Below, one piece after another: positions 1-64,000 of a DNA stretch of 64,000 nucleotides. Origin of the DNA: Macrostomum lignano. Lineage: Eukaryota. Made by a program: the position numbers and the translations under genes. The number at the start of each line of letters is the position of its first letter. The first letter of the stretch is position 1. The notes under the pieces were generated by a model. The model was not told where the DNA came from and searched no databases. It saw only the letters and a program-made list of their open reading frames with translations. The stretch is from contig NIVC01001598.1 in assembly GCA_002269645.1 (NCBI GenBank), positions 62,001 to 126,000 on the forward strand. The letters run 5' to 3'.

Positions 1-1914
1 AGCAACATTAATGCAATTTTGGGTAAACGGCAGGAGTAGCATGTCTTAAAAGGGCTAAATGCCTCGTCATCTAATTAGTACTACGTCCGTATTCTTTGGG
101 TGGGCATTTTTGCGACTTACCCCTGGTCCACCACAATTTACGGTGGCCAGATCGGCCAGCAGTTGCGCATGTATGCATAAGATATGTAATATATAATTTA
201 TGAACTTTTTAGGTTATGTTGTTATTGCTATAATAGAAAGGTATGCAATAGAAAGTTAGCATAAATATTCACCAATTTTTTGTCTGCATTGCTCCATTCC
301 AGTGCAGCAAAATTGCTGGTGGGGGGTTTCCATATCATAACAAGCATAGGTTTTAAGAAATAATTAGCATAAAAATTCAGCTGCCTTCATAGTTAGAAAA
401 AATCTCAGTTATTTTTATTTATTTTTTTGTTTATTCAAATTATAAATTAAATATTTTCACTACTTTCTACTCATGTTAGTAGGTTATGCTGTAATGCAAT
501 CTATTTTTGCTGAATTATCCATTACAAACCAACTTGAATACATTGCATGTGGAGGCCACACCTAAGATTTTAATTAAAGATTTGAATTAGATTTTGCTAA
601 CTGGCTAATTGGTTGTCACAATGTCTGTCCTGCGGAGATCCTACTCAAGCATTAATCTGTACCGGCTCAACTCTGCCACCAATGTGAGTGTTTAGTAAAC
701 CTGGTCTTTTATGTGTAAGCCATTTTTTCAAGTGAATGACATGGCATGTTTGCTCCTACGTGTATTTGCTAACTATAATAACTGGATTGGCTTTTAGTTT
801 AGCAGAAAGCTTCATAAAAAGCATTTTAAAAATATGTTTAAAGACAAGACAACACAAGGTACTCCAGTCTAATGGCTTTTAGAATTATGCTCATATTGAT
901 GCTAACCAAATTGATGCCTGTTGGACCAAATTACTTTAGCAAGCAAATATCGGATTCAATGCTTGTAGGCCCAAATGGGCTGCAAAAAGCCGTTGTATCT
1001 GAGATAGAGCCTAAATACTGTTGTCATGGCGACCGTGACTGCTAGCTGATACTTGGAGCTTTTGAGTCGTGCTGTGAATAATTGCATCGAATTCAGAAGC
1101 ACTCACAACACTGTTAATTAAATTGAGCGAAAATAGCAAATTCTAAATTTCTAATCATTTTCTAAAAGCGAAAGCACTATTTGCGAATTGCCTGTTTCAC
1201 TTGCCATTTTCCTGCTTGTTCTGCTTGGCTGCCAAACATATTTGGATAATTGGAATTTCTGTCTGGCTCCCCGAATTCAAATCTGCACCTATTTAGACAT
1301 TCTGCGAGGCAGCTGGACCGGCTCTGTTTGCTTGAACTTTTATTATAGTCAGAGCCGACTCAAGTCCATTCAGAGAATTCCGCTTCTATAAGCTGGGACC
1401 GAGCCGAATCTAAGATGGAAAAGATCGCGAATTAGGGGAAGGGTGGTGGGGCAGAGTTGCGGTTGCCTGCTGCTGATAAATCAAACTCGCCCAGCCTCCT
1501 TCCTCCATCTGTAGAGCGGAACCTCATTTGAATTTGAAAAAAAATAGGGCTTAAGAAATTGAGCCGCGGGTTTTTGGAGTAGCACAGCTCGGGATTTAGT
1601 TGCTGTCGGTTGCGTTGCAGTTGGCAAATTGGCCGCGAATTACTGGAATTGGCTCTGTAGCTCAGCGAATTGACGTGTCCAGGGGGCCTTGGTTCGATTC
1701 TCAGTCTGAAGTAAATTAGGCCTGGGAATTTGTGCAAGTCTCGCCCATGAGGGCCGACCCGCGCAAGGCGATGGTACGGCGGTACCTCCAGTGTCAGCGT
1801 GTGCCTTGCTGGCTGCGGGTCGGCTGTCACCTTTGATTTGCGGCAGAGCCCAGAGCCCCCCTCCCACTGCTACAAAATAACAATAACCGTACTAGTAACT
1901 GGCATGGCGGATCG

Positions 1915-2960
1915 TCTCTTTCTAAGAATCAAATGTGTCATAATGGCATCTTCTCATTTCTAGAAATAAAATGTGTCATAATAACGTATTCTCATTTCTA
2001 AGAATCGAATGTGTCACAATAGCGTCTCCTCAATTCTTAGAATCAAATGTGTCATAATGGCATCTTCTCATTTCTAGAAATAAAATGTGTCATAATGGCG
2101 TCTTCTCATTTCTAAGAATCGAATGTGTCACAATGGCGTCTTCTCATTTTTAGAAATAAAATGTGTCATAATGGCGTCTTCTCATTTCTAAAAATCAAAT
2201 GTGTCCCAATGGTGTCATTTCTAAGAATCGAATGTGTCACAATGGCGTCTTCTCATTTTTAGAAATAAAATGTGTCATAATGGCGTCTTCTCATTTCTAA
2301 AAAATCAAATGTGTCCCAATGGTGTCATTTCTAAGAATCGAATGTGTCACAATGGCGTCTTCTCATTTTTAGAAATAAAATGTGTCATAATGGCGTCTTA
2401 TTTCTAAAAATCAAATGTGTCCCAATGGTGTCATTTCTAAGAATCAAATGTCACAATGGCGTCTCATTTCTAGGAATCAAATGTGTCACAATGGCGTCTC
2501 ATTTCTAAGAATCAAATTTGTCATAATGGTGTCTCATTTCTAAGAATCAAATGTGTCACAATGGCGTCTCATTTCTAAGAATCAAATTTGTCATAATGGT
2601 GTCTCATTTCTAAGAATCAAATGTGTCCCAATGGTGTCATTTTTAAGAATCAAAGGTGTCACAATGGCGTCATTTCTAGGAATGAAATGCGTCACAATGG
2701 CGCCTCATTTCTAGGAATCAAATGTGTCCCAATGGTGTCATTTCTAAGAATCAAATGTGTCCCAATGGTGTCATTTCTAGGAATCAAATGTGTCCCAATG
2801 GTGTCATTTCTAAGAATCAAATGTGTCCCAATGGTGTCATTTCTAGGAATCAAATGTGTCCCAATGGTGTCATTTCTAAGAATCAAATGTGTCCCAATGG
2901 TGTCATTTCTAGGAATCAAATGTGTCATAATGGTGTCTCATTATAAGAATCAAATATGTC
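1915..2960. repeat. Minisatellite, ~33-40 bp unit (TTTCTAAGAATCAAATGTGTCCCAATGGTGTCA)
   Basis: Tandem units read directly; the ORFs here only reflect the repeat. Confidence 0.95.
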
Positions 2961-3019
2961 GCAATGAAGCTTTATCTTTGGCAATTAAAATCCCCCGAAT
3001 ATAACTTGTCGCTCCTCAG

Positions 3020-3250
3020 TCACTCCGCCTGGAGCAGCCTGCTCAGTCCTCACGCCGACAATCCAGCGCCGGAGACAGCGGAGCCGGTGGCGGCGCAGGC
3101 AGCGGCAGCGGCGACAACCGCACAGGCGGATCGGTGGCCACCGGAGCCCTGGTGCTGCTGGCCTTGGCCGGAGTCACCTTGTCCAGCTTCTCAGCCGGTC
3201 AGCTGATGCAGAGCTGCCGCTCCGGAGCGGGCAAGAACGATCGCTGGTGA
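3020..3250 (+). CDS. Putative terminal coding exon: Gly/Ser linker then a hydrophobic segment (SLRLEQ...GSVATGALVLLALAGVTLSSFSAG...DRW*)
   Basis: GC-rich island, CTCCTCAG acceptor at 3012-3019, 77 open codons to TGA at 3248; upstream exons not identified. Confidence 0.4.
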   Translation, partial: SLRLEQPAQSSRRQSSAGDSGAGGGAGSGSGDNRTGGSVATGALVLLALAGVTLSSFSAGQLMQSCRSGAGKNDRW

Positions 3251-3837
3251 CCAGGGAAGGGGGGTTCTGACCGACCGCTGTCATGCCTTGGATGCTGGCC
3301 AGCACAATTCTCTCATTTAGCCCGCGCTACACTGCTAGCGTTTACTTTTAGGCATGCTGTGTGCGGTTACTGATTTTTAATATTGAGTAAATTTTTATTT
3401 TTATTTTCTCTGTCTTATCATCTGCATTGCCCTCCCACCCCCCCCCCCACTGTCTCGTGAGTGTGCGCGTGAGGCATTGTTAATTTTGCGTTTAATCAGA
3501 TATACTTAACTGTGTTTTAACTATTATATAACATATAAATAATAATTATATTACAAGCTGCGTTTTGTGCCGTTATAAAACCTCTTTGCTATTCTTGTAG
3601 TCAGCGCAGTGCACCGCAATTTACTTTGAACTCTTAACTGTCACCCAGTGTGTTCGCAAACCAATATTAAATAAATTAGAAATACTTAAATCTTAGGCTA
3701 AGCTAGCTAGATGACTGCACCCGGCCTTCATCTGCACCCGGTAACTGACTGTCTTCGCAGTCTTTGTGAGAGTCTCTGAAGTCTTTGTTCGACAAATGTT
3801 CCATTGTTGCGTTATTCTTTTCTGCCTTGGCCACCCA

Positions 3838-4208
3838 TCGCCAGCCCCTCAGATCCTCAGTTGCTGGGCCAGCCTCCCAGATCCTCAGTTGCTGGGCCAG
3901 CCTCCCAGATCCTCAGTTGCTGGGCCAGCCTCCCGGATCCTCAGTTGCTGGGCCAGCCTCCCCAGAGTCTGAGTTGCTGAGTCAGCCTCCCAGATCCTTA
4001 GTTGCTGGGCCAGTCTCCCGAATCCCCTCAGTTGCTGGGCCAGCCTCCCAGATCCTCAGTTGCTGGGCCAGCCTCCCAGATCCTCAGTTGCTGGGCCAGC
4101 CTCCCAGATCCCCAGTTGCTGGGCCAGCCTCCCAGATCCTCAGTTGCTGGGCCAGCCTCCCAGATCCCCAGTTGCTGGGCCAGCCTCCCAGATCCTCAGT
4201 TGCTGGGG
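3838..4208. repeat. 28-bp minisatellite (CCTCCCAGATCCTCAGTTGCTGGGCCAG)
   Basis: About 13 tandem copies. Confidence 0.95.
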
Positions 4209-4929
4209 AAATCTACTGTTGAGGAGAAAAATTGCTGCATTTGACTCAGTCTGAGTACAGAATCAGTGTGAGTCCTTGTCATTTCTGTCTCGCCTCCTAT
4301 GCACTCGTTCTGATTGGCTGCCACCTGCCAGTCGCTGCCAGCCAGTGCGGATTCTGAGGCGCCGCGCTCCGAGAAATCCCAGAAAACTGCCGCCTATTTT
4401 TACGTGAGTGGGGGTGGGCAGTCGCTTCAATCAAATTTTTTTCGGTCAGTTCGTCCCAGCTACAGCTCTATCAGGTAAGTGGTAATTAAAGCTTACGACT
4501 GGGATGTCTTTCAATTCGACTCTCTTCAGCTGCATCTCCGCCAGCTGTGGCACCCGATTAACACTGTCTTGATTACACATCCCTGACTTGTGTACGAGGC
4601 AATTTTGCCTAAATTGCGCTGCATTACGCGGCAATTCGCACCTGCGCAGGGTCTCTATCGCTGTGATTGCAAGCCTGAGCTGGGGCCGCTCGAGAGGTGC
4701 TGCTCATTGCATTACGTGTATCAGCTTTGCTCCCCACCTGCCCCTCTCGCTGTCGCTGCTGACGGAGCTCAAGGTGATCGAGCTCATCCAGATTATCGAC
4801 TGGGCTTGTCTACGGGGATTAACATGGATTATCTTGTCCGTTGACTGGTTTAAATGGGTATGCGTGCCGTGATTTCCTTCGTATATTCCCTGCATCTTTC
4901 TTCTTCAGCTGCTGCCCCATCACTGCTCT

Positions 4930-5745
4930 CCCATACCACGCCTCTCCCACCTCTACCACGCCTCTCTCACCTCTCTCGCCTCTCCACATCTCCCACCTCT
5001 CACGTCTCACCACCACCTCTATCCCACCTCTCCCCCACATCACCCACCTTCCCACTCCTCTCCCCCACCTCTCTCTCGCCTCTCCCGCCTCTCTCCCACG
5101 CCTCTCCTCCACATCTCCCACGCCTCACCCCACCTCTCCCACGCCTCACCCCCACCTCTCCCACGCCTCTCCCCACCTATCCCACGCCTCACCCCCACCT
5201 CTCCCACGCCTCACCCCCATCTCTCCCACGCCCCTCCCCCACCTCTCCCACGCCTCACCCCCATATCTCCCACCTCTCCCACTCCTCTCCCCCTCCTCTC
5301 CCACCTCTCCCACGCCTCACCCCCACCTCTCCCACGCCTCACTCCCACCTCTCCCACGCCTCACCCCCACCTCTCCCACGCCTCACCCCCACCTCTTCCA
5401 CCCCTCACCTCTCCCACGCCTCAACCCCACCTCTCCCACGCCTCTCCCCCTCCTCTCCCCACCTCTCCCACGCCTCACCCCCACCTCTCCCACGCCTCAC
5501 TCCCACCTCTCCCACGCCTCAACCCCACCTCTCCCACGCCTCACCCCCACCTCTTCCACCCCTCACCTCTCCCACGCCTCAACCCCACCTCTCCCACGCC
5601 TCACCCCCACCTCTCCCACGCCTCACCCCATATCTCCCACCTCTCCCACTCCTCTCCCCACCTCTCTCGCCTCTCCCGCTTCTCCCCCGCCTCTCCCCCA
5701 TCTCTTTCCTACCTCTTCCTTCTCTCCCCACCTCCCCCATTCGAA
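4930..5745. repeat. C-rich degenerate ~21-bp minisatellite (CCCACCTCTCCCACGCCTCAC)
   Basis: Tandem low-complexity units. Confidence 0.9.
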
Positions 5746-6699
5746 AGCAGCTCCAACAGAATCGCCGCAAGCAACAAGACTTGCAACTTTAAATCCGAGC
5801 TATGAAACAGTCTCCGATCTAGCCTCATCACCTCAGCCCTGTCACCTAATCTCCCACCTCTCCTCACCTGTTCCCCACTGCTCTCCGGATTCTATTAGCC
5901 AAGTGCTTGATCATTCATGATATCGGTCTGATGTAATCTCTATAAACTGAATTTTTATTGCGCAACTCAAGATGCAGAGGGAGTGGGTTTTTATCGCGCT
6001 TTTCCGCTTGGGCTCAGAGATTGCTGCTCTGTATATAGAATTAAGGCTGACGCCGGTAGTGCGTCTGTCCCAACCAGAGCATCTCCGCCGCGCAATGCCA
6101 TGGCTGCCCCATACGGTCGTACGCACGAAACCAGTTATTCAAGCATCCACGATCGCTCTCCATCTCAGCTCTCTGCTGCTTCTGAAAGATTTATTACCGG
6201 ATTTGGCTGCTCGGCATGCCGACTCGAACTCGATCGGGTCGTTGCAGTCCCAGACATATCCTCTCTTGGCCTTGCGGGAACGAGTTATTGTGCTAGGGGA
6301 GATTTCCTGATCCCCATCGGCTTAGGGATGCGAGCGCGCGGGTCTTACTAAGCATATTGTGAGCTCGGTCGGGCTCAGCCTCCTTCCTCTTCATCTCCTC
6401 GTTCGCTTATTAGTTAAGCAGCTGCATGGTACATGCAAGCCAGTGTGAACGGGTCCATGATTATTCCATTCGAATGAAATTAGCGAATGGAACAAATGTT
6501 GAGGCCTGACCGAACATTTTGTCACGCCATTTTGCCCTTTCAGGAACTGATTGCATAGACTCATATGGGAAATTGAAAATCGAATTTAACAGAGAACTAC
6601 TGAGGGAAAGACTTACAGGTGTGGCAAATGGCAGGTGTGGAAGGCCTGGGAATCATTAACAATGAGAGACCTAATGAGATTTGATGATGGAATGGACGA

Positions 6700-8066
6700 G
6701 TTAAAGAGTCGGGGTCTGGGTTGGTGGGTCAGGTAAAGAGTCAGGGTTTGAGTTGGTGGGTCAGGTAAAGAGTCAAGGTTTGAGTTGGTGGGTCAAGTAA
6801 AGATTCAGGGTTTGAGTTGGTGGGTCAGGTTAGGAGTCAGGGTGTAATTTGGTGGGTCAGGTAAGGAGTCAGGGTCTGACAGGGTCTGAGTTGGCGGGTC
6901 AGGTAAGGAGGCAGGGTCTGAGTGGGTGGGTCAGGTAAGAAGTCAGGGTCTGAGTGGGCGGGTCTAATTCAATGTCAGGGTCTGAGTGGGCGGGTCTAAT
7001 TCAATGTCAGGGTCTGAGTGGGCGGGTTTAATTCAGGGTCAGGGTCTGAGTGGGCTGGTCTAATTCAATGTCAGGGTCTGAGTGGGCGGGTCTAATTCAG
7101 GGTCAGGGTCTGAGTGGGCGGGTCTAATTCAGGGTCAGGGTCTGAGTGGGCGGGTCTAATTCAATGTCAGGGTCTGAGTGGGCGGGTCTAATTCAGGGTC
7201 AGGGTCTGAGTGGGCGGGTCAGGTAAGGAGGCAGGGTCTGAGTGGGCGGGTCAGGTGGGCAGGTCTAATTCAGGGTCAGGGTCTGAGTGGGCGGGTCTAA
7301 TTCAGGGTCAGGGTCTGAGTGGGCGGGTCTAATTCAGGGTCAGGGTCTGAGTGGGCGGGTCTAATTCAGGGTCAGGGTCTGAGTGGGCGGGTCTAATTCA
7401 GGGTCAGGGTCTGAGTGGGCGGGTCTAATTCAAGGGTCAGGGTCTGAGTGGGCGGGTCTAATTCAGGGTCAGGGTCTGAGTGGGCGGGTCTAATTCAAGG
7501 GTCAGGGTCTGAGTGGGCGGGTCTAATTCAGGGTCAGGGTCTGAGTGGGCGGGTCTAATTCAATGTCAGGGTCTGAGTGGGCGGGTCTAATTCAATGTCA
7601 GGGTCTGAGTGGGCGGGTCTAATTCAGGGTCAGGGTCTGAGTGGGCGGGTCAGGTAAGGAGGCAGGGTCTGAGTGGGCGGGTCAGGTGGGCAGGTCTAAT
7701 TCAGGGTCAGGGTCTGAGTGGGCGGGTCTAATTCAGGGTCAGGTCTGAGTGGGCGGGTCTAATTCAGGGTCAGGGTCTGAGTGGGCGGGTCTAATTCAGG
7801 GTCAGGGTCTGAGTGGGCGGGTCTAATTCAGGGTCAGGGTCTGAGTGGGCGGGTCTAATTCAAGGGTCAGGGTCTGAGTGGGCGGGTCTAATTCAGGGTC
7901 AGGGTCTGAGTGGGCGGGTCTAATTCAAGGGTCAGGGTCTGAGTGGGCGGGTCTAATTCAGGGTCAGGGTCTGAGTGGGCGGGTCTAATTCAATGTCAGG
8001 GTCTGAGTGGGCGGGTCTAATTCATGTCAGGGTCTGAGTGGGCGGGTCTAATTCAGTGTCAGGGTC
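6700..8066. repeat. G-rich 32-bp minisatellite (GGGTCAGGGTCTGAGTGGGCGGGTCTAATTCA)
   Basis: Near-perfect from ~6950, degenerate copies from 6700. Confidence 0.95.
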
Positions 8067-8329
8067 TAAAAGCTAATGCTTCTCGCAGCGGACTAATAAA
8101 GAAGCAATTTCTAATGTGGGCCGGAGAAAAGGGGCCCAGATAATCTCGGGCTGGCAGTTCAGTCAGCGCGAGTCCAAATTTCGGCACAGTCAAGATAAGC
8201 TGCTGCCATGAAGACGATTTTTGCGACGGTTGAAATGTATTAGAGATTTCATGTGTATTAGATTTACCTTTATCTGAGATTAATGTACAGTACATGTATC
8301 CAAGGTTACACATATCTGTTCAAAAGTAA

Positions 8330-8872
8330 ATCTATCAGAGATTACATCTATTCGATATTACATCTATCCGATATTACATCTATCCGATTTTACATTATCT
8401 ATTCGATATTACATCTATCCGATATTGCATCTAACCGATATTACATCTATCCGATATTGCATCTAACCGATATTACATCTATCCGATATTGCATCTAACC
8501 GATATTACATCTATCCGATATTGCATCTAACCGATATTACATCCATCCGATATTACATTATCTATCCGATATTACATCTATCCGATATTGCATCTAACCG
8601 ATATTACATCTATCCGATATTGCATCTAACCGATATTACATCTATCCGATATTGCATCTAACCGATATTACATCCATCCGATATTACATTATCTATCCGA
8701 TATTACATCTATCCGATATTACATCTATCCGATATTACATCTATCCGATATTAAAGTATCTATCCGATATACAGTATCTATCCGATATTACATAATCTAT
8801 CCGATATTAAAGTATCTATCCGGTATTACATAATCTATCCGATATTAAAGTATCTATCCGATATTCCATCTA
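8330..8872. repeat. 16-bp minisatellite (GATATTACATCTATCC / GATATTGCATCTAACC)
   Basis: Tandem units. Confidence 0.9.
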
Positions 8873-8918
8873 ACAGAGATTGCCCCGTGACCCGACCCCC
8901 TCCCCCACGCCCAGCAGC

Positions 8919-11159
8919 ATGCACTCGAGCTTCCCTCACTGGCTCAACAAGTCGACTGGCAACGGGTCAGCAACCGAGGCCGCGTTGCTGCGCCTTCGCT
9001 ACTCCGCGCCCGAGGCCGCTGTGATCGGCCTCAGCGTCCTGGTCATCTGGGTGCTGGTGGTGCTCGGCAACCTGCTGGTCATTGTTGCCATCGCCCGCGA
9101 CCGAAAGGTGGCCACGCTGCAGAACTGGTTCCTGGCCTCCTTGGCCTTCGCCGACCTGCTGCTGGGCCTGCTGGTGATGCCGTTTTCCCTCACCAACCAG
9201 CTGCTTGGCGCCTGGGTGTTCGGCGCCAAGTGGTGCGAGCTCTGGCTGGCTATCGACGTTCTGATGTGCACCGCCAGCATCATGAACCTGTGCCTCATCA
9301 GCCTGGACCGCTACTGGAGCATGTCCCGGGCCCTGGTCTATCATAGGCAGCGGACCCGGTCCCGGGCGGCTCTCATGATTGCCGTGGTGTGGTTTCTGTC
9401 AGCCGGGGTCTGCCTGCCGCCTCTGCTCGGCTGGCGGAAGCCGCAGGTCAGCGAAGTGCGCTGCGAACTCACCGACGAGATTGGCTACGTTGTCTACTCC
9501 AGCATGGGCAGCTTCTACATCCCCATGCTCATCATGGTGGTGGTGTACGCGAAGATCTTCCAGAGAGCTCGGCAGCGGGTGCGGCGTCGGCAGCTGATTC
9601 ACTCGGTGAACATGGCGGCGCTGAGGAATTCCGCGGATCAGCTACGGGTGAGTTGAGTCTGGCCTCTGAATCGTCTAAAAATCTAACATGTGGTGCCACA
9701 ATTGCCTCAATCATTAACAAATGTGTATTTAGTGGCTATCGAACCATTGACATTGGGTTCGTTGGTGGGTGATGCCTCATGAACATTGGGTTAGTGGTGG
9801 GTGATGCCTCATGAACATTGGGTTGGTTGGTGGGTGATGACTCATGAACATTGGGTTGGTTGGTGGGTGATGTCTCATGAACATTGGGTTGGTTGGGATG
9901 ACTCATGAAAATTGGGTTGGTTGGTGGGAGATGACTCATGAACTTTGGGTTGGTGGGTGGGTGATGCCTCATGAACATTGGGTTGGTTGTTGGTGATGTC
10001 TCATGAACATTCGAGTGGTTTGTGGGTGATGACTCATGAACATTGGCTTGGTTGGTGGGTGATGTCTTATGAACATTGGGTTGGTTCGTGGGTGATGACT
10101 CATGAACATTGGGTTGGTTGGTGGGTGATGACTCATGAACATTGGGTTGGTTGGTGGGTGATGTCTTATGAACATTCGAGTAGTTTGTGGGTGATGACTC
10201 ATGAACATTGGGTTGGTTGGTGGGTGATGTCTTATGAACATTGGGTTGGTTGGTGGGTGATGACTCATGAACATTGGGTTGGTTGGTGGGTGATGTCTTA
10301 TGAACATTGGGTTGGTGGGTGGGTGATGACTCATGAACATTGGGTTGGTTGGTGGGTGATGACTCATGAACATTGGGTTGGTTGGTGGGTGATGTCTTAT
10401 GAACATTGGGTTGGTGGGTGGGTGATGACTCATGAACATTGGGTTGGTTGGTGGGTGATGCCTCATGAACATTGGGTTGGTTGGTGGGTGATGTCTTATG
10501 AACATTCGAGTGGTTTGTGGGTGATGTCTCATGAACATTGGGTTGGTTCGTGGGTGATGACTCATGAACTTTGGGTTTGTTGATGGCTTATAGTTCAGAG
10601 TATTTAATTACGAGCGGTCCGGTCTCAAATCTACACCTTGCTCAACACAAAACCAACTGCCCATCAGACCCGAACATCGTCCAAACCGTCTTCAAGCAAG
10701 TCGGTATCGCCCGGAGACACGGATCGAGCAGATGAAAAATCGGACTGCGCGGTCACCGAGCGACGAAATCAATCCGAGGAGGAGGAGGAGGACGCCGATG
10801 AGGGCATCGTCCCGGTCGACTCTGAGGCGGACGGCGGCGGTGGCGGCGGCAACAGCACAGTGGTCGAGCCGCTGACTGAGCTCAGCGAGGCTCTGCAGCG
10901 GAAGAGGCGACTAGCGAAGGCCAAGGAGCGCCGGGCAACCCTCGTCCTCGGCCTCATCATGGGCGCCTTCGTGCTCTGCTGGTTTCCCTTCTTCACCACC
11001 TACCTGCTGCACATCCTCTGCCGCTGCGTGTCTCACCTTGTCTTCGACTTTTTCTTCTGGCTTGGCTACTGCAACAGCGCCATCAACCCGGTGATTTACA
11101 CCGTGTTCAATAAGGACTTTAGGCAGGCGTTCAGACGAATTCTCACCTGCAGAGCCTGA
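8919..11159 (+). CDS. Class A aminergic GPCR, alpha2-adrenergic/Oct-alpha2-like; exons 8919-9647 and 10668-11159 (~406 aa)
   Basis: GNLLVI, LAFADLL, TM3 IDVLMCTASIMNLCLISLDRYWS, AKERRATLVLG, CWFPFF, WLGYCNSAINPVIY; phase-0 GT (9648) and AG (10666-67). An upstream exon cannot be excluded. Confidence 0.9.
9750..10582. repeat. 33-bp minisatellite inside the GPCR intron (TGGGTGATGACTCATGAACATTGGGTTGGTTGG)
   Basis: Tandem units fill most of the intron. Confidence 0.95.
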
Positions 11160-12485
11160 CAATCAACAAAGTAAATTAAGCAGATCTGTCAGGACGAATT
11201 AACCTGGAGCGTGACTTCTTGAATCCCAAATACTCTCCTACTCAGTGACGTGGCTGTTTATTGGGAAGCCGGATGCATTGGCATAATTATTTTTGATTTG
11301 TTGAAGCTTCTTTAAGCCTTTGCTAATTTGCACGAGTCGCACAGGTAGTCTCGTACTGCAGGCGAGAGAAGCCGCGCAAATCAAATCATTTTTTTTCGAA
11401 AGCTTTTGAGATCCATTTTTTAAAGAAAGCACATAATTAGTCACAATCGATCCATTTGGTTGAAGGCGCACTTGAATCCGTGTCGAACTGAAAAAAATCA
11501 ATAGAGTCCATTTCTCTGAGTGCTCATTTTTTCTGAGATCGAACCAGCCGCCGAGGAAGTTGCTAATTAGAAAGAGTGCCGGCCTGCAGTCACCTGGAAG
11601 CAGCGGCGCCAGAATCTGTACAGGTTTTACACACTTTCCATGTAAAGAGGCTGAAAATTCATTTTGAGCTGTGTCACAAAATTTGCCAGAGTTTCTACTT
11701 TAACTGTGTAGAGCCTTAAGCAATTTGTACGCAACACGTTGTTTACATCGAGAATAGGATTGTATAGGATATTTACTATTAACGAAAAAGTCGTAATTTC
11801 ACTTGACGTGGAATCTGTTACGATTGTAGGCAAGTATATGGCTTCTTCTGGTTCAGCCGGTGTCTGTTCAAATGATCTCAATCGGAAACGAACGTCAGTC
11901 GCTGACCATCCAGACGAGTGCAGCATGCGCCGGCCTTGGACTGAAGGCTTGCGTGACGAATTCGCATATTTGCAGTTGTGTACTGGTTAAATGTCTGCGA
12001 TTGTAACGTTGGCCATCTGAAATTTGTTGTACCTTCATGACGCGTGACACGTGATTTACTCGTAGTGACATTCGATTTTTAAGCGGAGTGTCTGACGTGG
12101 AGACATTTTTTCGGAACTTTTTTGCACAAAATGAATCAGCTAGTCTTATCTGGTGAAGTAGAAAGCGCATCAACCGTTTTAAAGCAAAACTTTTTTTTCG
12201 CGTCTCTGCAGCGTCATTAGAACTACGAGCGAAACTCTTATTATCTAGACCTGCAGGTAAAATCTGAGCAGCGAAGCTCAACCCTGCCTGCCTGGCCGCC
12301 CCATGATTGAGCACGCGGGCGCGATAAGCCACCGCGGGCGGACTTGGACTTCATCTGACAGGGAAAGGGCAGGGGGAGTCCGCCGCGGGCTACATAAAGT
12401 ACAAGCTGACGAAAGCAGAGCTAAGAATCGGTGCACAAAATTCAGCAAACATTGTGCACTATTCTGCTAGGAGTGCTGCATCAAC

Positions 12486-15060
12486 ATGAACGGGGCTCGG
12501 GCAGACGGCAGGCTGTCTTATGACCAGCTGCTAATCAATGCCACAGTAGGTTTCGTTGCCGCTCTAGCCGTATCCGTTTTGGCTTTGTTCTCCGTCGACT
12601 GGAACTGCGGTCTGTGCTTCGCAGGGCTTGGTAAGTTCCACAGCTGCAGCATGCATGGCGTTTCATAACCCTCGATGCTCTCTTGATCCCTTGGTGCTGG
12701 CGCCCAACAATGACGTTCCTTACATGTACAATGGCACCCCGAAGAAGCACCCTACTATTGCGCCTTAAAATTGATGCTCCCCCGAGATGGCGCCTCTGGC
12801 ACTGGTGCCTCAAAGTCGACGTTCTTCGACTTGAAATCAAATTTAGAAATCAAGCCCGTTGGTCAATCGATTCGCGTGATTCACGTTTCTTTTCTGTGTT
12901 AATTTTAAAGATTTTACACCTGATTGCTCTTCCAGTCTTGGCATCGGTTCTGCTAGCCGCCGGCGCCGCTGCCTGCCAGTACATTCGACGCAAGGAGCCG
13001 TCCGATTCGCTCAGCTGGCGCGGCTTCATCACCAGCGTGCTGCTGAGGCTTTTCGTCGAAACGATCGCCCGCTACTCGCTGAGCGCCAACCGCAAAGCGT
13101 ACAAGTCGTGCAGTTCGATCCGAGCGGCGCAGGAGAAAACGCTGATGCGAATTGTGCGCCAGAGCCGGGACACGCTGTTCGGCCGCGATCACCGATTCGC
13201 TGAGATTCACAGCATCGAGGACTATCGAGCCCTCGTGCCCGTGAGAGACTACGCCCAGCTCGATAAGTACAACCAATTGGCCTACAGAGGTGAACCCGAT
13301 GTTTTCTTCAAGGGACGCGCCGATTACCTGGCCAAGACAAGCGGAACCACGGGAAAGAACAAGACTTTTCCCATGGCAAAACGGTACCGGATGCAGCAGA
13401 TATGGGGCTTCTTCGCCAATATGTCCTGCAGCGAGGTCTTTCTTGCCAAAGTCGGCCGGCGTGAAACAATGGCTCCTCAGCTGTACCTGGCAGTGCTGTC
13501 AGGCGACAGGCAAAATGAATTCGGAATTGACATTGGCCCGCTTTCAAAGTACTTCTTTTCTAACGGTGAGACAAAAATTTCAGCTTGTGCACAGTTCTTA
13601 GCAATAATTGAAGCACCGAATGCAGTAGTTCGATGCTGATAACGTTTTGGTTCAGAGGCCCAGGTAACATTATTTTCAAACTGTTTCGTCATGTTTAGCA
13701 TCACAAAAATTCACTTCAGGAGAAATCTACGCCACACCGGATGAGGTTTTCACAAGAATTCACGACTCGGATGCGTGCTTCTATCTGCACGCGGTGTTCG
13801 CCCTGTCCTTGGAGCGGATTGGATCCGCTTTAGCATTCTTCCCGACAAACCTGATCTCTTTCATGCGCTGCCTGAACTCCAACTGGGACTCGGTGCTGTC
13901 TGACATTGAGAACGGCAAGCTCAATGCTGAAAAGCTGAAAGGTGTTGATGCCGATCTTCTCAGTAGCCTGAACCAGCGACTCAGCCCCAAACCACAGCGA
14001 GCAGCCCAGCTAAGGTCCCAATTCGGCGATGGGAAAGACCTGACTGGTTTCTTTGAGAAGGCCTGGCCAAACGTTCCTTTCGTGATGCTCGCTCGCTCCG
14101 GCTCATTCCAAACGTCGTTTCAATATTTAAAAAATTATTTGGGCAACGTCCCCGCCTTCTGTCCGTGCATCATGGGCACGGAGGGGATGCTCGGCATCAA
14201 CCTGAGCATAGTTGGCGATGATGAGCCTGATCGCTATCACCCGATGCTGACGGGCTCCTTCTTCGAGTTTGTTCCAGTTGATGGAAACGGAAATGACCTG
14301 GGAGAGCCGAAACTCGCTCACGAGCTGCAAGTCGGCTGCTTGTACGAGACGGTCGCCACGTCTTTCAACTGCTTCCGACTTCGCGTCGGTGACGTCATCA
14401 AAGTGGTTGACATGGACGGTTGCGCTCCCGTGTTTGAAATGTCGCACAGGTAAGAGAGAAGAATCAATCTGCGCTGTCCTTAATAAGTATCTAATGCAGT
14501 TTTTGACGCCGATTTCTCATGCAGAAAGTCCCACGTGCTCTCGGTTCACGTGGAGAAAACGACAGAGAAGAGTCTCCAGGCGGGTGCAATGCTCAGCATT
14601 GGGCAACTCGGGTGCACCATGGTCGACTTCACGGCAACCGACTGCTTTCTGTACGAGCCGCTTGTTAACACGTCGCGCGGGAGCAAGTACTATGTGCTCT
14701 TTGTAGAGCTGGACGGAGATAAATGTTTGAACGATGAGGAAAAGCTGCTGGTACGTTAGGTCAGATAGTTTGTACCAAGATGAGTTCTAAAAATTAAATC
14801 GCTATTATACCCATAGTGCACAACTTATGAAATTTTAGTTTGATAAGTCGCTGATGGACAGCTGCGAAAACTACAAACTGTTTCGAACCGAAGGGCACAT
14901 CGATTCGATGCATGTCGTACAAGTTGGTCGCGGTGCATTCGCAGACCTCAGACGCACTATGATGGAGCTAAATAAGGACATCAGTGAGACTCAGTTCAAG
15001 ATGCCGAGGGTTTTGAAGACGGGCGAGCATGTGAAGTGCCTGCTGAAGCATCGTCTGTAA
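12486..15060 (+). CDS. GH3-domain protein (GHDC-like) paralogue A; exons 12486-12630, 12936-13565, 13720-14449, 14525-14750, 14839-15060 (650 aa)
   Basis: KTSGTTGKNKTF, GTEG, FRLRVGDVI and FKMPRVL motifs; all junctions GT-AG and phase-consistent (1953 nt); hydrophobic N-terminus. Confidence 0.88.
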
Positions 15061-15523
15061 CAGCTGGTTTCGTACCGTTCAAAAGATTTTTGATGCAGGA
15101 AGCTAAACCTTTAGCAAAGACTTTCGTAGAAGTGTTATTTCATACGCTTTCCCTATGCCCTTAGCTCGTATTCTTACGAAACTAAAGATTGATTTACACG
15201 TTAATTATATCAACTACGAGCAAATAGCTTTATATTTAAATTGATCTTTTCAATAAAACAAAGAATTCTGCTTAGTCTGTTAATTTTTAACCTGTTTATC
15301 TTCTTTATTTTATTCTCCATTAATTTGTTTGCCCAGCATTCAGCAAAAAAAGTTCAATCGAATCAAACTATGTACTTTTACATCAATTTTTCTACTCTAT
15401 GGCACAGCTCCGAGTATTAAGGATTCCAGGGAGAGTCTACAGCAAAAAGTTCTGTGGCTAATTAAGACAATAATCTCTGCATTTGCGGCAAGATCAGGCT
15501 GCGACCATTCGTAGCGAAGCAGC

Positions 15524-17472
15524 ATGTCACCCTCATGCACGGCCGCATTGATGGAGAACCGTTTCAGCCTCGATCCGGAGACAAAAAATCTGAGATTGAA
15601 GCGATTCCCCATTCCGGAGTCCCAAGGCTATGACCCCATGGGGATTCTGGACGCCAATTATCACGGCAGTGCCGAGCTGCTGATGAGGCAGCGCTGCAAG
15701 AGCTGGTTCCGCATGGACATGTTCGTTCTGGACCGCTTGTTGGAGGCGCCTCTGATTCCATTCTGTCTGCACTTGTTTTGCGACATCTGGTCCTTTCACC
15801 GCAGTCTCGAAGGAGATCCAGCACCCATTGTTGATGTCATCAAGCTGGTCCGGCTGGCCAGAACGATATCGGAAAAGTACAGCAGCATCAACTACTACCA
15901 CACCGCCATCCATGGCATGGACGTGGCGCAGTCGATGAGCTGCCTGCTGCGCGTCGCTCTGAAGCTGGGGGTCCTGACTTTGGAAAGGCAGGAGCTCTTC
16001 ATCGCGGTGCTGTCAGCCCTGATGCACGACATCAACCATCCGGGTGTCACGTACGACTACTTCTACGACAAGGTGATTAAGAACTTCTTCAAGTCGAAAA
16101 ACATGGTCAGCAACGAGAACCCACTGACAAACGAACCGCTTCGTACGTCCATTCACCAGCGGTTTAGCAGAAGCTCGTCAAAAAGTAAGAGGCAGTACAG
16201 GTCTGTGTGAAAACTTTAGTTTGCAGGGGGGCTGTAGGCATCCTGGCGCAACGAATTTGACTTCTATAGTGCTATAGGAAGACACCAAAAAACGAATAGT
16301 TACAGACATATCTGTCTAAGTAAAAAATATTACCTATGCGTCGTTCCTGCAGGGCGCTACCTGCACTCTCTGGAGTCGCACCAAGCCAACATGTCGGTCT
16401 CGGCGCTGCTCTGCAGCAGTCTGATTTCTCACCTGCCCGAGCAACGTCAGCGACAGCTCTGCGAGTTGATGTCCAGCTTGGTGGAGAGCACCGACATGAG
16501 CCTGCATCAGTCGCTCAGCACCGAGGTTTCTCGGCTGGCGACTCTGTTCGACAGCGGCTCTCCGCCCGAGATCGAATCCCAGGAGCGCCTCATCCTACTC
16601 TGTTTCATTCTCAAATGCAGCGACATCAGCAACCCGGCCAAGGAGTGGGATTATTATTTCACCTGGGCTAAACTCATCACCGCAGAATTTTTCGCCCAAG
16701 GCGACAAGGAGCGCTTCATCCGCGGCTGCCTCAATCCGAACAAGTTTGTGACGCATTTCTGCGACAGAACCCTGGTGAACTTTGAGCATTCGCAGGTCGG
16801 GTTCATCAAGTTTATTCGAGTGAGTTCCGAAAGAAGGTCAATATTTTAGCTTGAGCTTGAAACTGGCAGGAAGACATTAATAAACTTGATCAGACTTTAC
16901 ATGATCAGAGTCTTGCGGGTCCCATTTGCTAGTTTAAAGCTCCTAGATTTGGACAATTTGAATTTTTTAGCTTGTAAAGTTTTTTTGTTGCACTACTACG
17001 AGTAACAACTTTGAAAGTGAGGGATATTTTTAGTTCTTGATGACTATGTCAAGTTTTCAGTTGGGGGAATTTCTTGTAGTATAAACTTTAAGACCGTTGT
17101 TTATCTCTGTAGCAGGTTTCGGTGGTCCAGCATTGACCCAAGCTTTCCGCGCCTCGCATGCAGGAATCCTTCCAGTTCCTGGACAGCATCATGCACTGCG
17201 GCCTGACCCGGCGCATCCTGCTTCGCTTGGACAGAAACCAGCAGATGATGATGAAGATTCGCGACTTGAAGAAGTTCAGCACTGGTGTCGACGTGAAGTC
17301 TCCGCCAAGGAAGCTGGTGGTGACGCTGATGCTGAAGGGCCCGGCAGACCCGCAGCCGGCGACACAGAAGCTGAAGTGCTGCCTGCTGCTGGGCAGCCGC
17401 GACCGCAGCAGCTGCATGCGCCGGTCCAAGCAGTCCATTGTGGTCTGCGACAAGATGCAGATCATGTATTGA
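15524..17472 (+). CDS. Class I cyclic-nucleotide phosphodiesterase catalytic domain; exons 15524-16142, 16353-16819, 17164-17472 (~464 aa)
   Basis: YHTAIHGMDVAQ, HDINHPG, SLESHQ, STDMSLH, KCSDISNP, EFFAQGDKER, SQVGFI; phase-compatible splice sites (the last acceptor is the least certain). Confidence 0.82.
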
Positions 17473-18454
17473 GCCCAGCGATGCTTCTTCCTGCATTGAA
17501 TTTGCTGCACAAGTTTTGTGTACACGTGTTTAGTTGGCACTATTTATTTGGCAGTAATACATGAAAATGACAAAAGTGATACTGCATTATTTTCAAAGCT
17601 ATAGAGAAGCTACTAGCTATGGTCGCATTGAAATTTCAGAGTGCATCAACGGCTTTCAACTTATTTGCTTATCTTGATAGACTCAGAGACGAATGCTGAA
17701 GACTAATGTGGTATTTCGATAATAATGAAAGTAGTACCTAAAAGGTAGAACAGGTAGGTATTCATATGTGATTGCAGAATGACCCTTAACCCAATTTCTG
17801 TGCACTTGTATTTTTGTTCCCTATTTTAAAGGATCCAACTGAAACATGCGAAGGTGTTAGTACATGCATCATCAAGTAACTTCTGCTTCGCCATCTTTAA
17901 ATAAGAAAGATAGTGCCAACAATTAAACTTCCGTGAATTAATGGCTGGTGAAGAGCTGGTTTTAAGATTTCAATGAATCTTAGGAATACATGTGTATGCT
18001 TAAATCCTTTATTCCCACATGGCTTAGCCGTTTGAACTCTGCCGCAATGACCAACCAGTTAGTAACCAAGTATGTACACTGTTGTACGGGGCTTCGACCG
18101 GATTCGTCTATGGCTAAACCCCATGTGGAAGATGCTTGCTGTCTGGGCTATACGAGGTGTGGTTAGCCTAAGAGTGTTGAAACGGGGTGAAGCGCACGGC
18201 AGCTCGCCCGCTGCAATTGTCTATGGCTAACTTCAATAAATAAAAAGACTCGTATGCATATAAGTATTTAGTTAATGTTATACATGTACCTCTTCGCAAG
18301 GGGGCTAAGCGCCCCCTTGACCACGCTGTCTTCTGACTGCCATAGACATTTTCAGCGGGCCGTGAAACCGACTGAATACAATGGAGTAAATGTGATTTTA
18401 CCATAGACAGTTTCTCGCCCGCTAACTTTTAACACTAATATTGGTTGGTATATT

Positions 18455-18748
18455 GCTTTCTATCTGGGGGATGCTTGCTATTTGCGGGGTGCTTGCTGTC
18501 TTGGGGATATTTTTTATTTAGGGAGAGTACCAGTTATTTTTGTGAAGGCTTTATTTCGTTGTCTTTTTGTTACTTTTAGAGCTTCATAGCAAATATTTTT
18601 GTCAGTGACAATTTTACTGGAATAAGGTGCTTTATTAAACTTAAGAAGGAGTTGGTTCTCAAGAAAATGTGCTTTTTAATGGATTTGCATGAATAACTTT
18701 TGCTCCTTGCTTATTGGACGCACCGAAGGGGGCACTATAGATTGCTAG
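18455..18748 (+). mobile_element. Non-autonomous Helitron-like element, 3' portion
   Basis: GC hairpin (GCACCGAAGGGGGC) then ATTGCTAG|T; similar along its length to 36790-37080. Confidence 0.6.
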
Positions 18749-21700
18749 TCTAATCCATATACTAAAAATCAAAACTATGTACCTATAGGAACCTTTGCTT
18801 AACTTGACTCTACATAGTCGGAATTTCGTGGGGTTTTCTGCATTCGATGCGTATTGATGGTGCGCTGGTACACAAAATTTTGCTAAGAATCTCTATATAC
18901 TAAAGCTGACGTCGTGGTCCGGTGGTAGGGTGGGCCGGTGGGCCGGGTTTGTCGACGATCTCCTCCTAGGATTCTTGCAACTCAACTTTCAAACCGGTAC
19001 CAAAACATGTCAAATGTCCCGACGATGCTACAATTTAAAATTCATTTTCAAATTTCAATTTTAAGTGCTTCAAAAAAGCAGAAAACAGCACAAACCAGAC
19101 AGCCAGACCAGATGTCTATATATCGCATTCCATGGACTTCCCACTTGACGCTATTTTGTATGGTTGCGCCACAACTTTTCTCCTATCTCTGCAGTGTATT
19201 TCATTTCAGCTGGGGGAGGGTCGCCGGCACTTGAGAATTGGCGGCCTACTTGCTCAGTGTTAAAAAGGGGTGAAGGTGCACACTGCGCGAGAATGGATGG
19301 CTTGATTTTTTAACTTCAGCTTCACGGAGAGGATTTCTGTTTCGCGGAGATAATTTATGATTGATTTCTGTTTTATGGAGACCATTTTGATGGATTTAAG
19401 TTTCAAGGAGAGGATTTCGAAGGAGTCCAGTTTCACGGAGAGGATTTCGATGGTTTTCAGTTGCACGGACAGGATTTTTCTGCTTCGCGGAGAGGATCTT
19501 GATGGATTTGGCATCTTCAATCAGTCAGAGAAGAGAGTAAAGAGAAGAATGAAAAGAGAAGAGAGATGAGATGATAGAAAACAGAGTAGAAATGAATGGA
19601 GAGATTAGACATGACAGATGGGAGAGAAGAGGGGAGTAAGGCGGGAACGAAGGAAGAGAAAAGAGAAGAGGAGATGAAGGGAGAGGATATGAGAGAGGAG
19701 ATATGAGATAGCAGAGAGGAGACAGGACAGAGAAGAAAAGATGGATAAGAGCGCACAGAGGCAATAGAAGAGAGGAAAGAGAGGAGAGAGGTGAGAGTTG
19801 AGAGGAGAGAGATGAAAGATCAGAGATCAGAGATTTAAGAGAAGAAAGTAGTGAGGAAAAAGAAGAGGGTAAAGATGAGAGTGCAGAGAGGAGAGAAACG
19901 AGAGGAGACAGGTGGTAGAAAGGAGTGTAAGAAACAGGAGATAAGAAAGGAGAGGGTGAGAGTGAGAGCATATAGGAAAGTGTAAAAGGGGAGCAGAGTA
20001 GAGAGAATAGATAAGTGAGTAGAGAAGAGATATGAGAGAGGAGAGATTCGAGATTAGAGAAGAGATGAGGGGAGATGAGAGGAGAGAAAAGAGAGGAGAG
20101 GAGACAGGTGATGCAGTAGAAAGGGAAGAAAGATGGTAGATAAGAAAGGAGAGGGTGAGAGCGTATAAGAGATACGAGAAATGAGAGCAGAGAAAAGAGA
20201 GAAAGTAGAGCGGAGACAATAAATAAGTAAGTAGAGATGAGATATGAGAGAGGAGAGAAAAGGGGAGAGATGAGAGAGAAGATAGGAGAGTAGACAGGAG
20301 AGGGTACAGACGAAAGACGAGGGAGAAGAGATAAATAAGGGAGTAGAGATGAGAGGAGAGAGAGGAGAGAGAAGCGAAAAGAGAAGAGAGAGAGGAGAGA
20401 GGAGAGAGGAAAGAAATGGAGGATCAGAGATGAGAGAGTTAAGAGAGGAAAGTAGTGAGGAGAGGAGAGATTAGAGATGCGATGAGAAGAGATGAGTGAG
20501 AACATAAGAGAGAAGAGATTAGAGATTAGAGAAGAAAGGGGAGAAGATGAAAGGAGCAACGAAGGGAGAATAGAGAGATAAGATAAGTTGATAGATAAGT
20601 GAGTAGAGATGACATATGAGAGAGGAGGGAAGAGGGAGAGATAAGAGAGAAGAGAGGAGACAGGAGACAGGAGTGAAGAGGAGAGATGAGAGAAGAGAGG
20701 AGACAAGAGACAGGAGAAGGTACAGACGAAAGACGAGGGACAAGAAATAAATAAGGGAGTAGGGATAGAGATGAGATGAGAGAGAGGAGAGAGAAGAGAG
20801 AGAAGAGAGTCACGATAATAGCGAAGAGAGGAGAGAGGAGATATGAGAGACGTGAGAGTCTTTGAGCTATGGTCTTTGAAAAGTTTTGTAAAGAATTTGG
20901 AGACGATTTGGAAGATAGGGTTCAAGACATGGAATTTCAGTTGATGGATATTACAGGGAATGGAATTCCGGTGATGGGAGTTCTTCCCCTTTCTCCTCCG
21001 AAGGAGGAGTTCCATCTATATACTAAAGCTGACGTCGTGGTCCGGTGGTAGGGTGGGCCGGTGGGCCGGGTTTGTCGACGATCTCCTCCTAGGATTCTTG
21101 CAACTCAACTTTCAAACCGGTACCAAAACATGTCAAATGTCCCGACGATGCTACAATTTAAAATTCATTTTCAAATTTCAATTTTAAGTGCTTCAAAAAA
21201 GCAGAAAACAGCACAAACCAGACAGCCAGACCAGATGTCTATATATCGCATTCCATGGACTTCCCACTTGACGCTATTTTGTATGGTTGCGCCACAACTT
21301 TTCTCCTATCTCTGCAGTGTATTTCATTTCAGCTGGGGGAGGGTCGCCGGCACTTGAGAATTGGCGGCCTACTTGCTCAGTGTTAAAAAGGGGTGGAGGT
21401 GCACACTGCGCGAGAATGGATGGCTTGATTTTTTAACGCATCACAGAGTGTACATTGCGCTCTGCAAGTAAGAAACGGGAAAACTTGCACCTTAATTTCT
21501 GCTTTTAATTTTCAAGCTACAGAAAAGTGAATCACACCGTTGGAAAGAGTTTGAAAAACTGAACAGAATGGTATAATTTTCTGTTCCGAAATCTCAACTG
21601 CATCAGAGCAATTTGTCATAGAAAATTTCTTGATTTCAATTGTGAAAACGTTAAGTGGCTGGGGAGGGGTTTCATTAATTTCAATTCTGACTGTGCAATG

Positions 21701-22542
21701 CACAAGCCTAGACTCTCCCTGTGCATTTGGGGAGGTGCATGGGCTATAGACTGATTTTCATATTGAGTGATTGGCTGGAGATAATATTGAGATTAAATAA
21801 ATGAATCACCGCAGTGTAAACTGCTTTTTTGACCCCCAATAACCTTCTTTTGCCACTCTGCCTGGGGCTTCAGCCAGTTTGTAAAAATAGCCACCCCAAC
21901 CTCCGCCCGCGGGCCGCTGTGTATTGAGGGGTGGTGGGTGCGCGTGTTCTACGTTCAATGCAAATAAAACCCCCGCGTGTTGGCGGGTTGAGTTAAATTT
22001 AATGCTTCCCCCGTAACGGGGGGTTGGGCTTGGACTGAGTGTACATAGCTGTTGTACAGTGTAAAAAGATAGATAGAACTGTGCCGAGATTCAATTGGTT
22101 TTATTATCGGCCCTGTGTATTAGCTGGGCAGTGAAATTCAATGAATAAACTTGCGAGCTTCTCTAGCAAGAAGTCGGGAAATCGGTAAATTTCAAACGCT
22201 AACTGTTCCTCGAGTTTTAAACTTTGAGAGGAGAAACTTATATTGCTGGAAAGATCTTGCAACGCTGAGTTCGGGGATATAAGTTGTTTGCTTTAAATAT
22301 GAAAAGAAAAAGCACAGCATTTGAAAAACTATTTCCATACTTTTAACTTTCTGCAAAAATTGTACTCAGTTTTGCGAGACGTAATAGATAAAGTTGGGGG
22401 AGGGTTCAACTTCTCACTGCTGCTGTGTATTGGAGGGTTGATTTAGATTGACTGACTGACTGTGAAATCAGTTGCGCAATGAATTGATTCAATTAGTTCA
22501 ATATTTTTATCAGTGCCTTTTAACACAAACCTGTGCGTAGTT

Positions 22543-22572
22543 CTAACCCTAACCCTAACCCTAACCCTAACC
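22543..22572 (-). repeat. Interstitial telomere-like repeat, 5 x CTAACC (TTAGGG-type)
   Basis: Read directly, inside the 3474-bp unit. Confidence 0.9.
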
Positions 22573-25500
22573 AATGAATCCGGAGAGTTGAGTTGTTTGA
22601 CGGAAAAAATTCGATTGAGTCCAGTTTAGCGGAGACGATTTCAATGTTTTAATTTTGACGAAGAGGATTTCTGTTTCGTGGAGAGGATTTCGATGGTGTT
22701 CAGTTTCGTGGAGAGGATTTCGATGGCGTTCACTTTCGTGGAAAGGATTTCGATGATGTTCAGTTTCACGGAGAGGATTTCGATGATGTTCAGCTTCACG
22801 GAGAGGATTTCTGTTTCGCGGAGATAATTTATGATTGATTTCTGTTTTATGGAGACCATTTTGATGGATTTAAGTTTCAAGGAGAGGATTTCGAAGGAGT
22901 CCAGTTTCACGGAGAGGATTTCGATGGTTTTCAGTTGCACGGACAGGATTTTTCTGCTTCGCGGAGAGGATCTTGATGGATTTGGCATCTTCAATCAGTC
23001 AGAGAAGAGAGTAAAGAGAAGAATGAAAAGAGAAGAGAGATGAGATGATAGAAAACAGAGTAGAAATGAATGGAGAGATTAGACATGACAGATGGGAGAG
23101 AAGAGGGGAGTAAGGCGGGAACGAAGGAAGAGAAAAGAGAAGAGGAGATGAAGGGAGAGGATATGAGAGAGGAGATATGAGATAGCAGAGAGGAGACAGG
23201 ACAGAGAAGAAAAGATGGATAAGAGCGCACAGAGGCAATAGAAGAGAGGAAAGAGAGGAGAGAGGTGAGAGTTGAGAGGAGAGAGATGAAAGATCAGAGA
23301 TCAGAGATTTAAGAGAAGAAAGTAGTGAGGAAAAAGAAGAGGGTAAAGATGAGAGTGCAGAGAGGAGAGAAACGAGAGGAGACAGGTGGTAGAAAGGAGT
23401 GTAAGAAACAGGAGATAAGAAAGGAGAGGGTGAGAGTGAGAGCATATAGGAAAGTGTAAAAGGGGAGCAGAGTAGAGAGAATAGATAAGTGAGTAGAGAA
23501 GAGATATGAGAGAGGAGAGATTCGAGATTAGAGAAGAGATGAGGGGAGATGAGAGGAGAGAAAAGAGAGGAGAGGAGACAGGTGATGCAGTAGAAAGGGA
23601 AGAAAGATGGTAGATAAGAAAGGAGAGGGTGAGAGCGTATAAGAGATACGAGAAATGAGAGCAGAGAGAAGAGAGAAAGTAGAGCGGAGACAATAAATAA
23701 GTAAGTAGAGATGAGATATGAGAGAGGAGAGAAAAGGGGAGAGATGAGAGAGAAGATAGGAGAGTAGACAGGAGAGGGTACAGACGAAAGACGAGGGAGA
23801 AGAGATAAATAAGGGAGTAGAGATGAGAGGAGAGAGAGGAGAGAGAAGCGAAAAGAGAAGAGAGAGAGGAGAGAGGAGAGAGGAAAGAAATGGAGGATCA
23901 GAGATGAGAGAGTTAAGAGAGGAAAGTAGTGAGGAGAGGAGAGATTAGAGATGCGATGAGAAGAGATGAGTGAGAACATAAGAGAGAAGAGATTAGAGAT
24001 TAGAGAAGAAAGGGGAGAAGATGAAAGGAGCAACGAAGGGAGAATAGAGAGATAAGATAAGTTGATAGATAAGTGAGTAGAGATGACATATGAGAGAGGA
24101 GGGAAGAGGGAGAGATAAGAGAGAAGAGAGGAGACAGGAGACAGGAGTGAAGAGGAGAGATGAGAGAAGAGAGGAGACAAGAGACAGGAGAAGGTACAGA
24201 CGAAAGACGAGGGACAAGAAATAAATAAGGGAGTAGGGATAGAGATGAGATGAGAGAGAGGAGAGAGAAGAGAGAGAAGAGAGTCACGATAATAGCGAAG
24301 AGAGGAGAGAGGAGATATGAGAGACGTGAGAGTCTTTGAGCTATGGTCTTTGAAAAGTTTTGTAAAGAATTTGGAGACGATTTGGAAGATAGGGTTCAAG
24401 ACATGGAATTTCAGTTGATGGATATTACAGGGAATGGAATTCCGGTGATGGGAGTTCTTCCCCTTTCTCCTCCGAAGGAGGAGTTCCATCTATATACTAA
24501 AGCTGACGTCGTGGTCCGGTGGTAGGGTGGGCCGGTGGGCCGGGTTTGTCGACGATCTCCTCCTAGGATTCTTGCAACTCAACTTTCAAACCGGTACCAA
24601 AACATGTCAAATGTCCCGACGATGCTACAATTTAAAATTCATTTTCAAATTTCAATTTTAAGTGCTTCAAAAAAGCAGAAAACAGCACAAACCAGACAGC
24701 CAGACCAGATGTCTATATATCGCATTCCATGGACTTCCCACTTGACGCTATTTTGTATGGTTGCGCCACAACTTTTCTCCTATCTCTGCAGTGTATTTCA
24801 TTTCAGCTGGGGGAGGGTCGCCGGCACTTGAGAATTGGCGGCCTACTTGCTCAGTGTTAAAAAGGGGTGGAGGTGCACACTGCGCGAGAATGGATGGCTT
24901 GATTTTTTAACGCATCACAGAGTGTACATTGCGCTCTGCAAGTAAGAAACGGGAAAACTTGCACCTTAATTTCTGCTTTTAATTTTCAAGCTACAGAAAA
25001 GTGAATCACACCGTTGGAAAGAGTTTGAAAAACTGAACAGAATGGTATAATTTTCTGTTCCGAAATCTCAACTGCATCAGAGCAATTTGTCATAGAAAAT
25101 TTCTTGATTTCAATTGTGAAAACGTTAAGTGGCTGGGGAGGGGTTTCATTAATTTCAATTCTGACTGTGCAATGCACAAGCCTAGACTCTCCCTGTGCAT
25201 TTGGGGAGGTGCATGGGCTATAGACTGATTTTCATATTGAGTGATTGGCTGGAGATAATATTGAGATTAAATAAATGAATCACCGCAGTGTAAACTGCTT
25301 TTTTGACCCCCAATAACCTTCTTTTGCCACTCTGCCTGGGGCTTCAGCCAGTTTGTAAAAATAGCCACCCCAACCTCCGCCCGCGGGCCGCTGTGTATTG
25401 AGGGGTGGTGGGTGCGCGTGTTCTACGTTCAATGCAAATAAAACCCCCCGCGTGTTGGCGGGTTGAGTTAAATTTAATGCTTCCCCCGTAACGGGGGTTG

Positions 25501-26016
25501 GGCTTGGACTGAGTGTACATAGCTGTTGTACAGTGTAAAAAGATAGATAGAACTGTGCCGAGATTCAATTGGTTTTATTATCGGCCCTGTGTATTAGCTG
25601 GGCAGTGAAATTCAATGAATAAACTTGCGAGCTTCTCTAGCAAGAAGTCGGGAAATCGGTAAATTTCAAACGCTAACTGTTCCTCGAGTTTTAAACTTTG
25701 AGAGGAGAAACTTATATTGCTGGAAAGATCTTGCAACGCTGAGTTCGGGGATATAAGTTGTTTGCTTTAAATATGAAAAGAAAAAGCACAGCATTTGAAA
25801 AACTATTTCCATACTTTTAACTTTCTGCAAAAATTGTACTCAGTTTTGCGAGACGTAATAGATAAAGTTGGGGGAGGGTTCAACTTCTCACTGCTGCTGT
25901 GTATTGGAGGGTTGATTTAGATTGACTGACTGACTGTGAAATCAGTTGCGCAATGAATTGATTCAATTAGTTCAATATTTTTATCAGTGCCTTTTAACAC
26001 AAACCTGTGCGTAGTT

Positions 26017-26046
26017 CTAACCCTAACCCTAACCCTAACCCTAACC
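26017..26046 (-). repeat. Interstitial telomere-like repeat, 5 x CTAACC (copy in unit 3)
   Basis: Read directly. Confidence 0.9.
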
Positions 26047-27966
26047 AATGAATCCGGAGAGTTGAGTTGTTTGACGGAAAAAATTCGATTGAGTCCAGTT
26101 TAGCGGAGACGATTTCAATGTTTTAATTTTGACGAAGAGGATTTCTGTTTCGTGGAGAGGATTTCGATGGTGTTCAGTTTCGTGGAGAGGATTTCGATGG
26201 CGTTCACTTTCGTGGAAAGGATTTCGATGATGTTCAGTTTCACGGAGAGGATTTCGATGATGTTCAGCTTCACGGAGAGGATTTCTGTTTCGCGGAGATA
26301 ATTTATGATTGATTTCTGTTTTATGGAGACCATTTTGATGGATTTAAGTTTCAAGGAGAGGATTTCGAAGGAGTCCAGTTTCACGGAGAGGATTTCGATG
26401 GTTTTCAGTTGCACGGACAGGATTTTTCTGCTTCGCGGAGAGGATCTTGATGGATTTGGCATCTTCAATCAGTCAGAGAAGAGAGTAAAGAGAAGAATGA
26501 AAAGAGAAGAGAGATGAGATGATAGAAAACAGAGTAGAAATGAATGGAGAGATTAGACATGACAGATGGGAGAGAAGAGGGGAGTAAGGCGGGAACGAAG
26601 GAAGAGAAAAGAGAAGAGGAGATGAAGGGAGAGGATATGAGAGAGGAGATATGAGATAGCAGAGAGGAGACAGGACAGAGAAGAAAAGATGGATAAGAGC
26701 GCACAGAGGCAATAGAAGAGAGGAAAGAGAGGAGAGAGGTGAGAGTTGAGAGGAGAGAGATGAAAGATCAGAGATCAGAGATTTAAGAGAAGAAAGTAGT
26801 GAGGAAAAAGAAGAGGGTAAAGATGAGAGTGCAGAGAGGAGAGAAACGAGAGGAGACAGGTGGTAGAAAGGAGTGTAAGAAACAGGAGATAAGAAAGGAG
26901 AGGGTGAGAGTGAGAGCATATAGGAAAGTGTAAAAGGGGAGCAGAGTAGAGAGAATAGATAAGTGAGTAGAGAAGAGATATGAGAGAGGAGAGATTCGAG
27001 ATTAGAGAAGAGATGAGGGGAGATGAGAGGAGAGAAAAGAGAGGAGAGGAGACAGGTGATGCAGTAGAAAGGGAAGAAAGATGGTAGATAAGAAAGGAGA
27101 GGGTGAGAGCGTATAAGAGATACGAGAAATGAGAGCAGAGAGAAGAGAGAAAGTAGAGCGGAGACAATAAATAAGTAAGTAGAGATGAGATATGAGAGAG
27201 GAGAGAAAAGGGGAGAGATGAGAGAGAAGATAGGAGAGTAGACAGGAGAGGGTACAGACGAAAGACGAGGGAGAAGAGATAAATAAGGGAGTAGAGATGA
27301 GAGGAGAGAGAGGAGAGAGAAGCGAAAAGAGAAGAGAGAGAGGAGAGAGGAGAGAGGAAAGAAATGGAGGATCAGAGATGAGAGAGTTAAGAGAGGAAAG
27401 TAGTGAGGAGAGGAGAGATTAGAGATGCGATGAGAAGAGATGAGTGAGAACATAAGAGAGAAGAGATTAGAGATTAGAGAAGAAAGGGGAGAAGATGAAA
27501 GGAGCAACGAAGGGAGAATAGAGAGATAAGATAAGTTGATAGATAAGTGAGTAGAGATGACATATGAGAGAGGAGGGAAGAGGGAGAGATAAGAGAGAAG
27601 AGAGGAGACAGGAGACAGGAGTGAAGAGGAGAGATGAGAGAAGAGAGGAGACAAGAGACAGGAGAAGGTACAGACGAAAGACGAGGGACAAGAAATAAAT
27701 AAGGGAGTAGGGATAGAGATGAGATGAGAGAGAGGAGAGAGAAGAGAGAGAAGAGAGTCACGATAATAGCGAAGAGAGGAGAGAGGAGATATGAGAGACG
27801 TGAGAGTCTTTGAGCTATGGTCTTTGAAAAGTTTTGTAAAGAATTTGGAGACGATTTGGAAGATAGGGTTCAAGACATGGAATTTCAGTTGATGGATATT
27901 ACAGGGAATGGAATTCCGGTGATGGGAGTTCTTCCCCTTTCTCCTCCGAAGGAGGAGTTCCACTCG

Positions 27967-28200
27967 TAATATACTAAAAATGAAATGCTTGGTTGCTTGC
28001 TTGTAATTGATTTTCTCCCGAACGGCTCAACCGATTTTCTTCAAACTTGCACCATTCGATCAGAAATTTTCCCGGGACGGTACATGCATCGTGGCTAAGA
28101 AATTGCTCGATACTAAAGGGATTAAATATTCGAAATTGCTCGATACTAAAGGGATTAAATATTCGAAAAACATGCTTTTTTGCAAAGGTCAAGCATCGAA
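27967..28200 (+). mobile_element. Helitron-like 5' fragment (ATATACTAAAAATGAAATG...AACGGCTCAACCGATTTT)
   Basis: Resembles 5' ends of non-autonomous animal Helitrons; inverted homologue at 33725-33933. Confidence 0.55.
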
Positions 28201-28650
28201 ATGCATTGTAAGAATGCTAGCAGAAAAACTGACTGGTTGAATTCTGATTCTAAAATAGATTGCATCACAATACACTTTGTTTATCGTCTGTGTACTGGCT
28301 GAATTTGACACTCAATTGAATTGCGTCACAGCTTTGAGTGTGAAAGCATAGCGCAGTACTGAATTTATATTACGTAACCATATTGTTAACTTTCATAGAC
28401 ACTGGTACTGACTTGCCTAAGAAATTGATTATGTCATAACTGCTTCGTGTGACTTTTAACTCTACCTGACTTGGTGTGAGTGTTGAATTATATAAGTGGT
28501 ACAAATTCACTGATAACTTCGATGAGAGCTAGACTAGAGCTGAACAGACCAGACTGCTAATGCAGCGACCTAGGTTCGAATCTAAGTAGTTTAAAAGTAG
28601 TAGTATAAATTTTTTTATTAAAAGCTTTTATTAAATATTTAGTCCTTTAA

Positions 28651-30329
28651 CTAGCAATCTTCGCCCCCCGATGGGGGGCGCAAAAATGACGCCAAGTGGT
28701 TTTTATTTTGGCCAATGAGTAATCACCTTACTTATTATTCAAAATCCATTAATCAAAACTTACTTTTTCTCATTTTTGGCAAAAATAAATTGCCATGAAT
28801 CAAAACCTTCACCAGCCAAAGTTTCCTTCATCAGCCCAAAACCCTTTCTCATTCAGCAAATAGTACTTATCCTTTCAAGCACAAACTCTTAGGGCATATC
28901 GTCATTGGCCTGGGCATATTCTGGTCCGCAGCAGGAGCTCAATATGCCATAAGCCTTGATAACATCTCAATAATTTCCCCAGTAAGCCTTGACATCTCAG
29001 CAATTCCTCTCAGTAAGCCTTGACATCTCAGCAATTCCCCCCAGTAAGCCTTGAAATCTCAGTAACTCCCCAGTAAGTCTCGAATCTCAGTTATTCTTCC
29101 AGTAAGTCTTGAAGTCTAAGCAATTTCCCCAGTAAGCCTTGACATCTCAGCAATTCATCCAAGAAAGCCTTGAAATCTCAGCAATTCCCCCAGTAAGCCT
29201 TGAAGTCTCAGTAATTCCCCAGTAAGTCTCGAATCTCAGTAATTCCTCCAGTAAGTCTTGACTTCTCACAATTCCCCAGTAGGCCTTGACAACTCAGCAA
29301 TTCCCCCAGTAAGCCTTCACATCTCAGCAATTCCCCCAGTAAGCCTTGACAACTCAGCAATTCCCACAGTAAACCTTGAAATCTCAGAAATTCCCCCAGT
29401 AAGCCTTGAAGTCTCAGCAATTCCCCCAGTAGGCCTTGACAACTCACCAATTCCCCCAGTAGGCCTTGACAACTCAGCAATTCATCCAATAAAGCCTTGA
29501 AATCTCAGCAATTTCCTGAGTAAGCCTTGAAATCTCAGAAATTCCCCCAGTAAGCCTTGAAGTCTCAGAAATTTCCCCAGTAAGCCTCGACATCGCAGCA
29601 ATTACCCCATTAAGCCTTGACATCTCAGAAATCCCCCAGTAAGCCTTGACATTGCAGCAATTAAACTCGAGCCTTGGCATCTACGCAATTCTCCCAGTCC
29701 AGTAAGCCTCGAGATTGCAGCAATTCCCCCAGTAAGCCTTGACAACTCAGCAATTCATCCAAGAAAGCCTTGAAATCTCAGCAATTTCCTGAGTAAGCCT
29801 TGAAATCTCAGAAATTCCCCCAGTAAGCCTTGACAACTCAGCAATTCCCCCAGTAAACCTTGAAATCTCAGAAATTCCCCCAGTAAGCCTTGAAGTCTCA
29901 GTAATTCCCCCAGTAAACCTTGAAATCTCAGAAATTCCCCCAGTAAGCCTTGAAGTCTCAGCAATTCTCCCAGTAGGCCTTGACAACTCAGCAATTCCCC
30001 CAGTAAACCTTGAAATCTCAGAAATTCCCCCAGTAAGCCTTGAAGTCTCAGCAATTCTCCCAGTAAGCCTTGACAACTCAGCAATTCCCCAGTAAACCTT
30101 GAAATCTCAGAAATTCCCCTAGTAAGCCTTGACAACTCAGCAATTCCTCCCAGTTAGCCTTTGGCTGGTGAAGGTTTTGATTCATGGCAATTTATTTTTG
30201 CCAAAAATGAGAAAAAGTAAGTTTTGATTAATGGATTTTGAATAATAAGTAAGGTTATTACTCATTGGCCAAAATAAAAACCACTTGGCGTCATTCTTGC
30301 GTCCCCCAACGGGGGGCTTAAATTGCTAG
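28651..30329. mobile_element. Foldback structure: 171-bp inverted arms (28651-28821, 30159-30329), each ending outward in hairpin plus CTAG
   Basis: Arms are near-perfect reverse complements; no TSD seen. Confidence 0.8.
28960..30150. repeat. ~30-bp minisatellite (CAGTAAGCCTTGAAATCTCAGCAATTCCCC) inside the foldback
   Basis: Tandem units. Confidence 0.95.
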
Positions 30330-30864
30330 TAGTTGCTTTTAATCAAAAAATGTTCGATTAGTCCAGGCACAAGCTAAAAATAAATGAAAATTAATTTAAT
30401 ATATTTTTATCTCCCACGTGCATACTCTGAAGCTTGCGAATAATTTAATTATTTATAGCTCGTAGCATCAGCTCAAGAAGTTAAAGTTTAGTCTATGGCC
30501 ATAGACGTATTATTATTTTTCGAGCTCTCACTGCGAGAAAAATACACTAATTAGATAGGGAAAATACAGTTTTTTGAATATTTAAGACCTTTAGAATTGA
30601 AGCAGATAAAAGAAATGTTAACCATACAATCCTTGGTTGAGTTGCAACTTTTTGGTGAAAACGCAATCAAAATTGGTCAAGAATTGCAGTCTGTAGAGCG
30701 TTTTACACGGACAGACAGACATAGATTAGAGATTTAGTATATAAGACGATGGGGGACATCTGGATAGAATCTCTGTTTTCTACAAGTAACAAAAAGACAG
30801 CCAAAAATCCTTCAAAAAGACAACAGACAAACTGCTCAAATGAAGTGCATTGCAAAAAGAAATC

Positions 30865-31635
30865 ATCCCAAGACTGCAAGCATCCCCAGATAGCAAGCAT
30901 CCCCTAGATAGCAAGCATCCCCTAGATAGCAAGCATCCCCAGATAGCAAGCATCCCCTAGATAGCAAGCATCCCCCAGATAGCAAGCATCCCCCAGATAG
31001 CAAGCATCCCCCAGATTGCAAGCATCCCCAGATAGCAAGCATCCCCAAGATAGCAAGCATCCCCCAGATAGCAAGCATCCCCCAGATAGCAAGCATCCCC
31101 AAGATAGCAAGCATCCCCAAGATAGCAAGCATCCCCCAGATAGCAAGCATCCCCCAGATAGCAAGCATCCCCCAGATAGCAAGCATCCCCCAGATAGCAA
31201 GCATCCCCCAGATAGCAAGCATCCCCAGATAGCAAGCATCCCCCAGATAGCAAGCATCCCCAGATAGCAAGCATCCCCCAGATAGCAAGCATCCCCAGAT
31301 AGCAAGCATCGTCCAGATAGCAAGCATCCCCCAGATAGCAAGCATCCCCCAGATAGCAAGCATCCCCAAGATAGCAAGCATCCCCAAGATAGCAAGCATC
31401 CCCCAGATAGCAAGCATCCCCCAGATAGCAAGCATCCCCAGATAGCAAGCATCCCCCAGATAGCAAGCATCCCCCAGATAGCAAGCATCCCCAGATAGCA
31501 AGCATCCCCCAGATAGCAAGCATCCCCCAGATAGCAAGCATCCCCCAGATAGCAAGCATCCCCCAGATAGCAAGCATCCCCCAGATAGCAAGCATCCCCA
31601 AGATAGATAGCATCCCCAAATAGCAAGCATCCACC
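30865..31635. repeat. 17/18-bp minisatellite (AGATAGCAAGCATCCCCC)
   Basis: Tandem units; the same motif occurs reversed at ~18465-18500 and 36460-36820. Confidence 0.95.
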
Positions 31636-31779
31636 AGACAATAAGTAGCTAGTGCGACAATTTCCTTAGCATTATAGCGGCTCCTTTAAAATTCGCTTAT
31701 TTTTACGTTTGAAATTGTGTATCTTTTATGTTTAACAGGGTGGCTCTTTTATGTTCTACGCTCGTACATGTTAACTCTT

Positions 31780-33350
31780 TTATGTTTGATACGGTGGCTT
31801 TTCAATGTCTGACATAGTGGCTCTTCTATGTTTGACATGGGGGCTCTTCTATGTTTGACATGGGGGCTCTTCTATGTTTGACATGGGGCTCTTCTATGTT
31901 TGACAAAGTGGCTTTTTAATGTTTAACATGGTGGCTCTTTAATGTTCGAAATGGTGGCTCTTTAATGTTCAAAAAGGTGGCTCTTTTATGTTTGACATGG
32001 TGGCTCTTTAATGTTTGACATGGTGGCTCTTTAATGTTAGACAAAGTAGCTCTTTAATGTTTGACATGATGGCTCTTTAATGATAGACATGGTGGCTCTT
32101 TAATTTTTGACATGGTGGCTCTTTAATGTTGGACATGGTGGCTCTTTAATGTTAGACATGGTGGCTCTTTAATGTTCGACATAAAGTCACTTATATGTTT
32201 GACATGATGGCTCTTTTATGTTTAACATGGTGGCTCTTTAATGTTTGACATGGTAGCTCTTTTATGTTCGACATGGTGGCTCTTTAATGTTCGACATGGT
32301 GGCTCTTTTATGTTCGACATGGTGTCGCTTTAATGTTTGACATGGAGTTACGTATATGTTTTACATGGTGGCTCTTAAATGTTTGACATGGTGGCTCTTC
32401 AATGTTTGACATGGTGTCTCTTTAACGTTTGACATGGAGTCATGTATATGTTTGACATGGTGGCTCTTTAATGTTAGACATGGTGGCTCTTTTATGTTTT
32501 GCATGGTGGCTCTTTAATGTTAGACATGGTGGCTCTTTTATGTTTTGCATGGTGGCTCTTTTATGTTCGACATGGTGTCTCTTCAATGCTTGACATGGAG
32601 TCACGTATATGTTTGACATGGAGTCATGTATATGTTTGACCTGGTGGCTCTTTAATGTTTTATATGGTGGCACTTTCATGTTTGACCTGGTGGCTCTTTA
32701 ATGTTTGACATGGTGGCTTTTTAATATTTGACATGGTGGCACTTTCATGTTTGACCTGGTGGGTCTTTAATGTTTGACATGGTACCTCTTTTATGTTCGA
32801 CATGGTGGCTCTTTAATGTTTTACATGGTGGCTCTTTAATGTTTGACATGGTGACTCTTTTATGTTCTACATGGTGGCTCTTTTATGTTCGACATGGTGG
32901 CTCTTTAATGTTCTTAATGGTGTCTGTTTTATGTTTGACATGGCGGCTCTTTAATGTTTGACATGGTGGCTTTTTAATGTTTGACATGGTGGCTTTTTAA
33001 TGTTCGACATGGTGGCTCTTTTAGGTTTGAAATGGTGGCTCTTAAATGTTTGACATTGTGGCTCTTTAATGTTCGACATGGTGGCTCTTTAATGTTTGAC
33101 ATGGTAACTCTTTTATGTTTGATATGGTGGCTCTTTTATGTTCGACATGGTGGCTCTTTAATGTTCGACATGGTGGCTCTTTTAGGTTTGAAATGGTGGC
33201 TCTTTAATGTTTGACATTGTGGCTCTTTAATGTTTGAAATGGTGGCTCTTTAATGTTCGACATGGTGGCTCTTATAGGTTTGAAATGGTGGCTCTTTAAT
33301 GTTTGACATTGTGGCTCTTTAATGTTTGAAATGGTGGCTCTTTAATGTTT
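31780..33350. repeat. 23-bp minisatellite (TTTGACATGGTGGCTCTTTAATG)
   Basis: Tandem units. Confidence 0.95.
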
Positions 33351-33724
33351 AGAATTTTGTGTTTTTAAGGTGTTTTAATAAAAAAAACATTTTTCACTAC
33401 TAAGATTCGAACCAAGGTCGCTACATTAGCATTCCAGTTTGTTTGCATCCGGCTATCTCTTTTCAATCGGAGAACTTGAATTGTGGCCCTTATAATAAAT
33501 TCTTATAGCAAGTCGGTTAGAGTAAAAAGTTATGACATAATCAATTTCTCAGTCAGCCAGTATCAGTCTAAATTCAAGTTAGCAATATGGTTACGCAATT
33601 TCAATGAAGTCTTGTGTGCGTTTCTGTGGCACTGTTTTCAACTTGTTGTGATGCAATCTTTATCACAATCGTAATTCAGCCAGTCAGTTTTTTCTCTAGC
33701 ATTCTTACAATGCATTTCAGGTCG

Positions 33725-33933
33725 AAAGAGCTGCTTGACCTTTGCAAAAAAGCATGTTTTTCGAATATTTAATCCCTTTAACATTGAGCAATTTCTTAGC
33801 CAAGATGCATGTACCGTCCCAGGAAAATTTCTGATCGAATGGTGCAAGTTTGAAGAAAATCGGTTGAGCCATTTTTTCTGATATCTATCGCATAGCTAGT
33901 TAGTTACAGACATTTCATTTTTAGTATATAGGA
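33725..33933 (-). mobile_element. Helitron-like 5' fragment (A|TCCTATATACTAAAAATGAAATG on the minus strand)
   Basis: Reverse-complement homologue of 27967-28200. Confidence 0.55.
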
Positions 33934-33974
33934 TAAAACATTTAGTCCTTTAATAAAACAAAACTTAGATTACT

Positions 33975-36420
33975 GCACTCGATAAGCCAAGGATTATTGC
34001 TATTAATAAACCAAGGATTACTGCACTCAATAAGCCAAGGATTATTGCTATTAATAAACCAAGGATTAATGCACTTGATTAATCAAGGATTATTGCTATT
34101 AATAAACCAAGGATTACTGCACTCGATAAGCCAAGGATTATTGCTATTAATAAACCAAGGATTACTGCACTTGGCAAACCAAGGATTACTGCACTCGATA
34201 AGCCAAGGATTATTGCTATTAATAAACCAAGGATTACTGCACTCAATAAACCAAGGACTATTGCTCTTGGCAAACCAAGGATTACTGCACTTGATTAATC
34301 AAGGATTATTGCTATTAATAAACCAATGATTACTGCACTCGATAAGCCAAGGATTATTGCTATTAATAAACCAAGGATTACTGCACTCGATAAGCCATGG
34401 ATTATTGCTATTAATAAACCAAGGATTACTGCACTTGGCAAACCAAGGATTACTGCACTCGATAAGCCAAGGATTATTGCTATTAATAAACCAAGGATTA
34501 ATGCACTTGATTAATCAAGGATTATTGCTATTAATAAACCAAGGATTACTGCACTCGATAAGCCATGGATTATTGCTATTAATAAACCAAGGATTACTGC
34601 ACTCAATAAACCAAGGACTATTGCTCTGGGCAAACCAAGGATTACTGCACTTGATTAATCAAGGATTATTGCTATTATTAAACCAAGGATTACTGCACTT
34701 GATTAATCAAGGATTATTGCTATTATTAAACCAAGGATTACTGCACTCGATAAGCCAAGGATTATTGCTTTTAATAAACCAATGATTACTGCACTCGATA
34801 AGCCATGGATTATTGCTATTAATAAACCAAGGATTACTGCACTTGGCAAACCAAGGATTACTGCACTCGATAAGCCATGGATTATTGCTATTAATAAACC
34901 AAGGATTACTGCACTCGATAAGCCAAGGATTATTGCTATTAATAAACCAAGGATTAATGCACTTGATTAATCAAGGATTATTGCTATTAATAAACCAAGG
35001 ATTACTGCATTCGATAAGCCATGGATTATTGCTATTAATAAACCAATGATTACTGCACTCGATAAGCCAAGGATTATTGCTATTATTAAACCAAGGATTA
35101 CTGCATTCGATAAGCCATGGATTATTGCTATTAATAAACCAAGGATTACTGCACTCAATAAACCAAGGACTATTGCTCTGGGCAAACCAAGGATTACTGC
35201 ACTTGATTAATCAAGGATTATTGCTATTAATAAACCAAGGATTACTGCACTCGATAAGCCAAGGATTATTGCTATTAATAAACCAAGGATTACTGCACTT
35301 GGCAAACCAACGATTACTGCACTCGATAAGCCAAGGATTATTGCTATTAATAAACCAAGGATTACTGCACTCAATAAACCAAGGACTATTGCTCTGGGCA
35401 AACCAAGGATTACTGCACTTGATTAATCAAGGATTATTGCTATTAATAAACCAAGGATTACTGCACTCGATAAGCCAAGGATTATTGCTATTAATAAACC
35501 AAGGATTACTGCACTCGATAAGCCAAGGATTATTGCTATTAATAAACCAAGGATTACTGCACTCAATAAACCAAGGACTATTGCTCTGGGCAAACCAAGG
35601 ATTACTGCACTTGATTAATCAAGGATTATTGCTATTAATAAACCAAGGATTACTGCACTCGATAAGCCAAGGATTATTGCTATTAATAAACCAAGGATTA
35701 CTGCACTCGATAAGCCAAGGATTATTGCTATTAATAAACCAAGGATTACTGCACTCGATAAGCCAAGGATTACTGCACTTGGCAAACCAAGGATTACTGC
35801 ACTCGATAAGCCATGGATTATTGCTATTAATAAACTAAGGATTACTGCACTCGATAAGCCAAGGATTATTGCTATTAATAAACCAAGGATTAATGCACTT
35901 GATAAGCCAAGGATTATTGCTATTAATAAACCAAGCATTACTGCATTCGATAAGCCAAGGATTATTGCTATTAATAAACCATGGACTACTGCACTCGATA
36001 AGCCAAGGGTTATTGCTGTTAATAAACCAAGGATTACTGCACTCGATAAGCCAAGGATTATTGCTATTAATAAACCAAGGATTAATGCACTCGATAAGCC
36101 AAGGATTATTGCTATTAATAAACCAAGGATTACTGCACTCGATAAGCCAAGGATTATTGCTATTAATAAACCAAGGATTACTAAACTTGGAAAACCAAGG
36201 ATTACTGCACTTGAGAAGCCAGGGATTATTGCTATTAATAAACCAAGGATTACTGCACTCGATAAGCCAAAGATTATTGGTCTTAATAAACCAAGGATTA
36301 CTGCACTCGATAAGCCAAAGATTATTGGTCTTAATAAACCAAGGATTACTTCACTCCATAGCCAAGGATTACTTCACTCCATAGCCAAGGATTACTGCAC
36401 TCGATAGCCAAGGATTACTG
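33975..36420. repeat. 24-bp minisatellite with alternating variants (CCAAGGATTATTGCTATTAATAAA / CCAAGGATTACTGCACTCGATAAG)
   Basis: About 100 units. Confidence 0.95.
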
Positions 36421-36454
36421 CGCTTGATAAGCTTGGCTACATGTATAGGATTAT

Positions 36455-37080
36455 TTCTATCCAGGGATGCTTGCTATTTAGGGATTCTTGCTATTTGCAG
36501 GATGCTTGCTATCTGGAAGGATGCTTCTACATTATTTGGGGGATGCTTGCTATCTGGAAGGATGCTTCTACATTATTTGGGGGATGCTTGCTATTTGGCT
36601 GGATGCTTTTATCCGGGAGATGCTTCTATTTGGGGGATGCTTGCTATCTACAAGATGCTTGCTATCTGCAGATGCTTGCTATCTGGGTGGATGCTTGCTA
36701 GGAGTATTAGGGGATGCTTGCTATCTGGGTAGATGCTTGCTAGGAGTATTAGGGGATGCTTGCTATCTGCGGTTGTTTACTTTTGGAGGAGGGTGCTTGC
36801 TACTGGGGGGATGCTTGCTGTCTTGGGAATATTTTCTATTTAGGGGTAATGACTGTGATCTTTGTGAAAGCTATATTTTGTTGTCTGTTTGTTAATTTTA
36901 GAAAAAAAGAGATTCATAGCAAATATCATTGTCCATGACAATTTTAAATGAATAAGGTGATTTTTAAAAGTGATGAAGGACTTGGTTTTTAAGAAAATGT
37001 GCTTTTTCATTGATTTCCATAAACTATTTTTGCTTCATTCTTATTGGGCGCCCCGAAGGGGGGCCGCACTAGATTGCTAG
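36455..37080 (+). mobile_element. Non-autonomous Helitron-like element, 3' portion, with internal GGGATGCTTGCTATCT repeats
   Basis: Ends CGCCCCGAAGGGGGG...ATTGCTAG|T; same family as 18455-18748. Confidence 0.6.
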
Positions 37081-37350
37081 TCCATATACTAAAAATGGTT
37101 TGTCGGTATCTATCTATCTTTTTTGCTAAACCCGTTTAGAAAACACAACTGTATTTTTTAGCTTTGCCACTCTCTAAAACATTTTTCTCGAAAAAAAACT
37201 TGTGAATGCACTTTAGACGAAACGCTTAGGCTCGAAGTTCAGTGCTAAAAAAACTGAAAACTTGCCATCAAATTTCGGAGCGAAAACCGCAGTCTGTAGC
37301 AAATTTGCAATTTGAGTTTTATATGGGTGAGAAATGATTAGTTTTAGCCC

Positions 37351-38552
37351 TCAGGACAGTCGGAAGGTTTTTGACTTCCTGTGGGCGAACTGTCCATACA
37401 GCGAGCCGGGCTCGTCGCGGGCCCCGTCAGTCGAACAGCCCTGCAGCCACAGCCCGGGCTGCCAGCCGGGGGCCGCCGCCATGGACGCCCGCGTGAGCTC
37501 GCGGCTCAGCGACCCCCGCTCGGAGCGCCGCAGACCGGCTGCCCCAAGCGGACGGCCGGCCACCGCGCCAAGGCTGGTCCGCGACCTCTGCAGCGACGCC
37601 TGCTGATGCTGCTGCCGATGATGCTGTGGATGCTGCAGCCAGTTCTGATGCTGAGTCTGCCAGACTCCAACAGCCTCGTCGCTGTCGGCAGCTGGCAGCG
37701 CGGGCACTCGGCCCGGAGACTGGAAGACGTACTGCTTGAACTGGGAGTTGGGCTGCTTGCGGAAGGTTGCCCAGTCGGCTGCTTGCTGGCGGAAGTCCTG
37801 CGTTTGGTAAAACTGCGTTGTAATCGGAAATTTTGCCGCGTCTATTTTCAGGCACCACTATGAATATTACAAGGACTACTTAAAAAGTAGGAAGCAGTGC
37901 TGGTCGATACGACTTGTATGTAGCTACAAAATTACCCCATTCTAGAGCTTTAAGTCCAAATGAAATCCTAATAATTTTTTTCCATTTATCCCCTGGGATG
38001 TATCGACGTTTCTAGTTAACTGGCCCGACAAGTCCCCGATCGCAGTGCGCTTGGTTCGGAGCTTGGCTTGGCATTGTCCCGCCCAGTGGCGACAATTTCA
38101 ACCGTGTCGCACATTACCTGACCGTTCTCCTGCTCCAGGCTGAGGTGGCTCACGATGCTCTGCACCTCTTCCAGCTGCTTCGCCGTCTCCCGCTGTCGCC
38201 GAATCAGGTCGCGAGTCTCGCCGAAATCGACCAGCTGGCAGAGGCTCGCCGCGGCAGTCGAGCCGGTGGCCAGCAACGCCAGCGAAGGCGGCGGCTCCAG
38301 CTGAGGCGGCGGTGCAGCGGGCGGCTGTCCCGGCGGGGCGGCCATGCGGCTCCAGCGCACCCGGGTCGTCGCCATCTTCGACTGACGCGGCGTTCGTCGG
38401 CTGGTCGGCGCGCGAAGCTCGTCAACGCTGGCGGCTGCAGCAGCAGTGGAAGAAGACTCGCAGGTGCCGTTGTAGTCGTCGTGGTCCCCGGCAGCCGCCG
38501 GCCCCAACTGGACGTCAAGCGAGCGCCGGCTTGGAATGGAGGCCGAGGTCAT
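37351..38552 (-). CDS. Putative two-exon gene, unknown low-complexity/coiled-coil protein (exons 38552-38118, 37797-37351; ~293 aa)
   Basis: GC-rich exons, CAG|GTAATG donor and CGCAG acceptor, phase 0, continuous frame (…EQENGQ|DFRQQAADW…). Confidence 0.5.
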
Positions 38553-39429
38553 GGCACGGGCGGGAAATACAGCAAATTTGAATGAAGTTTACAGAAGCCA
38601 AATGAGGCCGGGCCTTATCAGTGCCTGCTGCTATCGGCTGGAAAGAAGAACTCTCGTTTCAGTGTCTTTCTGCCGAAATGGTGCCTGCCGAGCCAAGCTC
38701 TACCTGTAGGCTCGGGGCCCAATTAATCAATTGGCTGAAGGCAGAGACTGAAAGGGAGGCAGAGAAATTCAAAGCAATTGCGAGCAAAGCAATTTCGCGT
38801 GAAAGCAGCAGCGTGTCTTCTGCGTTAACTCTGCCCGCTGCTTCGAGTCCGTTGGCTCTCTCTCTCTCCCGCCCCGGCAAAATTGTCTCCATGCTCAGCT
38901 TTTCTTCAACCCAATCTCTCTAGCAGCCTCACCGTGTCTCAAAATGCAGCCTCCTCAACTGAATTGAAACTGACAATTGCGACAGTCTGTGCGCGTCTCA
39001 CAGTGCTCAAACAGCTCACCTGCCCCGCTGCTCCAAGCCGATAACTGTTTGGATAGAAACAAGTTGCCGAACTAAAACTAGGATAGCTAAATAGTGTCTG
39101 GAAACATGATAAAAATATGTTTTTTTTGCTGTTTCACCTCAAGGACTTCTAATTAAAACACCTAAGAAAAACAAACACTCGCTGTTAATGTGCGCTCATA
39201 ACTTGCTGCCTAATCAATCTTATCTGGTCTCGGATAACAAACATATTGAGGAATTCGATTGGCAAAATTACCTGCTTTTGTCGCTTTTTTGCATCAGATG
39301 TGTGATTTGATGTTGCTCATCTGATACTGGTTACTGATGCTTACAAGTGTATAGCCAGGGTGGGAGCAAGGGGGTCCGTGCCCCCACCCTCTAATCGGCT
39401 GGCAAAAGAATATGGCGCCCCTGACGCTG

Positions 39430-39995
39430 GCGCCATTTCAACTGAAATGGCACTCGCTCAAGTGAAATGGTGCTCACGCAAGTGAAATGGCGCTCACTCA
39501 AGTGAACTCGCGCTCACTCAAGTTAAATGGTGCTCACGCAAGTGAAATGGCGCTCACTCAAGTGAACTCGCGCTCACTCAAGTTAAATGGTGCTCACGCA
39601 AGTGAAATGGCGCTCACTCAATTGATCAAGTTAAACGGCGCTTGCTCAAGTGAAATTTCGCTCACTCAAGTAAATGGCGCTTACTCAAGTGAAATGGTGC
39701 TCGCTTAAGTGAAATAATGCTCACTTAAGTGAAATGGCGCTCGCTCAAGTGAAATGGTGCTCACTCAAGTTAAACGGCGCTTGTTCAAGTGAAATGGCGC
39801 TCACTCAAGTGAACTCGCGCTCACTCAAGTTAAATGGTGCTCACGCAAGTGAAATGGCGCTCACTCAAGTGAAATGGCGCTCACTCAAGTTAAACGGCGC
39901 TTGGTCAAGTAAAATGGTGCTCACTCAAGTGAACTCGCGCTCACTCAAGTTAAATGGTGCTCACGCAAGTGAAAAGGCGCTCACTCGAGTGAAAT
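39430..39995. repeat. 20-bp minisatellite (TCAAGTGAAATGGCGCTCAC)
   Basis: Tandem units. Confidence 0.9.
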
Positions 39996-40229
39996 GGAGC
40001 CTATCCATTACTTTGTAAAATGATCATGAGAAACGCATATAAGTTCTATCTTATAAATATTTATTAGGAGCAAATTTCTTTTTATTCTTCCAAATGCTGA
40101 TCTGCATTCCTACTGTCATAAAATAATCATTAAATCACGTGACTAATGTACATAGAAATGAAATTCGATGCAAAAGTCGTCTGATCGCTATCGCCCTATC
40201 GCAACCCCAAGTTAAAAGAAACCAAGGCT

Positions 40230-40780
40230 TAACCTTTGAGGTGGGCCCAGCCCCCGCAAGAAGGCATCGGCGACCCTCATCCGGCCGGTCTCTCGGACGA
40301 AGGCGCGAAGGTCACGGATGTTGTCCGGGGTAGTCAGCTCGGTCCATCCACTGCACTGGGGGTGGCCGAGGTGTTTGTTTGTGCCGCGCCTTATTGAAGT
40401 AACGGCAGAAGGTGACGTGATGCTCCAGTCTAATGTCATAGAAAAGACAGGTGGGAGGGCAGCCGGTTTGCAGCGAGATACGTCTCTGGGAGAATCCCTG
40501 ACCGGTTAGGATCATGCAAATCTACCTGAGGTCGGTTCTGTTAAGTGGGATCAGATAATCAGAGACTTTTCTGTTCAGGTCAGACATTAAAGAGCGAGTC
40601 TGCCTGTAGGCGGTGCAGCTGTTCCAGTGGAGCTGGCGTTGCTGGTGGAGCCACCTGTTGATGTGGCGGCTGATTTGCGACCTTGGCATGGGTAGCTTCA
40701 CCAGACGGTGGCTGTGGGAATCCGTGAAGTCTGTGAAGTCATTGGCGCACCATGCAGTGCCGTAAAACATCGGAAGAAGC
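40230..40780 (-). mobile_element. Degenerate non-LTR retrotransposon ORF2 3' fragment (C-terminal zinc-knuckle region)
   Basis: [13 protein letters not shown]…YRQTR…[16 protein letters not shown]…CPPTCLF…HHVTFC…R resembles the LxRxxLxxLTGH/CCHC tail of RNase H-bearing LINEs; has a stop and a frameshift. Confidence 0.55.
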
Positions 40781-41016
40781 GGTTATTTAAATTTTATCCC
40801 AGGCTATTGTAACTGGTTGAAGCAGAAAGTTGCAGAAAAAATGATGTATGAAATGAGCGCGTTTTCTCGCATCCAGTTTGTTTATACATGTATTTAGTGT
40901 GAATTTCAGAGTTGTAAAAAGCATTTTTGTATTGTTTTATCAACGTGAGTTATATAAATTTGATAATGAAGTGCTTGAATAAAAAATAATTGTTAAACTC
41001 CGCTAAGACCAGGAAG

Positions 41017-43960
41017 TCACAGCCGCTGTTCCAGCAGGCACTCAACGTGCTCGGCCAGCCTCAGAACTCGGGGCATTTTGAATTGCGCCTCGCTGATGTC
41101 CGGGTTCAGCTCCATCATTCTGCGTCGGAGTGTACCAAAAGCTCCCGGTTGCACTTGCACGACCGTCATGGTGTCGATGTCGCCTTCCGATCTGAACAGA
41201 TTGTAGTCCTCCAGCGAGTCGCGCAGCGCCTTGTCGAACTGAAATGTGTTAAGAATATTAGGCTCCCGATTCTACTGCCTACTGTACCAACTGAAGCAAA
41301 CATAAATGCAAGTTCTTGTTTACATGGTTTCCTTGATCGGCGACCTGAAGTGTCAGTCAATTCTATTCTGATAATTTTATTTCACCTGCCGTATGGCAGA
41401 TGTGCAACCGACAACTCAGCCGCAGCTATTGTGTTGTAAGGCTCGTACATCTGAAGGCTCGTACGTCTGTTCAGTCCAAGGACTGGGGGTCGCCGCACAC
41501 ACCCTCAATTACCCCAGCTAATGCGGCACCCATTTTACAACTGGATGAACTGAAGCAATGCAGAGTTAAGTGTCTTGCTCAAGGACACAAAAAACACCTT
41601 TCAGTCGTTAGTCCGACGCTCTAACCACTCGGCTACAACTCCCTGAATAAACAAACTGAATCTAAACAAAGTAAACCATCCAGGCTCCAAAAAAGACTCA
41701 CCACCAACAGCTCATCCTCTACCAACACTCTGGAGCTGTCCAGCTCAACAAAAATGATGTAAAACTTGGTTTCTTTTGACGTTCCGGTGATCGACTCGTA
41801 CAGAAAGCAGTCGGTGGCCGAGAAGTCCACGATCTCGCATCCCAGCCTGCGGGCAGCGAGAGCTACGCAGTTCTGAAGGCTCTTCTCGGTTGTTTTTTCG
41901 ACATGCACGGCCAGAACGTGGGACTTTCTGAAAGTTTCAATTACAAGCGTGCGATCTCTGTTACGAGGTAAAAGCAGTTTGTCAAGGAACACACGTTGGC
42001 CATAATAGTGTATAATATATGCTTGCGTTGACGTTCATCAGTATCCAGGTAGCCCAATTCAATGTCAGTAAAGAAATTTCTTGTAGTTCCTGATATGCTA
42101 CCAAATTGCCAGAAGTTTCTAACGAAAAGCAGAGCTCTATAAAATACCTGTGCGATATCTCGAAGACCGGCGCGCATCCGTCCATCTTAGTCACCTTGAT
42201 TACGTCACCGACACGAAGCCGGAAGCAGTTAAACGAGGTGGAGACAGTCTCGTAGAGCTGGCCAACCTTCAGCTCGTGCGCCAGCAGCGGCTCCCCCAAG
42301 TCATTGCCGTCAGCGTCGATTGGAATGAACTCGACGAAGGAGCCGGACAAGAAAGGATGGTAAGTTTCCGGTCGGTCGTCCGTTTCTAAGTTTAGGTTTA
42401 TTCCGAACAGGCCTTCTGTGCTTATTATGAAAGGACAGAAGGTCGGAACATTTCCGAGGTACTTTTTGAGAAAACGGTAGGGCGACTCAAACGAGCCAGA
42501 CCGAGCGAGCATTACAAACGGGACGTCGGGCCAGGCCTTTTCAAAGAAACCGCTCAAGTCCTTTCCATCGCCGAACAGGGATCTGAGTTGGGCCGCTCGC
42601 TCCGGCTTCGGACTAAGATACTGGTTTAAAAGACTGAGCAACTCTTTGTCCACATCCTTCAGCTTTTCAGCACTGAGCTTGCCGTTCTCAATGTCAGACA
42701 GCACCGAGTCCCAGTTGGAGCTCACGCAGCGCACGAGAGAGATCAGGTTGGTGGGGAAGAACACGTTCACTTCGCCAATCTGCTCGTGCCACAGGGCGAA
42801 CACGGAGTGAACGTAAAATCCCGTGTCAGCGTCGTGAATCTTCTTAAACGCTTCAACTGGCGTCGTGTAAATGTCGACTAAAAAGCATTAAAAAGTGTTT
42901 ACACTCATTAGTTAATAGCGAGCTATAAAAAGTGTATCAGCCCCAACCTGCTGCTGAAAATTGGTATCCCAGCGCTACTCACCAGGAGTGTGAAAATATT
43001 TAGTCAGTGGTGCGATCGGAACACCGAACTCGTTCTGCCTATCTTTGGGTAGATTTCTGACCACAAAAAGCCGTTTAAGCTTATATTGCCTGCCATGGCG
43101 GCTGGCCAGCAGCTCCCTGGTGTAATACACCAGCATGAAGATGGACATCAGCGAACGCTCAGCGATGGGCCGAATCACCGAGAACGTCTTGTTCTTGCCC
43201 GTAGTGCCGCTAGTCTTGAACAGGCAGTCCGGCTGGCCTTTGAAGTAGACGTCCGGCTCGCCACGGTAGGCCAGCTGGTTGTACTTGTCCAGTTCGTTGT
43301 AGTTCCGCACAGGAACTCGGGCCCGAAAGTCTTCGATGCCGCGCACCTCCGCGAAGCCGTGGTCTTGCCCGAAAATCGTCTCGCGACTCTGCTCGACCAA
43401 CTGCATCAGGGTTTGCTGCTGCTTAGCCCGCATCGCGCTGCCGGATTTGTACGCTCTTTTCAGATCCCACACCGAGTACCTGGCCCAGGTGACGCCTAGC
43501 AGTTTCAAAAGTGACAGCATCAAAAAGCCGCGCCAGCCGAGGGTGTTGCAGGGCTGCTGCAGCCGTAGGTATTGGCTCACGACGGCCGCAGTGACTGACA
43601 GAGTGGCCAACACCCCTACAGAAAGAGATGTCACTTTTGAGACTTGAATGAACAGCCTGGAAATGTGCTTAGCTGTATCTCATAAAAAGTTGGGAGCTCG
43701 TTAAAGAGCTCCCAACATGGCCACTGTGAGAAGTGGTAATACGACTGTTTGGTTTCTAGGATGGCCACATTCCCACATTCAGGATTACACGTATATTTAT
43801 AATCCCCCCCATGATTTTTGTCAACATGTTCAAATCGCTTACCGAACGCGGCGAAGGTGAGGGGGCCGCCGGAGAGTTGCAGCATCGCAAAAGCGAGGCC
43901 GGACAGCAGCAGGGCAGCCGCTGCCGTTGCCAAATTCAGCAGCTCTTCGTACGTTCGCAT
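41017..43960 (-). CDS. GH3-domain protein paralogue B; exons 43960-43843, 43615-42983, 42877-42148, 41927-41702, 41238-41017 (642 aa)
   Basis: KTSGTTGKNKTF, STEG, FRLRVGDVI, FKMPRVL; intron positions and phases identical to paralogue A; intact frame. Confidence 0.88.
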
Positions 43961-44075
43961 GTAACTGGCCAACCTTGGTTATTGAAAGGCGAGCAAAGCA
44001 AGAATATCGCCAGCCAGCCAAATAAACAGGCAGCCGAAAACCTTGTAGAACCCTCGCAAATACAATCGACATATA

Positions 44076-44128
<53 letters not shown>
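44076..44128. repeat. (GA)n microsatellite upstream of GH3 paralogue B
   Basis: Read directly. Confidence 0.95.
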
Positions 44129-44130
<2 letters not shown>

Positions 44131-44704
44131 TGCGGCGGCCTACTCATTTTATGGTCTATCTTTGCTAGCCGTGAGACTTATTGATACAGAAAGCCTTTTG
44201 TTGAGTATTGCGAGTATGAGTATACACTGGCAGCAGCCGGTTTGATCTTGTGTGCACGAGGCGGCAGAATAGGCAGGGTGCTCGGGCTTGAAGCGTGACT
44301 TTTTGCGCGACAGTAATTATACAATTGCAGCCTTACAATAGAAAGTATTTCCCTCAGTACGCAAAATGCGCAAAAGACCGAACGGATTACGAGCGTACAA
44401 AGAATCCCTTGGAGCTTTTATTAATCAGCTCAATTTACTACTTAATGATGCAGTTTAGCAGTATTTTCAAAAGTGAATATATTTGGAAAGTGTCACACGC
44501 TAGCAGCGCCACTGATCAATTTAAAAAGGGATCCGAGCCAACTGTGCACTGATTTGTGCATTCTTTGATCCGCTAAGCGGTAATTTAAACCGGCTTTTAC
44601 AAATATGAATAAGCCAATAGCAAAAATTCAAGTATTGGGCTACCGAAATTGGTTCAGCGACACATTGTAGGTACACAACGATTCACAATTCCTAAATATA
44701 GCGC

Positions 44705-47700
44705 TCACAGGCACCCGTCCAACAGGCACCGCAGGCTGTCTTCGCTCCTGAGAACTCTCGGCATTTTGAACTGAAACTCGCTGATGCCATCATTCCGCCT
44801 CATCATCTGCAGGCGCAGCGCAGCGAACGCCCCCAGTTTCACCTGCAGCACTTGCATCGTGTCGATGCGGCCGCCGACTCTCATCTGGTCGTAGTGTTCG
44901 GAGCTCTCGCGAAGGGTCTGGTCAAACTGTGTGAGAGAGAGGGGGAGAGCTGCATCCAGTCACTGTGGTGGGTCACGACTCACCGCGAAAGTCCCGCCCG
45001 CAAAGTCATCGTTACCAGCTGCTTGTCGTCTTCAGCGAGACGCCTGTCTCCGTCGAGCTCAACGAACAGCGCGTAGTACTTGGTCCCGCGGCAGGTTCCG
45101 GCCACCGGCTCGTACAGAAAGCATTCAGCCGCCGAGAAGTCAATCACGTGACAGTTGAGTCTCTCAGCGGCCAGTAGGACGCAGGATTGAAGGGCGTTCT
45201 CGGTGGTCTTTTCAGCATCAACAGACAGCATATGAGACTTCCTGTACAGTTTTGATAAAAAATGTTGGCAACCAGCGTTAGTCAGCTAATTAGCTTTGCA
45301 GAGGGGATTTTGGCGCTGCCACAAATAAAAGTTAAAATGAATAGGCAAGTGTGTAAGTCATGCCCTGCTCACCCATGAGCACGCACATGCATGCGGATCA
45401 TGGATGAAGGAATAGAAAGGATCCAAAGAGTTTTGAGGTCGCCTAGTATAGAGTGCCAATAAGGATGAAAATCTGAAGTCGATTTTCAGAATCCACCCAC
45501 GCCCTCCGGTCACCAAGCTTTTTAGTCTATGGCACAAGTTGTGGCTAGAATGGTGTACAAAGCCGATGCTCAGAAATATAAGACATTTCACGCTTAGAAA
45601 ATGCATGCATCAAATAAGCAAGACAACATCGCTCAGTCACCAGACTCAGTTGCCGTCGTCGATTCGTCGATACACAACTCCGTAACACCCATGCCATATA
45701 GTCCTTACGTCTGAACAACAACAGCCATGCCACTAAAGTGCACGGTAGCTAATTACAATAACTGCGTTTCTGATGCATCTGTATCCTTCTTTCGTCTGCC
45801 TTTCAAGGACATTCACTCTGCCTGTTTATCACTTATGTTTTTGTCTTTCCGACTCTGCTGCAAGTATCCTGCTCAACTTCTTTTCTCCTTACACAATGCA
45901 ATCAATGTACGTACGGTTACAGTATAGATACAGAAATAAAGTCTTGAGGACGTTTTAAGCATACATGGTATTCGTCCAGCTACATTGGCTACTTGTATTT
46001 TTCTCATGCACTCTATGTATATTTCTGAGCATCGGCTTTGTACACCATTCTAGCCAAAACTTGTGCCATAGACTAAAAAGCTTGGTGACCGGAGGGCGTG
46101 GGTGGATTCTAAAAATCGGCTTCAGATTTTCATCCTTATTGGCACTCTATACTAGGCGACCTCAATACTCTTTTTGAAAGGATCGCTCATCTAAAAGCGA
46201 GTCTATGGCCAAAACCTACTAAAATTGGGATATCCCCCCCATGAATTTCATTGGCTGATGGAATTTAATAGTCCCCCCCCCAAATTTCTTACTGGCTGAA
46301 GCTTGTACGAGGAGGAAATTCCAAAGTAGGTTTAGTAGGTTTTGGCCATAGACTCGCTCTTAGATGAGCGATCCTTTCTATTCCTTCATCCATGATGCGG
46401 ATACGTTACGCAGGCAATGCTCACGCAGGTTTCAGCAAGCATCAATTTGGTCCATAGTGGTTCTATGGTTTCACCCATAGATATTAATATACGTATGACT
46501 GTCTCAAGCAGTGAGGACGAAAGCAAAGCTTCATTTGCAACTGCTGCCGAGGAGCAAGATCAGCTCGAGAATCGTAGACCATATGCTAGACTGCCGAACT
46601 AACGCAAAGGGCTTGTGATCGAAGCGGAGTTTTAACCATGCTAAAATGCTCTTTTTGTTTTTGTTATAGTTGAGCAGATTGCATTTCTGACGGCATCTTG
46701 CAATGGTACCGTGAAATTTGCTCAAAAAATTGCATTACACAGCTGTAACTCATGATTGGGTTTCATAACCGCTATGGACCAAATTGATGCCTGTTGGATC
46801 AAATAAGTGCTGCTGTACCAGCCTTGCTACCATAGACAAAAGCTGCATTAATTTGGCAAGCATATCTCGGATTATATTAAATGCGTGCGAGCCCAATTGG
46901 GCCGCAAAACCTATATTAATGTCATTACTATAAGGGTAGTTAATAACTGCCTTGTTACAAAGCAAAGAATTTTTTCACCTAAATATCTCACCTGTGCGAA
47001 AGCTCGAACACAGGAGCGCACCTGTCCATCGCAACGATCCGAATCACGTCTCCCGAGCGCACTCGGAAGCATTTGAAGGAGGTGAGAACAGTCTCGTAGA
47101 GGCCTCCGACCTCGAGCTCATGAGCCAGTTTTGCTTCACCAACGTCAGAGCCTCCCGCGTCAACGGGGACGAACTCCACGAAGGAGGGCGAGAGCATGGG
47201 ATTGTAGCGCTCTGGCACATTGCAATCAACTTCCTTCACGTTGATGTTTATGCCAACAAAGCCCTCGCTTCCACTCAGCATAGACCCGAATGTGGGAAGA
47301 TTGCCCAGGTACTTTCGCAGGTACCGGTAGGAAGACTGGAACGAGCCGGAGCGAGCCAGCATCACGCACGGAATGTCCGGCCATGCCTTCTCAAAGAAGC
47401 CGCTCAGGTCTTGTCCGTCTCCGAACAAAGCTCGAAGCTGTGCAGCTCGCGCTGGTTTGGGACTGAGGTGGCTGTTCAGAACTGCGAGCAGCTCGGGCTC
47501 GATCCCGACTTTGTCCGCGCTTAAACGGCCTCTCTCGATGTCGCTGAGCACCGAGTCCCAGTTGTCAATCACGCACCGAATGAAGGTGCTAAGAGTGGTC
47601 GGGTAGAAGGCGCTGACATCTCCGATTCTGTCGTGCCACAGGGCGAATACAGCATGAATGTAGAATGCAGCCTTGGCGTCGTGAACTCTTTGAAACGGTT

Positions 47701-48708
47701 CTACCGGAGTTGTGAGTATGTCACCTGCAGTGTTTTGGTTTATCCAATAAACAGCAATGCTAGACACAAAGATGCCATTTGTGGTAGTATATGGTAGAAA
47801 TAGAATGGAATAGCCTGGAATATCATAACTCTGAATAAGGCAGAAAGCCTATTGGTACAGCAAATAGCTCGGAAAACAAACCTCGGGACACAACGAACTT
47901 TGAAAGCGGTCCGGTCGGCACGCCGAATTCGTTTCTTTTGTCTGCTGAATGCACCGACGTCATCAGTTAGCGAGCCATGCGGCACCTGCGCCCAGACTTC
48001 CGAGTGAACTCTTCAAAACAGAACTTTGTCGCCAGGAAAGCCGTTGCGAAGTCCTTCAAGAAGCGTCTGGCTCCGGGAAAAGTTTTATTTTTGCCAGTGG
48101 TGCCGCTGGTTTTAAAGAGAAATTCGACTCTACCCGGGAAGAACACGTTTGGCTCGCCTCGGTAGGCCAGCTGGTTGTACTTGTCCAGCTCGGCATAGTC
48201 GCGAACCGGCACTCGAACTCGGAAATCCTCGATTCCACGGATCTCAGCGAACCCGTGATCGCGGCCGAAAACGGTTTTCCTGCTTCGTGCCACGTGCTTC
48301 ATGAGAGTGATGTGCTGCATCGCTAGCATCCTGCTGCCAGACCTGTACGCCCGCTTCAGGTTCCACACCGAGTACCTGCCTAGAGTAGCGGTGAGCAGCC
48401 GTGTCTTAGCCATCTGGATGAACCCATTCCAGCTCAGAGTGTTGCACGGCCTCATTTGACGCAAATACTGACAAGTCAGTGCGATCGAAGTGGCGGCACT
48501 GCAGATAATTCCTGAAACAAAACAAAATGTTTGTTTTAACGCGTTGTTTAACGCGTCAAGTTCAAGCAAGCTTCAGTCACAGCTTACCCAGAAAGCCGAG
48601 ACCGTATAGGGAGCACTGACTGGAGAGCAGAGCTGCAACTGCAGTGGCAATCAGGCCAACACATCCAGCCGAAATCAGGTTGAGAACGGTCGCGTACGAC
48701 TGAGCCAT
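44705..48708 (-). pseudogene. GH3-domain paralogue C with an in-frame TAA in exon 2; exons 48708-48588, 48511-47882, 47724-46992, 45241-45016, 44926-44705
   Basis: Same five-exon structure; TAA at 47969-47967 aligns with Leu in paralogue B and the frame continues after it (…NEFGVPTGPLSKF). Confidence 0.75.
45385..46400. repeat. Inverted repeat pair (~45385-45580 vs ~46020-46400) with a nested 48-bp-arm hairpin (46176-46378) in intron 3 of GH3 C
   Basis: Reverse-complement match read directly. Confidence 0.8.
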
Positions 48709-48935
48709 GCCGACAGCCAGAAAGTTTTCAATTTCCTAAGAGCAGTGTTCAAAGACGATGATTGGAGGAGTGTACTAAAGTTTTGAGATATGTCACAACT
48801 GCGCGCCTTTTTATGCACATACATACTACCACCCTTCAGATGCTTGATAATAAAATGTTAGCCTCTGTGCTCTTATCAATTTTTCTTCACAATCACTCTA
48901 AAGTCAAAACACCCTGCCAAACTGTACTCGCTCCA

Positions 48936-50400
48936 ATGGAATTGACAAACCGCGACTTTCGTGCCATGATGGTCGCTTACGACCAGCGAATAGATCTCCA
49001 CGCAGGAGAGTGCATTGATGTATCTGCGAGCTCCTTTCAGAGACCAAGCCCCATCACGTGCCAAAGTTTTTCGGTGGTACGGTGAGTGAAAGTGGGGCCG
49101 CAACAGCCTTGGATGCAGGACACCCAGCTTCTGCTGTCACCGACGAAAACATCGCTGCTGTCCGGAGAATGAGGACCGGTGAGTAACCTGTGCCGAGATC
49201 AGAGAGGCTCTCGGCTTTGGATCGGAAGCGGTTTACAACCACAACCTGAACGAAGACCAGAAGACGTAGGGGTGCGTTGATGAGGGTTCATACTCGAATT
49301 ATTGGACTATGGCACCTCAAAGCGATCCTGGGAGAATCACAGCTGATGAGACCTGAGTCTACCAGTACGACCTATTGACGCATCATGCATACTCCAATGG
49401 AGTACAGCTAGTGACGCATCCTGCATGTTCCAATGGAGTACAGCTAGTGACGCATCCTGCATGTTCCAATGGAGTACAGCTAGTGACGCATCCTGCATGT
49501 TCCAATGGAGTACAGCTAGTGACGCATCCTGCATGTTCCAATGGAGTCCATGCAGCTAGTGACGCATCCTGCATACCTCAATGGAATCCAGCTGGTGACG
49601 CATCCTGCAGGTTCCAATAGAGTCCAGCTGGTGACGCATCCTGCATACCCCAATGGAGTCTAGCTGGTGACGCATCCTGCATACCCCAATGGAGTCCAAC
49701 TGGTGACGCATTCTGCATGTTCCAATAGAGTCCAGCTGGTGACGCATCCTGCATACCCCAATAGAGTCCAGCTGGTGACGCATCCTGTATACCCCAATGG
49801 AGTCTAGCTGGTGACGCATCCTGCATACCCCAATGGAGTCCAGCTGGTGACGCATCCTGCATATTCCAATAGAGTCCAGCTGGTGACGCATCCTGCATAC
49901 CCCAATAGAGTCTAGCTAGTGACGCATCCTGCATACCCCAATGGAGTCCAGCTGGTGACGCATCCTGTATGTTCCAATAGAGTCCAGCTGGTGACGCATC
50001 CTGCATACCCCAATAGAGTCTAGCTAGTGACGCATCCTGCATACCCCAATGGAGTCCAGCTGGTGACGCATCCTGCATATTCCAATAGAGTTCAGCTGGT
50101 GACGCATCCTGCATACCCCAATAGAGTCTAGCTAGTGACGCATCCTGCATACCCCAATGGAGTCCAGCTGGTGACGCATCCTGTATGTTCCAATAGAGTC
50201 CAGCTGGTGACGCATCCTGCATACCCCAATGGAGTCTAGCTAGTAACGCATCCTGCATACCCCAATGGAGTCCAGCTGGTGACGCATCCTGTATGTTCCC
50301 CCCAACCTGACATACTGCAACTTCTTTCTCTTCACCTTGGGTGAAGAGTCAACTGCGTGGAAATCGAATTTAATTTGAAAGCAAATTCAGATTGAGCTAC
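48936..50400 (+). mobile_element. Degenerate mariner transposase relic
   Basis: MELTNRDFRAM…DQAPSRAKVFRWY…AVTDENIAAVRR…VTCAEIREALG (HTH region), RITADET*VYQYD, then LVTHP..SPNLTYCNFFLF.WVKSQLRG; multiple stops and frameshifts. Confidence 0.8.
49375..50300. repeat. 33-bp minisatellite (~28 copies) inside the mariner relic
   Basis: Unit GTCCAGCTGGTGACGCATCCTGCATACCCCAATGGA-like, in frame NGVQLVTHPAY. Confidence 0.95.
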
Positions 50401-51269
50401 AGTGCTCCTTTCGAGATGCGTGTCAACTATACTCGTTGAAAATTCTTTCAGCATACAACATAAATTTGAATAGTACAGCAACTTGCCTTTTTAATTATTG
50501 CAGTCAATCAAGTCGGTCTCTCAGGATTCAGTTAACTTCAAATTCAATTCACTCGACAGATGCGAGCTGGCCTACACACACCTACCACAGGGTTAACTAT
50601 TCGGTCACGAAGACTCATTCACGAGCTCGTCTGAAAAGCAGCTTTGGTCTTTAAGGGTTCTGTGTTATCGCTCTGCAGTCTGTCAATGTTGGCCAAACTA
50701 ACCAAACAAACTGCAGCAAAAGGCGTGGATTGGCAGTCGTTAGTTGATAAAATCTGATAGACCAAAAGGATTAAAAGTTAAAAATAATCTGTCCCTGCTT
50801 GCACTTAATCTTGAAGCCACGCAGCTGTTTGTCTGTCTGTCTGTCTGTCTGTCATGTGCTTCAGTCGCACCTACTTGACCTGTAAATGGCTGACAGCAGC
50901 CAAGAGAAACATAATAAATTTTTTTAAGAATACGAATAAGAATAAGAATTTAAGAATACCAAACTGTACAGTCAAAACAGTCTGGTAAAATTTCACAACT
51001 AGCCTAAGTACAGAACGGAGGGGGAGAGAGAATTATAGACACGCTCCACCCCATTGAAGCTGCGTATAAGAGCGATCTTATCTTACGATGGCTTTATAGA
51101 ACAAGGCCATGCATGTTAGTTCCCGCACTGGCTGCTGGGTGGCCTCATCCTTGAGGTGCGCTGTCCTTGGAGGAGAGCAGTAACCTTAAATTTCGGTGGG
51201 CAATAACCCTATTAAAATTATCATGCATCTTCCATACGAGTTACACTCTTACAATTTCACTCTGACACT

Positions 51270-51825
51270 ACTACGTATCGTGCAGATAAGTGTCGATTTT
51301 GGAGGTGAGGTGGGTGTCAGAGCCAATGCAAATTCAACGCCTATCTAAATACATTAGACCGATTCTAATTGGTCCAGAGTCATTATGTGAGACATTTATG
51401 CTCTCATGTAAAATCTATACATGTAATCAGTGTACACTGTATCGTACAGAAGCGACGACCAGTACAATAATTAACGCTCCGTCGTTGTTGTACGTAGAAG
51501 CGCCCCCACCCTGCAGCATTGGTGTACGCAGAATTAACTGTCCATATACCAAAAATTGGCAGAATTAACGCGCGCCGACCCACCCCATAACTGTCCATAT
51601 TATTACTTGTCCATATTTACTGTCCATCCCAAAATTGGTGTACGCACAGAATTGTAGCGTCCGCCCACCCCATAACTGTCTATATTATTACTTTTCCATA
51701 TTTACTGTCCATATATACACCCAAAATTGGTGTACGCACAGAATTGTCTGTGACCCCTACAAAATTGGCGCCCCCGCGCGCGGAGGCATGATGAGTCAGT
51801 CAGCCAGTAAATCGTCGCTGTCCAC
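51270..51825 (+). repeat. Left terminal inverted repeat
   Basis: First 200 bp match the reverse complement of 61221-61420 with 2 mismatches; inner part more diverged. Confidence 0.92.
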
Positions 51826-52432
51826 CCCTCTGCCCTGCGCTGGCCGCTATAGCTACCTGCAGCAGTGTTACGCAACAACCCGGTCGAGCCACAATGCTAA
51901 CTTTATAGCCAGACACGTCATCAAGGTCTGAAAACACAAACTTCTATGCATGAAATATTCTCGTTTTACAAGATGCCAAACCAACTTTGTTCAGACAGCA
52001 AACTATAAATAAGAAAATTTGGATTCTCGGCCGTTTATCTAAATTCACCAAGTTCAATTAACAATCCAATCATGTGGAAAACGCAGTGTTTGACAAGCAA
52101 TTTTTGGTTGCCAAAGCACAAGAGGATCAGACCGACAAAGCATGAACTGCCAACAACTTTGAGCAAGGATTTCAACACACCTCCAACGCCAGCACCGAAA
52201 ATAGGTACAAGTCTCATTTTTTCTGGAATCCTCGATAACGACAACACCGTAAAAAGCTCGTTAACATGTAATTAAAACAAAAACTTATTGAGACTCTCGG
52301 GTATATAAGCACCAGCCCGGAGCATCTGCAAGCACCCGTACCTGCAAATTTTTCTCGGATTCTCGGCAGTTTTTCAAGCTCGAATAACATCCCCACCACT
52401 AGTGCGAACAACGCAGCAGTGCTTGACAAGAA

Positions 52433-52852
52433 ATGAGCTGGATTTCCAGAGACTACCCCCTATTTTCGAACGAGGAAAAAGACGAATACGAGGCCTTGAA
52501 AATATCTGCTGACTGGTTGTGCATTTGCCACGGCAAACCGATTTCCGAGCGATTAGTCACCTTCAATGCCAAGGTCGAGGAAATTGATCAAGGCCCCTAC
52601 GACAGCCAAGACTACGCAGCAGCCAGGATAAATGAGCAACTACGGGACAAAATGAGATTCAAAGCTGATTTAGCACGAATGGAGAGATTACTGGCTCCGA
52701 TACTAAGTGAAGAGCATCGCCAAAAAATACGTTTTCGGAACCATCAAGATCTGTATAATCCGTCGTGGGAGGAGCAACAAAAGATTTGGAATTTTTGGCT
52801 GCCAAAGCACAAGAGGAACAGGCCGCCAAAGCTTGAACTACCATCAACTTGA
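52433..52852 (+). CDS. Element ORF of unknown function (139 aa); its C-terminus is paralogous to 52072-52275
   Basis: ATG-initiated ORF; shared NFWLPKHKR segment. Confidence 0.5.
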   Translation: MSWISRDYPLFSNEEKDEYEALKISADWLCICHGKPISERLVTFNAKVEEIDQGPYDSQDYAAARINEQLRDKMRFKADLARMERLLAPILSEEHRQKIRFRNHQDLYNPSWEEQQKIWNFWLPKHKRNRPPKLELPST

Positions 52853-53064
52853 AGCAAGGATTTCAGCACACCTCCAACGCCAGCACCCGAAAATAGGAAC
52901 AAAAGGTTCATTTTTTCCGGAATTCTCGATAACGACAACTCTGTAAAAAGCTCGTTATCGTGTGATTAAAACAAAAACTTATTGAGACTCTCGGGTATAT
53001 AAGCACCAGCCCGGAGCATCTGCAAGCGCCCGTACCTGCAAATTTTTCTAAACAGACAAGAGAC

Positions 53065-53775
53065 ATGGAGACAGTGCAAGACTTCAACTGCGTCAAGCGA
53101 GAGCTGCTGGCACTCAAACCGCGAGGTCCGAGCTTCAACGGGGTTGAAACGTTTGACATTGAATATGACGAACAGGGACCTCTCTACTTGGCCAATGCGG
53201 TCCCTGCTTTGATCGTCAAGGGCGTGCGTACTGACAACGAAGGTCGCGAATTCATCATCATTGCACAAAAACACATTGAAAGCTGCATACCCTACACTTT
53301 CAACACTGTGGCGGAGCACCTTTCCAGCGAAAGTCTAGCTCTGCTGGGCTACAACCCAGCGTTTGGAGGTGACAGTGCAGCGTTTGGGCTGGCTCACGAC
53401 TTTAAAATGTACGACCAAAACGGACTGCCTGTAGAGGATTACAAAAACAAGAGCGGCTACTACAGGATTCTGTTTACTCTCGACACGGCCGTGATTCGAG
53501 ACGCTGTTTTGACCGCAATGCCAAAAATTCAACAGCTACAGTTTGTCGAAGAAGCCAAACAGGCATTCGATCGTTGCTATTGGACGCCACCTCCAAAAAT
53601 CAAGGTAGGCGCCAAGAAAGTAAGCAAGAAAGCAAAGAAACCACCAAAGCTTGTCAAGGAGAAGCTGCCAAAGGTGCCTAAAAATCAGGCCAGAAAGCGA
53701 CAGCATCAATCGAAACTAGTAGCAGCCAACGAATCAAAGAAGCGGTCGAAAGCCCCAAGAAGGATACGAAAGTAA
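53065..53775 (+). CDS. Element ORF (236 aa), candidate OB-fold ssDNA-binding protein with a Lys-rich tail
   Basis: Clean ORF behind TATATAAG; beta-rich pattern loosely like viral gp2.5-type SSBs (by eye only). Confidence 0.45.
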   Translation: METVQDFNCVKRELLALKPRGPSFNGVETFDIEYDEQGPLYLANAVPALIVKGVRTDNEGREFIIIAQKHIESCIPYTFNTVAEHLSSESLALLGYNPAFGGDSAAFGLAHDFKMYDQNGLPVEDYKNKSGYYRILFTLDTAVIRDAVLTAMPKIQQLQFVEEAKQAFDRCYWTPPPKIKVGAKKVSKKAKKPPKLVKEKLPKVPKNQARKRQHQSKLVAANESKKRSKAPRRIRK

Positions 53776-53794
53776 AAACTGCCGAAAAATCTAC

Positions 53795-54274
53795 TTGCAG
53801 AACGTCGAGTGTGTGAACCGAGTGTTTTGCGCGAAATGGAGCCGCATGCCTGACTTGGACTGGGCGAGCGCACGGACATTTCGCAGACCAAGAGCTCTTA
53901 TCAATTTGCGAATAGGGAAATGTACAATCAACATTTTTCAGCGTTCTTTGTCTGCAATTGTATTCGGTTGTCGCTCCATCAACCAAGTTTTGCGTCTTTT
54001 TCCTCAATGTAAACCAATTTCTGTTGTTGTTACCACTAGTACTTACCGCGCTGAAGTAGACAGATGGCCAAACTTTTTCCAAATTGCATACTCCGGGTCC
54101 CGCTGGGTGAAGTGGGAGTGTGAAGTTTTCAATGGAATAGTAATAAAGTCTCCATTTCGCAATGCTAAATGTTTATTATGCGGAAAGAATGGCCGCCTTG
54201 TTTTCCTTGGAATACGAAACTTTAAAGAGCTCTGTCAAATGTACGATCATGTGACTAGCGTTTTGCATGTCTAA
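53795..54274 (+). CDS. Element ORF, candidate divergent TATA-binding-protein (TBP)-fold protein
   Basis: LQNV, TINIF…VFGCRS, WECEVFNGIVIK and NGRLVFLG…ELCQMYDHVTSVL are colinear with the TBP core; first in-frame ATG only at 53846. Confidence 0.55.
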   Translation: MQNVECVNRVFCAKWSRMPDLDWASARTFRRPRALINLRIGKCTINIFQRSLSAIVFGCRSINQVLRLFPQCKPISVVVTTSTYRAEVDRWPNFFQIAYSGSRWVKWECEVFNGIVIKSPFRNAKCLLCGKNGRLVFLGIRNFKELCQMYDHVTSVLHV

Positions 54275-54414
54275 TCCATGTAGCTGTTGCGTAACTTTAC
54301 TGCTTTACCACTGTACCGAATTTGTATGTACGTACAAGCTGCTATGAAATTGTCTATAAATATATTGTGCATAAATTGCAGTGCACTGCAACCAACATCT
54401 TTTTGCTAAACAAA

Positions 54415-54771
54415 ATGACAAACGGAATCTCCAGACTATGTTCTTGTCGCGGCGAGCTCGCAGAGCTCGCCAAAGCCCGTCCCACTCTTCGGCGGGCCAT
54501 TATTCGAGGTGCAGGCAAGGAACTGATTCATTGTCTCTGTGAATTGAGTCACAACGTGCTCCGGGGAAATATCGATCTTTCTCCGAAACAGTATCTACGA
54601 TTAAAGCGATACAGAAGATCGTTGCGTGAATTGGCAGACACAAAATTGTCTATAAATAGGAAGAAGAATATGCTTCTCTCGAATCCTCAAGTTGGTGGTT
54701 TTCTACCCATCCTTGCATCCGTTGCTGCACCGCTAATATCAAGCCTGTTTGGCGGACTACTTGGTCGCTAA
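54415..54771 (+). CDS. Conserved small Polinton protein with a C-terminal amphipathic helix (118 aa)
   Basis: CLCELSHNVLRGNIDL…QVGGFLPILASVAAPLISSLF pattern typical of Polinton/adintovirus ORFs. Confidence 0.7.
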   Translation: MTNGISRLCSCRGELAELAKARPTLRRAIIRGAGKELIHCLCELSHNVLRGNIDLSPKQYLRLKRYRRSLRELADTKLSINRKKNMLLSNPQVGGFLPILASVAAPLISSLFGGLLGR

Positions 54772-54772
54772 A

Positions 54773-55423
54773 ATGAATAAATACGTTGTTGTACCAGAAG
54801 AAGAATTTAATAGACTAAGTCAAGGCGCACCCCGAGAAATTGCATCCAAAACAGAATATGAAAAACTCATTGAATACAACACTCAACTCCAAAATAAACT
54901 AAGTCAGATCAAGCAAAAGAAGAGTAATCGTTTTCCTGAACGACAACAACGTGTTTGGGACATGCTGACAGAAAGATACCCAAATTTGGAGTACAACAAG
55001 TCGTGGGAAATTGTATTTGATGGAAAAACCTGGCCAGGAAGCAATATTTTCGATCTATTGAAGGAGATTACATCGAATGAAAGGCGCGACCGCCCAAGCC
55101 CAAAATATAGTACCGCTTTTTGGGCCCTGACCGAAGAGGTAGATATTGCAAAAGCTCTACAAGGACGACGCCAACAAGAAGAAGTCAGTGTGAAAAAAGA
55201 AGTCGGCACGGATCCGGATCGAGACGATTTTTTAGTCGAGCAAGCAATTGGAACTAATGATTTCTACAACGACTTCCACAAAGACCAAGCCAGTGGCCTG
55301 AATGAAATTAAAAAATATGAAGATCGTGGCAGCGATGCCTACAGGCATGCTTCATACCAACTTCGCGAACCAAAGAGGCGGCAGAAACCAGCAGTAAAAT
55401 ACGAGACGTTAAAAAAACTATAA
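54773..55423 (+). CDS. Conserved Polinton hypothetical protein (216 aa)
   Basis: KYVVVP start and WEIVFDGKTWPGSNIFDLL motif recalled from Polinton ORFs. Confidence 0.6.
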   Translation: MNKYVVVPEEEFNRLSQGAPREIASKTEYEKLIEYNTQLQNKLSQIKQKKSNRFPERQQRVWDMLTERYPNLEYNKSWEIVFDGKTWPGSNIFDLLKEITSNERRDRPSPKYSTAFWALTEEVDIAKALQGRRQQEEVSVKKEVGTDPDRDDFLVEQAIGTNDFYNDFHKDQASGLNEIKKYEDRGSDAYRHASYQLREPKRRQKPAVKYETLKKL

Positions 55424-55560
55424 ATAGAAATCATTTTCATGATTTATAATCTGTTTTTGGATCATGGGTGCCGCAGCTGTAACTTCAAAGCTTTGCTCAG
55501 ACAAACCGTCTGTGGAGTTCAAGTGTAATTACTCATGCTGTGCATCGAATCTAGTTGCGA

Positions 55561-56628
55561 ATGAGGGTGAAAACCGCTCTTCGGAGAGTGTACGAACAGG
55601 GGGACGCCGCTTTTACAAATGCTGCCCGTGTATATCAGGAGGCCAAACGGCTGGTCCCCTCCCTGACGAGACGCCAAACAGACGAATGGCTGAAGACCCA
55701 ATCGAGCTACACCCGGCACAAGAGGGTTAAAAGAAAATTCCAAACCGGAAAAGTAATGTCAGGAGGCTTCATGGAAACTGTGCAAGCGGATTTGATGGAC
55801 ATGTCACGATACGAACAATGGAATGATGGTCATCGATATATTCTAGTTGCAATTGACGTGCTTAGTAAATTGGCTTTTTGTCAGTCAATAAAATTGAAAA
55901 GCGACACTCCAAAGGCTTTTGAAAGCATGATCAAAGACTTCCCCATTAAGCCTTTATATCTACACGTTGATCGAGGTACCGAGTTTTATAACAATCGCAT
56001 GCAGAACTTACTGAAAGCCCATAATATCAAAATGTACAGTACAAACTCTGTATACAAGGCAAATATGGCTGAAAGGCTGATTAGGACTCTCCGAAAACGT
56101 TTAGCTCGCTACTTTGAGCATAAAAACACGTGGCGTTGGATCGACTATTTGCCAATATTGGTTAAAAGTTACAACAACACAGTACACTCTACTATTGATA
56201 TGAAACCTTCGAGTGTCGGTCTGCACAATCAAAAAGAATTGTGGGAAAAGCTCTACAAGGATCCTGAATATGATGAACCAGTTTACCAAAAAGGGGACTT
56301 TGTCAGAATTTCAAAATCTCGTCGAGCCTTTGACAAGGAAGCATACGATATGTACAGCGAAGAAGTTTACGTTGTGTCTCAAGTATGCCCGGGACCGCCT
56401 CATTTTTATCGCATTTCCGACCTATCTGGAGAACAAATCGAGGGTCGATTCTACTATAATGAACTTTCAAAGACGGTTCGACCGGACCGCTTTGTTATAG
56501 ACAAAATTCTGCGTCGCAATGTCATCATCAATGGTGTCGCTCATCATTTCGTTAGTTGGCGCGGCTATCCCGAGTCGTTCAATGCATTTGTACCAGTTGA
56601 GGAAGTTATAAATATAAGACAAGGATGA
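55561..56628 (+). CDS. Retroviral-type (rve) DDE integrase with C-terminal chromodomain-like region
   Basis: QADLMDM, IDVLSK, HVDRGTEF and KANMAERLIRTLR (D,D,E), plus IDKILRR…FVSWRGYPESFNAFVP; intact frame. Confidence 0.95.
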   Translation: MRVKTALRRVYEQGDAAFTNAARVYQEAKRLVPSLTRRQTDEWLKTQSSYTRHKRVKRKFQTGKVMSGGFMETVQADLMDMSRYEQWNDGHRYILVAIDVLSKLAFCQSIKLKSDTPKAFESMIKDFPIKPLYLHVDRGTEFYNNRMQNLLKAHNIKMYSTNSVYKANMAERLIRTLRKRLARYFEHKNTWRWIDYLPILVKSYNNTVHSTIDMKPSSVGLHNQKELWEKLYKDPEYDEPVYQKGDFVRISKSRRAFDKEAYDMYSEEVYVVSQVCPGPPHFYRISDLSGEQIEGRFYYNELSKTVRPDRFVIDKILRRNVIINGVAHHFVSWRGYPESFNAFVPVEEVINIRQG

Positions 56629-56662
56629 ACACACATACACTCGAAACGTGTAGTATATTACA

Positions 56663-57817
56663 ATGCATCTATTCCTACCTAGCAATGCGTGCGTTGAGCA
56701 CTATCCTGAGAATAATTCGGCACATTATAGCATTAATTTGCCCGACACCCTCCACTTTCCGAATCATGAAGTCTGCATCGAACGGATCTACTTTTGTAAA
56801 GAATTCAAAACCGTCCCCGATAATCGAATGGTTGATGTCCTGACCAACGCTCCCGAGGATGAAGTGATTGACATTGAGGTGAGAGAAAAACCCGCCTCCA
56901 CGTATAAACAGTTTGCGTCGGTTTCTCTCGCCGCGGGGCTATCAACAGCCAACGAAGTGGTTGATGCAATCATCGCCGATCTAAAATATGAGCAAGACGA
57001 TAATGCGATGATTTGCATTGAGCGTTCACAGGAAGGCCAAATTTCAATTGTGAACAAATCATGGTATGGTGCGAACATTAGGCTGTCCAGTAATGTGCGT
57101 AGCATGTTTAAAAAGGTTGATGACGCTGGAAATAAATCAAATATCGAAGTAACGACTTTTTTATTAAACCCAAGAAATTCGTTAGTATTCGCTATAGAAT
57201 TGGAGTCCTCCTCCTCCATAGAGAGTCCGATGACTCTAACGTTTGAAAAGAGTGTCTGGCCTTCTAGAACGTCACTGCGGATTGCTAAAGGATTCTACCG
57301 CACGCCTGACGAGCTCTTAAATTATGTTAATGGAGCGCTTTGGAGCGTCGTTTCAAAGCTCCCAATAAGTCCAGCGACGAGAGTGGATGCATTCCACTAC
57401 AACCCTTTTCTGAACCGGTGTGAGTACAAACCCATTGAAAACATTTTATTCGACATTGGAGAGCTTGCTGCCATTCTCGGCTTTCGCGAAGATGTTTTCA
57501 ATGAAACTCCAAAGACCGCTAAACGACCAATCGATTTAACAAATGGTGTACAAACTATGTACATCTATTCAAATATTGTCGACTCTGCCATTGTTGGAGA
57601 CGTCAAAGTCCCCCTGCTTGGGGCAATTCCTTTGAATGAAAAGGTATACGGCGAACGAGAGTACTACGAGTTTGTCAATCCATCCTACTTACCGTTGGTG
57701 AAACACCCATTCAAAACCATTGAGGTGCAAATCTGTGACGATATGGGCAAGTTAATGGATCGGATTCTTCGAGGCAAAACTGTTTTATCGATCAACATTC
57801 GTGAAATTAAGCTATAA
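56663..57817 (+). CDS. Polinton minor capsid (penton) protein (384 aa)
   Basis: LPSN..YPEN N-terminus; MYIYSNIV…VGDVKVPLL…F.NPSYLP…TIEVQI C-terminus. Confidence 0.8.
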   Translation: MHLFLPSNACVEHYPENNSAHYSINLPDTLHFPNHEVCIERIYFCKEFKTVPDNRMVDVLTNAPEDEVIDIEVREKPASTYKQFASVSLAAGLSTANEVVDAIIADLKYEQDDNAMICIERSQEGQISIVNKSWYGANIRLSSNVRSMFKKVDDAGNKSNIEVTTFLLNPRNSLVFAIELESSSSIESPMTLTFEKSVWPSRTSLRIAKGFYRTPDELLNYVNGALWSVVSKLPISPATRVDAFHYNPFLNRCEYKPIENILFDIGELAAILGFREDVFNETPKTAKRPIDLTNGVQTMYIYSNIVDSAIVGDVKVPLLGAIPLNEKVYGEREYYEFVNPSYLPLVKHPFKTIEVQICDDMGKLMDRILRGKTVLSINIREIKL

Positions 57818-57861
57818 ATAAAGAAGTTTTCACGAATAAAAGGTAGCAACTGATCGACAAT

Positions 57862-58203
57862 ATGCCTTCAATCTTGATCGGAGGAGCTTTACCGGTATTT
57901 TCCGGTGCACAGCGCGGCAACGGCCTGTTTGGCAGCATTGCCCGATTTGCCCTGCCAATTTTAAAGAGTTTTGGCAAAAATATTCTTCGCCACGGAACAC
58001 GAGCCCTAGCTACAACAGTTAGCGACACACTCGATCAAGGCGGGAACTTGAAAGAAGCGGCATTGCGTAACTCTGTCCAGGCAGCTAAAGATGCTTTCAA
58101 GGACACAGTCGCACAACGAGGTAGCGGCAGACAAAGACGAAGAAAGATGACTAACAAAAAACGAGAAAAAGACTGCAGCATTCTGATATTTTCGACTCTA
58201 TAA
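57862..58203 (+). CDS. Small basic amphipathic virion-type protein immediately upstream of the MCP (113 aa)
   Basis: QRGNGLFGSIARFALPILKSFGK helix, QRGSG motif, basic tail. Confidence 0.7.
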   Translation: MPSILIGGALPVFSGAQRGNGLFGSIARFALPILKSFGKNILRHGTRALATTVSDTLDQGGNLKEAALRNSVQAAKDAFKDTVAQRGSGRQRRRKMTNKKREKDCSILIFSTL

Positions 58204-58272
58204 ATAAAAAAACCCGTGCCAATAACTGATCTGTCTATTAGAGCACCACACTAAGCCGCTGTTGAAAGAAAA

Positions 58273-59554
58273 ATGACTGAGTGCCTGTGTACAAAGTCGG
58301 AATTCGAGCTTTTGCTCCTCGCGCACACCAAATTGCTGCAATTAGCGCCACCACTGAAGAAGTTCACCCTGTTGCCAGTGTTGAAAATGCCAGCGTGGTC
58401 GAATTTAGGATTGTTGGTGGTGAGACGTTTATCGATCTTAACGACATTGACCTCGAGATTAAGGCCCGCGTTAAGCAGTCTAATGGTACAAATCTTGCTG
58501 CTGATTCGAATGTTGCGCCGGTCAATTACGTCCTTGAAAGCATGTTTAAAAACGTCACGTTGACAATCAACGGGACACACGTAGAGTCGAGCAATAACAA
58601 CCACGCTTACAAGGCCTATATTCGCACGTGTTTGAATTACGGACACGATTCAAAAACCAATCAACTGAGAATGATGGGCTACGCAAAGGACGCTGGAGGT
58701 CAAATGGCTGTGGTTGGAAATCCTGGCTTTGTAGCCCGCAAGGCGATGGCGGCAAACTCACGCACCTTTCACCTTTATGGACCTCTTAGTTTAGACTTTT
58801 TTGTTACCAACGACCGAATGCTACTGCCATACACTGATATGGTAATTACGCTGACCATGCACAATTCCGGCTTCGTTCTGGAAAACCACGCGGACGGGGT
58901 TGATGCGCGGCTAGTACTCGAGAGTGCCAAACTACATGTGCGCCGCGTCAAGGCAAACCCCCAATTGGCATTGGAGATTGAAGAACAACTAGGCAAACAG
59001 AATGCAATCTATCCGATTGAGCGACTTGTTGTGCACAATACTTCAGTGGCTGGCGGTGTTCGGGACATGTCAATCAATAATATATTTCCTGAACAAAAGC
59101 CTAAACTAGTGGTTGTTGGCATGGTGAACAGCGGCGCATACAACGGTGTGGCTACACATAACCCGTTTAATTTTGAACCGTTTGGGCAGACAGTGTCGCT
59201 CTGTATAAGGACGGAGTCAGTCTGTGTGGACAACCGTTTACTCCTCGATTCGGTGTTCATAACTATGCTCGCGAGTATGCCATGCTACTAAAAAGCCTAG
59301 GAAAGATGAATCGGGACCTGGATATTGACGTATCATATTCCGACTATGGAGCTGGCTACTGCTTCTTCGCCTGGAATCTCATGCCCGACATGGAGCTGGG
59401 CGGGCATAGCATGCCTCGCGAGCGAGGGAATCTGACGCTACAAATAAAGTTTTCTGCTGCCTTGGCCGCAGGAATCAACGTGTTGGTGTTTGGCTACTTT
59501 GACAATACTGTGCAAATCACTCGCGGTCGTCAGGTTATTCTAGACTACGTGTAG
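58273..59554 (+). CDS. Double jelly-roll major capsid protein (~427 aa once two 1-nt frameshifts are repaired)
   Basis: CLCTKSEFEL start, FIDLNDI, HNPFNF, VALYKDG, LTLQIKF; shifts at the T-run 58310-58313 and near GGG 59184-59186. Confidence 0.85.
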
Positions 59555-59604
59555 AAACAAACATCTCTTTTTTATTCTCGAATAACGACCATATTCATGC
59601 CGAT

Positions 59605-60029
59605 ATGAATAGTCTAGATATATTAGAACGTCTAATACTACCTGTCCCTGTTCGAGTAACACCAGTTGACAGGATTCCGCAGCCTGTTTATCCTGCTGCA
59701 ATCTACCAGGCACTCACTGGGCTTTAATTTGTCTTCATGCCGATGAGAGCGTGACATTTTTTGACCCCTTGTGTATCGATCCTGTGCCAGATTTATTAAA
59801 GTTGTGGATCGCAAAGTATGTCCCTGTGGAGGTGGCCATGAACCGGCATCCTGTACAGCATCCGCTGAGTGTGACCTGCGGGGCTCATGTAATATTTGTG
59901 GCTGAAAAACACTTTCTGGAGGGTCTGTCAATTGAAAAAATATTGCGCGACTGTTATAGCACAAATCTTTACGAGAACGACTTGATGGTGCAGAATCACT
60001 GTCTACAAATAAAGCAGCATCATCCATAA
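59605..60029 (+). pseudogene. Adenain-like cysteine protease, frame-disrupted near 59700
   Basis: MNSLDI…PVDRIP…PAAI in one frame; PGTHW…FFDP…QHPLSVTCG (His/Asp/Gln/Cys) in another. Confidence 0.8.
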
Positions 60030-60031
60030 AT

Positions 60032-60682
60032 ATGATTGGGCGGCCTATCAAAATGTATCAAACAATAGACCCCGATTCTTTAAAATTTGCCCCCAAAACG
60101 TCGGCAATTTTTGCTGGGGTGGCTCAAAGCGGCAAGACCACACTTGTGAAAAACCTATTGAGACAAGAATTTTTTCAAGATCCGAAGCCGATTCGCGTTG
60201 ACTGGTTTGGCCACTATCCGGATCCTGAACTGTTTGAATTGCCGTACCCTGTAAATTTTCGTTCGTGTACATTTGATCCTGAACAATATGTCCCTGAACC
60301 AAATATTCTGCTTGTCGTCGACGACCAAATGCATGTCATGGAAAAGAGTGGCGCTTTTACAACTTTTTTCACGCGCAAAGTCTCCCACGTGGGGTTCCGA
60401 CTTTGGTATCTTGTGCAAAACCTGTTTGCAAAGGGTAAGGAGCACCGAACTCAGTCGCTCAATTCTAACTACCTTGTTTTATTCCGCAATGTACGGGATG
60501 CCAGCACAGTGTCTCATATTGCAAGGCAGCTGGTCCCCACTAATCCAAAAAGTTTTGTCAAAACGTATGAGGATGCTACTCGCGACCCCTACTCATACTT
60601 GATTGTAAACTGTTTGCAAAATGCTCCTGCTCGCTATTATTCAAACGTTTTGGGTCGTCACCCAATTGTGTATGCTAAATAA
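60032..60682 (+). CDS. FtsK/A32-like genome-packaging ATPase (216 aa)
   Basis: Walker A GVAQSGKTT, Walker B LLVVDD, LVQNLF, NSNYLVLFRN. Confidence 0.92.
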   Translation: MIGRPIKMYQTIDPDSLKFAPKTSAIFAGVAQSGKTTLVKNLLRQEFFQDPKPIRVDWFGHYPDPELFELPYPVNFRSCTFDPEQYVPEPNILLVVDDQMHVMEKSGAFTTFFTRKVSHVGFRLWYLVQNLFAKGKEHRTQSLNSNYLVLFRNVRDASTVSHIARQLVPTNPKSFVKTYEDATRDPYSYLIVNCLQNAPARYYSNVLGRHPIVYAK

Positions 60683-60840
60683 ATATACGTATCAAAGCTC
60701 GGCTGGCTTTTTGTGTAAATATATATACGCCTTTTGAAAACTTATTTGGGAGAGGGGTTGGTGGATGACGTAATTGTCTCGGAGTGTCGACGAGGGCTGA
60801 ATTCTAGAGAATGAAGTATGGAAGGAGTGGATATAACAGT

Positions 60841-61420
60841 GTGGATAGCGGCGATTTACAGCGGCTGACTCATCATGCCTCCGCGCGCGGGGGGCGCCAA
60901 TTTTGTAGGGGTCACAGACAATTCTGTGCGTACATCAATTTTGGGTGTATATATGGACAAGTAATAATATGGACAGTTATGGGGTGGGCGGACGCTACAA
61001 TTCTGCGCGTACACCAATTTTGGGATGGACAGTAAATATGGACAAGTAATAATATGGACAGTTATGGGGTGAGTGGGCGCTCTAATTCTGCCAATTTTTG
61101 GTATATGGACAGTTAATATGGACAGTTAATTCTGCGTACACCAATGCTGCATTGTGTGGGGATGGGGGCGCGCGCGTTTCTATACGTACAACAACGGTGA
61201 AGCGCTAATTATGCGTACTATATTGTACTAGTCGTCGCTTCTGTACGATACAGTGTACACTGATTACATGTATAGATTTTACATGAGAGTATAAATGTCT
61301 CACATAATGACTCTGGACCAATTAGAATCGGTCTAATGTATTTAGATAGGCGTTGAATTTGCATTGGCTCTGACACCCACCTCACCTCCAAAATCGACAC
61401 TTATCTGCACGATACGTAGT
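60841..61420 (-). repeat. Right terminal inverted repeat
   Basis: Reverse complement of the left TIR. Confidence 0.92.
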
Positions 61421-61729
61421 GACACTGTCACTCTTACACAATTACACACACGCTGTCAGTGACACTTTAGTAAGTCACAAACCCTAGATTCACAGATACA
61501 AACACAATCTTCACTAATCTTTATAGCTTTCAGATAAATAGATTCACAGGTCCTTAATTTACAGATTTTTATGACCAATTTACCATGTTCAAGCTGGTCA
61601 ACAGCACCATAAGCCGTTTGGCTGCCTTCAGAGATACATTACCGATAGCATAAAATTGTACTTACTGAGTGACGTCATTGCATGCGACCCAATTTCGACA
61701 TGCGCTTGTGCTTCATAGCACCAGAGAGA

Positions 61730-62005
61730 CCCATTAAGGTGTGGCATATCACCAGAGGACTCATTATGGTGTGTCATATCACTACAGGACTCATTAAGGT
61801 GTCATATCACCCGAGGACTCATTAAGGTGTGTCATATCACTAGAGGACTCATTAAGGTGTCATATCACCCGAGGACTCATTAAGGTGTGTCATGTCACCA
61901 GAGGACTCATTGAAGTGTGTCATATCACTAGAGGGCTCAATAAGGTGTGTCATATCACCCGAGGACTCATTAAGGTGTGTCATATCACCAGAGGACTCAT
62001 TAAGA
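61730..62005. repeat. ~30-bp minisatellite (GTGTCATATCACCAGAGGACTCATTAAGGT)
   Basis: Tandem units. Confidence 0.9.
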
Positions 62006-62696
62006 TGGTGTTAAGAACGTCAGCTTCATTAATGAACAAACAAATTTACAGGCAACTATCATTACACCTTACGCTCGCATGTAAGCGGTGAAAGCTCAAG
62101 TAAGCATTCAATCAGTAGCTCAGCTGACAGCTGAACAAATTTGCATTATATTTGCGGTGGGCCGTGAACACTGATATAATACTGAGCTAAGTAGCCGTGA
62201 GCGCGAACTCTCAAGCACAATTTCGCGAACTCGTTTAAGCAGGTTGCCGCGGCAAAAAAAGCAGAATGAATCTTTTTCAAAAAGCAACAAAATGGCAACT
62301 GATGCGAGAGGCCAAGCATCCCAGACCAGGGCGGTAGATTGTCGGGTGTGGCACAGACGTTCTTGGGCTGATAACATTCTGATTGGGGCTGGTAACATTC
62401 TTATCCGGCAACATGCGATCTGGATCTTAGAAATAGATTTACAGGGACAAAATAGACACAATTTTGATAGATTTGTAATTTATGCAAAAATGCGAAATTA
62501 ATATTGCAACAGCGAGTGCAAAGGTGAACAATGCAAGGTGATGTGGCGATCAATAAATTGCAATTGCAAAACTAAAAAAGTCTGCATTCCAAGCTTCGTT
62601 GTGACAATTTTGCTTTAAAATTTGTAATAGAGAATATACAAAGGCTTGCAGTGCTTAGCGAGAAGGCACAAAATTAAAAGAAAAAACCACCTGTCA

Positions 62697-63105
<409 letters not shown>

Positions 63106-63429
63106 CTGCTTGTCTGCATGTCAATACGGTCGTATTCAAAATACGAGCTACAATTAAAATCGCATTAAAAAGGCCAGCAAAATTTACCTAATTAACTAAT
63201 TCGCTGTTACAGAGAAGCGAGAAACTCTTGCAGTGCTACTGGCAGTAGCGCAACACGGTGAAGCAAATTATAAAGTAAATAATAAAAAGCAATAATTGCC
63301 TCGTTACCGCCGAGCGGACTAATTAAGTCAGACTGCGCATCTCTTATTTCTGTTGGTTTTAAATATTCTTTACGTTTCCCAACTGACTTGCGTTATTAAA
63401 GAGCGCTTCAAAATTGACGCTGTTCACAG

Positions 63430-63980
63430 ACCATTGATTCACAGATAATCGATTCACAGATCCTCGATTCACAGATTCTAAATTCAAAGATTCTCAATTC
63501 ACAGATTTTAAGTTCACAGATCATCGATTCACAGATTCCAGATTCACAGACCCCAGATCCCAAATTCACAGATCCCAGATTCACAGATCCTAGATTCACA
63601 GATCCCAAATTCACAGATCCCAAATTCACAGATCCCAGATTCACAGATCCTAGATTCACAGATCCCAAATTCACAGATCCCAGATTCACAGATCCTAGAT
63701 TCACAGATCCTAGATTCACAGATTCCAGATTCACAGACCCAGATCCCAAATTCACAGATCCCAGATTCACAGATCCTAGATTCACAGATTCCAGATTCAC
63801 AGACCCCAGATCCCAGATTCACAGATCCCAGATTTACAGATATTAGATTTACAGATATTAGATTCACAGATCCCAGATTCACAGATCCCAGATTCACAGA
63901 TCTTAGATTCACAGATCCCAAATTCACAGATCCGAGATTCACAGATCCCAGATTCACAGATCCCAGATTCACAGATTCTA
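63430..63980. repeat. 15-bp minisatellite (AGATTCACAGATCCC)
   Basis: Tandem units. Confidence 0.95.
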
Positions 63981-64000
63981 TATTTGCTGATCTTTGCTCA

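Follow-up and report, generated by a model that had tools for sequence, protein, structure and literature searches.

Polintons are defined by having their own polymerase, and Polinton-like viruses (Aquintoviricetes) have a double jelly-roll (DJR) capsid module and helicase-primase-type replicases, usually without an rve integrase or adenain. In the pPolB2 class of Polintons the polymerase contains an HNH insert (Jeong et al. 2023, PMC10748475), and adintovirus accessory genes typically adjoin PolB (PMC8502044). Mobile polintons that lack polB have been reported from Pieris mannii beside near-identical siblings that retain it; the loss coincides with LINE/LTR cargo insertions, and several copies are still active (Pannagram preprint, bioRxiv 10.1101/2025.02.07.637071). 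Group 2 Maverick-Polintons and MELD viruses have no recognisable PolB and use a substitute replicase, in which a polymerase or primase is joined to an SF1 or SF3 helicase (10.64898/2026.06.19.733378; Buck et al. 2024).

A lineage that encodes a capsid and an integrase but no replicase would, if true, change the view of how Polintons propagate, and the polymerase-free claim made in an earlier, sequence-only reading of this locus therefore deserved a test. Positions 51270-61420 of the window (the whole 64-kb stretch of DNA analysed) hold a genuine, cleanly bounded, 10-kb integrated Polinton/adintovirus-like virus, and that reading was right in identifying it as such, with complete ends and no PolB. 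It most likely belongs to this known kind and is new as a member. The preference for a polymerase-free lineage was not supported and the claim is mostly deflated, because the capsid family encodes a protein-primed PolB, which is terminal in two other branches, and because the copy itself looks deleted, with a putative scar, and decaying, with two virion genes frameshifted.

In the relatives that represent the pPolB2 class (L023/L025 and L024), the protein-primed PolB contains every Exo and Pol motif plus an Endonuclease_7/HNH insert, and an rve integrase, a DJR capsid protein, a protease and an ATPase are encoded as well. The window element has their whole non-polymerase gene set in common, but no polymerase at all. 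Genomes of this family are compact, with 12.3 kb for the complete one as against the usual 15-20 kb. With adintoviruses (Starrett et al. 2021, PMC8502044; Buck et al. 2024, bioRxiv 10.1101/2024.03.25.586562) the element shares an animal association, an rve integrase (with a chromodomain-like region), the hexon/adenain/PacK module with a penton candidate, and putative small membrane-active-type proteins, and its relatives add Bcl-2-type anti-apoptotic accessory genes, TBP-like genes and duplicate pentons (L020), whereas the window lacks the OTU-PolB by which adintoviruses are defined. The polintons of Pieris mannii are likewise bounded by TIRs, keep the integrase and virion genes, miss polB and raise the question of mobilisation; the window element, however, has no cargo, was seen in one copy and has two frameshifted virion genes. 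Adenovirus-type virion genes without a recognisable PolB are also common to the element and the group 2 Maverick-Polintons and MELD viruses, but no substitute replicase was seen in the window, nor any frame long enough for one.

The complete ends, with both TIRs and an exact 6-bp target-site duplication (TSD), were confirmed (Table 1); long TIRs and a 6-bp TSD are features of Polinton/Maverick elements (Polintoviricetes). The outer 200 nt of the TIRs are 99% complementary (51270-51469 versus 61221-61420), and the alignment of the full arms, which contains 56 gapped columns and 12 mismatches, gives 97.7% identity over the positions aligned. Apart from the two ends of the element, the window contains no copy of the terminal 36-mer (chance expectation 0), and the 9-mer TGTCCATAT has ten copies in the TIRs and none elsewhere. 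A search with the TIR terminus retrieved no further copy from the rest of the 64-kb window and no match from IMG/VR. Insertion of the element by the rve integrase would have left the 6-bp duplication.

Table 1. Coordinates of the features in and around the element, in window positions.
Feature	Position	Strand	Remarks
Left target-site duplication, GACACT	51264..51269		Read directly; same hexamer at 61421-61426
Left TIR, 530 nt, with 85-nt subrepeats and four TGTCCATAT motifs	51270..51799	+	
Partial duplicate (last ~20 codons of the 139-aa gene plus downstream spacer, no 5' gene body)	52099..52355	+	
139-aa conserved protein, WLCIC..KP motif	52433..52852	+	Homologues 108 aa (L020) and 114 aa (L021)
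236-aa conserved protein, basic C-terminal tail	53065..53775	+	Homologue inside UniRef A0A1I8G3E6
TBP-like ORF, single TATA-binding-protein domain	53795..54274	+	Frame from 53723; first ATG 53846
Small conserved virion-accessory-type protein, Gly-rich hydrophobic C-terminus	54322..54771	+	Conserved from ~ATG 54415
224-aa ORF, probable ATG 54773	54749..55423	+	Conserved in close relatives only
rve integrase, C-terminal chromodomain-like region, probable ATG 55561	55555..56628	+	Uninterrupted
384-aa penton (minor capsid) candidate	56663..57817	+	Uninterrupted; conserved family upstream of capsid gene
113-aa small conserved protein, putative membrane-active or core protein	57862..58203	+	Between penton candidate and capsid gene
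Double jelly-roll major capsid protein gene, two frameshifts	58273..59554	+	Intact homologues 427 aa
Adenain-like cysteine protease gene, one frameshift	59555..60029	+	5' bound approximate; intact homologues 148-157 aa
IVa2/A32-like packaging ATPase, Walker A GVAQSGKT, Walker B LLVVDD	60032..60682	+	Uninterrupted
Right TIR, 556 nt, with six TGTCCATAT motifs	60865..61420	-	
Right target-site duplication, GACACT	61421..61426		Matches left copy

The integrase had been described as intact, and its unbroken frame and a Pfam rve score of 34.5 bits (cut-off 32.6) agree with this, an rve integrase being a further Polinton/Maverick feature. Its Chromo score of 13.8 bits is under the cut-off of 25.1; homologous integrases in L005, L024 and L025 pass both profiles. 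The integrase of L020 is 70% identical to that of the window.

The virion module, on the other hand, is not as complete as had been claimed, since comparison with intact homologues showed that the frame switches twice in the capsid gene and once in the protease gene, all other genes (9 of 11) being uninterrupted. The capsid gene is that of a DJR major capsid protein, as expected of a Polinton/Maverick: the AlphaFold model of an intact homologue (P0002, 75% identical; pLDDT 89, pTM 0.87) matched the capsid proteins of PBCV-1 (Vp54), Sputnik and mavirus in Foldseek with E values of 1e-15 to 3e-19, the best of these (3e-19) being to Vp54. The best match to the capsid protein in the viral library was a Maverick-type protein from a Cotesia sesamiae bracovirus record (27% identity), and at the fold level a protein of 'Adintovirus sp.' ranked 16. 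By homology to the proteases of L005 and L024, which score 21.7 and 21.6 bits against Pfam Peptidase_C5 (cut-off 21.3), the adenain-like protease of Polinton/Maverick elements is present too. The ATPase of L024 passes both Pfam Adeno_IVa2 and Pfam Pox_A32, and the window protein, which is 38% identical to it (E 2e-30) and has Walker A and B motifs, is identified by this as an A32/IVa2 (FtsK-HerA) packaging ATPase, again a Polinton/Maverick feature; on its own, the window ATPase has generic P-loop matches only. The 384-aa protein, for which there is a tandem duplicate in L020, may be the single jelly-roll penton expected of a Polinton/Maverick, judging by its position; it gave no PDB profile match and no hhalign link to the capsid protein. 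The two amphipathic proteins proposed earlier are plausible, but they are not distinctive by hydrophobic moment. The three frameshifts could be assembly errors.

No polymerase, primase or helicase was found in any reading frame of the element, as the earlier reading had also stated. The longest stop-to-stop frame is 387 aa, assigned genes cover 85% of the interior, and they leave gaps of at most 633 nt. A PolB from the same capsid family, searched against the whole 64-kb window, found nothing (best E 0.48). PolB, which is a membership feature of Polinton/Maverick (Polintoviricetes), is present in L023/L025 and L024 and missing from the window. Both TIRs and the TSD are kept while the polymerase is missing, as in a non-autonomous Polinton. 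Assignment to the Polinton-like viruses (Aquintoviricetes) was also considered and rejected, given the rve integrase, the adenain-like protease and the lack of a helicase or primase.

The polymerases of the capsid family are known from two of its branches. L024, an IMG/VR UViG, is a complete genome of 12,321 nt with TIRs at 1-135 and 12187-12321, in which a 1164-aa PolB is followed by the ATPase, a small protein, the integrase, the penton, a small protein, the capsid protein and the protease. The 13.9-kb contig L025 runs from the integrase through the capsid protein to TBP, KilA-N and a terminal PolB of 1463 aa. Both PolBs are protein-primed terminal genes and, set side by side with the phi29 polymerase, show motifs Exo I-III and Pol A-C in the canonical order. 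The Endonuclease_7/HNH insert lies between Exo I and Exo II in both family PolBs (L023/L025 and L024), and the PolB of L023 has N-terminal C2H2 zinc fingers. The ancestral state of the family includes PolB.

The closest relatives of the window element, L020 and L021, are 60-85% identical to it at the amino acid level, with the same synteny and the whole left module in common. The 'tidy' left 2.3 kb had been taken to favour a distinct lineage, but the same module is present in these two relatives, which carry extra genes: outside the leftmost gene of the window copy they continue with CARD or Bcl-2 and then Fic, all of which the window copy lacks. Next to its left TIR the window copy has a partial duplicate, a direct repeat of 52790-53049 (~260 nt, 88-93% identical) with no counterpart in L020 or L021 and specific to the window copy, which we read as a putative rearrangement scar. 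The TBP-like ORF gave no Pfam match itself; it aligns with 98% of L021:3069-3446 at 62% identity, and that homologue exceeds the Pfam TBP cut-off (24.6 versus 22.9 bits). The small Gly-rich protein is found family-wide, usually adjoining the ATPase, and the 224-aa ORF has a 192-aa homologue in L020. The closest named homologue of the 236-aa protein is embedded in a Macrostomum lignano entry (Table 1). The partial duplicate could also be a harmless duplication.

The window element has probably arisen by deletion from a compact Polinton of the pPolB2 type. The parent would have been a Polinton/adintovirus-like virus of compact size (~12-16 kb) with an animal as its host, probably a Macrostomum-type flatworm, and with TIR ends and genes for a chromodomain rve integrase, a TBP-like factor, a penton candidate, small proteins, a DJR capsid protein, adenain and an IVa2/A32 ATPase, along with host-interaction genes (Fic, Bcl-2 or CARD) and an HNH-bearing pPolB2 protein-primed family-B polymerase adjacent to a terminus. 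Since no sibling with the same TIRs plus a PolB was seen, we infer this parent, in which PolB would have lain beyond Fic. The left terminal-proximal block of polymerase, Fic and Bcl-2/CARD would have been lost with both TIRs kept, a loss presumably confined to this copy or its immediate ancestors and not shared by the subclade as a whole. Decay since insertion would account for the three frameshifts, which fall in two virion genes, and for the TIR divergence of 2.3%; the uninterrupted state of 9 of the 11 genes and the TIR identity argue that the copy is not an old wreck. Without a polymerase it could not copy itself, so for any spread a full-length relative present in the same cell would have to supply the polymerase, and by now also the capsid protein and protease. 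The sequence-only reading had likewise offered a defective virus that depends on the polymerase of a helper, and this is the better reading.

It is possible, though unlikely, that the element forms a subclade without PolB together with L020, L021, L006, L007 and perhaps L005 (an incomplete contig in which no PolB was found), a subclade that keeps the integrase, a complete virion module and host-manipulation genes. Its members would be satellites of a PolB-encoding Polinton or use host replication while integrated, the window copy being slightly eroded. This reading keeps standing because the contigs of the closest relatives stop at or just past Fic; if L020 and L021 ended at a TIR there, the subclade would be PolB-free. 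The contigs of L021, L006 and L007 do end 31-233 nt from a terminal gene, as at a TIR boundary, and short-read assemblers often break near such boundaries. However, L020 ends within Fic and not at a gene boundary, and no TIR-like similarity links the contig ends with one another or with the TIRs of the window element. No signal of a PolB, primase or helicase was obtained from contigs of the subclade, L001 (8.9 kb) or the L014 branch (L014 and L016, ~12.4 kb), but none of these is complete, and the only complete genome of the capsid family (L024) carries PolB. The ends of the window copy are perfect and most of its genes are open, yet it lacks the Fic and Bcl-2/CARD genes of both relatives and is thus not a faithful representative of them. 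Replication modules are exchangeable in group 2 Maverick-Polintons (bioRxiv 10.64898/2026.06.19.733378), in line with this reading.

We think it quite improbable that the element is autonomous, with the 139-, 236- or 224-aa protein of the left module acting as an unrecognised initiator that brings in host polymerases for replication, in the manner of small DNA tumour viruses. The three proteins are conserved and have no assignable function, the 236-aa protein ends in a basic tail of DNA-binding-like character, and the ten 9-mers in the TIRs could be putative binding sites. Nevertheless, none of the three gave a motif or family match of the NTPase, HUH, primase or helicase type, and to our knowledge all are below the size of known initiator-helicases. 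The AlphaFold model of the 236-aa protein is unusable (pLDDT 38.5) and the initiator reading is not supported; moreover, a PolB-bearing family member also carries the conserved 149-aa-type small protein (118 aa in L024). An assembly collapse between repeats that removed part of a longer insertion is very improbable: the window is extremely repeat-rich, the left region holds the ~260-nt direct repeat and the frameshifts hint at imperfect consensus quality, but the assembly retains the two copies of the repeat and the unique gene that separates them, the TIR/TSD geometry is exact, and a collapse would need near-identical repeats flanking the missing block, whereas these copies differ by 7-12%.

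As a probable deletion derivative, the element is one more clean, exact-ended polB-less Polinton insertion and bears on how such copies enter genomes. It would be an endogenous representative, in what is probably a flatworm genome, of a compact (12-14 kb) pPolB2/HNH-type Polinton family, the members of which carry TBP, Fic, Bcl-2, CARD, SH2 or KilA-N genes. The closest relatives of the element were seen in four independent public datasets.

The Polinton/adintovirus-like element is a discrete insertion at window positions 51270-61420. Its outer 200 nt are 99% complementary between both ends, and the full terminal inverted repeats (TIRs), with arms of 530 nt on the left and 556 nt on the right, are 97.7% identical over aligned positions; their alignment holds 12 mismatches and 56 gapped columns, the indels falling in 85-nt subrepeats. 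The hexamer GACACT on either side constitutes a 6-bp target-site duplication (TSD), confirming both the TIRs and the exact TSD proposed in the sequence-only reading. Within the window, the terminal 36-mer was found nowhere but at the element's two ends, and both flanks are CA/CT-rich simple sequence of one kind, as insertion into a single site would predict. The TIR terminus was not found in a scan of IMG/VR. The 9-mer TGTCCATAT has ten copies in the window against 0.42 expected by chance, four in the left TIR and six in the right, all inside 85-nt and 13-16-nt subrepeats; these could be protein-binding sites serving the origin, packaging or integrase.

All genes of the element lie on the plus strand and tile 85% of its interior. 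The integrase scored above the Pfam cut-off for rve and, when gene breaks were scored against intact close homologues, was uninterrupted, as had been claimed; its chromodomain is sub-threshold in Pfam, and those of the homologous integrases on the metagenomic contigs L005, L024 and L025 are above threshold. Because the capsid gene of the window is interrupted, we modelled an intact homologue, P0002 (75% identical), together with 13 relatives in its stead. The model (pLDDT 89, pTM 0.87) is a double jelly roll (DJR) that in a structure search matched the capsid proteins of PBCV-1 (Vp54), SGIV, Sputnik and mavirus. The closest match of the capsid protein in the viral library is a protein from a Cotesia sesamiae bracovirus record (27% identity, E 1e-28), and since bracoviruses are known captors of Mavericks, this places it with the animal Maverick/Polintons. 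The protease is homologous to proteins above the Pfam Peptidase_C5 cut-off, and the ATPase has Walker A and B motifs and is 38% identical to that of L024, which passes Pfam Adeno_IVa2 and Pox_A32. Upstream of the capsid gene is a penton candidate of 384 aa that belongs to a conserved family; its profile matched neither PDB sequences nor the capsid profile. Two small proteins of 113 and 149 aa are conserved throughout the family. An exact look-up of the penton candidate and ATPase proteins found neither on record. The close relative L020 has two tandem penton-candidate paralogues of 347 and 437 aa against one in the window, resembling the duplicate pentons reported in adintoviruses.

The capsid gene contains two frame switches and the protease gene one, the remaining nine genes being uninterrupted, so that the virion module is not intact as assembled in this single assembly. 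The "full virion module" described earlier stands for the identity of the capsid protein, protease and ATPase and fails for the integrity of the genes of the first two; the penton is a candidate by its position.

The absence of a polymerase (PolB) from the element, also noted from the sequence, is solid. We searched the interior by gene tiling, by tblastn with a family PolB and with motif regexes. The longest stop-to-stop frame is 387 aa and the largest stretch lacking an assigned gene is 633 nt. A PolB from the same capsid family gave no tblastn match in the 64-kb window (best E 0.48), and the PolB motif regexes were absent from all six frames save for a single match, attributable to chance, to the least stringent of them.

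Other branches of the family do carry a PolB. Long contigs hold members of a capsid-protein cluster with about 32% identity to the window protein. In L023 and L025 (13.9 kb) the gene order is ATPase, small ORFs, chromodomain integrase, 360 aa, 111 aa, a 398-aa ORF and capsid protein, followed on the opposite strand by TBP, 132 aa, KilA-N and a 1463-aa protein at the contig end; the 398-aa ORF, at the penton position, had no sequence match to the window penton candidate. The IMG/VR genome L024 (12,321 nt) has TIRs at both ends. Its left TIR adjoins a 1164-aa homologue of the 1463-aa protein (28% identical over about 1200 aa, E 1e-126), after which come ATPase, a small protein, integrase, penton, a small protein, capsid protein and protease. 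IMG/VR scans with the L023 capsid protein and the ATPase profile returned L024 alone, and those with the capsid profile, the capsid protein of the distant relative L014, the window integrase and the L023 PolB gave no matches.

The sole Pfam matches of the 1164- and 1463-aa proteins are to zinc fingers and an Endonuclease_7/HNH domain. Both conserve six PolB motifs in canonical order, aligned with phi29 polymerase: Exo I DxE, Exo II HNxxxYD, Exo III YxxxD, Pol A DxNNLYG, Pol B KxxNSxYGK and Pol C DTDS. As Pfam, PDB-sequence searches, phage tblastn and hhalign against phi29 all failed to recognise these proteins as PolB, their identification rests on the ordered motifs, size, conservation between homologues only 28% identical, the HNH insert and the terminal position. 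An HNH insert in divergent Polinton PolB is a hallmark of the pPolB2 class (PMC10748475), and Starrett et al. described one divergent PolB class that is missed by pfam03175 (PMC8502044). Besides the HNH insert, the L023 and L025 proteins have an N-terminal block of C2H2 zinc fingers that spans roughly residues 1-240; the shorter L024 protein is without this block. With PolB in L023, L025 and the complete L024, the ground plan of the family is a compact Polinton with a terminal pPolB. In the distant relatives L014 and L004, conserved-looking ORFs of 519 and 646 aa had no Pfam or PDB match and could encode fibre-like virion proteins or unrecognised replication proteins.

Relatives of the capsid protein were found solely in metagenomes and read-set assemblies, the closest in Logan SRR23617227, SRR23592405 and SRR19430222 and in ENA ERZ27315222. 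These relatives are fragments, and the host genome was seen over 64 kb. The close relatives (60-85% amino acid identity) cover the penton candidate through ATPase (L006, L007), the left module through the capsid gene (L020, 8.8 kb) and the left module (L021), and keep the synteny of the window gene for gene, the whole left module included. Outside the homologue of the 139-aa gene, L020 has a CARD and a Fic gene and L021 a Bcl-2 (Pfam 73.8 bits) and a Fic gene; both contigs terminate at Fic. The window has no CARD, Bcl-2 or Fic gene. At that place are about 300 nt of unassigned sequence and then a 257-nt partial duplicate of the 3' end of the 139-aa gene and its downstream spacer (88-93% identical), which was looked for in L020 and L021 and is in neither.

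Most economically, the window copy would descend from a PolB-encoding virus of the same family through loss of a terminal-proximal left block (PolB, Fic, Bcl-2/CARD), with both TIRs retained. This reading is favoured because PolB is present in two other branches, including one complete genome, because both closest relatives have additional outer genes, and because the window copy bears a local rearrangement scar, the partial duplicate, and further frameshifts. In addition, adintovirus accessory genes typically sit beside PolB, and mobile polB-lacking polintons coexist with polB-bearing siblings in Pieris. The tidy left 2.3 kb had been taken to favour a polymerase-free lineage, an argument that is not supported, as L020 and L021 share the left module yet carry additional outer genes. 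Should Fic abut the TIR in L020 and L021, the subclade of the window element and its closest relatives would be PolB-free and the bolder lineage reading would revive; we consider this unlikely. Comparison of the contig ends of the relatives with the window TIRs and with each other gave chance 10-12-mers only, and a leftward walk from the Fic gene yielded no viral continuation, its sole non-self match being a cellular Macrostomum lignano Fic gene. The latter was rejected as viral flank, being intron-bearing and without viral neighbours. It is also the best cellular match of the viral Fic (39% identical), which suggests capture of the viral gene from a flatworm-like host. Host-interaction genes in the relatives comprise Fic/DOC, CARD, Bcl-2, SH2 and KilA-N.

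A cryptic small replication initiator might also hide among the unassigned proteins of the element. Besides a TBP-like ORF, the left module encodes proteins of 139, 236 and 224 aa, the 236-aa one with a basic tail; searches gave no assignable function for these three, and a structure of the 236-aa protein from 7 homologues was unusable (pLDDT 38.5). We regard such an initiator as very improbable. That an assembly collapse removed PolB is the least probable explanation of all.

When the profile of the 236-aa family was searched exhaustively with HMMER, the close relatives and one M. lignano protein were the only genuine matches; the others were rejected as tandem-repeat artefacts with spurious Pfam matches. 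This nearest named homologue (UniRef A0A1I8G3E6, 435 aa, annotated "PGA_cap domain-containing protein") holds a close homologue of the 236-aa protein with an internal duplication, and its gene model probably spans an endogenous viral copy. Together with the best cellular match of the viral Fic, likewise from M. lignano, this entry makes a Macrostomum-type flatworm the probable host. The window ORF is predicted to be TBP-like through a homologue that passes Pfam TBP. TATA-binding-protein-like genes recur in the virus family, with Pfam scores up to 71.8 bits (L014). The frames of the window and L020 both run into the 3' end of the upstream 236-aa gene, and in L020 it was not called as a gene.

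Functionally the element resembles Polintons and adintoviruses, and its descent places it among them. It shares with Polintons the rve integrase, TIRs and 6-bp TSD, DJR capsid protein, adenain and packaging ATPase, but lacks the defining polymerase and is therefore strictly a non-autonomous derivative rather than a Polinton sensu stricto. Nor is it a PLV, since it encodes adenain and an rve integrase while a helicase-primase is absent. Polinton copies without PolB, and Polintons whose replicase has been exchanged, have been described before; the modest additions here are a compact pPolB2/HNH family with TBP, Fic, Bcl-2, CARD, SH2 or KilA-N genes, and the occurrence of this family in a probable flatworm genome.

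Coordinates of features in the window and on contigs of viral relatives
Sequence	Feature	Positions (strand)
Window	Minisatellite-rich stretches	1900-10600, 28900-36500, 39400-40000, 49376-50299, 61713-62004, 62691-63976
Window	7tm_1 GPCR exon	8880-9656
Window	GH3-domain gene copies/fragments (GH3 N-terminal and middle domain)	12683-14453 (+), 41982-43634 (-), 46988-47767 (-)
Window	PDEase fragment	15524-16210
Window	Tandem units	19525-27963 (-)
Window	TIR arms	51270-51799, 60865-61420
Window	Copies of the 9-mer	51539-51714, 60951-61124
Window	Partial duplicate	52099-52355
Window	Sequence copied in the partial duplicate	52790-53049
Window	TBP-like gene	53795-54274
L001	Host-interaction gene	8433-8861 (-)
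L004	646-aa ORF	1056-2996
L014	TBP-like gene	6980-7681 (-)
L014	519-aa ORF	9657-11213
L020	Host-interaction genes	3-620 (-), 785-1081
L020	Penton-candidate paralogues	5000-6043, 6015-7328
L021	Host-interaction genes	48-866 (-), 1079-1579 (-)
L021	TBP-like gene	3069-3446
L023	TBP-like gene	2936-3454 (-)
L023	Host-interaction gene	4148-5107 (-)
L023	PolB	5351-9736 (-)
L025	TBP-like gene	6819-7337 (-)
L025	PolB	9234-13625 (-)

The remainder of the window is animal DNA, with a rhodopsin-type GPCR, a PDEase fragment and several copies of a GH3-domain gene, whose presence on both strands suggests that a host gene was duplicated locally. Scanning the window for Rfam families and tRNAs gave no matches. 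Three units in tandem, spaced about 3.47 kb apart, each contain a 496-aa ORF that has no Pfam match, and the GC and AT skew of these stretches is extreme. Minisatellites are very dense, with periods of 15-65 nt and lengths up to 2.5 kb, and just downstream of the element lies a (CTGT)n array with about 100 repeats.

Follow-up and report, generated by a model that had tools for sequence, protein, structure and literature searches.

A likely built-in late-gene switch in a flatworm Maverick element

Does the short motif that recurs ahead of the viral genes in a Macrostomum lignano Maverick act as a promoter, and if so, which protein reads it? The timing of capsid-gene expression in Mavericks is poorly known. 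No promoter study of these elements was found in a literature search, and a search by terms found no promoter analysis in the Polinton papers covered, whose supplements could list TBP-like genes or motifs. The window, which is the whole stretch of 64,000 nucleotides analyzed here, contains one such element (family A), with the terminal inverted repeats and the 6-bp target duplication of Mavericks/Polintons. The original prediction proposed that the motif and a TBP-like reading frame together form a self-encoded promoter-recognition circuit. The element was mapped as follows:

51264-51269 and 61421-61426: 6-bp target-site duplication flanking the element
51270..61420, + strand: Maverick/Polinton-type element, 10.15 kb, without a protein-primed polymerase
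51270..51799: left terminal inverted repeat
52433-52852: ORF downstream of the TATATAAG box at 52302
53065..53775, + strand: ORF236, a conserved 180-aa domain of unknown fold plus a lysine-rich tail; predicted first exon of a TBP-like fusion
53605..53800, + strand: phase-0 GT..AG intron, predicted from sequence
53801..54274, + strand: TBP-like frame, open from 53723, with its first ATG (53846) inside the fold
55464..55730, + strand: conserved 88-codon ORF beginning Met-Gly, in a different frame from the integrase, whose start it overlaps
55561..56628, + strand: rve integrase with a weak chromodomain match
56663..57817, + strand: likely minor capsid protein, no family match
58273..59554, + strand: likely major capsid protein, broken near 58310 and 59183 in the window copy
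59606..60029, + strand: adenain-type protease, broken near 59700 in the window copy, without its own box
60032..60682, + strand: P-loop packaging-type ATPase, with a conserved AATAAA over its stop (60678)
60865..61420: right terminal inverted repeat

The integrase scored 34.5 bits against the Pfam rve cut-off of 32.6, and the protease homologue of another lineage (C) exceeded the Pfam Peptidase_C5 cut-off. Pfam scores of the packaging-type ATPases were sub-threshold only. The capsid-type proteins had no family match in sequence searches; the 56663..57817 product is named a likely minor capsid protein from gene order. In other copies the major-capsid-type gene has 427 codons. No protein-primed family B polymerase lay between the terminal repeats of the window element or of the mapped copies of family A and its sister family B, and such a polymerase was found in other elements. 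No TFIIB-like gene was recognized in the window element.

All seven predicted copies of TATAAATA (52004, 54355, 54651, 55419, 56607, 57813 and 58199) were found, and all lie on the plus strand, with none on the minus strand of the element (51270-61420). The 64-kb window has 11 copies against 1.75 expected; outside the element, its remaining 53,850 bases hold just four. TATATAAG was likewise where it had been placed, at 52302 and 52996, but the two copies are not independent, because they are part of one ~690-bp tandem duplication (88-93% identical); family B has a single copy. An eighth box, the conserved variant TACAAATA, precedes the ATPase gene and was absent from the earlier list. The boxes, all on the + strand, are:

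52004..52011, + strand: TATAAATA box, followed by a short remnant of the left-end duplication (ATG at +68)
52302..52309, + strand: TATATAAG, predicted early-type box, duplicated copy, before the ORF at 52433-52852
52996..53003, + strand: TATATAAG, predicted early-type box before ORF236
54355..54362, + strand: late-type box; ORF118 ATG at +60
54651..54658, + strand: late-type box within ORF118; ORF216 ATG at +122
55419..55426, + strand: late-type box over the ORF216 stop, whose register differs from that of family B; the first ATG follows at +45
56607..56614, + strand: late-type box within the integrase 3' end; minor-capsid-type gene ATG at +56
57813..57822, + strand: late-type box that shares bases with a conserved stop and with AATAAA; ORF113 ATG at +49
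58199..58208, + strand: late-type box with AATAAA; major-capsid-type gene ATG at +74
60004..60013, + strand: variant box TACAAATA, found with AATAAA and retained in family B; the conserved start of the ATPase follows at +49

The box at 52004 was retained in all four other A copies, and the box at 52996 has a GGGTATATAAG context that family B and the capsid-less polymerase elements share.

Against an AT- and codon-matched null (synonymous-codon plus intergenic shuffle, 1000 shuffles), the enrichment of TATAAATA held, with six sense and no antisense copies compared with a null mean of 0.16 (p=0.001). Family B gave the same six and zero against 0.46. Conservation held as well: the six late boxes and the variant are all retained in family B, one of them despite a change of reading frame, although only ~50% of synonymous sites are identical between the families (third-position identity 0.41-0.57, intergenic 0.27). 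The boxes are conserved, strand-specific motifs.

The distance of 49-142 nt to the next ATG, which had been claimed for every TATAAATA box, applies to annotated gene starts only. At three of the seven boxes an ATG lies at +18 to +20, and the integrase, at +142 from the 55419 box, is not the next start, since the conserved 88-codon ORF comes first, at +45. Over ten blocks, the median box-to-start distance was 53 nt (56 of 60 boxes), and a gene start was met first by 7/7 boxes in A and 7/7 in B, compared with 0.32-0.39 of random places. ATGs at +8 to +27 from the boxes occurred at chance level (18 vs 18.2 expected), and from +36 on they were depleted (6 vs 29.7; Fisher p=1.5e-4). Depletion only from +36 fits a putative Pol II start near +30. 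The interval from +20 to +41 showed no initiator peak. The promoter reading, with predicted start sites, is supported by the enrichment, by the conservation and by the geometry of the start codons, and the boxes are likely core promoters of the late genes, namely those for particle building, integration and packaging.

The motif had also been described as a compact stop, poly(A) and TATA cassette. Three ORFs of the window copy do end in CTA-TAA-ATA, two of them running into AATAAA, but the stop register is conserved in only one of the three, the minor-capsid-type gene; the 216-codon ORF stops in a different register in the sister family, and the 113-codon ORF continues beyond the box there and in three of four other copies. 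AATAAA overlaps three of the seven late boxes in both families (57813, 58199, 60004), so the cassette gains little from the comparison and appears mostly incidental. Tight gene packing accounts for the overlap of boxes with stops and AATAAA, and some of its copies may also serve as poly(A) signals. The 16-mer reported as repeated does occur at 54347 and 54643, but it is absent from the sister family, which rules it out as an extended promoter element.

The TBP-like frame is predicted to fold like TBP, as a two-lobed saddle. Its model, from a folding alignment that included real TBPs, had a pLDDT of 84.5, and the top PDB matches were all TBP (Foldseek, E 3.6e-9, TM 0.75-0.81), with BcRF1 and UL87-type proteins among the fold matches. 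A profile without A/B-like rows scored the protein at 34.2 bits, compared with 8.8 for the best of 500 shuffles. Searched alone, the window protein had no Pfam or PDB sequence match and fell below the PF00352 gathering score, while the family B copy reached 22.7 against the cut-off of 22.9. Atlas contained no match, and only four homologues, without DNA context, were found outside the genome; viral_contigs and metagenome_contigs contained no related loci. With its long branches and open forks, the tree of TBP-like proteins gives no basis for statements on origin or co-evolution. Aligned to the reference positions of PMC12529657 (Table 1), the DNA face of the protein keeps two of the four DNA-kinking Phe and one of the two Asn. 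Both acidic stirrup Glu, residues that bind TFIIB (PMC7221094), are retained, one of them as the only invariant column across 17 rows.

The TBP-like frame has neither an ATG nor a box of its own and is likely spliced onto the upstream gene, ORF236. The ends of the predicted intron are conserved in 20/20 A loci and 4/4 B loci (length 196-206 in A, 66-67 in B). No pyrimidine tract occurs in the A/B intron. In another lineage (E), 8/8 copies have a donor-like site together with an acceptor, preceded by a pyrimidine tract, where the TBP-like frame begins; both sites are in phase 0 in 4/8. No RNA data set was on record for the element. The contigs of three presumed-RNA runs, which hold no information on transcript starts, ends or strand, contained no splice joint, and two of them traverse the predicted intron unspliced. 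A programmed frameshift into the frame was ruled out, since the offset varies among A copies and a stop precedes the frame in some; a non-ATG start may be used. For ORF236, no match was found in PDB or Atlas, and a single-stranded-DNA-binding fold was rejected (model pLDDT 31.6; 1.3% probability when profiles were compared with the gene upstream in lineage E).

Lineages C, E and F of the same genome each have a TBP-like gene, those of C and F scoring above the PF00352 cut-off. Each also has its own box, chosen by eye: YTTAAGAA in C (7, 7 and 7 per block), TATAAGY in E (5, 5, 4 and 5) and YTATAARA in F (4 and 4). The sense-strand count of TATAAATA was zero in all nine of these blocks. In 8 of the 11 TBP-bearing blocks, an unbiased 7-mer scan ranked the lineage box in its top five. 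YTATAARA, a motif class common to F and G, was also enriched in lineage G, one of whose two blocks had TATAAAA as a top 7-mer; the available stretches of G gave no match to a TBP-like gene. A different box in each TBP-bearing lineage favors an element-encoded reader, and the proposed self-encoded circuit thus gains comparative support from four lineages, against which stands the canonical TATA of the window box. These four lineages, in related blocks, are too few to prove co-evolution.

We favor, with modest confidence, the reading in which the boxes are late-gene core promoters that the element's TBP-like protein recognizes in cooperation with host RNA polymerase II. Host TBP would initiate at the TATATAAG box before ORF236, and the predicted intron would fuse ORF236 to the TBP-like exon. 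The fusion product would bind the late boxes, contact host TFIIB with its retained acidic stirrup and direct transcripts to begin ~30 nt 3' of the boxes. We infer early/late timing, splicing, box binding and start sites from the sequence. A private late code, in which each lineage's TBP variant reads only its own box and recruits host TFIIB and Pol II, is a tentative extension with a little less than an even chance of being right.

Several other explanations bear on the same evidence. The boxes might be ordinary TATA boxes read by host TBP, with the TBP-like protein in another role, such as a TFIIB or repressor decoy. Host TBP could read TATAAATA, because it is a canonical TATA that fits the ordinary consensus, and the DNA face of the protein has diverged further than its TFIIB stirrup. 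TATA-type enrichment also occurs in lineage G, where no TBP-like gene was found, and the Foldseek matches include wild-type TBP on single-base TATA variants, e.g. G(-26) and T(-30). We nevertheless judge this explanation rather unlikely: it leaves unexplained why the late genes of a lineage use one variant that changes between TBP-bearing lineages (including the non-canonical CTTAAGAA), and why late TATAAATA differs consistently from the left-end TATATAAG, which the lineages have in common.

It is very unlikely that a helper virus polymerase reads the boxes and initiates inside the motif, although virophages use giant-virus promoters in this manner, poxvirus TAAAT and baculovirus TAAG are late promoters with such initiation, TAAAT lies within the A/B box and TAAG within those of C, E and F, and the element has no polymerase gene. 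ATGs at +8 to +27 are not depleted, which argues against initiation in the motif, and the predicted spliceosomal introns and AATAAA indicate nuclear Pol II. The motif could instead be mainly a 3'-end signal whose promoter look is a by-product. The AATAAA over three boxes in both families and the conserved AATAAA that ends the last gene suit this explanation, but in each of the families three boxes are free of AATAAA, two boxes are located within coding sequence, and the register of the stop is not conserved. The boxes of C, E and F, which are without an AATAAA core, stand at the same distance from starts; we hold this explanation to be most improbable. Chance, AT-richness or codon bias would suit a motif that consists of A and T only and whose composition places stop codons within it, but the matched null, the strict strand bias and the conservation at near-saturated synonymous divergence refute this explanation and leave it a negligible likelihood.

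If the reading with a self-encoded TBP and matching boxes is true, the element would have an early/late program, which would support a true viral cycle and explain how capsid genes are kept quiet in integrated copies. Under a private code, co-resident elements would be transcriptionally insulated, and the system would amount to the herpesvirus late switch reduced to a minimum of one protein. With four natural pairs of protein and box, this one genome would be a ready test of how TBP specificity changes.

The window element resembles Mavericks/Polintons (adintoviruses) in its terminal inverted repeats, 6-bp duplication, rve integrase and predicted genes for a protease, ATPase and capsid-type proteins, and differs from them in having no polymerase gene. 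It has a predicted intron, unlike vertebrate Mavericks, which are described as intronless in PMC8097293; for related MELD viruses, a figure legend names a TBP-like gene (PMC8502044). The predicted saddle fold is shared, at 16-20% identity, with cellular TBP/TRF (Pfam PF00352) and giant-virus TBP-like proteins. According to a passage in PMC7221094, most TBP-bearing viruses also encode TFIIB and have lost the acidic stirrup.

The vTBP of beta/gamma-herpesviruses (KSHV ORF24, EBV BcRF1, HCMV UL87), whose late box is TATT, offers a likeness in its virus-encoded TBP fold, dedicated box before structural genes, canonical early TATA and use of host Pol II (PMC7498053; PMC12529657). It is one domain within a protein of ~750 aa that belongs to a six-protein complex, whereas the Maverick protein is a ~160-aa core; no genes for such a complex or for a Pol II-binding N-terminal domain were recognized in the 10-kb element. 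Herpes vTBP keeps all four Phe and both Asn (PMC12529657, Table 1). It lacks the TFIIB-binding Glu, whereas the Maverick protein keeps them, is short of two of the Phe and is likely joined by splicing to an unrelated domain. The late box of the window is a canonical TATA, unlike the herpes TATT, differs from TATATAAG and is lineage-specific. In mavirus-type virophages, a single motif precedes most genes of a small integrated virus and matches that of the giant-virus helper. The mavirus reader is the helper's cytoplasmic machinery, whereas the window element combines a Pol II-like geometry with a candidate reader encoded on the element itself.

The TATAAATA-type TATA-like motifs preceding the particle-building genes (late boxes) are real, conserved and of late-promoter type. 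They belong to an element whose features are as follows:

51270-61420: 10.15-kb Maverick/Polinton-type element, bounded by ~530-bp terminal inverted repeats and flanked by a 6-bp target duplication
53065-53775, plus strand: ORF236, the predicted first exon
53605-53800: putative intron
53801-54274, plus strand: TBP-like frame

All motif occurrences listed in the original prediction were found in the sequence. TATAAATA occurs seven times on the sense strand of the element and never on its antisense strand, and four times in the 53,850 bases of the window outside it. The enrichment held against an AT- and codon-matched null preserving proteins, codon usage and intergenic composition: the late block has six boxes vs a null mean of 0.16 (p=0.001, 1000 shuffles). 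Conservation across copies was likewise borne out. Between family A (the window element and its close copies) and its sister family B, third-position identity is 0.41-0.57 and intergenic identity 0.27; all six late boxes are kept in family B, as is the variant box TACAAATA before the ATPase gene. Five late boxes and the variant match at 8/8 positions in the alignment, while the sixth is present in B at a position shifted by the aligner. At one late box the upstream gene reads across in a different frame, yet the box is retained; therefore, selection acts on the DNA.

Ten blocks contain 60 boxes, four of which have no long ORF within range; for the remaining 56, the median distance from box to start was 53 nt. 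ATGs were at chance level 8-27 nt past the box (18 vs 18.2 expected) and depleted from +36 on (6 vs 29.7 expected), with p-values that overstate independence, since the ten blocks are related. This pattern fits a transcription start near +30, not one within the motif. Downstream of the boxes, the sequence shows no initiator peak. Behind the box at 55419, a conserved small ORF (55464-55730) overlaps the integrase start; it begins with Met-Gly, contains a cysteine, and its product may be myristoylated, as that motif would allow. If this ORF is used, integrase translation would depend on leaky scanning. The protease gene lacks a box of its own, and its start codon overlaps the stop of the capsid gene (L030:5687 in family B; L100:6461 in lineage E, another TBP-bearing Maverick lineage), which suggests that protease translation is coupled to capsid on the capsid mRNA.

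The proposed cassette of stop codon, poly(A) signal and TATA box is largely incidental. Among three CTA-TAA-ATA endings, only that of the minor capsid gene has the same register in family B; ORF113 reads through the box in family B and in 3/4 other A copies. The 16-mer is not conserved, and the two TATATAAG boxes, predicted early-type boxes, represent one duplication. In both families an AATAAA overlaps three of the seven late boxes, the variant included, and in B one box more; the stop of the last gene is overlapped as well. These sites may have a dual use.

The TBP-like frame alone had no match in Pfam or among PDB sequences, and a family B copy scored 22.7 against a Pfam cut-off of 22.9. 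Its AlphaFold2 model (pLDDT 84.5) has a TM of 0.75-0.81 to solved TBPs. The folding alignment included true TBPs, and therefore a separate profile without A/B-like rows was built; with it the frame scored 34.2 bits, whereas the highest of 500 shuffles reached 8.8. Both TFIIB-stirrup glutamates (role as described in PMC7221094) are retained, but only two of four phenylalanines and one of two asparagines.

The fold starts upstream of the first ATG, and the frame has no box; it would be expressed by splicing onto ORF236. Codon 180 of ORF236 is followed by a GT, and an AG lies at 53800; both occur in all 20 A loci (in phase 0 in 15 of them) and all 4 B loci, with variable spacing. Lineage E shares this layout: each of its 8 copies has a donor-like site and an acceptor with a pyrimidine tract. 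In 4/8 both sites are phase 0, and in one copy the acceptor is itself an in-frame stop. No splice joint at the putative A/B intron was found in four runs of contigs, whose RNA status is a guess, and two of these cross it unspliced. At one family B copy (L110:527-1606), ORF226 and the TBP-like frame form a single 359-codon frame, which may be an assembly error.

The frame has 91 matches in the genome of the flatworm Macrostomum lignano, with ~20 near full length at at least 94% (family A) and ~20 at 76% (family B). The window element encodes an rve integrase (family match) and capsid-, protease- and ATPase-type genes, labelled by their position in the gene order and by partial family matches; its capsid and protease genes are broken, and a polymerase gene is absent from its 10.15 kb. 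Capsid-less 9-10 kb elements with a protein-primed polymerase share terminal sequence with it (window 51270-51330; L071:3031, L067:4634, L081:7278), and may supply its replication in trans. Among them, C566 has 19 terminal bases in common with it, and C491 shares an inner 23-base block. The family A left end carries a ~690 bp tandem duplication (52099-53049; a further repeat in copy C2246), and that of family B a Fic-domain gene (L029:7630-8409, Pfam 52.9 bits) absent from A. Beside the element, the minus strand carries two GH3-family genes of the host in tandem (41982-43520 and 46988-48455).

The polymerase-bearing Mavericks of the genome divide into further lineages. Clear TBPs are encoded by lineages C (83 bits) and F (70 bits); that of E is divergent (E 4e-10, local profile). 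Their late blocks carry YTTAAGAA in C (7, 7, 7), TATAAGY in E (5, 5, 4, 5) and YTATAARA in F (4, 4), with the same spacing to starts, and no sense-strand TATAAATA. These motifs were first picked by eye; an unbiased scan placed the lineage box within the top five in 8/11 blocks. Lineage G is also enriched for YTATAARA, with no TBP-like match in the stretches examined. In A, B, C, E and the capsid-less elements, TATATAAG lies upstream of genes that are at the left end or non-structural. The pattern resembles an early box that is read by the host and shared, plus lineage-specific late boxes. In lineage C the TBP gene (L048:6822-7899) overlaps part of an exonuclease-like ORF. It starts at an ATG of its own behind a late-type box, which would permit positive feedback, unlike in A/B/E; the gene order is the same in lineage F, but there the two do not overlap. 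In several lineage E subfamilies (L104:3042-4097, L105, L106) the TBP-like frame extends to 344-473 codons, and the E copy C4619 has a separate P-loop ORF after it, resembling a deoxynucleoside kinase.

The element's TBP-like protein is a credible self-encoded reader, and we lean towards the late boxes being read by it together with host Pol II. Alternatively, host TBP would read them and the viral protein would be a decoy. The canonical box of the window lineage favours this reading, which we consider rather unlikely; because of that same canonical box, promoter identity is much more secure than identity of the reader. Reading by a helper polymerase disagrees with the ATG pattern as regards a start within the motif and is very improbable, a box serving mainly as a 3'-end signal is slightly less probable still, and the late-block count leaves chance next to no probability.

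A figure legend on related viruses names a TBP-like gene (PMC8502044 and preprint). Term search found no promoter analysis in the searchable text of PMC8097293, PMC10748475, PMC11131425, PMC11296320 or 10.64898/2026.06.19.733378, and literature searches likewise turned up none. With its own TBP-like protein as reader, the window system would work like the herpesvirus vTBP, a TBP-fold protein paired with the TATT late box, as described in PMC7498053 and PMC12529657. However, the element is not a member of that system: no genes for the vTBP partner proteins were recognised in it, and residue retention in its protein shows the opposite pattern.
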